A DNA stretch of 64,000 bases, taken from an uncultured virus (IMG/VR IMGVR_UViG_3300014205_009245). Its lineage: Duplodnaviria > Heunggongvirae > Uroviricota > Caudoviricetes. The DNA lies in the IMG/VR virus record IMGVR_UViG_3300014205_009245, one strand, 5' to 3'. The translations under genes were made by a program, and so were the position numbers. The notes beneath the pieces are model-generated. The model did no database searches, was not told where the DNA came from, and saw only the letters and a program-made list of their open reading frames with translations. Numbering within the stretch: the stretch's first letter is position 1; each line of letters opens with the position of its first letter. Shown here in pieces: positions 1-64,000 of this stretch.

Positions 1-537
1 CATCAAAACCCAATCACCCCCAGAGTGTATATTAGCGCCATTTTTAACGAGATATTTAACCGCATTTAGATGACCATTACAAGCAGCCCATCTCAAAACA
101 TAATCATTCCAAGCATGTATATCAGCGCCGTTTTTAACCAGGTATTTTACCACATCTAGATGATCACTTTCAGCAGCCCATCTCAAAACATAATCATCAT
201 TAGTATGTATATCCGCACCCTCTTTGATAAGACTCTTGAGAACTTCTACACTACTCCACTTATGGCGTGGTCCTAACTTAACTTTATCTGCTTTCCACTT
301 TAGAGGGGTGCCAGGATTTTGATAAACTTGAGCGTCTTTGGGTAGTATAACCTCTCTGATCCAGGGACCATAGTTGAGGAAATGAAAGATATTTCTAGCA
401 TCAGTGTAATAAATGCCACCTGGCTCACAATCTCCGTGAGGATTGAAAGGTAGGGGGTCTACGTTTAATCCTGTCTTGTATTTCAAGCCGTTGTGTGTTT
501 CAGCTTCATTTGTGATTTTGTAAAATGGCACGACCAT
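1..537 (-). CDS. Ankyrin-repeat protein with giant-virus-type N-terminal domain (partial, runs off the window edge)
   Basis: Not in the ORF track. Manual translation from ATG at 537 (SD AAGGAG): MVVPFYKITNEAETHNGLKYKTGLNVDPLPFNPHGDCEPGGIYYTD...GADIHTNDDYVLRWAAESDHLDVVKYLVKNGADIH. Close paralog of 13443-14156. Confidence 0.9.
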   Translation of the reverse strand, partial: MVVPFYKITNEAETHNGLKYKTGLNVDPLPFNPHGDCEPGGIYYTDARNIFHFLNYGPWIREVILPKDAQVYQNPGTPLKWKADKVKLGPRHKWSSVEVLKSLIKEGADIHTNDDYVLRWAAESDHLDVVKYLVKNGADIHAWNDYVLRWAACNGHLNAVKYLVKNGANIHSGGDWVLM

Positions 538-557
538 TCTCCTTTTCGTACTTGTAA

Positions 558-585
558 AGTATAACACAAATTCCGAGATTGTCAA
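558..585 (-). promoter_or_regulatory. Sigma70-type promoter
   Basis: TTGACA-N16-TATACT upstream of the ankyrin gene. Confidence 0.75.
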
Positions 586-1281
586 TTAAAAAGCAGATAG
601 TTGAGCGATATATTGCTGCCTACCCATTGGTTTTACTTTTAGGCTTTTTAACACATCCGATAATTCCCTTCGATCCCACAAGGGCGAATTCCCGCACGAT
701 ATTATTTCCACTGGACAGTTTTTTCTAATAAATTCTAACCCCTTCTGGCAACTATCGAGGGTGTGGGGTAGCCAAAATCTATTGTTACCATAGAAATCTC
801 CTCTACCTTGATCATCCGTTTGACAGTCCATGCCAAGTAGAACTATTGGTCTACACCCAAGAGCATATGCAAGTTGGATCGCAATAGGTCCGGAACTGCC
901 TCTGCCATATAAAATATGAGACTGTTTCGGATTGGCAAATTTATAATCGCCTTTCAAATGAAAATTGAAATATAATCGTCTAGGGTCGGCAGTATCCCTG
1001 GCTATTTTTAGTGCTTGCAAATTATGGATATTATAATACTCTGTTCTCCAAAAACTAGCATCTTGCCACAGCAAAACTGTTGGATCAATCAATTTAAACG
1101 CACGATTAATACCTATGGTAAAATAGTTTTCAAGTAGAGATATGTCGTGGTCTAAAATACTTGGTGCATTGCCCAAAACAAAACATGGAACATCGGGCAG
1201 CCTATCTACCCAATTTTTAATCTGATACCTATCGTGTTTTTCTCGCCGGACTGAACCGGATCGAGATATATTACGTCTCAT
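586..1281 (-). CDS. DUF115/Maf/MptE-like glycosyltransferase-related protein
   Basis: Motifs CFVLGNAPS, TIGINRA, SSGPIAIQLAYALGCRPIVLLGMD. Confidence 0.65.
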   Translation of the reverse strand: MRRNISRSGSVRREKHDRYQIKNWVDRLPDVPCFVLGNAPSILDHDISLLENYFTIGINRAFKLIDPTVLLWQDASFWRTEYYNIHNLQALKIARDTADPRRLYFNFHLKGDYKFANPKQSHILYGRGSSGPIAIQLAYALGCRPIVLLGMDCQTDDQGRGDFYGNNRFWLPHTLDSCQKGLEFIRKNCPVEIISCGNSPLWDRRELSDVLKSLKVKPMGRQQYIAQLSAF

Positions 1282-1328
1282 TTTATTTTTGGTAGCTCTT
1301 TTTAGTTAAGAAATCCCCCAGCAAACGA

Positions 1329-2015
1329 TCAGCTCCATACCAATATTTCCTTATTTTTTACGGTAACTTTCGCAGGCAAAGACGGATAAATGCCGTGCAA
1401 TCGCACTCTACCTTCCTTGTCAACGATCTGATTAAATGGCTGGGTCCTTCTCACCTTATTAACCTTAAAACTATAAGGTGATGCAGATGAAGTAACAACT
1501 AGATGATCTCCTTGCTTCCACTTCAACATTCTGATTGCAGCACGGGGAATATTAAGACAAGCCCTTCTATCCTGGGCTTTACACTCAAAAGGGGAATTGT
1601 CATCCTCTTCGCTCAGGTCAAGAAATCGAGCAGCAGTAGTTGGAGTAACCGATCCCAACTCAGCATCAACATCCACAGGATCAGGCTTCTTGCGAGACAG
1701 AGACAAATCTGTTTCACTAAAATTCGCGGGGTCAAAATTAGGGCTGTGATATAGCCACGCCTGATACTTCCCACCTGCCACATCGATCATGGATCGGGTA
1801 TATGGAATATCTGCAATGCCATCCTCATCAACGCCCACCATACTCCCATTTGCCCACATATCATCGATAATTGGCTTCACGTCTCGCTTATGTCGAAGCT
1901 CTGGATTCTTTTCGATAATAGGTTTACTGATACACAGGCCAGTAAACGGAATGCTAGACATGCACTTTTCCTGAATTGCCGATTCAATTGCCACTCTCAA
2001 ATCTGCCTGATTCAT
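1329..2015 (-). CDS. Hypothetical protein with possible C-terminal AbrB/MraZ-like domain
   Basis: Likely start MNQADL at 2015, downstream of a promoter and an AAGGAAGG SD; C-terminal LNIPRAAIRMLKWKQGD...VDKEGRVRL. Confidence 0.5.
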   Translation of the reverse strand: MNQADLRVAIESAIQEKCMSSIPFTGLCISKPIIEKNPELRHKRDVKPIIDDMWANGSMVGVDEDGIADIPYTRSMIDVAGGKYQAWLYHSPNFDPANFSETDLSLSRKKPDPVDVDAELGSVTPTTAARFLDLSEEDDNSPFECKAQDRRACLNIPRAAIRMLKWKQGDHLVVTSSASPYSFKVNKVRRTQPFNQIVDKEGRVRLHGIYPSLPAKVTVKNKEILVWS

Positions 2016-2061
2016 CTTGCCTTCCTTTTTTGTTCTGGGTTTTTCGACAACGCTACCCACT

Positions 2062-2089
2062 ATTATAGCATCAAGTAGCCAAAAGTCAA
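2062..2089 (-). promoter_or_regulatory. Sigma70-type promoter
   Basis: TTGACT-N16-TATAAT. Confidence 0.75.
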
Positions 2090-2101
2090 CTAAAAATAAG
2101 T

Positions 2102-2611
2102 TTAGTGCAGCGGTATTAGGTTCTCTGTGCGGTCGCACACTGGTTCAATCATGTCCTTGATTAAGTGCTCGTACTTAACAAATGGCTGCGATACGTCAGA
2201 AACAAATTGATGTATTAATTTTCGATCTTTTTTAGATAATTCTTCCATGCGAATTACACGAGCCAACCATTGTTTTGTGACTCTGTCCCAATAGATTTCC
2301 CATTCTCCACCATGAATTGAATCACCCGGGTCCTCGATTTCTGTGCAATACCCTCGGGATTCCATGAAAGATTTTAAGCACTCAAAAATAGAACCGCTGA
2401 ATTCGAACATTTTAATCTTATTATCCGCACGATCAATGACGAACGAACAATAATCCGTAAATGGAGAGACCACTGAAAAAACAGGTCTGCACAAAGGCGC
2501 CAAAAATCTTACTTGGAATGATTTCTTTTTATTGAGTCGTAGAAAGGTGATTTGATTAACTTGGATGGACTTTTTCCCTTCTCTGGTTGAGGAAGGAACT
2601 TTTCTGTTCAT
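2102..2611 (-). CDS. Possible divergent gp32-like ssDNA-binding protein
   Basis: FLRL...QVRFL, FVIDRADNKIKMFEF...IF, DPGD...G.EWEI resemble large-phage gp32-type SSBs; no acidic tail. Confidence 0.4.
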   Translation of the reverse strand: MNRKVPSSTREGKKSIQVNQITFLRLNKKKSFQVRFLAPLCRPVFSVVSPFTDYCSFVIDRADNKIKMFEFSGSIFECLKSFMESRGYCTEIEDPGDSIHGGEWEIYWDRVTKQWLARVIRMEELSKKDRKLIHQFVSDVSQPFVKYEHLIKDMIEPVCDRTENLIPLH

Positions 2612-2644
2612 TAATTTTGCCTCCTTCTATATATTATACCATAT

Positions 2645-2839
2645 TCAAAGCAGAGGTTCTATGCGGAAAGTTTTTCCTACTGTGGGATGCCTATCAATCT
2701 CTGCCAGGATAATTCTCCTAATCTTGGCATCTAAATTGTTATAAACGTCTTTATAAACTCTGTCAATTTTGAGATGTGGTCGCCGCTCAGATATTTTATC
2801 AAGGATAAATTGTCGGACTGCTTTTTTGTTCAGCAACAA
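2645..2839 (-). CDS. Small basic protein, candidate histone fold
   Basis: Likely TTG start at 2839 (SD AGGAG, downstream of a promoter); LLNKKAVRQFI...RVYKDVYNNLDAKIRRII...RHPTVGKT. Confidence 0.5.
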   Translation of the reverse strand: MLLNKKAVRQFILDKISERRPHLKIDRVYKDVYNNLDAKIRRIILAEIDRHPTVGKTFRIEPLL

Positions 2840-2875
2840 TTTAGTGCTCCTAGTCAGGTCCGTGCTTCCTGCTAT

Positions 2876-2903
2876 AGTATACCACATGCTGCGCCAATGT
2901 CAA
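2876..2903 (-). promoter_or_regulatory. Sigma70-type promoter
   Basis: TTGACA-N16-TATACT with extended TG. Confidence 0.75.
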
Positions 2904-2907
2904 GCCA

Positions 2908-5900
2908 TTATTGAATGTAACTAATTAAAATCCACCTGGAATCCGTCCCACTGTATATAAATTCAAAGATACCCCTTGATCCTGTTCCGGCTGCTGTCAG
3001 GATGTTGCCACTAGTACACGTATAAATTCTATTGGCAGCAACCGATGTGGCATCATTAACAATGGTCATTCTATCCCCCGTCGTGTTGGGATAAAATACA
3101 ATTATTCTTCTTCCATCGGCACCGCCAGCAAAACCTGAAACTGTGAAGTTGCCCGTGCCTACAAGTGTTACTCTGAAAAATGTTCCATTGCCAATAACAA
3201 CATCATCGTTCGCTCCGCCGGCCGTCAGAGACAGAGACACTACAGGAAAAAATTGGTTTTGAGTAACAGAAATGCTGTTAGTGAACGTCTTGATACCTGC
3301 TATATTCTCATTGCCTATAACATGAACATAATCAGTGTCCTTTTTACCACTATCTTTCTGCCCGCCAGTTATATTAGAAAACGACACAAAATTATCTGCC
3401 ACAGAAGGACTAACAGCTGTTGTTTTGGTTCCCAGTTGAGTCTGAATCGAAGATGTGACACCGGAAACATATCCCAGTTCAGTTGCTGTCACAGCGCTGG
3501 AAGACAAAGTTGTGCCGCCAGCATTACTTACAATTGCCCTATCACCAGTAAACGATGTTAGACCAGTATGTTGGGCATTTGTTAAGTGATAATATTCAGC
3601 AGCAGTTCCACCTTGCAAAGAATATAATTCATTATGGCTATTGATTGGAACAGGAACAAATTTAACCGTGAATGCACTCTCAATTTTACCAGTAGTGCCA
3701 GAAGCAGTGTTTTGTCCTTGTTTAATAATAATTCTACCGACCAAAAAAGCACTTGATGATATCATAGGTGGAAGAGATGCTGGTGGCTGTGATTCTATTG
3801 CTGCAGAAATTGAAGCATATTCAGCGTCACCTAAAATATAATGGGCATGAGCCGTGCTTTCAATGCCTCTATATACCCAGTTAACCGTAAAATAATCAGC
3901 TGTTAAATTTACCAGATTCGTTCCATTGTCATATTGAGAGTTATTATATGCAGTTGTTGTTAAATCTATCGTCCAAACAGTAGCAACATGTTTCCAAAAA
4001 TGCCACATATCAGTGTCAGATGAAAAAGCGGCAGCAGTGGTTCTAACACCACCATACCAGAACTTGCCTTCACTAATTTCTACAACGCGAGTTCCAGATT
4101 CAGACAGCGCCAATCCTGATTCTCTTGCAGTTCTGTCAGTTTTAACCATCCGCTGGTGTATTTTGTTAACCATACCATCGGCCATTCTATCCCAATCAAT
4201 ATAATGCAGCGTGGTGCCGTGCCTAAAGACAGTAAAAACCGGAAGAATACTTGATTCAGTAATCAATTCAACATTCGTGATAACCTGATACTCTGGTGAG
4301 CCACCATTATAATTGACAACGACATAACTAGTTACACCTTCTGTAAAAGCAGCATTAGATAATGCTGCAATTGAATATTTAGTCAATGGTCCAGTAAAAT
4401 CGGTTGTAGTATATAATAAATAGTCTCCAGCTCCGATATTTGCCGTGCCATTGCCATTGTCTACAAATGTTGGATCAGTTCCATAGGCTCCGGCAGACAC
4501 TGGCGCGTTTTCAATTAAATGCGTATGATCATTTCTGGCGAAAGATGGATCATTGCCTTCTGTGTTGGTAGTTCCTATCCCAATAGAAACCGCAGAAGAC
4601 GTAGACAAAGGATCGGTCCCGCTATTTGGATTATGCCGAGATGAATGATCTCCAACATCTATACCATCCACCAAACCAACACCAACAATGTCGTTCCCGC
4701 CAACATCCAAATTATCAACCATAGTACTAGTGCCATCTCTTCGCAAATATTGTGGATGATCATTACCAGTTGCAAGGCCACCAAGTAAAGCGTGCTGAGT
4801 TATGGTCGTTGTCGCCGGAGCAACAAAACTTAATTTAGGTGTTAAGTCTTCAAACTCAATTATAGTAGCAGAACTTTGTCTGACCAAAATAGACTGAACT
4901 CTTACTATATTGCTAGTCCAAAAGCCAGGGGGATTAGGTAATTCAGTGTTAGCAGGATCAGCCTCATTACTAGAACCATAAACTAATTGGTAAGTCGTAT
5001 GCCCAGTTGTGTTATCATTCGCAAGATAAAAAGCATGTTTTGTATAATTCCCAGCTCCTAATGCCGACAAACCAGAGGCAAGATTATTATAATTATCTTT
5101 GTCTACTTGTTTCTGCGCGACAGTGACCCACGAACTTCCATTATAATACCAAGCGGTCCATCCAATTGTATTTTCTTCTGGAGGAGTATATTCATGGGTG
5201 CCATAATAGTATTTACCCTGAGTAATATTTAGCTCACGGATACCAGTTTCTGCAAGCTGGGAGCCCGATGAATAAATTGGACCGAATCCCGACCTTAAAG
5301 TTCTATCAAGACGACTCACCATCTGATTGGCTTCGACTATGATATCTTGTATAAATAAAATTCCTGTAGCAGAAGTTTGCACTTTACCTAGAATAATTGT
5401 CTTAAAAAAATCCGGCAGGGTATCCGCCGAATGAACGTGCTCGTCATCATCTACATAAATATAAGAGGAAGTAGATGCAGGCAAAAGAAGCGCCGTGTCA
5501 TCCCATTCGATAAAAGTAGCATGGTCATCAGGTGAATCCCCTGTCATTAAGTATCCATTGCCACTAGATATATTAATATATAATCCGTCGCCACTGCCAG
5601 TATCTAATTCTCCACCATATATAGCTCCTAGCGCCTGCCCTTTATTCAAAAGTGGAGTAAAATTTGTAAGGTCGTTCCAAGTATCGCCTCGATAATAATC
5701 TCCAACAACATTCAGGCTCCCATCATTGGGATCAGTTATGGATAATGACACATCCGCCAAATCAGTTACTTTTATTTTAGTAGCAGTAGCAATTCCGACA
5801 ATAGTACCAGTCGTAAGTGGATTCTCTATATCTATATCTTCGGTGTTAGAATCCCACAGAGCTGATATTTTTATATCTGGACCAGAGCCAACGTTCGGAC

Positions 5901-7842
5901 AATCAAAACCAGTTGCAAATCCGGATATGGTAGATGCAATAATCTCTAAGTTAGATCCATTGCTCATGGAGATACACGTTCCAGCCAAAGTGTCTTGATC
6001 TAATTTGCTGTTAGTAATTTTAAGCGTAGTATTTGAACCTACCACAAGAGCGAAGTCAGTTAATGTGCCATCAGTGATTTTTACATTATTTAAAGAAATA
6101 ACACCCGTATGAGCACCATCGTCTGAAGCTGTAATAAATGTCGTAGCTGTTTGTCCAATACCCAAATCGGTATCATTCAAAATTATTTTATTTGTTGTGG
6201 TGCCAGAAATATTAGTAGCATCAATACAAGTCGTACAATCATAAAATTGACATCCCAAAACCCTGAATGAACCACCCGTATACCTAATAACAGTCTTACC
6301 ATTTGCTTCCAATATACAGTCTGAAATAGAAGATTTTTTATCATTAGCAGTAATCAGATGAGTACTAGCTGGATATGTTGCTGTATCTAATTCAATATGA
6401 GATGCATATTTAAGACATCCCAACAAATAAATATAATCTTTCATTACGATAGTATCTTCTTTAAACACACCCGGCCCAATTAAGATAATATATTTATTAG
6501 TAACAGAAGCGTTTGTAATATTGTCGATTGCTTCCTTTACTGAGGTATATTCACCACCTTTTTTGGCTACAGTTATAATATTCGAATCATTACTGACAAT
6601 AAAAAATCCCGATGCTGCTGCAATCTCTGTTTTCTCAACTTCAGTGAACCCAGCAAAATAACCTTCGGCCGTTGTGTTCTCTATTTTTAAATTTGTTGTG
6701 CAATCATCTATATCAACCGATTGAATTTTAATATACGGATTACTTCCATTGGTATCAGCACGAAAAGCGATATTCCAATCTTCAGCCCGACCTGAAGATA
6801 CATTTAAATATCCACCATTAGTGACAAGAAATGCAGTCCCATCTCCGCTGCCGGATGCACTTAGTGCATTTAATCCTTGTATACTTATTTGAGCATAAGC
6901 ACCATCGACGGTGACAGCAGTAACAGGCGTTTTGGTCATGTATTCAAAATAAATATTTTCTCCGTTGAGAAATGCTGTTTTAGAGGCAAGGTTAGTGACT
7001 TTTGCTACTGTATCACAATCGGTGAAATCCACATATTCTAAAAATAAATAGGAGTCAGCAGTGTTCGATGCCAAGTAAACACCAGTCTCACAGTCAGTAA
7101 TACTAACTTTATGTAATATCGCAAAATTACCAATATCATATGCATATATCCCGTATCGGCCCGACGGAGCATCCGATATTGTCATAAAGTTCATACGACT
7201 ATGTTGACTTAAATTGAATATATTGTGGTCACCATCGGGTTTAACAACCACCGCCTCAGTGGAATCGCCTACGATAGATACATAAGATGGGATATCGCAC
7301 AAAGGTTCTGTGTATATACCTGGTTCTACTTTTATAACCCATCTGTTATCATCTGCGGGACTTGTAACCGCAGCAATGGCAGCGGCAATAGAATCATATT
7401 GACCAGACTTAGGTTCCACACTGACAATTAAACGGTTATGAGCAGCCACTAATAAATCATCTGTCTCATCCTTAGTATAGACCTCATCTTTAGTGTAATA
7501 ATCTGTTAAGGCATCTGTTAAGGCATCTGTTAAGGCATCTGTTAATTCTTCCTCTTCTACACTTGTGATGGATTCTTCAGACCGATTACGAGAAATGGTT
7601 TTTTGGGTAATACCCGCATATTTTTTGATGGTGATTGCACCAGACTTACTTAAATCAGTTAAATTTTGGGATTGTCCTATTTGGTCTTTGGTGGCATAAA
7701 GGAGCAAATCTACCTTCTTGCCCGACTCAATAGTAGGAACCCTCGGAAGATCACCAATTACGACAGGACGCTTAGTATTATTTATCACCCACCACGATTC
7801 TCTAGCCACAAAAAATCCTCCAAGTGCTGTAATTATATACAA
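2908..7842 (-). CDS. Very large virion structural / tail-fibre-like protein with beta-helix (pectin-lyase-like) modules
   Basis: 1644 aa, rich in T/G/S/N/D; two pectinesterase-like entry motifs (GQYDSIAAAI...IKVEPGIY and GEYTSVKEAI...ILIGPGVF); fibre motifs ELGYVSGVTSSIQTQL and GNENIAGIKTF. Real start is probably GTG at 7809 (SD GGAGG). Confidence 0.75.
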   Translation of the reverse strand: MYIITALGGFFVARESWWVINNTKRPVVIGDLPRVPTIESGKKVDLLLYATKDQIGQSQNLTDLSKSGAITIKKYAGITQKTISRNRSEESITSVEEEELTDALTDALTDALTDYYTKDEVYTKDETDDLLVAAHNRLIVSVEPKSGQYDSIAAAIAAVTSPADDNRWVIKVEPGIYTEPLCDIPSYVSIVGDSTEAVVVKPDGDHNIFNLSQHSRMNFMTISDAPSGRYGIYAYDIGNFAILHKVSITDCETGVYLASNTADSYLFLEYVDFTDCDTVAKVTNLASKTAFLNGENIYFEYMTKTPVTAVTVDGAYAQISIQGLNALSASGSGDGTAFLVTNGGYLNVSSGRAEDWNIAFRADTNGSNPYIKIQSVDIDDCTTNLKIENTTAEGYFAGFTEVEKTEIAAASGFFIVSNDSNIITVAKKGGEYTSVKEAIDNITNASVTNKYIILIGPGVFKEDTIVMKDYIYLLGCLKYASHIELDTATYPASTHLITANDKKSSISDCILEANGKTVIRYTGGSFRVLGCQFYDCTTCIDATNISGTTTNKIILNDTDLGIGQTATTFITASDDGAHTGVISLNNVKITDGTLTDFALVVGSNTTLKITNSKLDQDTLAGTCISMSNGSNLEIIASTISGFATGFDCPNVGSGPDIKISALWDSNTEDIDIENPLTTGTIVGIATATKIKVTDLADVSLSITDPNDGSLNVVGDYYRGDTWNDLTNFTPLLNKGQALGAIYGGELDTGSGDGLYINISSGNGYLMTGDSPDDHATFIEWDDTALLLPASTSSYIYVDDDEHVHSADTLPDFFKTIILGKVQTSATGILFIQDIIVEANQMVSRLDRTLRSGFGPIYSSGSQLAETGIRELNITQGKYYYGTHEYTPPEENTIGWTAWYYNGSSWVTVAQKQVDKDNYNNLASGLSALGAGNYTKHAFYLANDNTTGHTTYQLVYGSSNEADPANTELPNPPGFWTSNIVRVQSILVRQSSATIIEFEDLTPKLSFVAPATTTITQHALLGGLATGNDHPQYLRRDGTSTMVDNLDVGGNDIVGVGLVDGIDVGDHSSRHNPNSGTDPLSTSSAVSIGIGTTNTEGNDPSFARNDHTHLIENAPVSAGAYGTDPTFVDNGNGTANIGAGDYLLYTTTDFTGPLTKYSIAALSNAAFTEGVTSYVVVNYNGGSPEYQVITNVELITESSILPVFTVFRHGTTLHYIDWDRMADGMVNKIHQRMVKTDRTARESGLALSESGTRVVEISEGKFWYGGVRTTAAAFSSDTDMWHFWKHVATVWTIDLTTTAYNNSQYDNGTNLVNLTADYFTVNWVYRGIESTAHAHYILGDAEYASISAAIESQPPASLPPMISSSAFLVGRIIIKQGQNTASGTTGKIESAFTVKFVPVPINSHNELYSLQGGTAAEYYHLTNAQHTGLTSFTGDRAIVSNAGGTTLSSSAVTATELGYVSGVTSSIQTQLGTKTTAVSPSVADNFVSFSNITGGQKDSGKKDTDYVHVIGNENIAGIKTFTNSISVTQNQFFPVVSLSLTAGGANDDVVIGNGTFFRVTLVGTGNFTVSGFAGGADGRRIIVFYPNTTGDRMTIVNDATSVAANRIYTCTSGNILTAAGTGSRGIFEFIYSGTDSRWILISYIQ
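7501..7545. repeat. 12-bp tandem repeat (ATCTGTTAAGGC x3 plus partial) encoding repeated LTDA
   Basis: Seen directly in the sequence. Confidence 0.9.
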
Positions 7843-7863
7843 TACCTGGAGGAAAAATCCTGC

Positions 7864-8142
7864 TTAATAAATTTCGTCGTCAGAACACACTTCGCTCCCA
7901 CATACGGAACATTGGCCTGAGAATTCGTCTGCCGATTCAATAAAATCAAGGCATTCCTTGATCCATTTCTTTTTATTTAATCTCTTCATATACTCCACAG
8001 ATTCTGGTTCAATTGTGGCAGTTAATTTATCTCTAACATATTTGACCCGGAACATCACCCCTTCGAGTAGACGATCTCCGAAATTATATCCATCTATCAA
8101 AATAGTGTCAACTTCGCCACATTGTTCACAAACGAAATTCAT
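7864..8142 (-). CDS. Zn-ribbon hypothetical protein
   Basis: CxxC at both ends; overlaps the upstream stop (ATGA). Confidence 0.7.
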   Translation of the reverse strand: MNFVCEQCGEVDTILIDGYNFGDRLLEGVMFRVKYVRDKLTATIEPESVEYMKRLNKKKWIKECLDFIESADEFSGQCSVCGSEVCSDDEIY

Positions 8143-8438
8143 GCGGTTTTCTCCGACTGTTCTTTGGCGTATTTTTCACAACTTTTCTTATGTTTCTCCC
8201 AAGATACTTGTTTGAAATATTCTTCGGACCAATCAGGACCTACTTTCTCCCAATCGGTTGCTAACATTTCCTCTATCTCAAAAGCCCCACGTTGCTCAGT
8301 TATTTTTTGACCAGCGTAAAAAGATATTTGTTCGATCCATTTTTTACCCAAAGACCAATACGCTCCCGCTGTCCATTCGGTGCGTCGAATGTGACAACCT
8401 TGTTTTAACAAAATTAAGGCAGCAGAAAAATCCATCAT
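8139..8438 (-). CDS. DUF2829/Tad2-like phage protein
   Basis: MDFSAALILLKQG..IRRTEW...EEMLATDWE matches the DUF2829/Tad2 family pattern. Confidence 0.55.
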   Translation of the reverse strand: MMDFSAALILLKQGCHIRRTEWTAGAYWSLGKKWIEQISFYAGQKITEQRGAFEIEEMLATDWEKVGPDWSEEYFKQVSWEKHKKSCEKYAKEQSEKTA

Positions 8439-8547
8439 GAGAACTCCATCAAATGAGTTGGAAGAATCTGAGACGTTCTATAAACTACGACCAAAACATA
8501 TGAGAAATTAGTAGCATCTATAAGATTCTTCTAGTGATATATCCCCG

Positions 8548-8569
8548 CGCCGCCCCGCATCGGGCGGCG
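8548..8569. terminator. GC hairpin downstream of the 373-aa gene
   Basis: CGCCGCCC-cgcatc-GGGCGGCG; no clear U-tract. Confidence 0.4.
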
Positions 8570-8662
8570 TAGTGCCTGGCTGATTGCTCTTCCGAATCCT
8601 CGTCCTACGCTATGGCATAGGCCAATCTCCGATTCACGCTTAGGTCCCTGGAGCGCAGCGGA

Positions 8663-9784
8663 TTACTCGAGCCCCCACAGCGCCCGCGCTTGGGCCACGT
8701 CGCGGATTTTCGCGACGTAGCCGGTCGATAGCGTTATCACAAGGACCTCAACCGCCTGACCGTCGGTGGCGGTGACCGTCTCGCGCGTGTACTGGCCGGC
8801 GGCGTACAGTGTCGCCGCCTCCACACGGGCCGCGTCCCACGCGGCATCCGTCATCACGGGCCGATCCCCGCCCATGCGGAAGGAAGTTCCGTCGGACAAC
8901 ACATATTCGACCACGTAACACGACCCTTGCGCTGAGAAGAGCTGGTCTTTGAAATCTCCCTGCCCCAGCGCAATCATCTCGGAGATCTCCTCCTGACGCT
9001 CCGGCGTCAGCCCCGCCCGCGGGTATGGTGGCTGCACGACCTCCGTGAACGGGTGTCCGTCCGGAAGCTCAAGTTCGACTACGAGCATACCCGTGCTGGT
9101 CGTCCCAACGACCCGCCCGCCGCCGACCTTCATCTGCTCGGTCACGAAGTCGTAGGCCGCGAATCGGTCCGCTTTCGACATCGGCGGGACATTGGAGAGC
9201 TGCCGGATCGTCTCTCCGCTGGACAGTGCATACTGGACGACATACATCACCGTTCCGTTCGGAAAGCGACGGAGCGAAACGAGCTCTCCGCCGCCGGCGT
9301 CGCGAATCTGCCGCCATTCGGCGCGCAGGGCCGGATTCGGATGATCGCCCATCTTGGCCGTCTCGGATGTGCCGTCCTGAAAATCGAAGCGAACCACGTA
9401 TACGCTCATGCGATCGGAGGTGTCCGGCTTCCGCTCCAGCAGTGTGACCTGTCCACTCTTCCAAAGTCCGATGGCCTCGTCACGGTGTGCTGAGTCGAAG
9501 TCGGCAAACGCCTGCTCATCGGGTGTCTCAGGCTCGGACGACGCTCTGGTCCAAGTTGTACCGAATACGTAGCGGTGGTAGGTGTAGGTGCCGGCGGCAG
9601 CCGATAGGCTGGCGAGTGCGATGCCCACAAAGAGGGCGGCACGTCTGCGTGGCGACATTCGTCCGCGCGAAACGGCTCCCCAGCGAGGCGACAAACGCAC
9701 GGCCAGGGTTTCCACGTGCGGGCCAGGCGCGACCGTAGGCACGCTCAAGGCCATCAAGTCCTGATCCAATCGGTCCAGATTCAT
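8663..9784 (-). CDS. Single-pass membrane protein, anti-sigma-like layout with repeated extracytoplasmic modules
   Basis: Short N-terminal domain, RRR followed by a hydrophobic helix (AALFVGIALASLSAAAG), then repeats of YVVxYxLSxG; GC-rich codon usage. Confidence 0.6.
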   Translation of the reverse strand: MNLDRLDQDLMALSVPTVAPGPHVETLAVRLSPRWGAVSRGRMSPRRRAALFVGIALASLSAAAGTYTYHRYVFGTTWTRASSEPETPDEQAFADFDSAHRDEAIGLWKSGQVTLLERKPDTSDRMSVYVVRFDFQDGTSETAKMGDHPNPALRAEWRQIRDAGGGELVSLRRFPNGTVMYVVQYALSSGETIRQLSNVPPMSKADRFAAYDFVTEQMKVGGGRVVGTTSTGMLVVELELPDGHPFTEVVQPPYPRAGLTPERQEEISEMIALGQGDFKDQLFSAQGSCYVVEYVLSDGTSFRMGGDRPVMTDAAWDAARVEAATLYAAGQYTRETVTATDGQAVEVLVITLSTGYVAKIRDVAQARALWGLE

Positions 9785-9972
9785 CTCGTTTCTCCGACTT
9801 TGCGCTCGCGGACCTTTTTAAAGACTATACCTAAACGCTTAAAAGATTGCACAACAGAACCCTGATTACATCCGACCTGTTTGGCAATCTGATTGGCGTC
9901 CAGATTTTCAACATGGTGCTTTTGATAGAGCCATTCCCTATCGTTTAATAGTTTGTATTTTGAAGTTTTCAT
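9781..9972 (-). pseudogene. Truncated HTH N-terminus of a probable homing endonuclease, fused to foreign sequence
   Basis: MKTSKYKLLNDREWLYQKHHVENLDANQIAKQVGCNQGSVVQSFKRLGI is an HTH type common at the N-termini of phage HNH-type nucleases; the last ~10 codons lie in the GC-rich insert. Confidence 0.6.
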
Positions 9973-10019
9973 AATATTCTCCATTATGTATTATACAAGA
10001 GAATATTATGAAAATCCTT
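9966..10019 (-). promoter_or_regulatory. RBS-sequestering 16-bp hairpin with overlapping AAGGA-N18-GTATAAT promoter
   Basis: Perfect inverted repeat 9966-9981 / 9999-10014; one arm carries most of the SD and the ATG; the -10 lies in the loop. Confidence 0.8.
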
Positions 10020-11320
10020 TATTCAAATTCTAATAAATTTAGGGGTAGGATTTGGGAGGTTCTAAAAACTACCATTTCGTTATTCATCACACCAGATTGC
10101 CCTGCTTTTGCAAAATATGAATCATATCCTTTAGGCGGAGGAGAAGACCGAGAACCAGAAGGAATGAAATAATTACCCATAGCTACTAGATTATAAAACA
10201 TAAAATATCTACCCTCGTCCCTTCCGCCCCAATAATTTGTAGCATAATTCAGGGATTTTGTGCTCTCATCTGAATGATAGCACCCATTCGAATACATCCG
10301 CCCGCATACATGAGAAGCAGAAGCAGGTGGAATCACAAACCCATTTTTAAGTATTGAAAGACAATTAGATGCTTTTGTCCCGTGGAATAACTTCCACTGG
10401 TTATTTAGTTTAGAGCCATCGCGATCCCATGCGTCTTTCATTGTTGGCATATCGATTGCATATGCCTTTGTAATCTTGAGATCGTAACTTCTATGACCGT
10501 GATGCCGTCCTTTATTAAAGAATGTGCGAATTTCAGTTAAAATATCCTTATCATCTACAACTGACAATTTAACATTGAATAGCTTCGGTGTTTCCGCTTC
10601 CTCTTTCTTCTTCCCATTTTTGGGAGCTGATAAAACCGATTGAATTGATGCATCCAATCCATCAAGAATTTGGCTCTGATGTTGAATAGCATCAATGCTT
10701 CCACAAAAACCGCGGGGGTCAAATTTGCGGCCAACATCTTGAGGTATGAGCATTAAATAATCTTCAAGGGTTGTAATAAACGGCTTACCAAATGAATTCT
10801 TGGTAATAAACCCCGTAAGATCATCCAGCAGAGTCCGTGCCGCATCGACATTTGACTTTGTAACAATACCAACAGGTGTGCGGAATGTGCCAGCAGACAC
10901 ATCATAAGTAATACGCCCACCAGTAGCATGAGAAATGTTATGAGCATTAACTTCTGTGAAGAATTCAATTAGTTTTTGTGTAATAGGGCAAGTAGCAATT
11001 TGCGCCTTAGCAATTTTCTTTAATTCTGATTTTGATGATGATATACAGGCAGGAGATGATGTAGCGGCAGTATCAAGCACTTCGATTTCTCGATAACAAC
11101 CACCATCATAATGCTCAGATGGACTGGTTTTATCTCGAATCGAAGACTCCATCCTTCTACGACCAGCACCGGGATGAACCTTACTTTGTAAGGATTTTCC
11201 GATTCTGCCATATCTCACTTCTACGTCATCGTTATCGTATAAGAGCACTTCCCATCGCTTGTTGCTGTTAAGGTTGTTTGAGACAAATACAAATTTCCTG
11301 TGTTCTATCACATCTGCCAT
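10019..11320 (-). CDS. PARP-family ADP-ribosyltransferase (WGR + helical regulatory-like + catalytic domains)
   Basis: N-terminal VRYGRIG (WGR); YLMLIPQDVG (PARP_reg-like); catalytic LFHGT, MYSNGCYHSD, KSLNY, NNEMVVF (H-Y-E triad). Confidence 0.9.
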   Translation of the reverse strand: MADVIEHRKFVFVSNNLNSNKRWEVLLYDNDDVEVRYGRIGKSLQSKVHPGAGRRRMESSIRDKTSPSEHYDGGCYREIEVLDTAATSSPACISSSKSELKKIAKAQIATCPITQKLIEFFTEVNAHNISHATGGRITYDVSAGTFRTPVGIVTKSNVDAARTLLDDLTGFITKNSFGKPFITTLEDYLMLIPQDVGRKFDPRGFCGSIDAIQHQSQILDGLDASIQSVLSAPKNGKKKEEAETPKLFNVKLSVVDDKDILTEIRTFFNKGRHHGHRSYDLKITKAYAIDMPTMKDAWDRDGSKLNNQWKLFHGTKASNCLSILKNGFVIPPASASHVCGRMYSNGCYHSDESTKSLNYATNYWGGRDEGRYFMFYNLVAMGNYFIPSGSRSSPPPKGYDSYFAKAGQSGVMNNEMVVFRTSQILPLNLLEFE

Positions 11321-11348
11321 TGTGCATCTCCTGTCACGGTTCTACTGA

Positions 11349-11376
11349 AGTATACCACAAATCCTAAAGATGTCAA
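11349..11376 (-). promoter_or_regulatory. Sigma70-type promoter for the PARP gene
   Basis: TTGACA-N16-TATACT with extended TG. Confidence 0.75.
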
Positions 11377-11387
11377 GCAATTAGGAC

Positions 11388-11708
11388 CTAATCTTTTAGT
11401 TCTACCTCAATACAAGCAGTGCCCTTATCTGCCCGAGCTTCAAGTTCTGCCTTAGCAGTCTTTAGCCATTCTTCAATTAATTGCTGATTCTTTCGATTTT
11501 TTTCTTGCTCGTCTTTATCTTTATTAGAACACAACAACATCTGACTAATGACGCTATTTACATCAAAAATTCTATAGGCTAACATTTCATTCTCTAAACA
11601 AGAGATATGAAACTTTAGCATAGCAGTGTCGGGGTTTTTAGCATCAGGTAATTGAGCAGGATCAATCATTTGTTTTCTCCAAAAAGAATTCTCTAATTGT
11701 GTTTTCAA
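11388..11708 (-). CDS. Hypothetical protein
   Basis: In-operon ORF; real start is probably MIDPAQ, overlapping the upstream stop. Confidence 0.6.
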   Translation of the reverse strand: MKTQLENSFWRKQMIDPAQLPDAKNPDTAMLKFHISCLENEMLAYRIFDVNSVISQMLLCSNKDKDEQEKNRKNQQLIEEWLKTAKAELEARADKGTACIEVELKD

Positions 11709-12132
11709 GTATCCAGTGTAATTGTGCTCCTATCTCAAATCGATCAGTATTAATTTCAAGACTTTTCAAAATGTCGCCGTTGGCATGTCTTTTGGTGGCA
11801 GCGAACCAATCTGCTAACATTTCTAATAAGTCTACCAAATTCATATCGCAAATACCGTTTTTATAATGCTCTGGATGATGTGGATTATTTTGATAGTGAT
11901 GATCAATGGCAGGTTTTTGTTCTTTTAGTGCTGCTTTATACCCATCCGAACCATAAGTAGTATTTTTCAATAGCGGAGTAATTTTATCAAAGGCAGATTT
12001 TTCTTCCACGCCAAACTTACTTTTATCATGACTACCTGCTCGATTAACTAATTCTGATACAAAGATTGAGAGATTCTTAGCTACTTCTGCTATATGGGCA
12101 GCAGTATCAGCGGCACTGTCATACTCGTCCAT
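11662..12132 (-). CDS. HD-like protein (DUF5662-type)
   Basis: H...HDKSK...HHYQNNPHHPEHY...EMLADW; start is likely MDEYDS (SD AAGGA). Confidence 0.7.
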   Translation of the reverse strand: MDEYDSAADTAAHIAEVAKNLSIFVSELVNRAGSHDKSKFGVEEKSAFDKITPLLKNTTYGSDGYKAALKEQKPAIDHHYQNNPHHPEHYKNGICDMNLVDLLEMLADWFAATKRHANGDILKSLEINTDRFEIGAQLHWILENTIREFFLEKTND

Positions 12133-12145
12133 TTCAATTCCTTTA

Positions 12146-12940
12146 CTATTGATTTTGATACAGCCCGTGAGACTGAATGTATTCCCAAACATTGGGATTT
12201 ATCATCCTAAGAACATCAGCCTCACAACTCGGTGTTCCAACATACCGACGAAAAGTAAATTTTCTGACATCAGTAGATGATATATGTGGCAATTGTTTAT
12301 CTGACTGCAAAAAGATATGCGGCGGTTTTAAATACCAATCCACTTTCGGATTAGGACTTTCACTCGCACGCGGAACTACTATAAATCGTATTAGCTTCTT
12401 AAGCTCTTCAGAATTGACCCATCTATCAAAAGTGTTAGCATTATCCATTCCAATAAGCAAAGATAAATTGTATTTATCTTGAATAAATTGTTGTTCTTCT
12501 AATAATCTCTTGATAAAATCGTATGTTCCATCTCGCAGGCGGTTTTTAATTTCATAATCAAATACTTTTATCCGATTATCATCTAACATCAATTGGCACA
12601 TGGCTAAACGATCTTCACATGGTGCCATATTTTTGTTATAACGATGCCTATAACACGGAGTAAACCATACCTGATCTATTCCATAATTCGAGTTCAACAC
12701 AAATTTTGCAACCGCTAAGTGCGCCAGGGTTGGAGGGTCAAAAGCGCCGCCGAACAAAACTATGCTTCTCTTGTTTGCTGGAGATAATTTCTGCGAAACA
12801 TCGATTTTCACAGCTTCCTCAATTTCAGTTGCTCCAAGATATTTTCCAGATGCTTCGCAATAATCGATAATTGATCTCCCATATGAGCAAGAGACAGGAA
12901 CAACAAAAAAGCGCCGAGCGTTATTGAAATACCGACACAA
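12146..12940 (-). CDS. nadD: Nicotinate/nicotinamide-nucleotide adenylyltransferase
   Basis: LFGGAFDPPTLAH, LIGMDN, HISSTDVR, YIQSHGLY. Confidence 0.9.
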   Translation of the reverse strand: MCRYFNNARRFFVVPVSCSYGRSIIDYCEASGKYLGATEIEEAVKIDVSQKLSPANKRSIVLFGGAFDPPTLAHLAVAKFVLNSNYGIDQVWFTPCYRHRYNKNMAPCEDRLAMCQLMLDDNRIKVFDYEIKNRLRDGTYDFIKRLLEEQQFIQDKYNLSLLIGMDNANTFDRWVNSEELKKLIRFIVVPRASESPNPKVDWYLKPPHIFLQSDKQLPHISSTDVRKFTFRRYVGTPSCEADVLRMINPNVWEYIQSHGLYQNQ

Positions 12941-13016
12941 GAATTCATTTTTTCTCCTTTAAATTATTCTAATCGCATTAATCCCAAAAGTCAAAAGAAA
13001 AAGGTATAATGTAGAC

Positions 13017-13457
13017 GTGGAACAGCATAAAATTAATTCGATCAAACTAGCACTAATATCCGCCAATTGGTGGAATCTAGTGCAACAAGAAGTTCGAGAA
13101 CAATTAGATTTCATCATAGACAATATCGATGAACTCGGATCATTATTCAAAGAATCGTTCATTGCCCTTTTTAAATATGAACATGCCAGGCGCAGAATTT
13201 TAGGAACATCTGTCTCCCTCAATCAGCCTGGTGTCTTGTTCGGTAAAAAAATGAGCGAAGAATGCTATCAGTGCTCCATCGATCCTGCTAAATCGGCGCT
13301 TCAGCTTCAGGAATGGACAGAACCCAACGAGGCAGATGTTCAGGCTTGTATATATCTATGCAATGTCGTAGACCAGCTTGGTTTGTCTCTTTCACAAGAT
13401 GGATTAAAACTAGGAGAAACAGAGAAGGATCAGCCACTTCTGCTACCGCCATCCTAG
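13017..13457 (+). CDS. Hypothetical protein
   Basis: 146-aa ORF filling the gap, preceded by GGTATAAT. Confidence 0.6.
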   Translation: MEQHKINSIKLALISANWWNLVQQEVREQLDFIIDNIDELGSLFKESFIALFKYEHARRRILGTSVSLNQPGVLFGKKMSEECYQCSIDPAKSALQLQEWTEPNEADVQACIYLCNVVDQLGLSLSQDGLKLGETEKDQPLLLPPS

Positions 13458-14156
13458 TCTAGCATTCTCACTGACAGTTGATAAAAATTCTACTATATCC
13501 ATATGACCCCTGATAGCAGCCCACTGAAAAGCCCAATCATCCACGGCGTGTATATCAGCACCCTTTTCTACGAGATATTTTACTACACTTAGATGACCAT
13601 TGCTAGCAGCATATCGCAAAGCACAATCATCCCTAGCATGTATATCAGCGCCATTTTTAATCAAGTATTTAACCACATCTAGATAATCATTGCTAACAGC
13701 CCATCCTAAAGCATAATCATCCCTAGCATGTATATCCGCACCATTTTTAATCAAATATTTAACCACATCTAGATGACCACTTTCAGCGGCCAATCTCAAA
13801 ACATAATCATCATCGATGTGTATGTCAGCACCTTCTTTGATAAGCTTTTTAATAATCTCCAGGCTACACCACTTATGACGTGGTCCTAGTTTGACTTTAT
13901 CTGCTTTCCATTTCTTAGGTAAGCCATGATTTTGATAAACTTGAGCGTCTTTGGGTAGTATAACCTCTCTGATCCAGGGACCATAGTCAAGGAAATATAG
14001 AATATTCTCGGCATCAGTGTAATAAATGCCACCTGGAGTACAATCTCCACGAGGATTGAAAGGTAGAGGGTCTACGTTTAATCCTGTCTTGTATTTAAGA
14101 CCGTGATGTGTTTCGGTTTTGTTCGTGATTTTGTAGTAAGTCATACTCATGGACAA
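13443..14156 (-). CDS. Ankyrin-repeat protein with giant-virus-type N-terminal domain
   Basis: YYKITNKTETHHGLKYKTGLN...GGIYYTD followed by four GADIHAxDDxALxxAAxxGHLDVVKYL-type repeats. Confidence 0.9.
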   Translation of the reverse strand: MSMSMTYYKITNKTETHHGLKYKTGLNVDPLPFNPRGDCTPGGIYYTDAENILYFLDYGPWIREVILPKDAQVYQNHGLPKKWKADKVKLGPRHKWCSLEIIKKLIKEGADIHIDDDYVLRLAAESGHLDVVKYLIKNGADIHARDDYALGWAVSNDYLDVVKYLIKNGADIHARDDCALRYAASNGHLSVVKYLVEKGADIHAVDDWAFQWAAIRGHMDIVEFLSTVSENARLGWR

Positions 14157-14161
14157 TCTCC

Positions 14162-14779
14162 CTAGTACTTTTTACCTTCATCATTTTCACGATATTTCAA
14201 TTTAAACATATGAATCGACTTAGCACAAGAACTTCTATTTAATATCAGGCTTCCGGTTTTTCGTTTGATTACAACACCCTCGAACAACTTAAAATCCCTA
14301 TTATCCAACCACTGCTGCCTTAATTTCTCAAAATAATTTAAAAAATCGCACTCTACTGTTTCGGCTAAACAAACGTGGGAGTTATTCCTGATTAATTCAT
14401 ACAATCGATTAACCGTCTTCCATCTCTCGATGAAGTGCTGTTTAACTAACCATTGCCCTTCCAATGCTAGACAGTCAAATAGATATAATTGTGGCGGTGT
14501 TCTGCCTCTAGGACCAACAAACTCACTGTCCAAAACAGTGCCATCGGGTAGATTTAATGCCTTAACAGTATCGACAATCTGCTGCGGAAACTTGGTTTTT
14601 GACGGCAAATTATTACCGATTCTGCTAAAAAAATTTAATTGCCCATTATCTTGATAGATTTGACAGCGCCATCCATCATATTTACCTTGACATAGCCACT
14701 CATTTTCTCGTATTCCAAGCACAAAACTAGAGTCTATCCGAGTTGGCTTGTCAGGAAACCGGAAAGAAAGCATTTTCAA
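14162..14779 (-). CDS. ATP-dependent ligase-like nucleotidyltransferase (adenylation domain only)
   Basis: Motifs KYDGWR (I), LDSEF (III), LFD (IIIa), EGVVIK (IV), FKLK (V); no OB domain. Confidence 0.8.
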   Translation of the reverse strand: MKMLSFRFPDKPTRIDSSFVLGIRENEWLCQGKYDGWRCQIYQDNGQLNFFSRIGNNLPSKTKFPQQIVDTVKALNLPDGTVLDSEFVGPRGRTPPQLYLFDCLALEGQWLVKQHFIERWKTVNRLYELIRNNSHVCLAETVECDFLNYFEKLRQQWLDNRDFKLFEGVVIKRKTGSLILNRSSCAKSIHMFKLKYRENDEGKKY

Positions 14780-15042
14780 TCCTTTGAAGAAAATTTGCTT
14801 GGCTTAGGATTGGCATGTTCCCAACCAGACATACACTCGTCTATTAGTTGCTGTCGTAGTGTTGCCATATTGGATTCAATTTTATTGTATATTCTGTTGG
14901 CGTATCTTTCTCTGGATCGGGTCCATTTAATAAAATCAGAATTAATCTTCTTTTTACCGCGACAAAAATAGCATTTCCCGGGAGCGTAGCTGCAACGTCC
15001 AGTTCCATCACATTCTGGACAATTTCGGGTTGTCGGTTTCAT
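14776..15042 (-). CDS. Small DnaJ-type Zn-finger protein
   Basis: CPECDGTG...CYFCRGKK. Confidence 0.6.
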   Translation of the reverse strand: MKPTTRNCPECDGTGRCSYAPGKCYFCRGKKKINSDFIKWTRSRERYANRIYNKIESNMATLRQQLIDECMSGWEHANPKPSKFSSKD

Positions 15043-15123
15043 ATGGCTCTCGCAAACGGATCGGTACGACCAGAGGCACGATATTTGTCCATGAATCGTT
15101 CGGTCATCTTCTCAAAATCCCCA

Positions 15124-15696
15124 TCACGCGTGGTTATCAGGGTAATAATCGTCTGAATCAACAACTCTGGCTCCAAGAGATGGAAATACATTATCAAAAA
15201 ATGTTTTGTTTATTAACTCAGCATCATGTCCAGGCATATCATAAGTATCAACACAATCTCGTAATACTGTTACATCTTTGCCACGATATAGAAGCTCAAA
15301 AACGTTGGCTGATACACAGATATCTGTCACACACCCCATTACAACCCAATCTTTATCGGAAGACAAATCATCTAACCCATCCTTTAAAGGCGGATCAAAA
15401 AACCCACTCCAAGTTTGCTTGGGAATAATAATGTAATCTAATTCCCTATCCTTACAAACCTTGAGCAGTTCTGGACAAACTTCAGATTCTTTTGTGCCTG
15501 CCATACAATGTTTCGGTAGCTTCTCTAGTTCATGGTCTGAATCTTCGTGGACATCTGCCAGAAACACCACGAGTGTATCAGAAGGAACTTGTTCCAAAAA
15601 ATGAACCTGTTTAGGTATTAGAGCAGCTACCCGGGGGCTCGAAAGGGCTCCCTGCCGAGCAAAACCTTCTATCATGTCAACAACCATTACATTCAT
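15124..15696 (-). CDS. pncA: Nicotinamidase/isochorismatase-family cysteine hydrolase
   Basis: VVDMIEGF, DVH, HCMAGT, K, GCVTDICV. Confidence 0.8.
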   Translation of the reverse strand: MNVMVVDMIEGFARQGALSSPRVAALIPKQVHFLEQVPSDTLVVFLADVHEDSDHELEKLPKHCMAGTKESEVCPELLKVCKDRELDYIIIPKQTWSGFFDPPLKDGLDDLSSDKDWVVMGCVTDICVSANVFELLYRGKDVTVLRDCVDTYDMPGHDAELINKTFFDNVFPSLGARVVDSDDYYPDNHA

Positions 15697-15947
15697 CGAA
15701 CAGACTCCTGTCGCTTGAGAACCGATTTAACCTTTACTTTTTTCAGAAGAAATTGAATTAATTCTGCTTTTTCATAATGAGTCGTTACCAATTCTGCATT
15801 AGGTTCTTCGATTTTTTGCTTAATTTGGTCGGGACTCAGCAAAAGCACATCTGATATTTTTTTGATTAGGGCAGGTGCCGGAATATTTTTATTTTTATCC
15901 CCATCTAGAATAACACTCCATTGGGGCAGCGTGTCCAGTTTACTCAT
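15693..15947 (-). CDS. Divergent ClpS-like protein
   Basis: LPQWSVIL...LVTTHYEKAEL resembles ClpS; the substrate-binding HNDD motif is not conserved. Confidence 0.45.
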   Translation of the reverse strand: MSKLDTLPQWSVILDGDKNKNIPAPALIKKISDVLLLSPDQIKQKIEEPNAELVTTHYEKAELIQFLLKKVKVKSVLKRQESVR

Positions 15948-16247
15948 TTACTTCACTCCAACTAATAGATCATCATCTTTTTCTGTTACAGTTATAAATT
16001 TTGATACCAATATTTTATCTCCATTCCAATCCCACCAATTCACACGAAATCTCGGGACGGATTTCTCGCAATAAAGATATTTAATATCCATTCTTCCCCA
16101 ATCATAAGAACCCACAAATGCTCCTCTTACGGACAGTTGGAGTTTTTTTATAAAGTCTTGATTGGTATACCTTAATACGAGTTGTGCATTAACGGTTTCC
16201 TTCTCGGAGAACGCCACAGATTCTGTACTATCGACATTGTTTGCCAT
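15948..16247 (-). CDS. Hypothetical phage protein
   Basis: RFRVNWW...SKFITV; directly downstream of a promoter. Confidence 0.65.
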   Translation of the reverse strand: MANNVDSTESVAFSEKETVNAQLVLRYTNQDFIKKLQLSVRGAFVGSYDWGRMDIKYLYCEKSVPRFRVNWWDWNGDKILVSKFITVTEKDDDLLVGVK

Positions 16248-16253
16248 GCCTCA

Positions 16254-16281
16254 ATTATACTCCAAGTACGCCAAAAGTCAA
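16254..16281 (-). promoter_or_regulatory. Sigma70-type promoter heading the ClpS-like/pncA/ligase/ankyrin operon
   Basis: TTGACT-N16-TATAAT. Confidence 0.75.
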
Positions 16282-16307
16282 GCCAAAGAAATTTTGTGCG
16301 GAAATTA

Positions 16308-16333
16308 AAGGAGGCAGTAAAATTTAGACGAAT
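16308..16333 (+). promoter_or_regulatory. SigH-like promoter candidate
   Basis: AAGGA-N17-GAAT upstream of 16368. Confidence 0.5.
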
Positions 16334-16367
16334 ATTTAGAATGTCTATTTTACAGGAGAGCTAAAAA

Positions 16368-16940
16368 ATGGCAATTACAATCAGCGTTCAAGATAATCCT
16401 AATCGAGATTTAGTTGGAAGTACAGACGCAGACGCTACAATTATTAATTCTGGATTTACAAGCGGAATCATTACGTATGAAATTCAGCGGCTAGATGATC
16501 ACCAGACAATAGTAAGCATCAAATCTAATGCTGATATATCCCAAATGTCCCAAGTTGTCAAGTTAAGCGAAGCAACCCTACATATTATTCTGCCTTTCAG
16601 AACTGATTTTCGGGTTAAAGTCAGACAAGGCACAGCAGCATGGAGCAGTTGGTCAAATTTTAAGACCAGAGACAAAAGGTATCAAACCCCGGACGCCATT
16701 ACCCAATTGTCTGACAATTTGAAAACCAGCGCCGCAAAGAAGGGCAGCAAAACAATTACAGTTACGAATAGTGCCAAGGCCACTGTTACAGAAACCAATG
16801 AGGGTGCCGCCGTTGACAATACTTCCGATTACGGATATTCCGATACAACTAGTGTTGTTGATACAAGCAGTGGTGCCACAGTTACCAATACAACAAAGAT
16901 TACCTATACAAATCGTGGCGCAAACGTAGATAACGATTAA
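16368..16940 (+). CDS. Thr/Ser-rich beta-strand protein with FN3-like end motif, probably virion-associated
   Basis: FRVKVRQ...AWSSWSNFKT; SD AGGAG. Confidence 0.55.
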   Translation: MAITISVQDNPNRDLVGSTDADATIINSGFTSGIITYEIQRLDDHQTIVSIKSNADISQMSQVVKLSEATLHIILPFRTDFRVKVRQGTAAWSSWSNFKTRDKRYQTPDAITQLSDNLKTSAAKKGSKTITVTNSAKATVTETNEGAAVDNTSDYGYSDTTSVVDTSSGATVTNTTKITYTNRGANVDND

Positions 16941-17007
16941 TTTCGGAACGCTCCACCCACAAAAACTATGAGCAATCTGCCCTAGGACAGATTGCTCATT
17001 TGTTGAT

Positions 17008-17634
17008 CTACTTAAATGATGGCTTAAACGGGACAACTAGCCCATCATTTTCTAGGGCAACTGCCATCCGTTCAGTATTCTTATCAAAAATCCTGTCATG
17101 ATAAAAGTCTTCCTTCGGAACAATAACAGATTCGTGCTTTAGGATATGCGAATTGTTGCCCAAAGCAGTCGCCAAAGCAGCCGCAATTTCGTCTGCATCA
17201 GGTAGTGCCATTAGGGCATCAACATCAATGGCATAACTATTTTTAACATCAAAATATTTATCAAATATATCATCATTCCCAACAATTGAGCGAATCTTGG
17301 GTTCACAATCTGCGGTAGAAATCTTCTTACATTGATTCTTTTGGGTAAAAGTCAGAGTATTTGTTGATCCTGCCAGCTTAATAGAATTATAAAGAGTGCC
17401 ATCTTTCTTGCAGTGCTCCAGCCGCAATCGTTGAGATTCACCGACCATTCTTGACTCCGCATCGGCCCGCCGAGCCTTCGCGTTATCTTCATCTGTTTTG
17501 GCAGTGGCAAAATCTGCCATTGCTGCTTCAATTGCAGGTGAAGCCTTGCAAGATGGAATGCTGGATTTCTTGCTTGTTGCTGACTTGGCAGTTGAAGCCT
17601 GATTCAGTAAGTCAAGTGCTTTGCTCTTGGCCAT
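17008..17634 (-). CDS. Hypothetical protein
   Basis: 208 aa with its own promoter and SD. Confidence 0.7.
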   Translation of the reverse strand: MAKSKALDLLNQASTAKSATSKKSSIPSCKASPAIEAAMADFATAKTDEDNAKARRADAESRMVGESQRLRLEHCKKDGTLYNSIKLAGSTNTLTFTQKNQCKKISTADCEPKIRSIVGNDDIFDKYFDVKNSYAIDVDALMALPDADEIAAALATALGNNSHILKHESVIVPKEDFYHDRIFDKNTERMAVALENDGLVVPFKPSFK

Positions 17635-17673
17635 TTTTTGTTCCTTTTCTCAAAGACTTGTTCGTCTACCACT

Positions 17674-17701
17674 ACTATACCACAGACCTGAGGGAAGTCA
17701 A
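17674..17701 (-). promoter_or_regulatory. Sigma70-type promoter
   Basis: TTGACT-N16-TATAGT with extended TG. Confidence 0.7.
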
Positions 17702-17721
17702 GTAGATTTGCAGAAAAATTC

Positions 17722-18012
17722 TTATTTAGTGCTAGTCTTCTTCCCTCTATTTTTTAGATAAAAAGTGATACTGTAATAATAACCATAATCTCCCGTTTCT
17801 TTAAACGATTTAATCATTTCGTGATTTTTCCAAAAATTAACACTATCTTTAAGACCGGTAAGTAATTTTAGATCATCATTAAGATCCTTAACGCTCGATC
17901 CCATATTGCCTGCATATCCCACAGAAAATCCACGATCCTTTAAGGTTATCTCTGTGCATCCTATCATCTTAACCTTGGTCAGCCGTAGCAATTTTTTCTC
18001 TGCCAACGTCAT
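17722..18012 (-). CDS. Hypothetical protein
   Basis: ATGA overlap with the macrodomain gene. Confidence 0.6.
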   Translation of the reverse strand: MTLAEKKLLRLTKVKMIGCTEITLKDRGFSVGYAGNMGSSVKDLNDDLKLLTGLKDSVNFWKNHEMIKSFKETGDYGYYYSITFYLKNRGKKTSTK

Positions 18013-18512
18013 TTTGTGTCCTCTGTTTTGGGGTCAAACTCCCACAATGTTACATCTAATTCCCCGCCGAATTTCTGTTCAATTAATTCTGCTGTTTCTT
18101 TAATAATTTCGTGAACCGTTTCTCTTTTTCCACCAGCTAGAGTTGATCCCATACCGGCAGGAAAATAAACTTTGTACCCCAATTTAATTGCGCGGGCAAA
18201 AAGAGTTTTAAGACATGATTTTAATGCTTCATAATCTAAGGCACAACCATCAGCGTGATTACGGGCATATCCATCCTGAGCGATCATATTAGCAACAAAA
18301 ATTGTGGGCTTAATTTCAACGAATTGAGTAAATCCTAATGAGAGTTGATTATCTTGGTATAGAGCTTTATATGCTGCTTTCGGAACAGATGAAATATTGT
18401 TTACCGATAAAACAAAGCCAGCTCCCCATCCTCCGGCAGAGTTACAAACGTGTCCAAGAATTACATGGGGCTCTAGGTTGGTCGCAGAACCCGATTTAAC
18501 CTGAATGCTCAT
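18009..18512 (-). CDS. Macrodomain protein (ADP-ribose binding/hydrolase)
   Basis: GSAT...HVCNSAGGWGAGF, VANMIAQ, LDYEALKSCL, GMGSTLAGG. Confidence 0.85.
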   Translation of the reverse strand: MSIQVKSGSATNLEPHVILGHVCNSAGGWGAGFVLSVNNISSVPKAAYKALYQDNQLSLGFTQFVEIKPTIFVANMIAQDGYARNHADGCALDYEALKSCLKTLFARAIKLGYKVYFPAGMGSTLAGGKRETVHEIIKETAELIEQKFGGELDVTLWEFDPKTEDTK

Positions 18513-18795
18513 TTTGAATTTCCTTTAATCTTCGAAAAATTTCATCTCGTTCGCGACCCGTAACACACGACGAACATTTACATAATATTCCAGTTTTAAT
18601 TAATTTAGTGCTAGATATAGACATTAATCCGGACGGACCAATAATATTTCTCACCATCTGAATTCGATAGTCTCCCATTTCAACATTTCTATTCCAACCA
18701 TCCAGAATTTCGCTTTTAAATCGCCTGCCATATGTTTGAAACCAATGAGATAATCCCTCAATGGCATCTTTGGGAAGTTTATCAAGATTAGACAT
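18496..18795 (-). CDS. Hypothetical phage protein
   Basis: YGRRFKS...W...QMVRNIIGPSGL. Confidence 0.65.
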   Translation of the reverse strand: MSNLDKLPKDAIEGLSHWFQTYGRRFKSEILDGWNRNVEMGDYRIQMVRNIIGPSGLMSISSTKLIKTGILCKCSSCVTGRERDEIFRRLKEIQNEHSG

Positions 18796-18973
18796 GTTGA
18801 ATCCTGACTTCTAAAAGATCTAGTTCACAATCACAACCAAGATCGCATTTAAGTTTACCATTATCAAGTGCATCAATCAATGTTTGCTCAAAATTACCTG
18901 TGCAAATAGGACATTAATACATTAGAATTGTTTTATCGGGCGGAAAACAGTCATAGTAATTGATATCAGACAT
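18788..18973 (-). pseudogene. Zn-finger ORF with in-frame TAA
   Basis: MSDINYYDCFPPDKTILMY*CPICTGNF...KCDLGCDCELDLLEVRIQHV*; overlaps both neighbours; TAA at 18914-18916. Confidence 0.55.
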
Positions 18974-19220
18974 TTTTCGGAAACTCCGAACCATCCACAC
19001 AACAATTATCTGGCGATTTATATAAGCCTGCCTCAATTAGTATTTCACTTATTTCACTCACAAAGCTTGTTTTCTGACATTTCCAGCATTTAATAGCCCT
19101 AATATCCTCTCCATCTTCGTTATCATAATCTTCGACATAATTAATTGACTGGCAATGGCAGCATTTAAACATATGCCACGATCCACAGTATTGGCTAACC
19201 ATCCGGAAACTCCTTGCCAT
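18966..19220 (-). CDS. Zn-ribbon protein (paralog of 19195-19446)
   Basis: W...CCHCQSINYV...GEDIRAIKCWKC.K.SFV. Confidence 0.75.
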   Translation of the reverse strand: MARSFRMVSQYCGSWHMFKCCHCQSINYVEDYDNEDGEDIRAIKCWKCQKTSFVSEISEILIEAGLYKSPDNCCVDGSEFPKNV

Positions 19221-19446
19221 CTTTCAACCCCAAACATTCGTCCGGAGAGTCTGGCAAATCAATTATCATCTCACGCATCTCATCTGAGTCGCCAACAAAA
19301 CTTGCTTTCCCGCACTTCCAGCATCTAATTGCTTCGGTATCTTCGCCACTTGTTACATCTCCGCTAAAATAATCGTAAACATAGTTCTTAGATTGGCAAT
19401 AACAACATTCCCATATTTGCCATTCTCCAAGATATCGACTATTCAT
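19195..19446 (-). CDS. Zn-ribbon protein (paralog of 18966-19220)
   Basis: W...CCYCQSKNYV...GEDTEAIRCWKCGKASFV. Confidence 0.75.
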   Translation of the reverse strand: MNSRYLGEWQIWECCYCQSKNYVYDYFSGDVTSGEDTEAIRCWKCGKASFVGDSDEMREMIIDLPDSPDECLGLKDGKEFPDG

Positions 19447-19693
19447 CTTCCGCTTCTCTGTCTGGTCCAGTGATATGTACTTTATTAGGTGAAGTTGAGA
19501 TTAATCGACCCAAAAACATCATTAACATACGCTGTCGTTCTAAGTCATTGGATACCACAAAATGTTCCCTTTCTTCTAGTGGTGCTAAAAGCTCGGGCCG
19601 ACAACAAGAAAAATCCGGACAACATTCGTCACACCCATCGTTATTGTGAACCGAATTTCCTGCAAGCCATTTATTAAGTTGCTCATCACAAGT
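19439..19693 (-). CDS. Cys-rich phage protein
   Basis: Likely start MTCDEQL overlapping the upstream stop; WLAGNSVHN...ECCPDFSCC. Confidence 0.65.
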   Translation of the reverse strand, partial: TCDEQLNKWLAGNSVHNNDGCDECCPDFSCCRPELLAPLEEREHFVVSNDLERQRMLMMFLGRLISTSPNKVHITGPDREAEDE

Positions 19694-20090
19694 CATCTTC
19701 TTCATCTCTTTCTTGATTTTCTTCGAACATTTTCTTGATTTGTTCAATAATCGCACCGGGTAAGCCATGATCCTTAATTTTTTCCGCCCAATTGTGCCAG
19801 GACCTTTCACCCCCATTGGGAGATTTTTCACCTATCGCAATTTGAGCGGGATCAGAATAAATCCGTTCTTTAGCAACTTCAACATAGGGCATTGCATATA
19901 AAACAGCATCAGAGCAACATCCGCAACTATGAACGAAGTCAACGCCAGTAGCAATTGGATTGACCAATTCACTACACAAATATTTATCCCATCTTCCGGA
20001 ATATTTATGCAAATCAGGAAATTGCTCTAATAGTGCCAGCTTCCGCTGCGCATTATAAATTTGAGATTGCAATTCGTCTTTTAGGCTCAT
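19686..20090 (-). CDS. Hypothetical protein
   Basis: FPDL...HSCGCCSDA. Confidence 0.7.
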   Translation of the reverse strand: MSLKDELQSQIYNAQRKLALLEQFPDLHKYSGRWDKYLCSELVNPIATGVDFVHSCGCCSDAVLYAMPYVEVAKERIYSDPAQIAIGEKSPNGGERSWHNWAEKIKDHGLPGAIIEQIKKMFEENQERDEEDDL

Positions 20091-20269
20091 TCCACTGACC
20101 TCGCTAATCGTCTGAGAAAAGGATCATCACCATTATAAACATCTAATGCTGCTTCTAATTCATCTGGATACATCACCATTAGCATATCAAGCAGCTCTAG
20201 CTGAGTTTCTTCGTCTGTTCTTTTAAGAACTTCATCAGCATTAAAATTCTTTTTGTTTTTCTTCATCAT
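20087..20269 (-). CDS. Hypothetical protein
   Basis: 60 aa, abuts the upstream TAG in frame. Confidence 0.55.
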   Translation of the reverse strand: MMKKNKKNFNADEVLKRTDEETQLELLDMLMVMYPDELEAALDVYNGDDPFLRRLARSVE

Positions 20270-20893
20270 CTATTTGTTGTACCAAATCCAGCACAAGCAT
20301 AGCAGCTCATCGCCATTATCTAATGGCACGGTAGCTAGTACCAAATCTCTACTTCCATCATGCGGCAAAGTAAATTCCGTATATCCATGTCCCACAAATG
20401 AGAGATATAATGAACTCGTTAAAAATCCCGATATGCCAGTATATCCAACTTCACATTCTTTATCTTCACAGATTTCAGGACACTGCCAGGGTTTTCCTTC
20501 CCATATATTCTCTGCATCATGATCATACCCGTAACGAGTCTCATCGCTTGTAATAATCCCAATGGGATATATCCAATTAAATTTATTATGAGTCCACGGA
20601 CACTCATATTTTACTTCGGAAGGTAGATTACAGGCATCGATGTTGAGATGTTTAATCCCGTCCCATCCGTAACCATACTCCGGTATTACTAATCTCTTTC
20701 CATCTAACAACTTAGTCGGAAATTCAATTCGACTGATATACTCCTGCCCATAAAGAATTTCACCAATTTCTGGGCAAGCACACTTCTTTGGTTTTTGAAC
20801 TGATATCGACACGATTTCTCCAATCCTGTCCCATTCGGTACCACAGTATATCGGGTTTCTGGCAGATGTCAAGAAATTTTCTTGAAAAATCAA
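20270..20893 (-). CDS. Cys/Trp-rich hypothetical protein
   Basis: 207-aa ORF. Confidence 0.6.
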   Translation of the reverse strand: MIFQENFLTSARNPIYCGTEWDRIGEIVSISVQKPKKCACPEIGEILYGQEYISRIEFPTKLLDGKRLVIPEYGYGWDGIKHLNIDACNLPSEVKYECPWTHNKFNWIYPIGIITSDETRYGYDHDAENIWEGKPWQCPEICEDKECEVGYTGISGFLTSSLYLSFVGHGYTEFTLPHDGSRDLVLATVPLDNGDELLCLCWIWYNK

Positions 20894-20909
20894 AAATACG
20901 CTGTATAAT
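20882..20909 (+). promoter_or_regulatory. Promoter heading the plus-strand chaperone block
   Basis: TTGAAA-N16-TATAAT. Confidence 0.6.
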
Positions 20910-20924
20910 ATTGCAGAAGCGGAG

Positions 20925-21437
20925 ATGTCCGCAGATTTGTGGGAGATGTCCCAAATGACAGATAAAGAAAACTCATATCAGAATTTCCCCAACCTATCAG
21001 AAGTATCCCCGTTTCTCGTGCATATTAAAAATGTTATTGACAGCTTCCTGGATGATTATAAGCCACTTTCAGAATATATAGTAGAAGATGAACAAACTTT
21101 GCAATTCCAAATTCCAAGGGGAACTGGTTCAACTTTATTAACACATTTAATTGCCCACGAAAGAAGTGCTATCGTTATCACCCCCGGACATCAAAAAGAA
21201 AATTTCAAACATCAGCACAACGAATTTTTTCCCGGTGATCATCTACTTATTTTAAGTTGTAACTCTATTAAACATATCAGGTTAAGTGATATACAATTAT
21301 TAATGGAATTGTCACAAGCAGCAGAACGAACTCACGCTATTATTATGGATGTGTTTCGGGCATATTCCGATAATAGTGGAGTCAAAAAACTTTGGAACGA
21401 TTTTAAATCAACACACAAATTCATCATGTTCAGATAA
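20925..21437 (+). CDS. Hypothetical protein, degenerate P-loop-like
   Basis: QIPRGTGST (Lys missing) and AIIMD. Confidence 0.5.
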   Translation: MSADLWEMSQMTDKENSYQNFPNLSEVSPFLVHIKNVIDSFLDDYKPLSEYIVEDEQTLQFQIPRGTGSTLLTHLIAHERSAIVITPGHQKENFKHQHNEFFPGDHLLILSCNSIKHIRLSDIQLLMELSQAAERTHAIIMDVFRAYSDNSGVKKLWNDFKSTHKFIMFR

Positions 21438-21452
21438 AAGGAGAAAAGCAAG

Positions 21453-21767
21453 ATGGAAAATCAGTGTAAATGTAATTGCAAGTTGCAACCAATTCGAGAC
21501 AAAATTGTAGTCAAGCGAGACGAGGAGCCTCAAAAAACAGAAGGTGGGCTATATCTACCAGATGATGCCAAAGAGAGGCCAGTTGTTGGAACTGTGTTGG
21601 CAGTTGGCGAAGGGATTCTAAATTCTGATGGCACGATAACAAAATTAGTGCTACAACCCGGCGATAAGGTTGTTTTTGCCAAATACTCCGGAAATGAATT
21701 CGAATGTTGCGGTGAAAAATATCTACTACTAAGCGAAAACGAAATTTTCTGTGTAGTCAAAGAGTAA
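21453..21767 (+). CDS. groES: Co-chaperonin GroES
   Basis: LQPIRDKIVV, KTEGGLYLPDDAKERP, VLAVGEG, GDKVVFAKYSG. Confidence 0.97.
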   Translation: MENQCKCNCKLQPIRDKIVVKRDEEPQKTEGGLYLPDDAKERPVVGTVLAVGEGILNSDGTITKLVLQPGDKVVFAKYSGNEFECCGEKYLLLSENEIFCVVKE

Positions 21768-21780
21768 AAGGAGAAAATGA

Positions 21781-23409
21781 ATGAGCGCAAAAGAAATGCT
21801 TTATGATCAACAAGCCAGAGAGTCCATTCGTAATGGTGTAAAGAAACTTGCTCGGGCAGTCAAAGAAACTCTAGGGCCTCGTGGCCGCAATGTAATCATC
21901 AAGAAAGACTTCGGCACACCTGTTATCACCAAAGATGGTGTAACCGTAGCTAACGAAATTGATCTAAAAGATCCTTACGAGGATGTTGGTGCCCAAATGG
22001 TCAAAGAGGTTGCCAATAAAACTTCCAATACTGCGGGCGACGGAACAACAACTGCTACGATTTATGCAGAAGCGATATTTGAGGAAGGGCTCAAGAACGT
22101 TGTAGCTGGCGCTGATTCAATGAGCCTTAAACGAGGTATCGACAAGGCAGTCGAAGTTGTTGTCGAAGAATTTAAGAAAATGAAAATTGACGTAACCGAC
22201 ACAAAACAAATAGCGCAGGTTGGAACCAGTGCAGCCAACCAGGATGCAGCCATTGGTGAGCAAATTGCAGAAGCTATGGATAAAGTCGGGAAAGACGGTG
22301 TTATTACTATCGAAGAAGGCACAACAGTTGATACATATGTAGAGCTAGTTGAAGGAATGCAATTTGATAAAGGATATAAATCTCCGCATTTTGCTACTGA
22401 CCTTGAAACAATGGAGTGCGAACTCGAAGAACCATACATTTTTCTGTATGACAAAAAGCTAACAACCGTCAAAGATATCGTAAAAATACTCGAACAAGTA
22501 TCACAAGCAAATAAGTCAATACTGATTGTCGCCGAGGATATCGAAGGTGAAGCGTTGGCAACTCTAGTTGTCAATAAACTTCGTGGAACTCTTAAATGCT
22601 GTGCCACAAAAGCACCTAGTTTTGGCGATCGTAGAAAGGCAATGCTCGAAGATATTGCCATTCTAACTGGTGCCAGAGCCATCACTGGAGAACTTGGTGA
22701 AAAGCTCGAAAATCTAGGACTTGAAATTCTTGGAGCAGCCAAGAAAGTCAAAATCACCAAGGATGATACTACTATTGTCGATGGAGCAGGTAACCCTGAA
22801 GCAATTAAGGGGCGCATTAATCAGATTAAATCTGCTATCGAATCAAGTAATAGCGATTACGACAAAGAGAAGTTAGAAGAACGGCTAGCAAAGCTTTCAG
22901 GTGGTGTTGCCCAGATCAATGTTGGTGCTGCGACTGAAACAGAAATGAAGGAAAAGAAAGCCCGCATTGATGATGCCCTTCACGCGTGCCGAGCGGCCGT
23001 GCAGGAAGGTGTTTTGCCTGGTGGTGGAGTTGCACCAGTAAGGGCAACAAGGGCGCTGAATGATTTACTTAATGATAATTCTCTCACGCTAGACGAGAAA
23101 ACAGGCGTGGACATTGTTAAGCGAGCCCTATGTGCTCCAATACGCCAGATAACCCTTAATGCTGGCGTTGAAGGCGCAATTGTGTTGGAGAAAGTACAAA
23201 ATTCTACTGACCCTAATTTCGGGTATAATGCCCTAACCGGGCAATATGGAAATCTTGTTTCGATGGGTGTATTGGTGCCAGTTAAAGTAGAACGATGTGC
23301 CCTACAAAATGCAGCGAGTATCGGTGGCTTGCTTTTGACTACAAACGTTGTAGTCGCCGATGTGCCCAAAGAAGAGAATGACAAACATCCACAAATGGAC
23401 GGCATGTAA
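21781..23409 (+). CDS. groEL: Chaperonin GroEL
   Basis: [45 protein letters not shown]. Confidence 0.99.
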
Positions 23410-23436
23410 AATTCACACAAAGAAAGGAGAAAACAA

Positions 23437-23880
23437 ATGAATGAGTTATCCAAAAAGCAAAGGCTTGGTATCTTTAGTTCGTATGACCCGTTCGGATTTG
23501 TTTTTGAGCGGGGTCTTGCTGATATAATGCTGGGATGGCCGGACTGGAATTGGCCAACTACTAGTATTGTTTCAGACTTTAGTGAAAGTGACCGTTCGTT
23601 CACAGTCAAAGCCGAAGTACCAGGCACAAAGGAAACAGACATAAAAGTCGAATATGGCGATAATACTTTAACTATTACATCTGAAACCAGAAAGGATAAC
23701 GAGGAAGGACAATCTCGACACAAAGAGCGATATTATGGCAAGAGCACAAGGTCTTACTACATGCCTAATGTAGACAAAGACCAGATATCTGCATCGCTCC
23801 GAGATGGAGTCCTATCGGTAACTTGCCCTAAGATTGCAAATGGTTCTGACCGGAAACAAATTCCGGTCAAGACAGACTGA
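23437..23880 (+). CDS. Hsp20/alpha-crystallin small heat-shock protein
   Basis: AEVPG...IKVEY...LTI...ERYYG...ISASLRDGVLSV..PK. Confidence 0.93.
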   Translation: MNELSKKQRLGIFSSYDPFGFVFERGLADIMLGWPDWNWPTTSIVSDFSESDRSFTVKAEVPGTKETDIKVEYGDNTLTITSETRKDNEEGQSRHKERYYGKSTRSYYMPNVDKDQISASLRDGVLSVTCPKIANGSDRKQIPVKTD

Positions 23881-23887
23881 TTAAGTT

Positions 23888-23921
23888 AATGGCCGCGAAA
23901 TTAAAATTCACGGCCATTTTT
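23888..23921 (+). terminator. Intrinsic terminator-like hairpin after hsp20
   Basis: AATGGCCGCGAA...TTCACGGCCATT followed by a T-run. Confidence 0.65.
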
Positions 23922-23989
23922 GCACCTATGCTCGTGGGAGCTAGCAGATTCTAACTCTGTCAAAGTAGGTTCGACTCCTACTGGGTGCG
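23922..23989 (+). tRNA. Amber suppressor tRNA (anticodon CUA) with tRNA-Pyl-like geometry
   Basis: Acceptor GCACCTA/TGGGTGC; 1-nt linker T; D-stem GCTC/GAGC with 4-nt loop; anticodon stem (A)GCAGA/TCTGT(C) with loop TT-CTA-AC; short variable region; T-arm GTAGG-TTCGACT-CCTAC; discriminator G; no encoded CCA. Confidence 0.88.
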
Positions 23990-24039
23990 TTATATTAGGT
24001 GCTAGGAATCCCCATCACAGACTTGGGAACCAAAGATGG

Positions 24040-24351
24040 TCATTCTGCGCTAAGGGCAATGTTCAGAATGTCTTTTACGGTATCTGTGCTCAGTGGGCCA
24101 AACAACATTAACTCGGGATTGTCGAATTCGCCTTTAATACGTGCCACAATTGCCCGCAGTGCATGCTTCGTGTTGCTTCCGCACAAATCCCATCCTTCAG
24201 AATGATGATCTTTATTGCAATTCTGGCACCACGATCTACAACCACAACAGCCTGGACACTCATGTAGATTCCCACCACCCGGATAGCACGAGTCGCTGGG
24301 ATTGAAATTGTCACATGGTTGCTTTCCGACTTCAAAAATTTCTCTGTTCAC
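24040..24351 (-). CDS. Cys-rich hypothetical protein
   Basis: Multiple CxxC; GTGA overlap with the ATPase gene. Confidence 0.6.
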   Translation of the reverse strand: MNREIFEVGKQPCDNFNPSDSCYPGGGNLHECPGCCGCRSWCQNCNKDHHSEGWDLCGSNTKHALRAIVARIKGEFDNPELMLFGPLSTDTVKDILNIALSAE

Positions 24352-25727
24352 GTCATCCTCCGGCGAAGAAGGTCAACAGGACTATATGGCGGCGGAAGAA
24401 CAAATTCGGACGCCCAATCTTCTCCGCAGTCTCCGTCATAATCATCTGCGCTTTCGCCCATTTTTCCAAACCCGAATTTAAGCCGATCTGCAAATTCCTG
24501 CCGATGTTTTTCAAATAATTTAAAGGTTTTTTCTACACTAACTTCTTTTCCATCCAAAAAATCAATAGTCATCAATTTACGCACTTCCTCGATTTCGGCA
24601 AATGTATAGCTTTCGGTCCTATTTATAATATCTTTAATAATTTCATCGTCTTTGTTCGCAATGTTAGCACCTAATGTTTTTAGCAAATCGGCGTGAAAAC
24701 GATTCTCAATATATACTCTTCTTAATTTTTTATTTGGTGCTTGAAAAATCATAAATACGTCAATACGACCAGGACGAACAAAAGCTGTATCGAGATCTTC
24801 TATTTGGTTAGATGTAAATATATATACTATACCCTCTGTGGGCTCGATTCCATCTAGTTCAGTTAAGAATGTGTTAACATGAGTATTTCCCGAGCTTTTA
24901 GGCTGTAAGGCCATTTCCATGTCATCAAAAAAGATAATACCCCATTCTCCTGGAGCTAACCTAAATAAGCTACTAACAGTGCCACGAGACAAAGCATTAC
25001 GGTAATCCTCGAAAGTAACAACTTTATAATCAAATCCTTTCCTAACACATAATTGTCGCAGCCACTTGCAAGTATACGTTTTTCCCCCGCCGGGACATCC
25101 GGCTAATAGCAATCCTCTCTTGCAGGGTATATTGTGCTCTTTATATGTCTTAAGCATCGACTGGCCTCGTTCAAGAAACCCGATACTATTCGCATAAATA
25201 TCTCGTAATTTTTCAGGCTCTAGAACAGGTTGAAGGGCATCTGGAATATCATTTTGGCTCTCTAAAATAAATCGATAAAACTTCTTCAAATTGCAATGCT
25301 CAACAAATTCCACGTAGCTTCCCAGAGGCGCATAATTACGGAATCCTCTCCATCTCCACATTCGAATTTTGCCCCTGTTGGCATTAATTTCATATTCGTG
25401 TATTCCGGCATCATATGGGTCATCTAATGTCGGATTTGGAGACATGGTTAAGTTTAGAACCGGAGTCTCATTTTCATCCCTGGTATTAGGTGCTAGGGAT
25501 TCTGGGATATAAATTTTGTGAGGAACCTGACGAATATGTCTTATCTTGCTCTCGCTCTTGACATCCCATGTAGTATACGTGTAGGTAATTTGTCTCAAAT
25601 CCTGCGGTTTAATCCCATATTGTTCACAAATGGCCTTGACAACCATTGCATATTCTATAGTCGTGTCTTCTTTAATTACTTCGTTAAACGAAACGGGCGG
25701 TGTTCCAAGCAAAGCTCGTTCAGACAT
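24348..25727 (-). CDS. AAA+ ATPase
   Basis: KRGLLLAGCPGGGKT, IIFFDD, TSN, LDTAFVRPGRID. Confidence 0.9.
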   Translation of the reverse strand: MSERALLGTPPVSFNEVIKEDTTIEYAMVVKAICEQYGIKPQDLRQITYTYTTWDVKSESKIRHIRQVPHKIYIPESLAPNTRDENETPVLNLTMSPNPTLDDPYDAGIHEYEINANRGKIRMWRWRGFRNYAPLGSYVEFVEHCNLKKFYRFILESQNDIPDALQPVLEPEKLRDIYANSIGFLERGQSMLKTYKEHNIPCKRGLLLAGCPGGGKTYTCKWLRQLCVRKGFDYKVVTFEDYRNALSRGTVSSLFRLAPGEWGIIFFDDMEMALQPKSSGNTHVNTFLTELDGIEPTEGIVYIFTSNQIEDLDTAFVRPGRIDVFMIFQAPNKKLRRVYIENRFHADLLKTLGANIANKDDEIIKDIINRTESYTFAEIEEVRKLMTIDFLDGKEVSVEKTFKLFEKHRQEFADRLKFGFGKMGESADDYDGDCGEDWASEFVLPPPYSPVDLLRRRMT

Positions 25728-25744
25728 AGTATCTCCTTTGTAAT

Positions 25745-25773
25745 AGTATACTACAGGAATAGGTATTTGTCAA
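25745..25773 (-). promoter_or_regulatory. Sigma70-type promoter
   Basis: TTGACA-N17-TATACT. Confidence 0.75.
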
Positions 25774-26801
25774 TCAGCGGGATAATATAATTTGATACTT
25801 TTAACCGGAACCGGTTCACGTCCCATGACTTCATAATGTTGATAAGAGCCCATATCTAAGTGTTTCTGAACATATCGTTCATCTATTCGGACTTTCCAAA
25901 TGTCACGTTTGCCAGACAGATCAAGTGCCACATCTTCGACATTACTTGAAGAGCTAGAAAGCCAAATACCACCCGGCACAGTAGTTGCACTCATATATTG
26001 TTCTCGATGTTCAACGGGACGAGCAGTAAAAAGTGTTAGTATTTTTCCTGGCCTATTTGTGGAACCAGGATTCTGTAATTCTTTGATCAGATTAAAATAA
26101 TCGCTCGTCACTCTGGGATTTTGGAAAAAGTCATTATCTTCATTAATGCCTTCAGGTGGTATTATTATTTGATTTTCGTGAACAAATATTTCAAAATCCG
26201 GGCTAAGCTCATCATCGTTCCCGCCTCCCACTCTTACACCAGCGCCTGTTGCAGGTTCAAGCCATTCATTGCCAAAACTACCAGATACCGGAGAGGGAGT
26301 TATGATGATAGGACTATTATTCCAGTTAGAAACACGGCTTATGGCAGACTGAATTTGATTAGCAATCCATTGCATGTTCTGCCGGGTTTTAGACTGAACA
26401 TCGGCAATTATTTTCTGTGCCTCTTCTATAGAAGTCGAGGAAGGAGTTAATGTATCATCATAATCTCTGAGCATTTTATAAGCTTCATATCTTTGATCAT
26501 AATTCTCATAATTGTTTTTATTAAGGTTAACATTCCACTGAGATATTTCACCTAGTTGTTCGCTTACTGCTGACGGATCGGCAGACTGCAATGCTGCTTT
26601 GAGCTTTTCTATATCGGGATATCCTGCTTGTTGATAGGTATTGATTATAAAATTTGCATCTACTTGAAATGTCTTAAGTCGCTCTTCGTTTTCAATGATT
26701 CTGTAATATAAATCAGTAATATACTCCGACATCTCGGCGTCATACCGATGCATGTCGAATCGAATGTCAGACTGTGCGATCTTTCGTAGCCAACTTGACA
26801 T
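25770..26801 (-). CDS. Hypothetical protein with N-terminal WLRKIAQ motif and possible C-terminal ADP-ribosyltransferase-like fold
   Basis: TLFTAR...GGIWLSSS...IWKVRID...QHYEV order resembles the ART core strands. Confidence 0.45.
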   Translation of the reverse strand: MSSWLRKIAQSDIRFDMHRYDAEMSEYITDLYYRIIENEERLKTFQVDANFIINTYQQAGYPDIEKLKAALQSADPSAVSEQLGEISQWNVNLNKNNYENYDQRYEAYKMLRDYDDTLTPSSTSIEEAQKIIADVQSKTRQNMQWIANQIQSAISRVSNWNNSPIIITPSPVSGSFGNEWLEPATGAGVRVGGGNDDELSPDFEIFVHENQIIIPPEGINEDNDFFQNPRVTSDYFNLIKELQNPGSTNRPGKILTLFTARPVEHREQYMSATTVPGGIWLSSSSSNVEDVALDLSGKRDIWKVRIDERYVQKHLDMGSYQHYEVMGREPVPVKSIKLYYPAD

Positions 26802-27511
26802 TATTTTTCGATAATTGAATTTACCGATCCCATCTGGGCGCTAATTTTAATTGAACTATCTGTTTTGGCTCGGGCTGTTCCGGGCTGTATCCAATTCTGT
26901 AAGCCTTGCTGCATTCTTTGCCATAATCCTGGATTTTGTGTCCGCGGCGCTTGCAATTGTGGTGCCTGTGGTTGTCTTTGGGCATATTGCCGCTGGATAT
27001 CCTGTAGCGCCTTAGTATACTCAGGGCTTCGCTCCATTGTACCAAAAGACCTTTTAATCGACATCATCAATTGCTGAATCCCCTGCACTAATTGTGACGC
27101 CAACGCAGAGTCTTTTTGGGTTGTAGCGCTCATTTGATTCAGCATATTAACAACTGAATACACTTGTTGAGTGATTTGAGGACTTATTGACTGCGGGTTA
27201 ACGCTTGACAAATATTTTAAAGCTGCTAATGCTTCCTGAATAGCTTTGTTATATGGTCTAATCAATTGATTATTCAATATATTGCCGAATGATTTAATAG
27301 CATCCCGAAGCATTTGGGCAGCACCACCACCAGCAGCAGGAGTAGCAACTGCAGCCGGAGCAGGTGCAGCCGGAGCAGGTGCAGCCGGAGCAGGCGCAGG
27401 AGCGGCAGGAGGCAAATTTGGAGTGCCAGGAACCCCGACAAAAGGATTGCCAGATTGTTGCGCAAATTTACTTATACATTGATTTATGGGTTTTACTATT
27501 AGATCCATCAA
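26801..27511 (-). CDS. Gln/Pro/Ala-rich low-complexity protein
   Basis: PAAPA repeats; KFAQ and KISAQ motifs. Confidence 0.7.
   Translation of the reverse strand: MMDLIVKPINQCISKFAQQSGNPFVGVPGTPNLPPAAPAPAPAAPAPAAPAPAAVATPAAGGGAAQMLRDAIKSFGNILNNQLIRPYNKAIQEALAALKYLSSVNPQSISPQITQQVYSVVNMLNQMSATTQKDSALASQLVQGIQQLMMSIKRSFGTMERSPEYTKALQDIQRQYAQRQPQAPQLQAPRTQNPGLWQRMQQGLQNWIQPGTARAKTDSSIKISAQMGSVNSIIEK
27351..27400. repeat. 15-bp tandem repeat (GCAGCCGGAGCAGGT x3, last copy with one mismatch) encoding PAAPA
   Basis: Seen directly in the sequence. Confidence 0.85.
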
Positions 27512-27534
27512 ATTTCTCCGATTTTCTCCAATTA

Positions 27535-27605
27535 CTTATACCGAATTGATTGTATCTATTCCTTTGGAAATTTCAAAGGACAATTCAGTGCTAGCGCCGT
27601 ATAAT
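27535..27605. promoter_or_regulatory. Back-to-back AAGGA-N18-GTATAA promoters
   Basis: Minus strand 27535-27564 (AAGGA-N18-GTATAAG) and plus strand 27576-27605 (AAGGA-N18-GTATAAT), between divergent genes. Confidence 0.6.
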
Positions 27606-27611
27606 TAATCT

Positions 27612-28811
27612 ATGCCGTGGAAAAATGTATATCCAATCAAAGTTGCCACAACCGTGCAAGAAGGTGACTCGATATCAGAGCACCTCTCAAAAGGACGAAC
27701 CTACTACATTCACGATATAGATCGATATTGCACAGATGACTATAATGTCAACCTGGCCCTTGATGAAACAAAAAAGGGGTATTCGATTGGCTTATATGTT
27801 ATTAATACCAAACTGGGCATTTCTGGTTATCAAGAATATTGGCATTTCAAAAAAAATGAGAAAAAATCCGCCATAAAAACCTACGAAAACATACAAAAGA
27901 TCGTCGAAAAAACTACCAAAGATATGACTTATAGCCTTCAACCAATGACAGGAGTTAAAACTCAATTACGTGCTGCCCTTGATAAAACCGATGTTGAGCA
28001 TAAAGAACGTAGCAATGTGCCTCTATATAATTTTTATATTGCAGATATAGAAAAGGCACCAGATTGGAGAAATACCATTTACGGAAATCGATACCCCGAT
28101 ATAAGTTCAGATTCTACCCTAAATCAATTTTGGAGCATAAAAGACCCTAATCAAACAGTTAAAAAGAAAGGAACAGGCCGGAATCGAGTCACGACATACC
28201 GATATTCTATGGATATGTCGGATGTTTTAAGTGCATTACAAAAAATGTGGCCCGACGAACCAGTTTCCTCCATAATTCAATTTGTGGACAAATACGAAAG
28301 ACAAGGTGGCACTAAAGAAGAGTTATTGCAGAAAATATTTGATCCGGAACCACCCAAAGAAATGGTTATGTCAGAACCAAAAGAACGGGCCAAAGACCCA
28401 CCAAAACAGCCAGAACCCTTTGCTACTAATCAAACAATAGCAATACCTATGTTGAGGTCTCTTTCTTATGCTGCTAAAAAAGCTTTTAAGAAAATCAGGC
28501 CCAGAGCACAAAAATCAGACTGGAAATACATATTTAGTGCTAAATATTTAAATCGTATAACCGAAACCATTGAAAATGAACAAGATATAGCAAATCGATT
28601 GATAGAGTTAAGTGCAGATGGCACAGCCTGGACATATTCAGTGCTGCCTTTTTCTCATCAAGTCACTTTTGTTTCCTTTCAAAATCCAAGCAAAATACCC
28701 GATGAGTATCTTGACTTATCGCGCAATAAAATTGGCTGGAAAGGAAAAATTGTTTCTTTCACACCAGGAGCTGTGCATCGAGAACAAAATCGTGGGCTCA
28801 TGAATGACTAA
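27612..28811 (+). CDS. Hypothetical protein
   Basis: 399-aa ORF. Confidence 0.75.
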   Translation: MPWKNVYPIKVATTVQEGDSISEHLSKGRTYYIHDIDRYCTDDYNVNLALDETKKGYSIGLYVINTKLGISGYQEYWHFKKNEKKSAIKTYENIQKIVEKTTKDMTYSLQPMTGVKTQLRAALDKTDVEHKERSNVPLYNFYIADIEKAPDWRNTIYGNRYPDISSDSTLNQFWSIKDPNQTVKKKGTGRNRVTTYRYSMDMSDVLSALQKMWPDEPVSSIIQFVDKYERQGGTKEELLQKIFDPEPPKEMVMSEPKERAKDPPKQPEPFATNQTIAIPMLRSLSYAAKKAFKKIRPRAQKSDWKYIFSAKYLNRITETIENEQDIANRLIELSADGTAWTYSVLPFSHQVTFVSFQNPSKIPDEYLDLSRNKIGWKGKIVSFTPGAVHREQNRGLMND

Positions 28812-28830
28812 ATCTGTTGTATAATACAAC

Positions 28831-29088
28831 ATGACAGATCTAAGAGAATTTGCGTATATCGTTGAATTTAGCTTTCATCCTAAAGATGAAGTATTCGTAG
28901 TCAGATTTCTGGACAACAACTCTTATGTTCTAAAAATTTCTGATTTACCCAAAAAATTAGTGACCCATAAACCCATGTGGAAAGCCGCCGAGCTAACAGA
29001 AGACCATTCTGCTTTAATAGTGCCAGTCAAAGGAGAAAGGCGGTTGATACCTTTTCATATCATACATTCTAGAGGTAAGCAGCTCTGA
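28831..29088 (+). CDS. Small DUF2442-like protein
   Basis: FVVRFLD...LKISDLP...AELTED..ALI. Confidence 0.4.
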   Translation: MTDLREFAYIVEFSFHPKDEVFVVRFLDNNSYVLKISDLPKKLVTHKPMWKAAELTEDHSALIVPVKGERRLIPFHIIHSRGKQL

Positions 29089-29091
29089 ATA

Positions 29092-30297
29092 CTACAGAAT
29101 CTGGGAGATAGAAGCGAATTCCCATTTAAAAAACTTGATACTTTTAAGATTACTGAACGATACCAATTTAACAAAGTCTGCGTCTAGGCCCATGCCACCA
29201 CCGCCCCCAATATAAAACCCTCCTCCATTCTTTAAAATCCGCAACATTTCGTTAATCCTCGACAGGCATCTGGAAGGATCAACCTTCCAATCTATATGTT
29301 GTTTCCAATCCACAAAAAGAGCATCAAAACACAAAACAAAATCAAAAGAATCGCTGTCAAAAGCCCACGGGTATAAATCAGTATCGCATATTGTTAAATT
29401 GAACCCTTTTTGTATTGCATGTTGATGGATTGTGTGAAATCTATTAGGCAGTCCCCTACAAATCGGTATGTCTATCCCTGAAACATCGACTCCGAGTAGT
29501 TTGCCGGCGATCAGTCCTGGACACGAACCAGGACCAAAGTCCAACCCCTTTTTATATCCCATTGATTTAGCATGTTCTATTACCCTGGAGTATCTATGCC
29601 ATAACATTTCTGCATTTTTAAATCTATCTTCGATATTTGAATCACGAGCTAAATCTTCTAATTGGTCAGCAAAATTATTTTTGTCTCTGTCAAAATCGTC
29701 AGATCTGACATCTGACCATATCGTTGTTGCCTGAATGTCTTGACAAACGGGAAGTGGGAATAACGACGACAAAATTTCCAAATCTCCTTTATCATATTTT
29801 AGTGTAGGCAGATATATATCTCGCCTTTTCCAAAATACACAGATGTTGTTTTTATATTGTATAACAGTAGCTTGGGATAAATCCTGACCAGCAAGTACTA
29901 TACTGTAGCATAAAGTACCAGGAGTAAATAAATTTATATGCCCACCAACTAATACGTCTTTTATTAGAGGAACTACCACTCCAATCGAAGCATCGCTTTT
30001 GGCACAACTAATCATTTTCCGCAAAAAGATGTTGACATTAGAAATGTGCTCTAATACATGCGAACACCAAATCGCATCAAATTTATCATCTGAATCGAAG
30101 AATAACAAATTAGTTTTTACTTTACAATATTCCGGAGACGATGGAATATCTCCATAACTAAGAGCTGTTACTACGCATTGTTTTTGAGAAAAGATATAAG
30201 CAGCTTCCCCATTAGATCCAACATCAAGTACAGATATTCCAGGGCGAAGGTATCTTTTCGCAAACAATTCGATAAGTCGCAAATTCCCATTTATCAT
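29092..30297 (-). CDS. Tandem class I SAM-methyltransferase domains
   Basis: VLDVGS...FDAIWCSHVLEH; second domain LDFGPG...SFDFV...RILKNGG. Confidence 0.8.
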   Translation of the reverse strand: MINGNLRLIELFAKRYLRPGISVLDVGSNGEAAYIFSQKQCVVTALSYGDIPSSPEYCKVKTNLLFFDSDDKFDAIWCSHVLEHISNVNIFLRKMISCAKSDASIGVVVPLIKDVLVGGHINLFTPGTLCYSIVLAGQDLSQATVIQYKNNICVFWKRRDIYLPTLKYDKGDLEILSSLFPLPVCQDIQATTIWSDVRSDDFDRDKNNFADQLEDLARDSNIEDRFKNAEMLWHRYSRVIEHAKSMGYKKGLDFGPGSCPGLIAGKLLGVDVSGIDIPICRGLPNRFHTIHQHAIQKGFNLTICDTDLYPWAFDSDSFDFVLCFDALFVDWKQHIDWKVDPSRCLSRINEMLRILKNGGGFYIGGGGGMGLDADFVKLVSFSNLKSIKFFKWEFASISQIL

Positions 30298-31463
30298 ATT
30301 TTGTGATATCTCGACTTCTTGTTGACCAAATCTTTAAATGATAATCCCCTTAATCCCGGGGAGTTGGTAATGATATGGTATAATAAGTTTCTAACCCGCA
30401 CTCTGTATTCTGAAAATCGGTCTATCTGTTGTAACATTTTTTCAATCGTTTTGGAATCGTCATTATAGCATGGGATTGTTGCTGATCGATAAGCGGCAAA
30501 TCCTAAATTAACTACTGGTTTATCAAATGCCAAAGCTTCGCATCCTAACGTAGAATTAACAACACAAACCACGTCACATGCCGGCAAAAAAGATCCTGAG
30601 TCATATGCCTCACCATCCAAGGGCGGTAGAAAAGTGCAATGGTCGGGAAGTGACATTTGTAATAAATCTACCAGCATTGACTGCTCGGTATCTTTGGGAT
30701 GTCGCCGAAATATTAGATGAAAACGGTCTGAAGGAAAAATTTTTATACAATTTTCTATAAATTCCGATGGAGTATTACACCATGGCGAGAAATGCAAAAG
30801 AACACTGTCTCCAGGAACTTGCATACCGCATAATACGATTGATTTATTCGGCGGAATATTAAACTTTTCGCAGAGATCCTGTTTTGAAAAAATGGTGCCA
30901 CGAGTTTTTTCCTCTCGGAACCTCACAAGCCATTTATCCAATTCCGTCTCTTGATCTTGACTTATATTAGGAAAAGATTCATCAGTCATTGAATTCCACA
31001 AATTCCAACCAACGCAGTCCAACTGATATAAACTTGGCCGTAAAAATCCGCCCTCAAAATGGAAAATGTCAATTGGCCGAACAGGTAACTTGTATTGCTC
31101 AATTAAAGAATTTCTGCTCTCAATATAATCGGAAATTTTAGTATAAGGTCGTTCAAAAGATGCATGCTGAAACACGAATCCAATGTTGTGGTCAATGAGT
31201 AATTTCTCTAAGGCTTTATAGTCAATTTCGTTAGTGGTAATATTTAATTTAACTTTTATACACGTTCTATCTGGTATATCAATATCTCTGAACAATGAAA
31301 TAATAACGACTGGGATATTTTCCTGAATTAGATTCCTAGAAAATACCCTCGACCACGTTCCGTCAAAGTGCTCTATTATGAGAGCTTTTGGTGAACCGAG
31401 TTTTTTTGCATACCACTCTTTAACTTTAGAATCTGAAATCTCATCCGGACTGAGCATTTGCAT
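30294..31463 (-). CDS. KpsS/capsule-modification-like glycosyltransferase
   Basis: FEGGFLRP...LD..G, QVPGDS, RRHPKD, VNSTLGCEAL..DKPV..LG.A.Y. Confidence 0.8.
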   Translation of the reverse strand: MQMLSPDEISDSKVKEWYAKKLGSPKALIIEHFDGTWSRVFSRNLIQENIPVVIISLFRDIDIPDRTCIKVKLNITTNEIDYKALEKLLIDHNIGFVFQHASFERPYTKISDYIESRNSLIEQYKLPVRPIDIFHFEGGFLRPSLYQLDCVGWNLWNSMTDESFPNISQDQETELDKWLVRFREEKTRGTIFSKQDLCEKFNIPPNKSIVLCGMQVPGDSVLLHFSPWCNTPSEFIENCIKIFPSDRFHLIFRRHPKDTEQSMLVDLLQMSLPDHCTFLPPLDGEAYDSGSFLPACDVVCVVNSTLGCEALAFDKPVVNLGFAAYRSATIPCYNDDSKTIEKMLQQIDRFSEYRVRVRNLLYHIITNSPGLRGLSFKDLVNKKSRYHKI

Positions 31464-31770
31464 TATCCAAATCTATTATTTCTGATAAGTAACCATCAAG
31501 TTCTTCTTTTTTTATTCCTCCCGAACTCCATTCTTGGAGCTTCATAACAAAAACTGGTAGCCAGTCATCGCTAATTTTTTCTTTAAATGGCCCCGTTTCA
31601 GAGTATTGAAGCAAATAAACCCCATCTGTAGATTTCACTAGCTCCACCCCTTTGCTTTCAATCACACGCTGAGCTGCTTTGAAAACCTCATCAGGAACTA
31701 TTGGTGTAGCGACTTTACTATCCGTTTTAATAGACTTGCGAAATATAGATATTGACGCCTTATGTGACAT
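31441..31770 (-). CDS. Hypothetical protein
   Basis: In-operon ORF. Confidence 0.6.
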   Translation of the reverse strand: MSHKASISIFRKSIKTDSKVATPIVPDEVFKAAQRVIESKGVELVKSTDGVYLLQYSETGPFKEKISDDWLPVFVMKLQEWSSGGIKKEELDGYLSEIIDLDNANAQSG

Positions 31771-31771
31771 T

Positions 31772-32158
31772 TCACTTCCCTACCTGAAATCCCCGTGTTC
31801 TTATTTGATCTTTACTTTTATTGAAGAGCATATAATATTTTGATGGTATCGCCGTATTAGCCCGAGAGAATGCACCAGACAAACAAGACCATCCTATTTC
31901 ATGTGACACAATTTTTGATAAACACAAAACATATCCATTAAGACTATGCTGCTGTTTTTTAGTTATCATGCCATAAATGTCTTTTTGTATCGTCTCTTCC
32001 ATACCAACAGAAGTAATGCCCAGCATAAAGGACACTGTTGAGCCAATCTCATCTGTTTTTACTTGGGCAGGAGATGCCTTGTCAGATTTTATTGACTGGT
32101 TCATTTGCCTTCCGAAACTAGCCTGCATTATATGACTCCTGCCCCAACACTGTGACAC
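31772..32158 (-). CDS. Hypothetical protein
   Basis: In-operon ORF; start uncertain. Confidence 0.55.
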   Translation of the reverse strand: MSQCWGRSHIMQASFGRQMNQSIKSDKASPAQVKTDEIGSTVSFMLGITSVGMEETIQKDIYGMITKKQQHSLNGYVLCLSKIVSHEIGWSCLSGAFSRANTAIPSKYYMLFNKSKDQIRTRGFQVGK

Positions 32159-32924
32159 TTATCACATCTGTATCTTCTTTAACATCATTCACTTTATCTG
32201 CAATAATTATGCCAATAAGCATATTGTCATTTAATTCTTGAACTACCAATCCTAGATTAGATAATCTATCAGCCGTATTCTGATCATACGACTCATCTAG
32301 TTCAATAGAAATTTGAACTCGTTCCAAAGAATTAGGTGCTTGCTGTGGTAAAAATGTCCTTGCTTTAACTCTGGATTGTTTAATGCCCTCATTATCAAGT
32401 ATTTTACAATTAATATCTATATATCCGGCATCATAAAATCTCTTGTATTCTCTACTGGTCATTGTAGTGCCACGATATCTAACCTGGAGTTTTCTACCGC
32501 ACGGAAACGTGACATCATATGTTTTACCATGCGTCTCTATCTCACCACCAGTTAAAAGCATAGCGCCATCTTTAAAGAAATAGATACACATGCCCTTTTC
32601 GTGCATTCGATATCCATAGCAATCTTTTCCCCGTCGGGTAAGAGTATGAACATTATCTTTAATTCTTCTATTGAGTGGTTTCACTTGGCTTTTATTCTTG
32701 AATTTATTCCACACTTCATCACCACCGAATTGCCGCATATACTTTTCTACTCGCTCCAGTATACGAGGCCATACGACAAATTGGTCTTTATTTTCCGCGA
32801 GAGCACAAATAATGGCATGGTAGCACGATCCTGGCATTGCCGGTATCTTTACTCCATTTATTTCGGTCATTTTATGCTCTGGCAATCTCGTTGAATCCTT
32901 AAACGAATAATTTCTCACCTTCAT
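32118..32924 (-). CDS. Hypothetical protein
   Basis: 268-aa ORF with GTGA overlap. Confidence 0.7.
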   Translation of the reverse strand: MKVRNYSFKDSTRLPEHKMTEINGVKIPAMPGSCYHAIICALAENKDQFVVWPRILERVEKYMRQFGGDEVWNKFKNKSQVKPLNRRIKDNVHTLTRRGKDCYGYRMHEKGMCIYFFKDGAMLLTGGEIETHGKTYDVTFPCGRKLQVRYRGTTMTSREYKRFYDAGYIDINCKILDNEGIKQSRVKARTFLPQQAPNSLERVQISIELDESYDQNTADRLSNLGLVVQELNDNMLIGIIIADKVNDVKEDTDVISVTVLGQESYNAG

Positions 32925-33181
32925 GTTGCTTCCTCATTGTTAACATTCTGAAAAGACTCCTCATTCGGTGCTGCCTCGGGTGATGTTGTCATCTCGCCAC
33001 ACCTCAAAAGTCTACTTAACTGAATCAGGTATCCGTAGCTGTCAACCATATTCGATATTGCCCCACAAACATCCATCCCCTGTAATTGTAACGCTGCTGA
33101 TTGCGGTGAAAGTGCCCCACCATTTACTTGTTGAATAATGCTATTTGCATCAGTATATGCTCGTTTTAACCAGGACATCAA
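32921..33181 (-). CDS. Small protein with MSWLKRA N-terminus
   Basis: In-operon ORF. Confidence 0.65.
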   Translation of the reverse strand: MMSWLKRAYTDANSIIQQVNGGALSPQSAALQLQGMDVCGAISNMVDSYGYLIQLSRLLRCGEMTTSPEAAPNEESFQNVNNEEAT

Positions 33182-33915
33182 CCCACCAATATCAAATCAC
33201 CAAAAGGTGCATTGACCAAAAATTTGTTCCATGAAATCTTATAGTATCCATTTCTATATCTGCGTAATCGTCCTTTGTAGTATTTAGTGTGAGAATCCAC
33301 AACAAAAATCCCGTCATCATCATACCCTCTCACAACAATTGAGTGGAGTTCAGGAGTGCCACCTATGTCAACATACTTGTCTCTATTCCCATCGGCGTAT
33401 GCTGATGACTTGGGCATTTTATGAAGTGCTGTCCAATTAATTGACGCACAAACCGGACGACCATTATCAATATATCTGCGAATCCACTTAGGAAAGTCCT
33501 GATCAATTTTCAGCTGATTATCATGTTCCTCTCTGGAGAGCCATTTAATCATATCGCTGACTCGTCCCTTTTCCCCAAAGTTTCTTGCCCTTCCATAATG
33601 AGTGCGCATTTTTTTTAATTTTTCTATCAACTCATCTTTGCTTAAATCTGTCCAGCTATAATCTACTATATCCAAATCCGCTGTAACGATGGTGATCTTG
33701 GTAAATCCAAGGTCATTCAGAAGACCAGCTTGCTCAGATGTCCACATTCCTTTGTCTCTAAACTTCTGGGAAACCAATTTTCTCACTTGCTGATACTTGA
33801 TTGATGGATCATAAAATGATGCCAGTACAGTAGATGCAGCCAAAGAACACTCTGATGGACGCTGTTTTACTCTCTTTACGTTCAATAATACTCTCTGTTT
33901 TGTCATATTATACAC
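33178..33915 (-). CDS. C39-like papain-fold cysteine peptidase
   Basis: Q...ECSLAA (Cys), HSIVVRGYD (His), VVDS. Confidence 0.75.
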   Translation of the reverse strand: MYNMTKQRVLLNVKRVKQRPSECSLAASTVLASFYDPSIKYQQVRKLVSQKFRDKGMWTSEQAGLLNDLGFTKITIVTADLDIVDYSWTDLSKDELIEKLKKMRTHYGRARNFGEKGRVSDMIKWLSREEHDNQLKIDQDFPKWIRRYIDNGRPVCASINWTALHKMPKSSAYADGNRDKYVDIGGTPELHSIVVRGYDDDGIFVVDSHTKYYKGRLRRYRNGYYKISWNKFLVNAPFGDLILVG

Positions 33916-34045
33916 CGAAGGAGGTTAGTTCTGTGCAATTATAATTAGAAGTAAAATTTCGAAAACCTTTTCGGTGCTGCCAAATCAATCAAATTAGAGC
34001 AAGGCAGGGAGCAAAAAACGGCGTGTAAATGACTGGACACAGATG

Positions 34046-34981
34046 TCACTTGAGATGAATAATTTTATTATTTTTGGAGGCCGATAAAACCTTCCAAATC
34101 ACTTTGGACCACATCGAGGGGCAATGGGTTTCGACTGGGCTGTTTTGGATAATATTCATAGATTTTTCAATTTTGGCTTGAAATACGGCATTGCTTTCAG
34201 TGTGCCCTTTATCCATGTGATTAACATAATAAAGAGGATGATAGCCAATATTTATCTTATTTCTAATGGCACGCTGTGAATATTCCAAGTCAATTTTTCT
34301 CGGTATGCGTTCATCAAAAAACCCCAGTTTATCAAACGTATCTTTTGAAATCATTACACATCCACCCACCAAAAAAGGCCGCGCACCAAACTGCTGAACA
34401 GCCAATGCCCGTCTTACCTGATGAAACTGGGATTGCTCTGGACATGGGACTAAAGCACATATTCCGACATTATTTTCATCCATGAATCGATCTAGATGAT
34501 CTAAAAACCGAGTGTGATTAAATTCTTTCATTCTCCGTTTTTCTGCCCTGCTACGAGCAATCTGAGATGACATTGCGCCTTTCACTGGAGGGCCACAAGG
34601 GATCGACCCTGGGTTCGGCCCAGAATCAGCCGGGTTAGATTGATTCGCAGCGATCTTCTGTGGCGTTGGCGGAATCGTTCCCCTGAAAACAATATCATTA
34701 TCCAATTTAGTACGAAAATCATATTTTTCAGTAAGTGCCAAGAATAAATTCCATGCTTCTGATGTGGTTGCCTCTGTGGGTAGGAAATATGCATTTTTGA
34801 CTGGCAGTAATCCTGATTTAATAAACCCTCTTAGATTATTAGCATCTTTTTCCGGTGAGCAATTGTCTATAATATAAAGGTCATAGCTATTCTTTGGCTG
34901 CTGTGAGTAAAATAAACTCATCAGAGTTTGCTGGGTTAGCTTCCAGCGTCCACGAGTAACCAATCCAAGTGCGTGTTTCAA
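34046..34981 (-). CDS. Family 2 glycosyltransferase
   Basis: IIDNCS, KLDNDI, GGCVMI...FDKLGFFDE...DLEYSQRA. Confidence 0.8.
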   Translation of the reverse strand: MKHALGLVTRGRWKLTQQTLMSLFYSQQPKNSYDLYIIDNCSPEKDANNLRGFIKSGLLPVKNAYFLPTEATTSEAWNLFLALTEKYDFRTKLDNDIVFRGTIPPTPQKIAANQSNPADSGPNPGSIPCGPPVKGAMSSQIARSRAEKRRMKEFNHTRFLDHLDRFMDENNVGICALVPCPEQSQFHQVRRALAVQQFGARPFLVGGCVMISKDTFDKLGFFDERIPRKIDLEYSQRAIRNKINIGYHPLYYVNHMDKGHTESNAVFQAKIEKSMNIIQNSPVETHCPSMWSKVIWKVLSASKNNKIIHLK

Positions 34982-34982
34982 T

Positions 34983-35498
34983 TTACGACTCCAACAACTT
35001 ATAGGCTTTTTCTACCATATTTTTAAAGAACTGTTTTGCGTCTCTTGGGTTATGAAAATGGAATTCGACTTTAGGATATATACGATTCCAAATTATATCC
35101 AAATCAGTGCCACGCTCTATTTCAAACGCTATAGAATTAACAAATCCTAATTGTTCTTCTGGATCCGCAAAATATGAGTTTTGTTCTTTTGTTCTAGATA
35201 GATAATGCACAATCTCATGCATTACCACGAAGAAGTAATCGTCAAAGAATGTTCCCTTTTCGAACATAAATTTATTTAAAAGCATCTGGTCTGCATCTGT
35301 CTCGGCATACTTGTCATCTATCTCTACTATTCGTATTCGTAGGTCATCAATTTTCTCTGGACTAACTTCAAATTCTTCAAATAATTTTCTCATTACACGA
35401 GAATTCTTGATCATATCTTTAATTTTTGATATGATTCTACTCTCATCTATCATTATCTTTTTATTATTTGATATAATAGGGTATCTCATGAACTTCAT
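34983..35498 (-). CDS. HExxH Zn-metalloprotease-like protein
   Basis: VMHEIVHYL...Y.ADPEE. Confidence 0.65.
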   Translation of the reverse strand: MKFMRYPIISNNKKIMIDESRIISKIKDMIKNSRVMRKLFEEFEVSPEKIDDLRIRIVEIDDKYAETDADQMLLNKFMFEKGTFFDDYFFVVMHEIVHYLSRTKEQNSYFADPEEQLGFVNSIAFEIERGTDLDIIWNRIYPKVEFHFHNPRDAKQFFKNMVEKAYKLLES

Positions 35499-35501
35499 CG
35501 C

Positions 35502-36275
35502 CTAAATGCAGACAAAATGATTGTCAAAATAAAGTTTTGATATCATTGTCTCATTGCCGTCATCATACCGAATACCGACTTCGCCTGTCTCTCCGGGCTC
35601 TACGGTAAAAATGCGAGCTACAACCCTCTTGTATTTGTCCCACACTTCTGTATCTGGCATTATCTTTCTTTCGTGTTCGTCTATTTTGAATATGCCTTCT
35701 CCTAAATTTGTAGCCGCCGCCTTGAGTTGTGGAGCACTTTCTGCATCAGTTGAAATTATTTTTGATATACACGAATTAACACTTACATTTTCACCGTCGG
35801 ATATAAATAAACCGCCGATCTCCATGAGTTTAATGCCGCCATTTTCTGCCCGAAGAGCGTTGGCATCAATATACATATGCACTGGATATTCCTTGAACAA
35901 AAAATGAGACAAAGAAATAGTCATGAACACTACCGGATCATGAATATAAGAATTAATTTCTCGGTTCTCAAGTATATCTCTCACGAACAGAGGGAAGGTG
36001 AGAAAAACAACATAATTCTTGTTTTTAGTAAAAGCATCACTGAAGAAGTAAGACACTCTCTGTTGCAGCAATTCGGTGCTATCACTCCATGTTTCTTCAA
36101 AGGATTTGAGACTTAGTATAGCTTTTGCTACTAATTTGCATTGATACATTGAAAGCCAATCGCCTGTATACTTTTTGGATGCACTCTGCACCATTTGTTC
36201 AAATGGGTCCGAGGGGTTATATACCGCAATTGATTCTTTGGTTAATGACCTAATTTTCGACGGCATCCCGTGCAT
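35502..36275 (-). CDS. Hypothetical protein
   Basis: 257-aa ORF. Confidence 0.65.
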   Translation of the reverse strand: MHGMPSKIRSLTKESIAVYNPSDPFEQMVQSASKKYTGDWLSMYQCKLVAKAILSLKSFEETWSDSTELLQQRVSYFFSDAFTKNKNYVVFLTFPLFVRDILENREINSYIHDPVVFMTISLSHFLFKEYPVHMYIDANALRAENGGIKLMEIGGLFISDGENVSVNSCISKIISTDAESAPQLKAAATNLGEGIFKIDEHERKIMPDTEVWDKYKRVVARIFTVEPGETGEVGIRYDDGNETMISKLYFDNHFVCI

Positions 36276-36520
36276 CCTCCTACTTTCTTCTTTTCAGTAT
36301 TAAGCCTTGCAGACTCGGCTATGATTTTTTCATCTAGCTTTTTGCTGGGCGCAGCAGTTGGTGGAGCCATTGTTTGTTGCTTTATGACTCTGCCTTCTAC
36401 TCGAACTACACCATTTTGGACCTGTATTTCCTTCTTTTTTGGCTGGACGGTTTGTCGCATTAATTGCTTATTGCGAAGAATCTGAATCTGTTTCTTAGCC
36501 TTTTCTCTGTCCATCGACAA
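36242..36520 (-). CDS. Basic protein with C-terminal GCTGC
   Basis: In-operon ORF. Confidence 0.6.
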   Translation of the reverse strand: MSMDREKAKKQIQILRNKQLMRQTVQPKKKEIQVQNGVVRVEGRVIKQQTMAPPTAAPSKKLDEKIIAESARLNTEKKKVGGCTGCRRKLGH

Positions 36521-36677
36521 AAATATCCTTTCGCTTAACCAGTCTTAAATAGGCTTTCTTAGAAACTCTCGGCTTAACCTTTGCTGTGCGATATTTGTTT
36601 CTGCGAGAACATACTGGCCCGATATCGCCCTCTGTAACTCTTAGCGCCCTCCCGCATACCGAACAGTATCTCATCAT
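36495..36677 (-). CDS. DUF6011-like Zn finger
   Basis: CSVCGRAL...IGPVC. Confidence 0.6.
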   Translation of the reverse strand: MMRYCSVCGRALRVTEGDIGPVCSRRNKYRTAKVKPRVSKKAYLRLVKRKDIFVDGQRKG

Positions 36678-37351
36678 TCACCTTGTTCTATGAGATTGAC
36701 ACCTGTTAAGTGCTCCTCGAACATTGCCAATCCATCCATGATAATCTGCTTGGCTTCTGGGGTCTTATATTCTTGAGCCAAATGGCTCCAAACATTCATA
36801 AACTTGTCAATAACTATATTGACTGATTTTAATTCACCCTTCAATTTAGCCTGAGAAATATCTATCTCTACAATTTGTTTTGCCAATTTAATGATTATAT
36901 CAGCGGCTTTAACTTCATCTATCATTGGATTACTCGCAATTGATAATAGCTTCTCCTCCATAATAGATTTAATGGCATTTAGCCTTTTCTCGGTATCTAT
37001 TTTATTATTCATAAATAGAGATATTTTTTGGGAATATTCCCTCATCCATATCTTTTGTTCTTGCAAATTATAGTGGTTGAGACAATGATTTCTGATGTTC
37101 TGCACGGACATCGGACATGATTGTGGGTGTTTCGCCTTGAAATCTCGAAAGAATTTAAAGACCGGCGTATAACTGCGTGTTCGTTCAAAGACTTCCTCTG
37201 CATCTGCCCTGGCTGGATGCTCGCAGAATTTACAACCAACTCTGTAAACTATATCATCTGGATCTAATTTGGAAATTTCCTGAAATAGCTTTTCGTATGG
37301 TTTGGGATCAGGAAGCAGTTCTATCTCAAGGTTCTGGTCTGAATTCGTCAT
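36674..37351 (-). CDS. Zn-finger/helical protein (possible terminase-small-subunit-like)
   Basis: CKFC...NHCLNH followed by coiled helices; function is speculative. Confidence 0.4.
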   Translation of the reverse strand: MTNSDQNLEIELLPDPKPYEKLFQEISKLDPDDIVYRVGCKFCEHPARADAEEVFERTRSYTPVFKFFRDFKAKHPQSCPMSVQNIRNHCLNHYNLQEQKIWMREYSQKISLFMNNKIDTEKRLNAIKSIMEEKLLSIASNPMIDEVKAADIIIKLAKQIVEIDISQAKLKGELKSVNIVIDKFMNVWSHLAQEYKTPEAKQIIMDGLAMFEEHLTGVNLIEQGE

Positions 37352-37514
37352 ATGCGGGCTCCGGGTGTAGTTCTAGATAATCTCCATACGTCATTTCTAA
37401 TAATTTTAGAAACTGAGGAACGTTAATAAACCCAGATCTTAACTGTTCCATCAAGAAATCAATTTGGCTTTGTAAAAAAGCATCACGTTCCGATTTTTTG
37501 TTCTTCGTACTCAT
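37326..37514 (-). CDS. Hypothetical protein
   Basis: Overlaps both neighbours; SD GGAG. Confidence 0.55.
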   Translation of the reverse strand: MSTKNKKSERDAFLQSQIDFLMEQLRSGFINVPQFLKLLEMTYGDYLELHPEPAYDEFRPEP

Positions 37515-37857
37515 CTCCCAAAAGTTCTTTTAGTTTCCTCTTTTCGATTATAACCTCTTTTTTAATAAGCTCTTCAGCCTCAAGCATAATTCCCTGAAAT
37601 TTTGTTGGTGCATCAAGAACTAATTTTTGGTTATTCTCACCAATTAAGGCGCTCTTTAACTTTTGATGAACTTTTGGGCGTCCCAGGATGGTTCTGTCTT
37701 CTAAAAGACTATTTAGTGCTTGCCATCCACCGCTTTGGGACGCGACAGCGAAGAAGGCCAAGTCGTGGACCATAGATTGCAATGATATCAGGCGGGTTAT
37801 GTTATTTTCAATCCGCATACGATCAGACATTGCTAATCTACTAAACCAATTTAACAT
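37483..37857 (-). CDS. Protein with MLNWFSRLA N-terminus
   Basis: In-operon ORF. Confidence 0.65.
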   Translation of the reverse strand: MLNWFSRLAMSDRMRIENNITRLISLQSMVHDLAFFAVASQSGGWQALNSLLEDRTILGRPKVHQKLKSALIGENNQKLVLDAPTKFQGIMLEAEELIKKEVIIEKRKLKELLGDEYEEQKIGT

Positions 37858-38414
37858 TTCGGAACATCCGGCAATGCTTTAACTCTGTTTACTGACATTA
37901 TCTCGATCCCCTTAGACTTGAGAAAATCAACAGCAGCAGACAAAGATAATCCAGAGAGCCATTTAACAATTTTCTTTTCAAGAGTAGACTTAAACGGAAC
38001 CCAATTTAAGACGTTTTTGAGCGGGTCTATAGTTAAATAAATAAAATAAATCAACTCTTGTCCAAATTTGATTTTCGCCATTTGTTTCTCTTCGGGAGTC
38101 ATTGTGTCAGTTACAATTGAGCTACCCATCTCCTCGACCATTTGGTACACTTCAACACCAATATTAATGATAACACGAAACTTCGAAAATGAGAATTCTA
38201 TATTCTTAAATGCCTCTGACGCTCGACTTACCAAATCAGCAATTTCTGGACCGTGCTGTTTAACAATTTCTTCAAAATTCAATGTTCCAGATGTTCCGGA
38301 TATCTGATTTTCAAGATTTTGTTCTACCTTTTCTAATTTCTCCAAATTGGCCTGTTGTGAATCAGGCATTGTATCAAGGATGTGGTTTTTCAAATATGCA
38401 TTTAAGAATCCCAT
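37851..38414 (-). CDS. Hypothetical helical protein
   Basis: SD AGGAG. Confidence 0.7.
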   Translation of the reverse strand: MGFLNAYLKNHILDTMPDSQQANLEKLEKVEQNLENQISGTSGTLNFEEIVKQHGPEIADLVSRASEAFKNIEFSFSKFRVIINIGVEVYQMVEEMGSSIVTDTMTPEEKQMAKIKFGQELIYFIYLTIDPLKNVLNWVPFKSTLEKKIVKWLSGLSLSAAVDFLKSKGIEIMSVNRVKALPDVPKC

Positions 38415-38590
38415 GACTTATCTCCTATTTATTCCGTATCCCTAGAGGTCACTCGTTTAATTTTATTATCAGGTGTTCCCGATTCAGTTGAAAGAGGAAC
38501 ATTCACACTTGCCGTAGCACCATCTCCACCAGCAGCACAATATAATCCAGGCCGACATATCACTTCATTCTCTTTTTTCTCGGGCTCGGG

Positions 38591-38875
38591 TTAACGTACA
38601 TACTTTCCGTCCTTTTTTCTAGAATATCCCGGCCTCATACTAATAACTTGAGTTTCCGGTGCAACATTTAAAGTAACTTCGTTTTCCTCATCTGATTGTA
38701 GCCCAACAATGGACTCAAGTACAGATGCGGACTTCTCATTAAATTGTTTGGTGAATTTTGGTCGAATTTCACTTTTATCCGGCTTGCGGCCTGATATATA
38801 AACAGACTTCTCCTCGGGAACAATACCGGCATATTCTTCTGACATTTTAATAATAGCCACTTGATCATCTGGCAT
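38591..38875 (-). CDS. Hypothetical protein
   Basis: Likely start MPDDQV, just after the 57-aa upstream ORF. Confidence 0.55.
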   Translation of the reverse strand: MPDDQVAIIKMSEEYAGIVPEEKSVYISGRKPDKSEIRPKFTKQFNEKSASVLESIVGLQSDEENEVTLNVAPETQVISMRPGYSRKKDGKYVR

Positions 38876-38882
38876 ATGGTTT

Positions 38883-39056
38883 TTACCCATCATGACATTC
38901 CAAAATGTTCCGTCCCACATAGATTTCTGAACTATTTGTGCATATTCCTTTTTGGCTAGGTTTAGACAGAGCACGTCGAATTACCTTTGCCTCTTTTTTG
39001 CTCAAAAACAAACAAGCAAACCATATTCTCACATTCAAAAACAATTCCTTAAACAT
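38883..39056 (-). CDS. 57-aa hypothetical protein (not in ORF track)
   Basis: SD AAGGAGG then MFKELFLNVRIWFACLFLSKKEAKVIRRAL... Confidence 0.6.
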   Translation of the reverse strand: MFKELFLNVRIWFACLFLSKKEAKVIRRALSKPSQKGICTNSSEIYVGRNILECHDG

Positions 39057-39067
39057 ATAATTCCTCC

Positions 39068-39409
39068 TTAGTATTCACGAGATTCATCCCACCTAGCCCT
39101 TACTAGTTGAGATAATAGCTCTTCATCAACAATAATAGTATCAACATAATTAGACATAACAGTACTCTGCATTTTGATCACAATGAGTCTATCAATTAGC
39201 TGCTGAGCACTCGTCTCGATCTCTGGGGTTAACTTTCCTGCCGATCTAATGTTTGCAACATCATCTTGTATAGATGCCACGACAGCATCTAGTGTTTCAT
39301 TTGTTAACACTTTATGGTCATGAACCACTTGAATATATTCCACCGAGCCATTCTTGGCACATCCTACAAAAAGCAACAGTGAAACCAATAAAACAAAAAT
39401 TATTCTCAT
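39068..39409 (-). CDS. Lipoprotein
   Basis: Signal peptide with lipobox LFVGC. Confidence 0.7.
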   Translation of the reverse strand: MRIIFVLLVSLLLFVGCAKNGSVEYIQVVHDHKVLTNETLDAVVASIQDDVANIRSAGKLTPEIETSAQQLIDRLIVIKMQSTVMSNYVDTIIVDEELLSQLVRARWDESREY

Positions 39410-39412
39410 CGT

Positions 39413-40231
39413 TTACTCCACAATATCTGGGATGTTCTCTGGTGAATCTTTAACTTTTTCGGTGCTAGCAAAATCGTGCACCACATTGAATTCATCAGTG
39501 ACATCTACCCATGCATTATCGGACAATCTGAGGATATACGCATCCTCTTTTTCTGGATCGTAATATATTGCTTCATTCCCACGAAATGGCCCATTAGCAG
39601 TGACTTGACAGGCCCACTCATTATTTTCGCCGACGAAATATTGTTTAATATTCTTCCTGTCTACAATACACTTATCGGCATACTTACTAACAGACTTGGC
39701 ATTTTCTGCTAGTTTTTCTATCATCATAACATTCACTTTGGCGGCAATTTCTTTTACAATAGAATCGCCCTTGGAGGTGCCAAGTAGCTCAATAAGAGCA
39801 GGATATTTTTGTATAGCATTCCACTGGGCTTTAGATATTTTCGGCCCATCATATTCTACATCTGGTGCTTCAGTTGCAGCTGTTTTAGTTTTTGTTTTAT
39901 ATGAATCGGCAGATGCCATTGGATCATTGTTTATGGCCCACGCCATTTGCTCAGTATTAAGTGCTGTAGTAGCAGCATTAAAAAGCATATCGGTAGTGAT
40001 CGGTATTAATGAACTGCTCTCATTGGCAGTACTGTGCCCAACAGTCATACCACCTTTGCTTTTAGTTAAACCACCAGAATTTCCGGAGTAGTCAGGAACT
40101 ATGCCTTCACCAATTGATCCTCCCTTTTCTAGCACTTCGGCAACTTTGTCTAGATAATTAGAGGTTTTGAGGCTTTCTTCTATTTCGTGCTTAATCGCGT
40201 AATCTTCGCTAAGTTTTTTTGACTTTGCCAT
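39413..40231 (-). CDS. Hypothetical protein
   Basis: 272-aa ORF; SD GAGG. Confidence 0.7.
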   Translation of the reverse strand: MAKSKKLSEDYAIKHEIEESLKTSNYLDKVAEVLEKGGSIGEGIVPDYSGNSGGLTKSKGGMTVGHSTANESSSLIPITTDMLFNAATTALNTEQMAWAINNDPMASADSYKTKTKTAATEAPDVEYDGPKISKAQWNAIQKYPALIELLGTSKGDSIVKEIAAKVNVMMIEKLAENAKSVSKYADKCIVDRKNIKQYFVGENNEWACQVTANGPFRGNEAIYYDPEKEDAYILRLSDNAWVDVTDEFNVVHDFASTEKVKDSPENIPDIVE

Positions 40232-40808
40232 TATTTTTCCTCGTTTTCAGTTGTTTTGCGGTTAACCACGGAAATGACGTTAAAGGATCAATATATTTTT
40301 CTTCTATTAGGTAGAATAATATATTCGCAACAGCGTCATAGGCGTGATCAGACGACAGCTTCGACTGCCCACATTCAAAGCTCTTAGTCAAATAGTTAAC
40401 AGCTCGTTTAATTTGCGATTTGGTAGACTTGCCATGCCCTGCTACTGTTTTCTTAACTGACGTAGGATATACGAAAACAATATCCTTTATTCCGTATTTA
40501 CCTGCGGCAACAAAAATAGCACCCATGCATTGGGCCACCTGACCCGTCACGAATCCACCAGCAAAAACACTGGTCTTCTCCATGATTAAAATATCTGGTT
40601 TATTTTCGCTCAGGAATTGTTCTATTTTCTGAAACATGGGCCAATAACATGCCCATCTGTTATCATATTCATCCATCACGAAAGTATCTGCAACACATCG
40701 GGTTATGTCAAATTTACCGTCTTTACACAGAACTTCGCAGAGACTCCAACCGATGTTTTTCTGTGATGCTGGATCAAATGACGCAATTTTCTTAAGATTA
40801 AAGTCCAT
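40209..40808 (-). CDS. ruvC: RuvC-like Holliday junction resolvase
   Basis: ASFDPA...GW, ILIMEK, YPTSVKKTVAGHGKSTK, DHAYDAVA. Confidence 0.8.
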   Translation of the reverse strand: MDFNLKKIASFDPASQKNIGWSLCEVLCKDGKFDITRCVADTFVMDEYDNRWACYWPMFQKIEQFLSENKPDILIMEKTSVFAGGFVTGQVAQCMGAIFVAAGKYGIKDIVFVYPTSVKKTVAGHGKSTKSQIKRAVNYLTKSFECGQSKLSSDHAYDAVANILFYLIEEKYIDPLTSFPWLTAKQLKTRKNNGKVKKT

Positions 40809-40819
40809 AACGATATTAC

Positions 40820-40847
40820 ATTATACCGTTTGTGGACTATAATCCTT
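40820..40847 (-). promoter_or_regulatory. AAGGA-class promoter candidate
   Basis: AAGGA-N16-GTATAAT. Confidence 0.5.
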
Positions 40848-40852
40848 GAAAT

Positions 40853-41038
40853 TTATCCGCACATTGTGTGTGGGCCAAAAACTATTTCAACATTTTCCGT
40901 TGCGGAAAGAAATGAATTTAGTGCTTCCTCATCTTCAATTATACCACTAAAAAACTTCCGGACCATATCATTATAATCCTGATTCTGCCTATTAATCAGA
41001 ACGCTTCCATCTTCTAATATTTCAAATTCAATATCCAT
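40853..41038 (-). CDS. Hypothetical protein
   Basis: 61-aa in-operon ORF. Confidence 0.55.
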   Translation of the reverse strand: MDIEFEILEDGSVLINRQNQDYNDMVRKFFSGIIEDEEALNSFLSATENVEIVFGPHTMCG

Positions 41039-41226
41039 TAGTAAACGACCCTTTCTGTTTCTGCTCTTCGCAGAGAATCCCTAATACTCACCAAGTTGGC
41101 AGCATTCGCCTTATTCGCCTTCGAGAATTCCTCGGTTACCTTATAAAGATTATTAATAGCTTCCGTTAGTTGCTTAATCGCGTTCAACAAATCCTGTTCA
41201 ATCATGACTATCCTCCAAAACGTCAA
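41038..41226 (-). CDS. Hypothetical coiled-coil protein
   Basis: Likely start MIEQDL after GGAGG. Confidence 0.55.
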   Translation of the reverse strand: MTFWRIVMIEQDLLNAIKQLTEAINNLYKVTEEFSKANKANAANLVSIRDSLRRAETERVVY

Positions 41227-41238
41227 ATTCGATGTTTA

Positions 41239-41772
41239 TCACCAAATATCCCCCAAACCTTTGCACACTGGACAAATAACGCTATCGTCATCGAGCTTTA
41301 ACAAATATCCACTACAATTTTTGCAAGTATCATACCACCTATGACCTTTAACCAATTTACCGAACAATCCTAAATGCAAAAAATAAACCCTATTGTCTTG
41401 CAATCTATGACCGTCTTTCTCGGTATATCCTGGAATATTAAAATCCCATATATGCTCTGCTCGAACTCCTTCAAATATCCAATCGTGATTATTGCAAGTA
41501 TCAACCAAATATCCATCCGGAGTTTGAATAATCCAAGTATTATAATTTGTCGTAGGAAACGAAACTGAAGTATTGGGATCCATCCCGCTCTGTTCTAGGT
41601 CGTCAATAACTTCAAACAATTCTGGTCCAGTTTCAAAACCATCTTCATTCCAATCTTTATTTCGTAATGCAATCATTTTACGTGCTAGGTCAAACACATT
41701 TTTGAATTTATCTAGTGGAACCAAAAATGATGAGGACGAGCTGTTTGATACAAAACCGCTACGAATTTTCAT
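41239..41772 (-). CDS. MKIRxxFVSNSSSxSF-motif protein with C-terminal Zn ribbon
   Basis: MKIRSGFVSNSSSSSF; CKNC...CPVC. Confidence 0.75.
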   Translation of the reverse strand: MKIRSGFVSNSSSSSFLVPLDKFKNVFDLARKMIALRNKDWNEDGFETGPELFEVIDDLEQSGMDPNTSVSFPTTNYNTWIIQTPDGYLVDTCNNHDWIFEGVRAEHIWDFNIPGYTEKDGHRLQDNRVYFLHLGLFGKLVKGHRWYDTCKNCSGYLLKLDDDSVICPVCKGLGDIW

Positions 41773-41794
41773 TAGCAATTCTCCGATATTTTAA

Positions 41795-42610
41795 TCAATG
41801 TTCCCAGTCTCTGTGCTTTCTGACGACAAGATTTTGTTGCCAGCAAGCTTTTAGTAATTTAGGATCAAATCCCTTCTGTTCCATCTGACAAATTAATGAG
41901 TTAAGGTCCTTTGGAAAACAGCTCCCACCGAACCCACAATCGCCATCAATCCCCGGAACTTGAGCATGACTATACCCTATTCGACCATCCGACATGACTT
42001 GCCCAAGAACTCTGCTGTAATCCAATCCATATTTATCGCATAGTCCTAATTTAATTTCATTAAAGAATATCACGACTGTAGCCAGAAAACAATTAACAGT
42101 GTATTTCACAGCTTCGGCTTCCTCGGCTGTCATACGTATAATTGGACGATTAGGAAATCGGTGCTGAAAAAGCGCAGATACCTTTTCAACCCATTCAGGA
42201 TTACCGCCCAAAATGTTTCTATTCGCCATCAAAAAATCAATATCTGCGTGCCGAGCGGTGAGAAATTCTGGACTAAAAATAAGTTTAAGCCCATACTTTT
42301 TACCTAGCATTGTTGTGGTGCCAACCGGGACTGTAGATTTGTGTATAAATACAGTTTTTTCCATAACGCCAGCTTTGCAGATATCTTGGCAGACTGATTC
42401 TAAAATCGATATATCGCATGAACCATCTACACTCATAGGCGTCGGCACACAAATGAATACAAAATCAGAACTACAAACTTCTTTCAAAGAGTGTGAACAG
42501 AATTCCGGTCTTTTATCATAAACCTTAATATTAGTATACGGACTAAAAGCTCTCGAAACTGCTCCACCTACAAATCCGCAACCAATGACTCCAACATCTG
42601 GATTTTGCAT
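41795..42610 (-). CDS. ugd: UDP-glucose/GDP-mannose dehydrogenase family (short form)
   Basis: Start MQNPDV (SD AGGAG); GCGFVG, CVPTP, KSTVPVGTT, SPEFL, GFGGSCFPKD. Confidence 0.85.
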   Translation of the reverse strand: MQNPDVGVIGCGFVGGAVSRAFSPYTNIKVYDKRPEFCSHSLKEVCSSDFVFICVPTPMSVDGSCDISILESVCQDICKAGVMEKTVFIHKSTVPVGTTTMLGKKYGLKLIFSPEFLTARHADIDFLMANRNILGGNPEWVEKVSALFQHRFPNRPIIRMTAEEAEAVKYTVNCFLATVVIFFNEIKLGLCDKYGLDYSRVLGQVMSDGRIGYSHAQVPGIDGDCGFGGSCFPKDLNSLICQMEQKGFDPKLLKACWQQNLVVRKHRDWEH

Positions 42611-42790
42611 AATAATTCTCCTATATTCAATCCGTGTCTCTTTCCCATCTAATACAAATAGGCAGGCAGGGTAATAGACAAATGTATACGAATACCTCCT
42701 CCATGTGATCGGGCAATGGGATTGTATCCCAAAATACTCCAATCCAAATATCTTTTGGCTCAAAGTGAATACTGATGTTCATGTTTTTAG

Positions 42791-44164
42791 TCATTCTTGA
42801 GTGCCAACGTAGTCCTGGTTGACGTAGTTTTCATGGATATTTTCGTAATATCTGCTTTGCGGTGTAAAACTATACCCTTCCTTTATGGGAGTAACCGTTA
42901 TTGTCCAACCACATTCTATAATAGAAGTAATACCACCATAATAGTATCCATCCATATCTGTAGGATGCCCCAGCCCATCCATCCAAACTTCACCTATCCC
43001 ATTATTAGATTCATCTGTTACTCTCCCGGTTATTTCGAATAGATACTTAAGTCTACAAAAATTAAGGCTATCGACCAGATCTACAGTTAGGTTTTCAATT
43101 GGACCCGCAGATGTTGGCACAAAATAATCACACGTATCAGAAGTGGTCGGAAAAATGCCAGGACTACTCCAACCGTATTCAACTGTGACCAAAACTCTAC
43201 CGTTTTCATCAGTTTGTGGATCACCCGGCAAACCGTGAATTGTGACCCCTTGCATGGGCTCCAGGGTAAGACAGTCATAAGCCGAAGCGTCCACCATCAA
43301 TCGTCGCATTAAATTAAAAACTTCGGTCCCCGAAATGTTGTCACCACAAGATGTTTCCAGTACATTGTAAATACCAAACATGAAAATACTAGAATCTAGA
43401 ATTTCAGAGTAATCCGGATAAGATGGCGACTGTATAGAATACATCATTGAATCGTCTTCACATGACAACCATGCAAATCCTCGCTCAAAAAACAATCTAT
43501 CCGTTTCACTGTCTACATAGAAATATTCCATGCTATTTTCACCAGATGGATCATTTGCTTCCTGCCCAATGGCATTATTTTGAAATCCATCGCCATTCGT
43601 GTCAGTTCCACCATGAGTTGTCCGACACCGTGCCTCATATCTGCCGTAAGGAATAATAACATCTGAGGGAATGATATAAATTAATCCGGTATCTGGCGTT
43701 CTTGGTGTGCCAAAACCATCTGGTATCTCATCTAATACGGCAGAATATGAATATCTAATTTCATATGGCAATTTTAACTTAAATCCAACAAACAAATTAT
43801 TTAAAACAGCAACTCGACGAGTCTGGTGCTGGCTGTTGCTTCCGTTAATACTAATTGGACTACTTAAATTATATTCCCATCGACAATAATCCCAATCGTA
43901 TTCGAACGAAGAATATGGAATCGAAACATATCCCTCATATCCATTATTAACCACATAAATAGTAATCGCATAATAGCTATTCACATAGGCGTCATCATAA
44001 TAATACCCAGCACATGGACCGTAGGTTGGATCGTCATTAGTGATATCTCCCGACACATATTCCAGTGGCTCATTATCTAGTATCGATAGTGACGAAACAA
44101 CCGCCTGCGCAAAAGCAGTACTAGCAAAAACCAATCCCAACAAAATGCTCAACACTCTTTTCAC
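42791..44164 (-). CDS. Secreted acidic protein with C-terminal beta-sandwich (carboxypeptidase-regulatory-like) repeats
   Basis: Sec signal ending AFA/Q; repeats TDENG...YGWS and TDMDGYY...GWTITVTP.KEGYSFTP. Confidence 0.65.
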   Translation of the reverse strand: MKRVLSILLGLVFASTAFAQAVVSSLSILDNEPLEYVSGDITNDDPTYGPCAGYYYDDAYVNSYYAITIYVVNNGYEGYVSIPYSSFEYDWDYCRWEYNLSSPISINGSNSQHQTRRVAVLNNLFVGFKLKLPYEIRYSYSAVLDEIPDGFGTPRTPDTGLIYIIPSDVIIPYGRYEARCRTTHGGTDTNGDGFQNNAIGQEANDPSGENSMEYFYVDSETDRLFFERGFAWLSCEDDSMMYSIQSPSYPDYSEILDSSIFMFGIYNVLETSCGDNISGTEVFNLMRRLMVDASAYDCLTLEPMQGVTIHGLPGDPQTDENGRVLVTVEYGWSSPGIFPTTSDTCDYFVPTSAGPIENLTVDLVDSLNFCRLKYLFEITGRVTDESNNGIGEVWMDGLGHPTDMDGYYYGGITSIIECGWTITVTPIKEGYSFTPQSRYYENIHENYVNQDYVGTQE

Positions 44165-44178
44165 GACATTTCTCCTAA

Positions 44179-44382
44179 TTACATGCCTCTTACAATTTTA
44201 ACCTTTTCCTTTTGAACTGGCTTATAGAAATCTGGCTTTTTGCTAATCTTTATGGACTTACCGAGGGCAGCTGATATCTTTTGTAGAATATCATGGCATC
44301 CTTTGCCGTGATACCCAAACATCTCAACTTCTATGTTGCCCTCTTGATCTATTGTAACTTCTATTTCTTTTGCTTCTGACAT
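44179..44382 (-). CDS. DUF2997-like protein
   Basis: IEVTIDQEGNIEVE..GY.GKGC...ALG...KPDFY. Confidence 0.7.
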   Translation of the reverse strand: MSEAKEIEVTIDQEGNIEVEMFGYHGKGCHDILQKISAALGKSIKISKKPDFYKPVQKEKVKIVRGM

Positions 44383-45552
44383 TCATGCCTCCAAGTCTAC
44401 TTTATATTTACGCACTTGCTTTGACACCGATGGAGTAATTGTTCCGCAAAGAACCATGATTAGTGAATCTAGTGCTTCTTTGATTTGCGTATTGCTTCTA
44501 GCTTCGATTCTTACATATTTCTGAACTTCCAGTATTTCAGAGTATTTACTATAAATCTGGTCGCGGGACAGTCGGAGCATGCGATTAAACCCACTGTCCT
44601 GTAAGCTCATTCCTATGAATCTATCGTCATACATTTCTTTATATTCGGTGCTTTGATCTTCGTCTTCTCCATCTGAGTTCTTCTTATCAATTCTTTTATA
44701 GCCAAACAGTGCCGCCTTTACATTGTCAAACGTTGGGTCTTTATCATTGATACTGTCTTTGATTAAAACTAATGGCCGGAATTTATACATCAGTGCTCCA
44801 AGCATTTCATACGTCATAGACGGAAATTCAGATGGAACTTCTGAAAGCTGATAAAATCGCTGCATATGCAATAACGCATTATTGTAGTCTTGTGCAAAAA
44901 TACTTTCAATTAAATCCCAAACCGTTCTCAAAAAAGTAGAGACACAGGCAGTCTCAACGTCAGACTTTTTGATATTCTTGCCAATCTGATAATCCCTCAG
45001 AAGGACTACCGCCGCATATAATGCATCTAGATTTCTGCCCTTCATTTCGACAACTAGTTGAGCAGCATCATCATCTATTTTTTTTTCAAAATTTAGTGCT
45101 ATATCTTTTACCCATTTTACGGCGCTATCGTGTCTGGTGGCCTCAAGAGGAAACTCAAGTATTTTACCCTCAGCTTTAACGGTTTTGTAAAAATTACTTG
45201 TTTTGGCGCTATTAAACCGCTTGGATTTATAGTGCCCAAAGGAAGCATCTATCACTAAAACACATTTCTTATTAACCAGATGAAGATAGTCCGTAATGAT
45301 TGTATAATCACTGGGCAATCCTTTTAATTTGATTATGCGAGGTCTCTTATCAAAGATATCTTTATTTTTTAATGCTTTAATAACTCCCCCCGCCATTACA
45401 ACCCTATTATCTTCTGTGGAGTTATCTGGATTATGTCCACAATCTAATATTTCAATTCTGGCATCCTTAGTTTTCGAACATATATCTCCCCACGCCTTGT
45501 GAGACTGATAGTAATTGCCGTAAATCCAAAAAAGATATTTATCTTTGTCCAC
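44383..45552 (-). CDS. holA: DNA polymerase III delta-subunit-like clamp loader
   Basis: YLFWIYG, KWV...KKIDDDAAQLVVEMKGRNL...L..Y...I...DV, VWDLIESI. Confidence 0.65.
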   Translation of the reverse strand: MDKDKYLFWIYGNYYQSHKAWGDICSKTKDARIEILDCGHNPDNSTEDNRVVMAGGVIKALKNKDIFDKRPRIIKLKGLPSDYTIITDYLHLVNKKCVLVIDASFGHYKSKRFNSAKTSNFYKTVKAEGKILEFPLEATRHDSAVKWVKDIALNFEKKIDDDAAQLVVEMKGRNLDALYAAVVLLRDYQIGKNIKKSDVETACVSTFLRTVWDLIESIFAQDYNNALLHMQRFYQLSEVPSEFPSMTYEMLGALMYKFRPLVLIKDSINDKDPTFDNVKAALFGYKRIDKKNSDGEDEDQSTEYKEMYDDRFIGMSLQDSGFNRMLRLSRDQIYSKYSEILEVQKYVRIEARSNTQIKEALDSLIMVLCGTITPSVSKQVRKYKVDLEA

Positions 45553-45564
45553 GTCGGTTACGTT

Positions 45565-45972
45565 TCATTCATGCACTGATGAAAAATCATGTTTGCAACT
45601 ATGCGATTTACAATAACAATTATCTTCGCATTCACAGACAGATGGCACCTCATTTGCGTGCCCACACGTTAAAGCACTGGAAGCATAATCATTAGTTATG
45701 ATCAGACCAGTCGTTTCATATATACGAGGCAAACCAAAAGGGTACCCTCTTGCTATATCCCATAATCTATCTGTGATATATCTTTGAAGAACTCGTTTTT
45801 CTTCTGGATCTTTCTCTTCTGCCCATTCTAATGCGGTCTTAGTTAAATCATCAAAAAACTCTAGCTTCTGCTCTGTGCTATACTCTGCAACGTAAGGTCC
45901 ATCAGGATCAATGGACCCATCAGAAGGGAGAACATACACTCCATCTCCGCGCATAACTGCACCTATCATCAC
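45565..45972 (-). CDS. Hypothetical protein, Cys-rich C-terminus
   Basis: CGHANEVP..C.C...CYC...C. Confidence 0.6.
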   Translation of the reverse strand: MMIGAVMRGDGVYVLPSDGSIDPDGPYVAEYSTEQKLEFFDDLTKTALEWAEEKDPEEKRVLQRYITDRLWDIARGYPFGLPRIYETTGLIITNDYASSALTCGHANEVPSVCECEDNCYCKSHSCKHDFSSVHE

Positions 45973-47228
45973 TCTTCCTCATCTTCTGTTGCGGCAGCAA
46001 AAAAGAATATCAATAGTGGTTCACCAGTTGGAGCATTAGCATTTTGGGATATACCAGCACGCACTCCATCTCCTTTACTATCCGCATCTTTAACAAAAGG
46101 CTCTGCCAGCATGATGCCGCCCTCTTCTATACAATAGAATCGCAAAGCTTCACAAGTGATGGCGTGAGTAACTTCGTTCAAAAACGCATAGGAATATATC
46201 GATTTGAACTTATCTACCTTAATCTTGGTAAACGATATATCAGCATCAAAATCTGCCTGATATCGACCTTCGTTTACGGCGAAATTAATAGTATTTGGTG
46301 CTGCATCAAAAGTGCAACTATGGAAATCGCCCTCATTTTCCATTTCTTTATCTCGAACAACCCGAACAGTTTCCATACCAGCGGACATATCATCATAATT
46401 AATGTCCACTAGGGCAACAGCATCCTCGAACCTATACGCATGAACGTCATAACTGATATATTCAATTTCTGGAATTCCCTTCAAAAGCATGTCTAATTTA
46501 CCGCATTGAATATAACATGTCTTGGCATCTGAATATGTCAGAGAAACTTCTTCGTCTATTATTGCTGCAATTATCATTGCCTGATCCGAAGGCAACAGCC
46601 ACTTACCGCCATCCCCGGTAATGCCGTTTTTCTCGTGATTCCGGGCATACACAGCGAACCGCATACCATCGCCACAAACGAATCGGACCTTATCCTCTAG
46701 AAAGTGCATACATATCTGTAGATATTCTGTTTTATATTTGAGCGGAGCCTTATACCGAGCCACTGTTGAGATGCCATCGGATAACATAGATTGGGGGAAT
46801 GTATATTTTAGGCCATTCTTGGGGGTTTTAGCCGGAATAACAATTTTAATAGGGTCGGGAGCATCATCCCCTACATGATTTTTGGGCAGAGTAGAGATTT
46901 TAAACTTCTTGCGGCCAGCTTTTAGGTGCAGAACATCTTTATCCACACTCATCAATATATCTTTACCTTCCTGACTCGCCACTCGTATTACGTCGCGACC
47001 AATAACGGCATCAACCGTAATAATGCCCGGTTCACAATCACTTACATCAGAGATGGTATATCTGGCATCTAGGTGCCCATTGGTTGACCAAAGTACGAGC
47101 TTATCGCTTAATACTTCGATGGTAATGCGGCCCGCTAGCTGAAAATCAGACTTCACCCCCTTGGTGGCCACTTCGCACAATTTGTCAAAACCACGAACCA
47201 ATTCCTTATTGGATACAGTCGCTTTCAT
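45969..47228 (-). CDS. dnaN: Divergent sliding clamp (DnaN-like)
   Basis: LVLWSTN...EPG.ITVDA; RFVCGDGMRFA corresponds to the VATDGHRLA motif; three-domain length. Confidence 0.7.
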   Translation of the reverse strand: MKATVSNKELVRGFDKLCEVATKGVKSDFQLAGRITIEVLSDKLVLWSTNGHLDARYTISDVSDCEPGIITVDAVIGRDVIRVASQEGKDILMSVDKDVLHLKAGRKKFKISTLPKNHVGDDAPDPIKIVIPAKTPKNGLKYTFPQSMLSDGISTVARYKAPLKYKTEYLQICMHFLEDKVRFVCGDGMRFAVYARNHEKNGITGDGGKWLLPSDQAMIIAAIIDEEVSLTYSDAKTCYIQCGKLDMLLKGIPEIEYISYDVHAYRFEDAVALVDINYDDMSAGMETVRVVRDKEMENEGDFHSCTFDAAPNTINFAVNEGRYQADFDADISFTKIKVDKFKSIYSYAFLNEVTHAITCEALRFYCIEEGGIMLAEPFVKDADSKGDGVRAGISQNANAPTGEPLLIFFFAAATEDEEE

Positions 47229-47270
47229 TCAAATCTCCTTTTTCAATTATACATCTGTTGCAGAACAATT

Positions 47271-47591
47271 TCAATCATCAACATCAATTACATCATCAAC
47301 CAGTCTTTGTGCACACTCTTTAATTTCGCTATCTGTAAGTTGCTTCTGGTTTTGCTTTTGTCTAACTGCCTCTTCTGCTAATTTAAGCATTTCTGCATCT
47401 AATCTAATATTATCTCGTTTTATGGCAGATAGCCACCCCAAAATAGTAAAATAATAATTACCCATAATAATACCCCGCCCATTACAAAAACCACAAGGTT
47501 CAAATGGTCCTTCACCAAAATCAAGTACTGGTTCAACTCGTCCACCTTCACCGTGGCAAGCAGGACATTGGCGTGTCTTAATTTCGCTCAT
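47271..47591 (-). CDS. DnaJ-type Zn-finger small protein
   Basis: CPACHGEGG...CGFCNGRG. Confidence 0.6.
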   Translation of the reverse strand: MSEIKTRQCPACHGEGGRVEPVLDFGEGPFEPCGFCNGRGIIMGNYYFTILGWLSAIKRDNIRLDAEMLKLAEEAVRQKQNQKQLTDSEIKECAQRLVDDVIDVDD

Positions 47592-47611
47592 TTGTGTCTT
47601 TCATTGGTCCT

Positions 47612-47962
47612 TCACCAAGATCCGGTACGCAAGAGCTTTAACACTTTATCAACTGCACCCCAATATTTTTCCGCCATTTTCCTGCGTTCCTCGGGATCAC
47701 TAGGTATTCCTCGTGGCATGCATTCGGGATCTAGAATTTTCTTTCTAATTCTATCCAACCGCTCAGCATCGGTCTCCTCATGATCATAATAATAAACCGA
47801 TATTTGCAGTTCGCCTGTGCCTGTTACAATCTCATTGATCGATATAATTTTCCGTTTCCCAGAATTAACAAAATCCAATGCCTTTGACCTTCCTTCTGTA
47901 AAGTTCCCCCACGAAAAACATTCGCATTTTACCTCTTTTTGCATGTTGTTTCTTCCTTTCAC
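47612..47962 (-). CDS. Hypothetical protein
   Basis: In-operon ORF. Confidence 0.55.
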   Translation of the reverse strand: MKGRNNMQKEVKCECFSWGNFTEGRSKALDFVNSGKRKIISINEIVTGTGELQISVYYYDHEETDAERLDRIRKKILDPECMPRGIPSDPEERRKMAEKYWGAVDKVLKLLRTGSW

Positions 47963-48183
47963 TCAAAACTCCACTGATTAAAATATATAAACCTATATTT
48001 TTCTCCAGTCCTCGGATCTTTTGCCCACAATCCACTGCTATCAGTTATCGGGTCATACCATTGCTCGCAGTCAGATTCATAGGCTCGCCATTGATACCCA
48101 TCACTAGCAGTAAACCAGTGGGCAGGACGATCAAAAACACAGCCAAATAAAAAAAGTGGAATAATGAAAATAATCCACTTCAT
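47959..48183 (-). CDS. Small lipoprotein
   Basis: Lipobox LFGC. Confidence 0.6.
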   Translation of the reverse strand: MKWIIFIIPLFLFGCVFDRPAHWFTASDGYQWRAYESDCEQWYDPITDSSGLWAKDPRTGEKYRFIYFNQWSFE

Positions 48184-48404
48184 ACTTTTTCCTCAAAAAA
48201 TTTAGTGTGTAAATTCACATAGTCTTCTATATCTTTTATTGTTATCTTATTTAGTACTATCATTAGAGACAAGAAGTCGATAACGGCATCAAGCATCATC
48301 CTGGTACCGAATTCATTAACTATTTTTTCAAGAAATTGAATGATATCGTTGGATGATTGAATTAAAGCTGATGGGTCTTTGATTAGGGATTTAGGATCAC
48401 TCAT
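48180..48404 (-). CDS. Hypothetical protein
   Basis: Overlapping start and stop codons with neighbours. Confidence 0.55.
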   Translation of the reverse strand: MSDPKSLIKDPSALIQSSNDIIQFLEKIVNEFGTRMMLDAVIDFLSLMIVLNKITIKDIEDYVNLHTKFFEEKV

Positions 48405-48615
48405 CTTTTATACCTAAATGTTTCCTTGCCAATTCCCGCCAGCTAATAGGAGTATCATCTGGATACCCAGAAAACACACGTTTAGGACCCGAAAGGCGAC
48501 TCGGCATAAAATATAATTCTTCAACAGACGAATACGCCAGCAGCACCAATTCTCGAAAAATGTCCCTCTGAACACTTATCTCCTGAAGTGTTTCGTTATC
48601 TGATACACAATTCAT
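48397..48615 (-). CDS. Hypothetical protein
   Basis: Likely start MNCVSD after GAGGAG. Confidence 0.5.
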   Translation of the reverse strand: MNCVSDNETLQEISVQRDIFRELVLLAYSSVEELYFMPSRLSGPKRVFSGYPDDTPISWRELARKHLGIKDE

Positions 48616-48661
48616 TTCAGTTCTCCTCAAGGTCCAGCACAAAATTCCTACCAACTAGCCG

Positions 48662-48700
48662 ATACGATGGATGTCGCTTAGTATCATACATCCATCGTAT
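48662..48700. repeat. Perfect 13-bp inverted repeat with 13-nt loop
   Basis: ATACGATGGATGT / ACATCCATCGTAT. Confidence 0.85.
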
Positions 48701-48767
48701 TATATCAATGAGCTTCTGCGTTATAAACCTTTTTAGCCGAAAATATTTGATTTTTCTCGGCATTCTC

Positions 48768-48953
48768 TTATTGGGCTTCTAAAACTTTGTCAACATTATC
48801 CCAATAGCATTCCCAGCAAGCCCCTGGATAATTCGCACACACTGATAAATCCCACCCATCAATGTCCGACAACATTTGCTCCATAAAATCGCATCCTGAG
48901 CACAAAAGCAAACCTAAACTGATGACAAAAATAGCTATCTTATTATTTCTCAT
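48768..48953 (-). CDS. Small lipoprotein
   Basis: Lipobox CSGC; SD AGGAG. Confidence 0.6.
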   Translation of the reverse strand: MRNNKIAIFVISLGLLLCSGCDFMEQMLSDIDGWDLSVCANYPGACWECYWDNVDKVLEAQ

Positions 48954-48969
48954 ATATTTCTCCTAAAAA

Positions 48970-49203
48970 TTAGTCGTCTTCGGTGTCATCTTCCACAGAA
49001 GATTCATGAATATCGATTTCATCGATTGAAATATGTTCTACTATCTCATCATCAACAATATCGATAATTTCTACTAAATTATCCGAGTCTTCATCTCCTC
49101 GTAAAGCCGACAGAATATCCTCTGGACTAGGCTCTTCATTAGCTTCAATCTGAATTCGCATTCTTAATTTAACTGTAGCATAAATATCACCATAGTATTC
49201 CAT
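48970..49203 (-). CDS. Acidic hypothetical protein
   Basis: SD AGGAG. Confidence 0.6.
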   Translation of the reverse strand: MEYYGDIYATVKLRMRIQIEANEEPSPEDILSALRGDEDSDNLVEIIDIVDDEIVEHISIDEIDIHESSVEDDTEDD

Positions 49204-49415
49204 TATTGATCTCCTTTCCCTATCAACAAATACCTATGATGTTGACATACTTTCCTCCTCTGCATTAATCCTGTTTTAATCCCGAAACCATCTATAACTC
49301 GCCACCATCCTTCATAATCAGCAGGGCTAGAACAGCATTCCACTTCACACATATAAATAATATGTTCCGTTGCTTGTCCACAAGTAGGACAAAGTTTTTC
49401 AGTGGTAGGATTCAT
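49203..49415 (-). CDS. Zn-binding small protein
   Basis: CPTC...C...CC...C.HH. Confidence 0.55.
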   Translation of the reverse strand: MNPTTEKLCPTCGQATEHIIYMCEVECCSSPADYEGWWRVIDGFGIKTGLMQRRKVCQHHRYLLIGKGDQ

Positions 49416-49776
49416 AAAATTCCCAGTGCCAATTTTTATTGCTTGATTTTACATCGGAAAGCATGGTGTGTAATACATATTCCGCAAAATCACCACTATC
49501 ATCGGCGAATGTCAAATAATTACGACCGGGCAATATTGTTTTATCATATTCTGCCGCAGATTTCAAAAAATTCTTCGTAGTTAGTCGAGAGGCAGGAGTG
49601 CCCATCCAGTCCGAACCCATTTCTTTAATATCTTCCTCGTATTCCTTTAGATACTGCTCGAAAATGTTCGGATTATCTTGAATAAAATCTACTAAGGTCT
49701 TAATCTGATCCGTGCGATTGTCAATAATAAACGAACAAGATGAACTATTACTTACAAAAGAGTTTCGAATTTTCAT
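49399..49776 (-). CDS. MKIRxxFVSNSSSxSF-motif protein
   Basis: MKIRNSFVSNSSSCSF. Confidence 0.75.
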   Translation of the reverse strand: MKIRNSFVSNSSSCSFIIDNRTDQIKTLVDFIQDNPNIFEQYLKEYEEDIKEMGSDWMGTPASRLTTKNFLKSAAEYDKTILPGRNYLTFADDSGDFAEYVLHTMLSDVKSSNKNWHWEFYESYH

Positions 49777-49970
49777 CTAGAGTTCTCCTTCGGTTTCAGA
49801 ACTCCGTAAACTTTTCTAAAACACTGATGGCAAAGTTCGATTTTCTCTTCGCGAAAACTCGAACCATCATCACCTAAATACTCGGTGTAAGATATTTCTA
49901 TTTTCGCTTTTACATATTCATCTGTTGCTGAGAATTCTTCACCACAATGATCACAAAAGGACTTTTTCAT
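49773..49970 (-). CDS. Zn-finger small phage protein
   Basis: FCDHCG...ELCHQC. Confidence 0.65.
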   Translation of the reverse strand: MKKSFCDHCGEEFSATDEYVKAKIEISYTEYLGDDGSSFREEKIELCHQCFRKVYGVLKPKENSR

Positions 49971-50126
49971 ATCAGCTTCACCTCACCTTTCATCTTCTAT
50001 GTTTGTCATCCTGCATTAACGTATCGACATCGACCGCAAATTGAGCAGCTATAAGTAATTGTTTCATGATCTTCATTATCATATGAAAGATCAACAAGAA
50101 TCCAATTGTGGACATGGGTTTTCAAT

Positions 50127-50873
50127 TCAATTCTCCAATGAATTTTGAGACAACCAACCAGAAACTACTCTCTGGTAGCCTTGTGGGTCATACTTATATG
50201 ATAAAATATGTGGCCCAGATGTGGTCCACATCGATTTCGGTTCAGTCGCTCTGTTGTAGATATATTCTGCTTCTGAATATACCGTTACATCGTCGTCTAT
50301 ACTATGGATAAACAGTTTCGGTTCTTTTATTTTAAGAATTGTTTGACGTGTGCGCATGTCTTTAGGTAAAACTAAGCCCGTCAAACCCAATGCGTTAGGT
50401 GAGGCCACTCCATCAAAAATACATCCTGAAACATCAACTTCTGATGCCACTTTAGCTTCTACCATAGTGCCCAAAGAAAATCCGTGCAAAATAACGCGAG
50501 GATGCTGAGACTGAGCAAAAACAACCGCAAGATGAACGTCTTCTACTATTCCCCTAAAATCCACAGTACCGGCAGCATCTCCAAACCCTCGATAATCCAA
50601 CAATAGTACATTAAACTTGTTACTTGTCCATAAATCAATAAATTCCAGAAGATATCCTTTATTAGTTTTATAGCCTGGCAAAAGAATAGCCGTGCCTCGT
50701 GCTTCTGGGTGTTTTATAAACCAAGCCTTAGCATATGGTCCTAATTTAACGTCCGAGTAAACACATGTGGGGTAGCGGCGCAAATTGGTGTCACCCATTA
50801 ATAACCGATCTGCGCAACCAGTAATAATTAGTGCTAGTAAACCTAGATTCCATATCTTAAATTTAGACCACAC
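50127..50873 (-). CDS. Alpha/beta hydrolase, lipoprotein-like signal
   Basis: DYRGFG, GFSLG nucleophile, IHSIDDDV, H; lipobox ITGC. Confidence 0.85.
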   Translation of the reverse strand: MWSKFKIWNLGLLALIITGCADRLLMGDTNLRRYPTCVYSDVKLGPYAKAWFIKHPEARGTAILLPGYKTNKGYLLEFIDLWTSNKFNVLLLDYRGFGDAAGTVDFRGIVEDVHLAVVFAQSQHPRVILHGFSLGTMVEAKVASEVDVSGCIFDGVASPNALGLTGLVLPKDMRTRQTILKIKEPKLFIHSIDDDVTVYSEAEYIYNRATEPKSMWTTSGPHILSYKYDPQGYQRVVSGWLSQNSLEN

Positions 50874-50877
50874 TTAT

Positions 50878-51132
50878 TTATCCTTTTGGCAATTCCACTT
50901 CTGCGTTACAAAACCAACCTTGGCATCCAACCGCCCCACGGTAAATTCTCACATAGCTTTGCCAATATTCTCCCATTGAAGCATAAACCAATTCACCCAC
51001 AATCTCAGAAAGCTGTGCTGCTGAATAATACGACCCTCCAAACTTCACCCGTCCACCTTTACGAACTAGTCGCCAACCATTGGCAATTATGCCATCTGGC
51101 GCACGACAATCTGCATATGGACTATGTTTAAT
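50878..51132 (-). CDS. 84-aa ORF with apparent ATT start (not in ORF track)
   Basis: GGAGG-N8-ATT AAA CAT...; IKHSPYADCRAPDGIIANGWRLVRKGGRVKFGG...ELPKG*; fills the gap exactly. Confidence 0.6.
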   Translation of the reverse strand: MKHSPYADCRAPDGIIANGWRLVRKGGRVKFGGSYYSAAQLSEIVGELVYASMGEYWQSYVRIYRGAVGCQGWFCNAEVELPKG

Positions 51133-51135
51133 TCT

Positions 51136-51354
51136 TTAGTCCTCCACTTGTAAATCTTTGCCACAACTCGGACAGAATAATACATTTTGTAAAATAACCG
51201 ATTCTTCGTCTTCGCCAGTAGACTCGGTAGGAAGAATCAACCTCCATCTCGCATTTCTTTTGCCCGCACAACAATATTGGAGATATCTTCCTTCGCGGGA
51301 CATTGATGGACAAAGATGAATTTCATCTTCCGCATACATACTGATTCTCCTCAC
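51136..51354 (-). CDS. Zn-finger small protein
   Basis: C...CC...FCPSCGKDL. Confidence 0.6.
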   Translation of the reverse strand: MRRISMYAEDEIHLCPSMSREGRYLQYCCAGKRNARWRLILPTESTGEDEESVILQNVLFCPSCGKDLQVED

Positions 51355-51842
51355 TAGTCAATTTTGTTCTTCAAAATACCAAGTTCCCAATCAGCACGCT
51401 CATTTGCTTCTTTACTATTTCCTACTTCCATCATTGCTTTACGATGCTGCTCACCGAATTCTGCCTCATCTTCTGCGGTATATAATTTGCCACTCATGTA
51501 GAACGGCGTGCCCCACGCAGGGCACATTTTGTGAATTTCTGGTCTGCCGCAGCCTTTACAAACTACATACCGTTGCAAGAGTTCGGCATATCTCCCGATA
51601 CGGTCAATACACTTAAGCATAGCATTGCGCCAGTCCGCAGAAGAGATGTCTGCTTTTCTCGCACACTCCTCGACTTGCATTGCGTCAAACCAAAGATCAC
51701 CAAGCAGATCGGTCCAATCACAATTGCTTTTACGATTATGCTCAATCATTGATTCTCGGCACTCATGACAAACGACTCCGTCCCTGGTACGGACTGAAAA
51801 CTTCGGAGCCTTATGACGGTAGATGCACTCATCTATGTTCAC
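51354..51842 (-). CDS. Cys-rich hypothetical protein
   Basis: Own promoter and SD AAGGAG. Confidence 0.65.
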   Translation of the reverse strand: MNIDECIYRHKAPKFSVRTRDGVVCHECRESMIEHNRKSNCDWTDLLGDLWFDAMQVEECARKADISSADWRNAMLKCIDRIGRYAELLQRYVVCKGCGRPEIHKMCPAWGTPFYMSGKLYTAEDEAEFGEQHRKAMMEVGNSKEANERADWELGILKNKID

Positions 51843-51862
51843 GTTTCTTCTCCTTCACTTCA

Positions 51863-51890
51863 AGTATATCGTATTCCCATGAAAAGTCAA
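51863..51890 (-). promoter_or_regulatory. Sigma70-type promoter
   Basis: TTGACT-N16-TATACT. Confidence 0.7.
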
Positions 51891-51915
51891 GCGAGATTAA
51901 GGAAATTCCGAAGTT

Positions 51916-52581
51916 TCAATCATCCCAGTCCAGTTCTTTAGCCAGCTCTTTCGCTTTGCTTCGTGCTCGAACAAGTGCATTATCAGTGCTCTTGCGGCTT
52001 ATCTGGGGAAATTTTTTCTTTAATTCTTTTACTATTTCATCGTAGTGATATTGTTTTAAATAGAGTCTTAGAACCTCTCGCTCCATTTCTGACAGCCGAG
52101 ATAAAAGTTTGTGTTTCTTATCTTCCTCGTCTTCGTGCTTTTCCATCTGATCGGCCACCGTTGGCTTGTTGGTTATAATTATATTGATCAAACTGAGAGT
52201 TTCACCCTCTTCCGATCCACGGTCTTCATCGAGAGACAAAGACTGATTTAATACTCGTCGCTTTTGCTGGTTATTTCCTTTAATTAAGGAGAACAAATGT
52301 CTCCTAATACAAAGGAGGGCAAAAGACTTAAACTTCCCTCTGGCAGCATCAAAATCTTGTATTGCTTTAAATTTTAGTGCCACCAAACATTCTTGCTCAA
52401 TTTCATCGGCATCACATCCTGGGATGTGATATTTTTGTGTAAACAACCGTATATAACCGTCTAAATAAATTTTCAACTTTATAAACGATTGTTCGTTGTC
52501 ATAATCACGCACTTGATTCACTAGAGAAGTGATCTCTTCTTCTTTCAGTGCTTGGTCTCTCTCTTTTTTGGAGAGAGACAT
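51916..52581 (-). CDS. SigH-like RNA polymerase sigma factor
   Basis: YHIPGCDADEIEQE...KAIQDFD...FKSFALLCIRR...LNQSLSLD...LSEMEREVL...Y.EI...KSTDNAL.R parallels SigH/Spo0H. Confidence 0.85.
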   Translation of the reverse strand: MSLSKKERDQALKEEEITSLVNQVRDYDNEQSFIKLKIYLDGYIRLFTQKYHIPGCDADEIEQECLVALKFKAIQDFDAARGKFKSFALLCIRRHLFSLIKGNNQQKRRVLNQSLSLDEDRGSEEGETLSLINIIITNKPTVADQMEKHEDEEDKKHKLLSRLSEMEREVLRLYLKQYHYDEIVKELKKKFPQISRKSTDNALVRARSKAKELAKELDWDD

Positions 52582-52596
52582 ATTGTATTTTTCTCC

Positions 52597-53721
52597 TTAC
52601 TCGTTAAAAAATATAACACTCTTTATGAGCCAAGCTTGTAGTGCAATCTCAGGAGATATATTGTAGTCTACCGACTGCTTTGATTCATTTAAAGCAGATA
52701 AGATTCTAAGTAATGCCTTATGTTTCTTGCCCTGTTGGCACTTAAGACACTGCTCTTTCAATCTTTTCTTGCCTTCCTGGGACGCATCGACAAACTCAAA
52801 TGCCGCCGAAGCGGTCAATACTACCAGCATATTTCTAAGATGGTTTGCTATGCCATCATATACTGATTGAAATTCAGCACCACTCTGGAGTATATTATTA
52901 ATAACCTTCAAACCCGACCTGGTATCTAATTTTCCAGTATGGGTTTCAATTAAAGAATCTATCAAATCATAAAAGAGACTTTCGGACACAGTTCCAAAAA
53001 CATCATCTGCATCAGAAGTAGTAACCTTCCCATTCTTAGAGAAAGATATTAGCTTAGACAGATTCTGTATGCCATTGCGCATGCTACCATGAGCTAAACG
53101 GGCACATAAATTCAGTGCTCCCTCTTCGACATCTATGTTTTCACTTTTCGCAATGTATGCCAACCGTTCAGATATCTGTGCCCAGTAAATCTGCCTTATA
53201 TCGTGTCTCTGACATCTTGACTGGACTGCCGGTCGTAATTTATGAATATCAGTAGTTGATAGTACGAATCTAACCCTCGATGGAGGTTCTTCAATTAGCT
53301 TTAATAAGGCATCGTTTGACTCTTGTGATAACCTTTGTGCTTCATCAATAATAAAATATTTTGTCTTACACCCTGCAATTGGGTTATATAGCGCATTTTC
53401 TTTTAATTTCCGAACCTCCTTCACACTGCCAGCGCCACTAGCCGCGTCTATTTCTAGCACATCGGTATGGGTCCCTGCAAAAATCTTTTTACAATTATCG
53501 CAGGTTCCGCATGGATCCAATCCCGGAGATACGAGACAATTTTCTGTAGCAGCTAAAATACGTGCGCAGCTTGTCTTTCCCGAGCCATACTGGCCTACAA
53601 ACAAATGAGCGTGATGTAGTTTGTTATTTTTAATTGCGTTAGTCAGAGTTTGAACAACCACGCTTTGTCCAACTAAATCCTGTAATTTTTTCGGCCTATA
53701 TTTTCGTGCTAGGTCTTCCAA
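52597..53721 (-). CDS. dnaX: DNA polymerase III gamma/tau (gamma-length)
   Basis: LARKYRP, GQYGSGKT, PCGTCDNC, EIDAAS, IIDE, SRC. Confidence 0.95.
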   Translation of the reverse strand: MEDLARKYRPKKLQDLVGQSVVVQTLTNAIKNNKLHHAHLFVGQYGSGKTSCARILAATENCLVSPGLDPCGTCDNCKKIFAGTHTDVLEIDAASGAGSVKEVRKLKENALYNPIAGCKTKYFIIDEAQRLSQESNDALLKLIEEPPSRVRFVLSTTDIHKLRPAVQSRCQRHDIRQIYWAQISERLAYIAKSENIDVEEGALNLCARLAHGSMRNGIQNLSKLISFSKNGKVTTSDADDVFGTVSESLFYDLIDSLIETHTGKLDTRSGLKVINNILQSGAEFQSVYDGIANHLRNMLVVLTASAAFEFVDASQEGKKRLKEQCLKCQQGKKHKALLRILSALNESKQSVDYNISPEIALQAWLIKSVIFFNE

Positions 53722-53724
53722 TTT

Positions 53725-55590
53725 TTAATCCTTTACTGAATACTCTGCATCTACTACATTTGTCGGCGTCTCGCCAACGGGTATATCAGGAGTCGCTGCT
53801 TTATTAGCATTATAGATATCTTCGCTGGCTTTATGCAAAGCGGTATTGAGAACATCTAAGGATTTTTTAATAGAATCCTTATCATTGGTTTTAATGGCGT
53901 CCTTGACTGCGCTGACAGCAGATTCAACATCGGACTTATTTTGTATTTTATCCCCATGCTCTTTCATCATCTTCTCGGCTTGATAGATGTGATTATCAGC
54001 CTGGTTTCTTGCATCTACCAATTCCTTTTTATTAGCATCCTCTTCCGAATATTTCTGCGCATCATCCACCATTCGTTTAACCTCATCATCGCTTAATCCA
54101 GATGACGACTTAATCTCTATGGATTGCTGTTTTCCAGTGCCAAGATCCTTAGCAGATACGTGCAAAATGCCATTAGCGTCTATATCAAAATTAACCTCAA
54201 TTTGTGGCACACCACGAGGTGCAGATGGTATATCTGCTAATTGAAATCTGCCTAAAGTTCTGTTGGAATCTGCCATCTTTCTCTCGCCCTGGAGAATATG
54301 TATATCTACTCCAGGTTGATTGTCTGCGGCAGTTGAGAATGTCTCTTTTTTAGTGGTCGGTATAGTGGTGTTTCTTGGAATTAAAACAGTCATAACGCCA
54401 CCAAGGGTTTCAACACCTAAAGAAAGCGGTGTGACATCAAGTAAAACAATATCTGAGGATTCTCCGCTTAATATTGATCCTTGTATAGCAGCACCAATGG
54501 CTACCGACTCATCGGGATTTACACTAGAATTTGGCTCTTTGCCGAACATCTCTTTTACCAAAGCACGAACTGCGGGAACGCGGGTTGAGCCACCGACCAG
54601 TATAACCTCATCTATATCCTTCGGTGTTAAATTGGCGTCTTTAAGTGCTTGCATAACTGGATTTCTACAACGCTGAATTAAACCAGAAATTATTTGCTCA
54701 AATTTAGAACGAGTTATAGTTTGATTTAGGTGCTTCGGTCCATTGGAATCTGCAGTAATGAAAGGTAGGGATATTTGAGTTTCGAGACTTGATGATAAAT
54801 CACACTTAGCCTTTTCAGCAGAATCCTTTAACCGCTGTAGAGCCATCGGATCTTTTCGAAGATCGATACCTTCCACCTTTCTGAATTCTTCTGCAATGTA
54901 GTCAACGAATGCGGCGTCAAAATCATCACCGCCTAAATGGGTGTCGCCGTTAGTGCTAAGAACCTCAAAAACATTATCTCCAATATCAAGAACTGAAATA
55001 TCAAAGGTTCCACCACCCAAATCAAAAACAGCTATTTTTTGCTGCTTCTTTTTATTCAGACCATATGATAGAGCAGCAGCAGTGGGTTCGTTGATAATTC
55101 TCTTAACATCAAACCCAGCAATCTGCCCGGCTTCTTTTGTGGCCTGTCGCTGGGCATCATTAAAATATGCGGGGACAGTGATAACCGCTTCAGTTATTTC
55201 GTGCCCAAAATATGTTTCAGCAGTCGTCTTGAGATCTTTCAATATCATTGCGGAAATCTCTGGAGGGGCGTAGTCCCTATCATCAACTTTGACCTTAACC
55301 AGTTCTTCCGGACCACCCACTATTGTATATGGAACAGTCTTTTCTTCTGCGCTAACTTCAGAATGTCGCCTTCCCATAAATCGCTTGATAGAATAAATTG
55401 TATTCTTAGGATTTAAAACCTGCTGATTCCTAGCTCGTTGACCAACAATCCTCTCGGATTTATTAAATGAAACCAGAGACGGAGTAGTGCGGCCACCGCT
55501 GCTATTAATTAATACTTTTGGCTGTCCATTTTCTACAATGGCGACAACCGAATTAGTAGTGCCAAGATCCACGCCAACAATTTTACTCAC
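53725..55590 (-). CDS. dnaK: Chaperone DnaK
   Basis: [42 protein letters not shown]. Confidence 0.99.
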
Positions 55591-55606
55591 CTTTTCTCTC
55601 CTTTCT

Positions 55607-56449
55607 TTACCCAGAAAAAATTGTATTTAATATTGGCTTAATAGCCTCGTTTTGTTCTTCTACGGTCATGTTCTTATTGTCTAAAACAAAATGTTTTTTC
55701 TGATTCCAGTTATAATTATCAAGAGCTGATTCACTCGGATGCACGTCTTCTGTCCCAAATGGACTACGAGTTAAACGTATAATATATCCCTTTGGCTCTT
55801 TCAATACTACCTCTATTTCGTTTTGAAATCTATTGTCAACTATCACGTTCAAAGGCTTGCCATTACGATGAATAGTCCGAATGGTAGCTGCGGCCCAAAC
55901 ATTACCAAACGTATGTCGTATTAAATCGGTACCAAACAACTGCATTATATCTCTGCCTGACATCGGTCCTGATTTCATTTTACTTCTATCTGGTTCATCT
56001 GGTGGATAATCACATGCCCCAATCCCAGTAATAGCTTTAGGATAAAAAGCATCCATAATTACATCTGGGGAACAGCCAGACTTAATTAGGTGCTTCGCTA
56101 ATGGATCATCCCCAAATTTCCATCGCAAGAATTTGGGAGCATTTTCCCATACATATTGAGTAGGAGCATTTTTTTGCTCATCAGAACCATAGCACGATTC
56201 CATCGATAATCCCAAGGTATTGATACAAAATTCCTTGAGATTATCCGCAAAAGAACAGATAAAAACTGGGCTATCCACTCCTATTGGAGTTTCTACGTCA
56301 CTCCGGGTTCGTAGACAGCAGTTGATATAATACTGCTCAATAAATTGTCCAACAGTATTTTTCCCAGATCCCTTACGACCGCTTAATGCAATAATTATCT
56401 GAGACATATTTATCTGCATATTAGGTGCCAGGAAGTTTTCTAACAGCAA
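55607..56449 (-). CDS. Deoxynucleoside monophosphate kinase
   Basis: [37 protein letters not shown]; start is likely MQINMS or MSQII. Confidence 0.85.
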
Positions 56450-56810
56450 CCTCGGTTTTACCTTCTAACAGAAAGAATGTTTTATCATTGACGATATCGC
56501 CTTTGCAATGGATTACACCATTGGATCCATCGGGCATTTTACCTACTACATCTTTTGGATATGTCATATACCAGGGCTCGCCATCGAGCGTTCCCAGAAA
56601 ACATCCAAAATCTGTCATCATGAATGCCTCTATATTGTTCAGTTTTTCAGTTGGCGTTAATGCGTTATTGACGTTTAAATTAGTCAAATAGTCAACTGCT
56701 GACTCAAGTGCCTTTTCTTCATCCTCAAACCGCTGAAGCGCCCGATCGTTATACCGAACAAGTGCCCAATCAGTCCCAAATGCATCTTTTTCTACAACTT
56801 GCCAAGACAT
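56421..56810 (-). CDS. Hypothetical protein
   Basis: Likely start MSWQVV after AAGGAG. Confidence 0.65.
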   Translation of the reverse strand: MSWQVVEKDAFGTDWALVRYNDRALQRFEDEEKALESAVDYLTNLNVNNALTPTEKLNNIEAFMMTDFGCFLGTLDGEPWYMTYPKDVVGKMPDGSNGVIHCKGDIVNDKTFFLLEGKTEVAVRKLPGT

Positions 56811-56830
56811 ATCAAACTCCTTAAAAATAT

Positions 56831-56949
56831 CCACTCTACGGAACCGTTATGTATTATACTCTCAAATCAAAATAAATGACATATATGTTATCAACTTTGG
56901 CACCATCATAAACCATATATGTTTTGGCGAAAACAGCTCCGTAGAGTGG
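56831..56949 (-). ncRNA. Candidate structured RNA / long intergenic hairpin
   Basis: 18-bp outer stem with two G-U pairs on the minus strand, plus an inner ACATATATG/CATATATGT stem. Confidence 0.45.
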
Positions 56950-56957
56950 TTTCAATA

Positions 56958-57416
56958 TTATGAGACAATTGGCTCCGATACAAAATTCACTGACTCCCTC
57001 AGTAAATTGGGTATGTCCGCTCGGGTCTGCCAGTCTACCCCAAGAGTGCGAGCCATAAATGACTGATCATGCATATCGTAACCTTCAACCTTACCACTCT
57101 CAGGATCATCAACTGATATGCGACTCATAGCAGAGAATGCAATCGCTACTCTATTATTCTCCCCGAGATTATCCCAAGTATCATGGAATACTTTAATAAA
57201 GTATTTCTTTGGGTTCGTGAAAGCCTCTGGCTCCGTCTGTCCCGTCATGTCGTAAAGCTTTGACTTCTTATCGGGCTTCGTCTTATTCGTACATTTATAC
57301 GCAATAATTAGATCAACATTAACGTGATCAAACCGCTCTGGATACTTTTCCTTCAGTTTAGATGCGATTTCAATAAATTCCGGAATCTCTTCCCATTCAG
57401 ACTTGATTTGAGGCAT
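56958..57416 (-). CDS. Putative phage metallopeptidase-like protein lacking HExxH
   Basis: YFIKVFHDTWDNL..NRVAIAFSAMSRI...HD; HExxH position replaced. Confidence 0.5.
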   Translation of the reverse strand: MPQIKSEWEEIPEFIEIASKLKEKYPERFDHVNVDLIIAYKCTNKTKPDKKSKLYDMTGQTEPEAFTNPKKYFIKVFHDTWDNLGENNRVAIAFSAMSRISVDDPESGKVEGYDMHDQSFMARTLGVDWQTRADIPNLLRESVNFVSEPIVS

Positions 57417-57495
57417 TGTCTAATTCCTTTCCAATACTAAGTTTTACTTACCACTCACCGGTATTATACAACTGTCCCGAGGGATTTTCAAGGTT

Positions 57496-57735
57496 CTATG
57501 GGTTTCCATATAAATTATCAATGGTATCATCCACAAACTTGTGCATCTCGGCCCTGATAAGCTCAGTTTCGCCGGCGTAGAAATAAAATTCTATTTTTTG
57601 CACCTGATCCTTGGCTTTGGCCTGTGCTGGCTCGTATTCTATCTCAATTTTAGGATCGTCTACTCCGATAATAGCTGAAATTCCGACTACAAATCCCTTG
57701 TCGGGTGATAGTCTTTTGGGATCAATCTTTTCCAT
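57496..57735 (-). CDS. Hypothetical protein
   Basis: SD GGAG. Confidence 0.6.
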   Translation of the reverse strand: MEKIDPKRLSPDKGFVVGISAIIGVDDPKIEIEYEPAQAKAKDQVQKIEFYFYAGETELIRAEMHKFVDDTIDNLYGNP

Positions 57736-57750
57736 TTTATTTCTCCAGTA

Positions 57751-58425
57751 TTATATTATACATTCACAACGTCCAGAATTTCGAACGACAATCCAGTAAC
57801 AGTGGGATTTTCTCAAATGTTTTATCTTGTTCCACTTGCTAGATGTTAGGTTGCCGGCATTTGGATCGCATTTAATCATCATATCGCATGGAGTCATGTT
57901 TGTCTGCCGAACGGCATTAACAAAATCAACTTGCTGCCATTGATACCGGTGATTGTGAATTATATCTGCAATTTTTGCTAATACAATTCCATTCTTTTTC
58001 AAAACTCGCTCTGCTTCTTTTAGAAACGGAAGAAACATACTAGATACGTTATCGCCCTCTCTCCCAATGCCATTATCCGTAATCCCATAAGATTTCTCCC
58101 ATATTTTAGAACTATTTTCCGAGGCTGCGGCAACGGGTAAATGAGGAGGATCAAAAACAATAATATCGTATTCCGAATCTCCAAATGGCATATTCGTGAA
58201 ATCACCGACCACGTCTACATCAAGAAGCGGGTCGATATCCATGCGGGTAGTCGGATGGTATCTTGAATTTTTCCACATTTTCCCGGAATTATACGTGCAA
58301 TCCAGTATTTTAGGATTACTAGTGGGGCAATGAAGGTTTATTAGTATATCTATTGCTTCAGCATCTCGACCATTAAGTATAGTCTTATGTCGTATTGGAC
58401 CGTTTCCAAATAAGTCTTTATACAT
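57751..58425 (-). CDS. Phage amino-methyltransferase-like protein
   Basis: ILDCTYNSGKMW, DFTNMPF, IVFDPPH, EAERVLKKNG. Confidence 0.75.
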   Translation of the reverse strand: MYKDLFGNGPIRHKTILNGRDAEAIDILINLHCPTSNPKILDCTYNSGKMWKNSRYHPTTRMDIDPLLDVDVVGDFTNMPFGDSEYDIIVFDPPHLPVAAASENSSKIWEKSYGITDNGIGREGDNVSSMFLPFLKEAERVLKKNGIVLAKIADIIHNHRYQWQQVDFVNAVRQTNMTPCDMMIKCDPNAGNLTSSKWNKIKHLRKSHCYWIVVRNSGRCECII

Positions 58426-58433
58426 GATAATGC

Positions 58434-58988
58434 CTATAAATCTTCAAAATCCATATCAAAATTTCTAGACTCGTCTACAACTTCAACAACCTTTCGTCCG
58501 ATACAAAGCTCTTCAGAAATTCTATCGAAATCTTCATCTGGTGCTACCCATCTTGCTCGTACTATATCAGGAGTATCCTTAACCCAATTATTCATTGATA
58601 GTTGTTCTATAGAGGAGACAGAAACAAATGAGTTATCGTTTTCCATATACCACAGATCAATACTGCTCTTACTAAAAAATTCAGCAGAGTGGTCGTATAT
58701 ATTTATGACCGACAAATCATATAAATACAGCTTATTTATCTGAGATATCCTTTTGTTGCCCTTAAAGGCCGTGCCAACGGCTATAGAGTCAATAGTAAGA
58801 AGCTTGTCTGCTTCATCGGCTACCCAATCAAATATGCGAAAACTTCTAACCTCTTCGAACGGTATACGAGATCCATCTGGCTTGCGCAACATTTTCCATG
58901 CAGTAACTCCACCTGATTGCGCATTAATATGTCTGTGCCGTTTGGTGGCGAATTTAATCACATCTTGTAGGGTTGGGCATATTATCAT
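58434..58988 (-). CDS. Hypothetical protein
   Basis: 184-aa ORF. Confidence 0.6.
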   Translation of the reverse strand: MIICPTLQDVIKFATKRHRHINAQSGGVTAWKMLRKPDGSRIPFEEVRSFRIFDWVADEADKLLTIDSIAVGTAFKGNKRISQINKLYLYDLSVINIYDHSAEFFSKSSIDLWYMENDNSFVSVSSIEQLSMNNWVKDTPDIVRARWVAPDEDFDRISEELCIGRKVVEVVDESRNFDMDFEDL

Positions 58989-59151
58989 GGTATATACTAT
59001 CTATCTGCTGTCTAATTATACTCGACAAGTCTTCCTCTGCTGCAAAATGTAGCGCCAATAGAACCGTTTTCCATTGTTCAGGAAGCAGCCAAATACCGCA
59101 GCATCCTTCGACTTTTTTTAAAAACTCTTTGCTTTGTTCTTTGGCTGTCAC
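58954..59151 (-). CDS. Hypothetical protein
   Basis: GTGA overlap with the topA C-terminal ORF. Confidence 0.5.
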   Translation of the reverse strand: MTAKEQSKEFLKKVEGCCGIWLLPEQWKTVLLALHFAAEEDLSSIIRQQIDSIYHDNMPNPTRCD

Positions 59152-59936
59152 TCGTCATCTGCTTTCTTTTTGTATTTCTTATACTTCTTGAATTTCTTAC
59201 CAGATGATTCCTTAAAATTACCCTCTAAATCTGCGGTAGTTTTACAGGACGGAAATTTTTCACATCCGAAAAACGACCCAAATTTCGAGTGTCTTTTAAC
59301 CATCTTTTCTCCGCATTTCTTACAGGGAAATGACGCGTACTCTTTTTCAACTTTTTGTTTAGTAAGTGGTTCTCCACTTTTCCCGACACTAGCAATGTAG
59401 TCACACGGAGATTCTTCCCCTGCATCTATCTGCTTCTGGGTCAGTTTTTTGGAGTTCTGACAAGCAAAAAATGGACCGAATTTGCTAAATTTCTTAAGCA
59501 ATGATCCTCCGCATTTAGGACACTTATATTCAGATACTTCACCTGCAGATTTAATTTGCTTACCATTGGCGATGTCTTTCTGCAACCGTTCCCAAAATTT
59601 ATCGAGGACTTCTATCTTATCTTTGGTACCACTTTGTACATCATCTAGCAGCTCTTCCATTTTAGCCGTGAACTTTATATCAATAAAACACATATCTGCT
59701 TGTCTAAGAAACTCGACAACCTTCATCCCTACCTCGGTAGGGTTGAAAGATTTTTTCTCTTGGGTTATATACTTCCTAGCTTTTAAGGTGTCAATTACAC
59801 CTTTAAAAGTCGCAGGACGAGTTATCTGCTCTTTCTCGCAAATCTTTGCCAAGCTCGCGTCTGAATATCTTGGCGGGGGCTGGGTTTCTTTTCGCTCGGC
59901 AGTTAATCCCGGATGCTTATTTATAATATCACTCAT
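59148..59936 (-). CDS. topA: DNA topoisomerase IA, C-terminal half (end of core plus Zn ribbons)
   Basis: TQPPPRYSDASL...RPATF, FTAKMEELLD, CPKCG...KFGPFFAC, CKKCG...FFGCEKFPSC. Confidence 0.9.
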   Translation of the reverse strand: MSDIINKHPGLTAERKETQPPPRYSDASLAKICEKEQITRPATFKGVIDTLKARKYITQEKKSFNPTEVGMKVVEFLRQADMCFIDIKFTAKMEELLDDVQSGTKDKIEVLDKFWERLQKDIANGKQIKSAGEVSEYKCPKCGGSLLKKFSKFGPFFACQNSKKLTQKQIDAGEESPCDYIASVGKSGEPLTKQKVEKEYASFPCKKCGEKMVKRHSKFGSFFGCEKFPSCKTTADLEGNFKESSGKKFKKYKKYKKKADDE

Positions 59937-61086
59937 GCATTCCTCTTATTGGTTTTGGTCCTGTCGGTTTTGGTATTGATTCTTCTGCAGATTTCAGATT
60001 ATCAAATCCTATACCAGTTTTTCTGTGACTTTCTACACTACATCTACTCTCGAACTCTCCGATTGCTACTGACATATCCCACTTACCGGATGAAAGAAAG
60101 TTAGAAACTAAAACCTGCTTAACAAGATCCATGTCTGCAAAGCTAAATCCCTCAGAACGATTAATAAATTCGGGCACATCAATACCATCCAAAATATTCT
60201 GATTCCAAGTATTGATAAATTTCTTCCTTAATTCAGTGTTAGGATTGTCAAAAGAAAAACACTTATCGACTCGCCCTGGTCTGAGAAAAGCCGGATCTAT
60301 ATTTTTGATAGATTCATTAGTAGAAAATATTCTCAGTGCAACAGAAGATGTTTTTTTGCACCCATCTAGACAAGAAAGCAGGCTGCATGCCATCTCGGAA
60401 TTAGATTTCCTAGAAAAGAAGTCTATATCAACGTCATCTACAAAAATCACCCTGAAATCGAACGGATTTCTATTATCTATTATTGTTTTAATGAGATCTC
60501 TCGATGTATACACCATAACATCAATTCCGCGATTATTAAAGCATCGTATAAGATAATCACAAAACATTGATTTCCCATTCCCGGGTGGACCAGAAAGTAT
60601 TATTCCCCGAGTCGTCTTGACGCCGTATGCCTTATAATCCCGAGCCTTTTTAAAAAATCCAACAGTATTATCGATTAAATCACCCCACAGTGCGTCATTC
60701 AATACAGGCGCAATGGGAGGATTAAGCCGAGCCGAAAGTCTTATTAAAGATCTTTTAGCTTTAAACGCCTTACCCTTTTCTATGAAAATATAATAGATCG
60801 AAACCCCATATGGCCCAAATGATACACATGCCCGAACAAATTTTATGTCAGAGTTATCACGCATTTCACATAATTGCAAAAAGTTATGAAGTTTATTAGG
60901 CATCGATCCATCGGTGCCAATGGTTGTTGTTTTACAATAAGATAGGCCAGAAAAAACACCTTTAAGAAATTGTCCCTCTGAATACATGATTAAATTTGCG
61001 GGATTTGTTCCCAAAATATGAGCAGCCTGACTGGCTACTATCGTAGTTAAATATTCGTCGCCATAAGTGGCAGATTGGGTTATCAT
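59929..61086 (-). CDS. AAA+ ATPase inserted between the topA halves
   Basis: TRGIILSGPPGNGKS, IFVDD, STN, IDPAFLRPGRVD. Confidence 0.9.
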   Translation of the reverse strand: MITQSATYGDEYLTTIVASQAAHILGTNPANLIMYSEGQFLKGVFSGLSYCKTTTIGTDGSMPNKLHNFLQLCEMRDNSDIKFVRACVSFGPYGVSIYYIFIEKGKAFKAKRSLIRLSARLNPPIAPVLNDALWGDLIDNTVGFFKKARDYKAYGVKTTRGIILSGPPGNGKSMFCDYLIRCFNNRGIDVMVYTSRDLIKTIIDNRNPFDFRVIFVDDVDIDFFSRKSNSEMACSLLSCLDGCKKTSSVALRIFSTNESIKNIDPAFLRPGRVDKCFSFDNPNTELRKKFINTWNQNILDGIDVPEFINRSEGFSFADMDLVKQVLVSNFLSSGKWDMSVAIGEFESRCSVESHRKTGIGFDNLKSAEESIPKPTGPKPIRGMHE

Positions 61087-61096
61087 TCGAACTCCT

Positions 61097-62371
61097 TCAG
61101 GTTAACAATTTACACTTTTCGCCTCCGAACAAATTTGGCAAAATAACATCATCTGATTTCCCATAATGCCAAACCTGCCGATGCCCGTCGAATAACATTT
61201 GATTGCCATTTGACACAAATTCATATTCAGAAATATCAGTAATCACTTTCGATTTTTTATCTAGCCCAGGAGTCATTTGGCTAGCTACTGTTCTGCGCCA
61301 AATTATTTCGTATAGTTTCCCGTTATCCTCAGGTGCTGACGGATGAACGTTAGAAATATCCGTTGGTCTACACGCTTCGTGGGCTTCCTGTGCTCCTTTT
61401 TTTGCACTGTAATAGTTGGGTTTATCCGGAATATAATCTGACCCATAGGTGTGAGAAATATAATTTCGTATTGCCTGCATTGGTTCTTCTGCTATTGTGA
61501 CCGAATCGGTACGATGATAGCTGATTAATCCGTTACTATACAGGTTCTGAGCCACATCCATTGTCTTTTTAGTTTGCCATCCCAAAATCGAGGACGCAGC
61601 AGCAATAAGAGGCATGGTGGCGAACGGAGCGTAAGGATTAGATTTCACATCTTTTGATTCAACACTGGCAACAACTGGATTCCCCCCAATAACGGCATCG
61701 TATATTTTTGTAGCCTCTGCTTCATTTGGGACTTTGAATTTATCTGATAGTGAAGCAGTATATTGCTCATTTTTACTCGACAAGAGCCGAGCCGTAAAAA
61801 TCCAGTATTCTTCAGGAATAAAGTGAAGTATTTCATTTTCGCGGTCAACCAAAATCCGTAATACAGCACTTTGCACCCTGCCCGCCGATTTACCGCCCGT
61901 GGCCTGCTGAGTTAAAAAACTAGTTCGATAACCCACTAATCTATCTAGTAATCGGCGAGCCAGATAAGCATTAATTTTACCTTGATCTAGTTCTCCGGCA
62001 TTTTCTATAGCCTTCTTAATACCCGATGCTGTAATTTCGCTAGTTGAAGCTCGTAATACTTTCTTGGCAATATCTTTAATTTGCTCATAAATGTGGAATG
62101 ATATTGCTTCACCTTCACGATCTGGGTCTGTCATTAATAATACTAAATCAGATTTAGCACATTTAGATTTAATAGCATTAATTGTATCCTGATGATCATC
62201 CTTAACTTCAAAAGTGGGTTCAAAGGATTTTTTAATATTTATACCCAAACCCTTTTCGGGAAGGTCCACACAGTGCCCATATGAAGCCAGGACATCATAC
62301 TCTTTACCCGCGTATTTCTTATACCCATTAACCTTATTTGGTGCTTCAATGATAATTACTTTTTTGGACAT
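61097..62371 (-). CDS. topA: DNA topoisomerase IA, N-terminal half (TOPRIM + catalytic Tyr)
   Basis: IIEAP.K, TDPDREGEAI, RRLLDRLVG, SAGRVQS, AQNLY..GLISYHRTDS, AQEAHEACRPT. Confidence 0.93.
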   Translation of the reverse strand: MSKKVIIIEAPNKVNGYKKYAGKEYDVLASYGHCVDLPEKGLGINIKKSFEPTFEVKDDHQDTINAIKSKCAKSDLVLLMTDPDREGEAISFHIYEQIKDIAKKVLRASTSEITASGIKKAIENAGELDQGKINAYLARRLLDRLVGYRTSFLTQQATGGKSAGRVQSAVLRILVDRENEILHFIPEEYWIFTARLLSSKNEQYTASLSDKFKVPNEAEATKIYDAVIGGNPVVASVESKDVKSNPYAPFATMPLIAAASSILGWQTKKTMDVAQNLYSNGLISYHRTDSVTIAEEPMQAIRNYISHTYGSDYIPDKPNYYSAKKGAQEAHEACRPTDISNVHPSAPEDNGKLYEIIWRRTVASQMTPGLDKKSKVITDISEYEFVSNGNQMLFDGHRQVWHYGKSDDVILPNLFGGEKCKLLT

Positions 62372-62423
62372 TGAATCTCCATAAAATTAAGCGTCAAGGG
62401 AACCGTGAGTATTATATAAAGGG

Positions 62424-62455
62424 TTGAGCCTGGCTTTCAAGGCAACCAGGCTCAA
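62424..62455. promoter_or_regulatory. Inverted repeat upstream of topA (terminator/operator candidate)
   Basis: TTGAGCCTGG...CCAGGCTCAA next to a minus-strand TATAAT. Confidence 0.45.
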
Positions 62456-62562
62456 TTTTCTAATAAACCAATAATTTAATAATTTAACTAATTTGACTTT
62501 TAGCCACGCAATAAACAGCGTCCCGTCGTTTAAAATAATATAATATTTCTAAAATTTAAACT

Positions 62563-62769
62563 TTACTTAACTACAACAGGAAGGTCCAAAAGCTTGCGTC
62601 GTCCACCTGGCGGAGTCTGTAGGTGATTTGCGACTACCCGAACTCCATAGAGCCGATTCTGTCTTGCCATCTGGACTGCCTGTGAAACACTCCGTTCCTT
62701 GCCGTCGATCTTATACCCGATCGTGTGTCTCTTGCTGTTTGTGATCCTCTTGGTAATTCTACTCTTCAT
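62563..62769 (-). CDS. Small basic protein (DUF3892-like)
   Basis: Start MKSRIT after AAGGAG; GYKIDG...QAVQMA....GV.VV...L...L.DLP. Confidence 0.5.
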   Translation of the reverse strand: MKSRITKRITNSKRHTIGYKIDGKERSVSQAVQMARQNRLYGVRVVANHLQTPPGGRRKLLDLPVVVK

Positions 62770-62838
62770 TTTTGTTCTCCTTTTCAAAAGCAACCTTCCA
62801 TTATACAACATTTTCCCCGACCTGATGAGGAAAAATTT

Positions 62839-63138
62839 TTAATCTATCAGCCCGGGTGGAATATCAGTGTCATCCTTTAATATCCCGGCTTCATAAGCAG
62901 TTTTTACTGCACAATAAAAATGTATCCACGTCACTGCAAAATCAAATTCTTCGGAAGTAAATTCGTTTAGATCGAAATGCTCCAGCATAACATCAGCAAC
63001 ATCTTCGGCTGATTTTTCATCAGCACCATACCACCTAATATTCTTATCGACTATTTCCTTAGCAACTTCCAGGACTTTCTTGTTAATTTCCTCGACTACC
63101 TTGATCCTAACAAAAATATCATCGCCTACAAGTTTCAC
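62839..63138 (-). CDS. Hypothetical acidic protein
   Basis: GTG start in frame with thyX, two codons after its TAG. Confidence 0.6.
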   Translation of the reverse strand: MKLVGDDIFVRIKVVEEINKKVLEVAKEIVDKNIRWYGADEKSAEDVADVMLEHFDLNEFTSEEFDFAVTWIHFYCAVKTAYEAGILKDDTDIPPGLID

Positions 63139-63141
63139 AAA

Positions 63142-63927
63142 CTAGACCTTGCTATGTTTTGGTTTACACTCAAACAATCCATCGCCAGTGTCAATTTTAA
63201 CAAAATCCTGAAACAGATAAGGCCATTTCTGAGATGCAATATCATATACTTTATTAAATACTTGTCGTATTTCAACTTCTGATGCAACACCTGTTCTCAA
63301 TTGAATAATCCACCGCAATGCCCGCATATTACAGGAAAACACAATACCAGTTGCTAAACCTATGGGTGCGATACGACGAAAAGCAGATGTTAGTTTCTTC
63401 TTTGTCTTAAAAGACTCATCGTCAATACCATATATTTCGGCCAATTTATTTTGTGCTTGTTCGAGATCTTTAATTATTTTTTCGAACAATTCTACTGCTT
63501 CTGGATTATTCTCAATTTCTGGCGGGAGCCAGAATTTTAATTCATTCAACCTTACATATCGTAGGCTTACTTGAGAATATCCAACTCCAACCCTATGCCG
63601 GACCAGCTCGTGAGTCATAACGCGAGAAATATTCTCAAATACCCACACACATTGAGCATGTTCAAGGACTGCTCCGTGCTCACTTTGAATTAAATTCCCT
63701 ATGTATTCTTCACTATTATCCCTGATCTTGGTAACGTTAGGGTTGAGACCAACATCAAAAGACCTATAACACTCTCTGCCTGCTAATTCTATTACTTTTT
63801 CAGCATCAGTACCACTAAGATGTTCTAAAACCTTTTCCCCTCCAATATCTTTAAGCCATCTTTTGACTTCATTCTCATCTATTTGCGGGTAGGAAATTAG
63901 ATATACTTCTGGTTTTACTCTTTGCAT
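63142..63927 (-). CDS. thyX: Flavin-dependent thymidylate synthase
   Basis: H..VLEH, ISRVMTHELVRHR...YSQVSLRY, N.RAL...LR...A..EIR. Confidence 0.95.
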   Translation of the reverse strand: MQRVKPEVYLISYPQIDENEVKRWLKDIGGEKVLEHLSGTDAEKVIELAGRECYRSFDVGLNPNVTKIRDNSEEYIGNLIQSEHGAVLEHAQCVWVFENISRVMTHELVRHRVGVGYSQVSLRYVRLNELKFWLPPEIENNPEAVELFEKIIKDLEQAQNKLAEIYGIDDESFKTKKKLTSAFRRIAPIGLATGIVFSCNMRALRWIIQLRTGVASEVEIRQVFNKVYDIASQKWPYLFQDFVKIDTGDGLFECKPKHSKV

Positions 63928-64000
63928 TATTCGTTCTCCAAAATTTTATCGACAGATTTCATAGCATCCTCAATCTGAGAAATAATAGTTTCTAAATGTT

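Follow-up and report, generated by a model that had tools for sequence, protein, structure and literature searches.

A type IA topoisomerase gene of a huge phage divided at the D2/D4 hinge, probably by a homing-endonuclease cassette, with an AAA+ ATPase gene in the gap

Why would a phage encode one topoisomerase as two genes, and why would a gene for an AAA+ ATPase lie between them? This arrangement is present in a phage with a genome of about 270 kb, within a stretch of 64,000 nt analysed here (termed the window). All three genes are on the minus strand. The N-half gene of topoisomerase IA (61097–62371; ORF of 424 aa) encodes the Toprim domain, the region of the active-site Tyr285 (SYHRTDS) and the domains up to the D2/D4 border, and its translation ends with ...LPNLFGGEKCKLLT before the stop codon. 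The C-half gene (59148–59936; ORF of 262 aa), whose translation starts with MSDIINKHPGLTAERKETQPPPRY, encodes the D2/D4 hinge segment with its conserved R23 (QPPPRY), the remainder of domain IV and, beyond it, two Zn ribbons. The AAA+ ATPase ORF (59929–61086; 385 aa) is 1158 nt long and fills a gap of 1160 nt between the halves. These ORFs and end sequences agree exactly with the first-pass annotation of this locus, which had described topoisomerase IA halves separated by an AAA+ ATPase.

The three genes are co-oriented and tightly packed, and appear to be translationally coupled. A 10-nt spacer (61087–61096, minus strand), which is the part of the gap outside the ATPase reading frame, separates the N-half stop from the ATPase start; in it AGGAG (61092–61096, minus strand) abuts the N-half stop and is located 5 nt 5' of the ATPase ATG, as described in the first-pass annotation, which had assigned the ATPase its own Shine-Dalgarno sequence. 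The second junction (59929–59946, minus strand) includes AGAGG (59942–59946, minus strand) 5 nt 5' of the C-half ATG (59934–59936), and the C-half start overlaps the end of the ATPase gene by 8 nt (59929–59936), again as had been noted. A sigma-70-like match just upstream of the N-half (62411–62440, minus strand; TTGAAA-18-TATAAT, 11 of 12) is a candidate promoter by consensus alone; promoter-like sites are no commoner in the region than in shuffles (12 vs a mean of 13.9), and the match overlaps a terminator-like hairpin (62424–62455) that ends the upstream gene. The locus is collinear with those of relatives in the order ThyX, 99-aa ORF, 82-aa ORF, topoisomerase, 184-aa ORF, 79-aa ORF and metallopeptidase, and the ATPase gene is the sole addition to this backbone.

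The two ORFs, in place of the single chain that characterizes a type IA topoisomerase, together encode the catalytic core from end to end. In Pfam searches, the N-half matches Toprim (E 2e-16) and positions 2–307 of the 411-position Topoisom_bac profile (E 8e-71), and the C-half matches positions 311–410 of the same profile (E 7e-27) and has two stretches of Zn_ribbon_Top1. In an alignment of 16 sequences including the window, the Toprim residues E9, D82, D84 and R85 and the active-site residues Y285, R287 and D289 are invariant, E86 is nearly so, and the window halves keep all the invariant columns. The predicted activity of the N-half and C-half together would be relaxation of negatively supercoiled DNA.

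The position of the break is defined by two measures. Of the 98 proteins measured (a 99th row, a mis-anchored match, was left out), 94 have 45 residues from FDG to P-x-R-[YF], two have 46, and two scar-like forms described below have 62 and 66. In the window, the N-half carries the first 31 of the 45 residues and the C-half carries the last 14, behind a 10-residue leader. The N-half also matches the E. coli TopA chain 1cy0 (E 6e-76); the alignment pairs N-half residue 419 with position 460 of the chain, and that of the C-half pairs its residue 11 with position 466. N-half residues 420–424 therefore fill positions 461–465, and the two alignments abut at 465/466. Both measures bear out the claim that no topoisomerase residues were lost at the split; uninterrupted homologues together with full retention of residues are a feature of 'genes in pieces'. 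The cut sits exactly at the D2/D4 hinge, which earlier work describes as being thought to govern gate opening (PMC4678816; PMC12889582).

An interrupted gene in metagenomic data could in principle be a broken, decaying topoisomerase or an error of assembly. Misassembly does not account for it: a contig of 51.8 kb and another of 46.2 kb, obtained in two runs of two studies, each cover the whole arrangement with 0 differences (the window may derive from either), and a diverged copy of about 85% DNA identity from a third study has the same gene order, with an ATPase 81% identical in protein sequence. The recurrence of this order, which had been suggested as a check, is thus found in that relative. 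Decay is opposed by the start codon, ribosome-binding site and invariant residues that each half retains. Purifying selection, which the first-pass annotation had asked to be checked, is also evident: the listed read differences comprise 40 rows, with 371 others outside that set, and among the 24 listed between the diverged relative and the C-half, from 59703 to 59916, 21 are at third codon positions. Decay or artefact is therefore a very improbable explanation. A joint of 59681 to 61374 in run X2, with 505 other letters in between and sides of 26–29 letters, fits the one-piece topoisomerase of another organism and does not represent excision in this phage. No RNA run was listed among the sequencing runs that contain the locus.

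The same split recurs among relatives. About 100 of the best 120 database relatives of the N-half are one-piece proteins of 654–712 aa and 10 are N-half-only proteins. Eight of these 10 end 31–33 residues after FDG, within two residues of a common point, and the other two have longer, unrelated tails; four more stand-alone C-halves begin at the same break point. A LAGLIDADG_2 gene (E 1e-12 to 1e-17), in place of an ATPase gene, occupies the gap at all three split loci whose gap content was read (L167, L168 and L178); P0004, P0022, P0027, P0034, P0039, P0043, P0060, P0160 and P0161 stand outside this count. The three LAGLIDADG proteins are homologous (44% and 27% identity), and the three gaps are 678, 947 and 1585 nt long, the last with four ORFs. 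An endonuclease gene in the gap, a further feature of 'genes in pieces', is thus present in the three relatives read and absent from the window, where no LAGLIDADG or HNH gene or remnant was found (best tblastn E 0.88). An endonuclease origin of the window's split therefore rests on the relatives and on a shared leader (see below).

The phylogeny of the topoisomerases is consistent with repeated interruption. On a tree of 78 rows, 11 changes are required to account for the 11 split rows, at least 9 of them forced by well-supported branches, and a topology uniting the split forms in one clade is rejected (delta lnL 989, p-AU 9e-81). Among pairs of a split and an intact form, the closest are 92%, 89% and 85% identical, and the interrupted allele is thereby patchy among close relatives, as in other 'genes in pieces'. 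Scattering of split forms among intact ones is the pattern expected of a mobile cassette.

The C-half leader (59907–59936, minus strand; 10 codons, MSDIINKHPG) is absent from one-piece topoisomerases, and its type, IN-x-HPGL, is common to the six split C-halves aligned. Compared with L178, three leader codons are identical, five synonymous and two nonsynonymous, so that 5 of the 7 differing codons are synonymous and the leader is conserved as protein, under selection; new selected tails at the break are also characteristic of 'genes in pieces', and the leader is such a tail. Two one-piece proteins, P0054 (the same as L191/L192) and P0062, are longer at the break point, by 17 and 21 residues. 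The P0054 insert contains the leader motif HPGLVAEQK and looks like the scar of a re-fusion. Searched as a degenerate DNA pattern, the leader motif had no matches in viral contigs; its two matches in genome contigs are not topoisomerase genes and are attributed to chance.

The leader and the break point also bear on the idea, raised in the first-pass annotation, that the ATPase gene is itself an insertion element. The ATPase gene would then have split the topoisomerase without an endonuclease cassette being involved, either through illegitimate recombination or as a mobile element of an unusual sort, which would fit its occupation of 1158 of the gap's 1160 nt and the lack of an endonuclease remnant in the window. 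However, the break point and the IN-x-HPGL leader match those of the endonuclease-bearing alleles, which is not expected from an independent event, and the slot is the landing site of another element. Domain searches found no nuclease, recombinase, integrase or transposase domain in the ATPase, and no flanking repeats above chance were found. The short TTAAC repeat that had been noticed at both borders is present there, but occurs 161 times on both strands of the 64-kb window (2.5 per kb), which is chance level. The base composition of the ATPase gene is similar to that of its surroundings (GC 0.373 vs 0.397). Splitting by the ATPase gene itself is thus decidedly unlikely.

LAGLIDADG genes usually reside in introns or inteins, and the two halves might accordingly end up in a single chain, joined by splicing of a group I or II intron at the RNA level or of a split intein at the protein level. 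Inteins do occur in this gene, at another site, in all four relatives with an in-frame insertion. Moreover, small group I introns often interrupt the genes of huge phages (PMC12880540). Against splicing, Rfam gave no match at E <= 1 in the window between 58500 and 63000, although small divergent ribozymes could escape Rfam, and in L167, L168, L178 and L191 it gave tRNAs only, apart from weak below-threshold matches overlapping two tRNAs in L191. The 10 nt outside the ATPase frame leave no room for an intron; no intein domain was found by Pfam in either half, and the N-half carries 0–2 extra residues at the break and the C-half 10, far too few for intein halves. These results uphold the earlier remark that neither intron space nor an intein motif is present, and the evolution of the leader as protein also argues against splicing. 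Rejoining by splicing is scarcely probable.

The ATPase is a classical AAA protein of the Bcs1/YjoB/Cdc48 type, predicted to remodel proteins, and not a DNA motor. It matches AAA in Pfam (PF00004, E 5e-10), its profile best matches those of Cdc48/p97/AFG2/NSF/Rpt (PDB profiles, E 1e-46), and its monomer model (pLDDT 80) best matches YjoB (7w42) and Bcs1 in whole-length fold, with 14–18% sequence identity over the match. The protein includes a Bcs1/YjoB-like N-domain (residues about 1–125), Walker A GPPGNGKS (166–173), Walker B DD (217–218), the sensor TNE (256–258), the arginine residues R269 and R272 in the second region of homology, and a disordered tail (352–385) containing G360-F361, which is invariant, located near the C-terminus and specific to the family. 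G166, P168–K172, D217, D218, T256–E258, R269 and R272 are also invariant in the family. By analogy with its family, the ATPase would form a ring oligomer that remodels a protein substrate. No helicase family matched it, and an SF2 module of the reverse gyrase type was not found.

This identity bears on the most striking earlier proposal, a three-part, ATP-linked topoisomerase. The ATPase would be encoded between the halves as their dedicated partner, an assembly or disassembly factor or an ATP-dependent regulator, that assembles, loads or resets the heterodimer at the severed D2/D4 hinge. If true, the three genes would constitute an ATP-dependent topoisomerase module of a kind previously undescribed. 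The tight packing, in which a ribosome-binding site abuts the N-half stop and the ATPase stop and C-half start overlap by 8 nt, and the conservation of order and ATPase in the diverged relative are compatible with such a partnership, as is the fact that Bcs1/YjoB-type AAA proteins act on folded proteins. In L169, an uninterrupted topoisomerase gene is followed, two genes downstream, by a family member, indicating that the linkage of ATPase and topoisomerase is not purely random. L169 is, however, the only one of the 159 listed loci L081–L239 with a neighbouring ATPase, and none of the 12 family members in viral contigs has a topoisomerase within 5 kb; in contigs L005 and L006, an intact topoisomerase is about 92 kb away from the family member. 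Neighbours of the family differ among loci and give no consistent functional clue. Moreover, at all three read loci this split occurs with an endonuclease and without the ATPase, the classical AAA core is unlike the helicase-type motor of reverse gyrase, and the phage has its own chaperone set, with a second ATPase paralog elsewhere in the window beside GroEL and Hsp20. The three-part enzyme is consequently unlikely, and the proposal is not supported as it was made. In a milder version, homing cassettes at this site may carry and spread cargo genes, including the ATPase gene.

Together, the results are best explained by a homing cassette that made a two-piece topoisomerase at the D2/D4 hinge, with a passenger ATPase gene now in the endonuclease slot; we assign this reading a probability of about 0.7. 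A homing-endonuclease cassette would have inserted where topoisomerase domains II and IV meet, terminated the upstream frame, and given the downstream part a ribosome-binding site, a start codon and a short leader. The two polypeptides would be translated separately from one transcript and most likely reassemble non-covalently into an active enzyme, the leader possibly helping. In the window phage and its close relative, the endonuclease gene would then have been replaced by the Bcs1/YjoB/Cdc48-type ATPase gene, whose product is most likely a co-expressed passenger in an insertion-tolerant site and not a subunit of the enzyme. Of the heterodimeric topoisomerase IA originally proposed, a true split gene of the homing-endonuclease kind is thus found, and reassembly of its products is the probable outcome.

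The comparison with Aeh1 nrdA/mobE that had been drawn proves to be the right frame, given the LAGLIDADG gene in the same gap of the three split loci read. Friedrich and colleagues are said to have described, in 2007, the Aeh1 ribonucleotide reductase gene in pieces as nrdA-a / mobE / nrdA-b. In Aeh1, as probably here, a free-standing homing endonuclease splits the gene of an essential phage enzyme at a conserved site, with separate translation of the pieces and short new tails at the break. The present enzyme is instead a type IA topoisomerase, an AAA+ ATPase gene occupies the slot in the window, and the endonuclease in the relatives is of the LAGLIDADG class, whereas Aeh1 mobE belongs to another class. 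For the mobE-split NrdA, Crona et al. (2010, PMC3045599) report that the insertion-derived tails are essential. Similarly, the T4 topoisomerase II large subunit is encoded by genes 39 and 60, split by the insertion of mobA, and is functional (PMC2988022). Like T4 39/60, the locus here is a phage topoisomerase gene in separately translated pieces, probably by way of homing-endonuclease insertion; the T4 enzyme differs in being type II and ATP-dependent, with a different fold and site, and no foreign cellular-type gene lies in its gap.

A type IA domain on two polypeptides also has a precedent in the two-subunit reverse gyrase of Methanopyrus kandleri, reportedly described by Krah and colleagues in 1996. 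Its break lies elsewhere in the topoisomerase domain, and we know of no mobile element reported in the gap. That type IA domain is divided between two subunits (PMC4117796). Association of the two chains into an active enzyme would be common to both cases, but the M. kandleri enzyme is archaeal and a fused SF2 helicase module supplies its ATP coupling. Dassa and colleagues reportedly described, in 2009, 'fractured genes' in which a free-standing LAGLIDADG gene lies between split-intein halves. The relatives likewise have a LAGLIDADG gene alone between the halves of a host gene, but the tails of 0–2 and 10 residues contain no intein halves, and protein splicing is thus not expected. The gap gene itself resembles Bcs1, B. 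subtilis YjoB and Cdc48 in AAA core motifs and whole-length fold, and differs from them in its low sequence identity and in the conserved G-F near the C-terminus.

Literature searches turned up no description of a phage type IA topoisomerase in split form, and the locus extends 'genes in pieces' to the type IA topoisomerases of huge phages. The cut is exactly at the hinge, and the split, intact and putatively re-fused forms thus constitute a natural set of variants suited to testing how much covalent continuity the hinge needs. Ordinary genes can reuse such a gap as a slot, as seen from the four ORFs in one relative and the ATPase here, which provides a small, concrete route for selfish elements to reshape phage gene order. 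Annotations should give the two halves the name of a single enzyme and avoid calling them fragments or pseudogenes. As for wider relatives, the cultured-phage collection contained no DNA relative of the window and AAA matches there were distant ones alone, neither the N-half nor the ATPase had a close relative in single-protein scans of viral contigs, and a scan of genome contigs gave no relatives of the ATPase. In genome contigs, the relatives found for the N-half, with 34–39% identity, are cellular topoisomerases.

The type IA topoisomerase of the window is encoded by two ORFs between which an AAA+ ATPase gene is placed, and all three are tightly packed on the minus strand: the N-half (61097-62371; 424 aa), the ATPase (59929-61086; 385 aa) and the C-half (59148-59936; 262 aa). 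In Pfam searches, the N-half matches Toprim and positions 2-307 of the 411 positions of Topoisom_bac, the C-half matches positions 311-410 of the same profile together with two topoisomerase zinc ribbons, and the gap gene matches AAA ATPase. Likewise, positions 3-471 of PHROG family 13226 (profile length 726) are covered by the N-half and positions 478-713 by the C-half. The gene packing claimed in the first-pass annotation is borne out: AGGAG abuts the N-half stop and is followed after 5 nt by the ATPase ATG, and AGAGG precedes the C-half ATG by 5 nt, with an 8-nt overlap of this ATG with the ATPase stop. Directly 5' of the N-half lie the strongest promoter-like match (11/12) in the region and a 12-bp hairpin, both being consensus matches only. 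The flanking order (ThyX, 99-aa ORF, 82-aa ORF, topoisomerase, 184-aa ORF, 79-aa ORF, metallopeptidase) is collinear with many relatives, the ATPase being the sole additional gene.

The arrangement is real and maintained. The region 58900-62600 is spanned with 0 differences by one contig each in two runs from two studies, labelled as landfill and groundwater metagenomes; because either run may be the source of the window, this provides at most one independent confirmation. A 1969-bp contig of a third study covers 59668-61507, from which it departs by 264 differences and 19 gaps; one end lies within the C-half and the other within the N-half, with the complete ATPase gene in between. ORFs, order and break are as originally described, including in the contigs of two studies, and the TopA-N/AAA/TopA-C order, which was to be sought in relatives, is kept in this diverged contig. 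P0122, a database relative of the ATPase, is 81% identical to that of the window. Among the differences listed (40 of 411), 21 of the 24 in the C-half (59703-59916) fall at third codon positions, and small indels are abundant in the ATPase C-terminal tail.

The break was claimed to be lossless, and this holds. The FDG to P-x-R-[YF] segment comprises 45 residues in 94 of the 98 proteins measured by script (a 99th row, a mis-anchored match, was left out), and it is complete across the two halves of the window: the first 31 residues are on the N-half and the last 14 on the C-half, where they are preceded by a 10-residue leader, MSDIINKHPG. When the halves are aligned to E. coli TopA (chain 1cy0), position 460 pairs with N-half residue 419 and position 466 with C-half residue 11; the five leftover N-half residues exactly fill the space between, so that the alignments abut. 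In the M. tuberculosis Topo I chain 5d5h, positions 506-610 align with C-half residues 11-115. A preprint describes a predicted hinge, Pro506-Leu526, on the border of domains II and IV, whose conserved Arg516 is needed for relaxation (PMC12889582), and the hinge between these domains is thought to control toroid opening (PMC4678816). The break would lie at the N-terminal edge of the Pro506-Leu526 hinge, allowing for chain and protein numbering that may differ by a few residues, and C-half R23 would be the counterpart of the conserved hinge arginine.

The same break recurs in relatives. About 100 of the 120 best N-half relatives are one-piece proteins of 654-712 aa, and 10, including the window's own, are N-half-only; four other proteins are cut short at other points, probably by contig ends, and do not enter the later counts. 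Eight of the 10 N-half-only proteins stop 31-33 residues past FDG, and the other two have longer unrelated tails. The C-half search yielded four further stand-alone C-halves with the same start point. In all three split loci read, namely L167, L168 (holding P0010) and L178 (holding P0046), a LAGLIDADG_2 endonuclease gene occupies the gap (E = 1.7e-17, 1.7e-13 and 1.5e-12), and the three endonucleases are related (44% and 27% identity). These gaps, of 678, 947 and 1585 nt, respectively, are almost wholly taken up by ORFs, and no intron-like RNA was found in the three loci or the window (Rfam, E <= 1). The L178 gap (2030-3643) contains four ORFs, encoding an HTH_17 protein, the LAGLIDADG endonuclease and two proteins without a family match, and therefore has room for more than an endonuclease gene. 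In the window, no endonuclease trace is left.

All split C-halves examined open with a leader of the M..IN-x-HPGL type, after which comes (V/T)AE(Q/R)K, and one-piece forms have L-x-KEQK at its place. Compared with L178, 3 of the 10 leader codons of the window are identical, 5 differ synonymously and 2 nonsynonymously, which shows conservation as a peptide; for C-half codons 11-93, the corresponding numbers are 22, 30 and 31. Two one-piece proteins, P0054 (encoded at L191/L192; L191:4490-4600) and P0062, have 17 and 21 extra residues, respectively, exactly at the break. Those of P0054 contain HPGLVAEQK, the leader motif of split C-halves, and both proteins look like re-fusions that retain scars following loss of the insert; less probably, the extra residues are an ancestral loop. 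In L191, the topoisomerase gene lies amid six tRNA genes (613-6160). The stand-alone C-terminal fragments P0163 and P0164 start further downstream, at the GIGRPATYA motif, and may represent a second split site or else partial gene calls.

The distribution of split forms was analyzed on a tree of 78 N-half rows that has L167 and L191 as additions and includes neither the junction columns nor the four truncated proteins. The 11 split rows require 11 changes, at least nine of which are forced by well-supported branches, and this is no fewer than with shuffled labels (mean 10.6). A single split clade is rejected by the AU test (delta lnL 988.9, p-AU 9e-81). Split and intact proteins reach 92%, 89% and 85% identity in some pairs, and the nearest row to the window, P0002 (64%), is one-piece. 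These results indicate that the split state is mobile and is not one inherited clade, and the pattern is that of a homing cassette bringing its own stop, endonuclease gene, start and leader.

A LAGLIDADG cassette of this kind is the best explanation for the split. The split follows the pattern of Aeh1 nrdA/mobE, in which tails arising with the insertion are essential (PMC3045599), of the mobA case of the T4 gene 39/60 split (PMC2988022), and of the two-subunit M. kandleri reverse gyrase, a precedent for a split type IA enzyme (PMC4117796). Introns and endonucleases are described as abundant in huge-phage genes (PMC12880540). In the openly accessible literature, no report of a split phage type IA topoisomerase was found.

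The topoisomerase gene is also a hot spot for further selfish elements. Four relatives have an in-frame insertion of 1.2-1.5 kb close to the active-site tyrosine, and in all four it is an intein with a LAGLIDADG domain (Intein_splicing and LAGLIDADG_3; L098:6850-8376, L157/L158:6874-8055, L229:2115-3635 and L236:6097-7572), an element different from the one at the split site; its insertion point corresponds to about residue 281 of the N-half of the window, adjoining that tyrosine. In addition, one free-standing HNH_3 endonuclease family directly adjoins the topoisomerase gene in many relatives (L168:7209-8108, L167:2416-3261 and L178:2-814; further matches in L160, L081, L090, L172, L185, L183, L162, L170, L098, L186 and L088); a copy is absent from the window (best E 9). 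The window ThyX matches in two separated pieces in L177 (2969-4336) and L236 (2652-4016), suggesting that the ThyX gene is interrupted there too.

In the ATPase family (15 sequences aligned), Walker A, Walker B, sensor 1 and the arginines are intact, and a G-F close to the C-terminus is invariant; in the window protein, residues 360-385 (59929-60010) comprise this Gly-Phe and then a disordered, indel-rich tail. The best profile matches are Cdc48/p97, AFG2, NSF and proteasomal Rpt subunits (E ~1e-46), and the best whole-length structural matches of the predicted model (pLDDT 80) are B. subtilis YjoB and Bcs1. These families are protein remodellers, not DNA motors. The family is normally unlinked to the topoisomerase: no topoisomerase half occurs within 5 kb of any of its 12 loci in viral contigs (L001-L012; 28-39% identity), and an intact topoisomerase lies ~92 kb off on two of these contigs. 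Among 159 topoisomerase loci (L081-L239), a family member is nearby only in L169, where it lies at a contig end, two genes downstream of an intact topoisomerase. The composition of the window's ATPase gene resembles its surroundings.

A functional partnership of the ATPase with the two-piece topoisomerase would be consistent with the tight coupling of the three genes, the conserved order in the relative and the L169 neighbourhood, and is nevertheless improbable. Whereas the putative heterodimeric topoisomerase proposed in the first-pass annotation is supported, the three-part ATP-linked enzyme is not, as the ATPase is a classical AAA remodeller and the split loci read have an endonuclease instead. 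Under the homing-cassette explanation, the ATPase most likely would have replaced the endonuclease or arrived next to it as cargo; insertions in the gap would cost nothing because the topoisomerase gene was already in two pieces.

In L012, a ClpP protease gene (5984-6610) lies two genes downstream of the ATPase-family gene. The window encodes a second ATPase paralog (24348-25727, minus strand; 27% identity, hhalign probability 99.9%), which adjoins genes for a GroEL-type chaperonin (21781-23409) and Hsp20 (23437-23880), both on the plus strand; a DnaK/Hsp70 gene (53725-55590, minus strand) is located further off. Judging from these gene assignments, the phage carries a sizeable protein-folding toolkit. 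The window also encodes, all on the minus strand, a PARP catalytic domain protein (10019-11320) and two ankyrin-repeat proteins (1-585 and 13443-14156), which are unusual for a phage.
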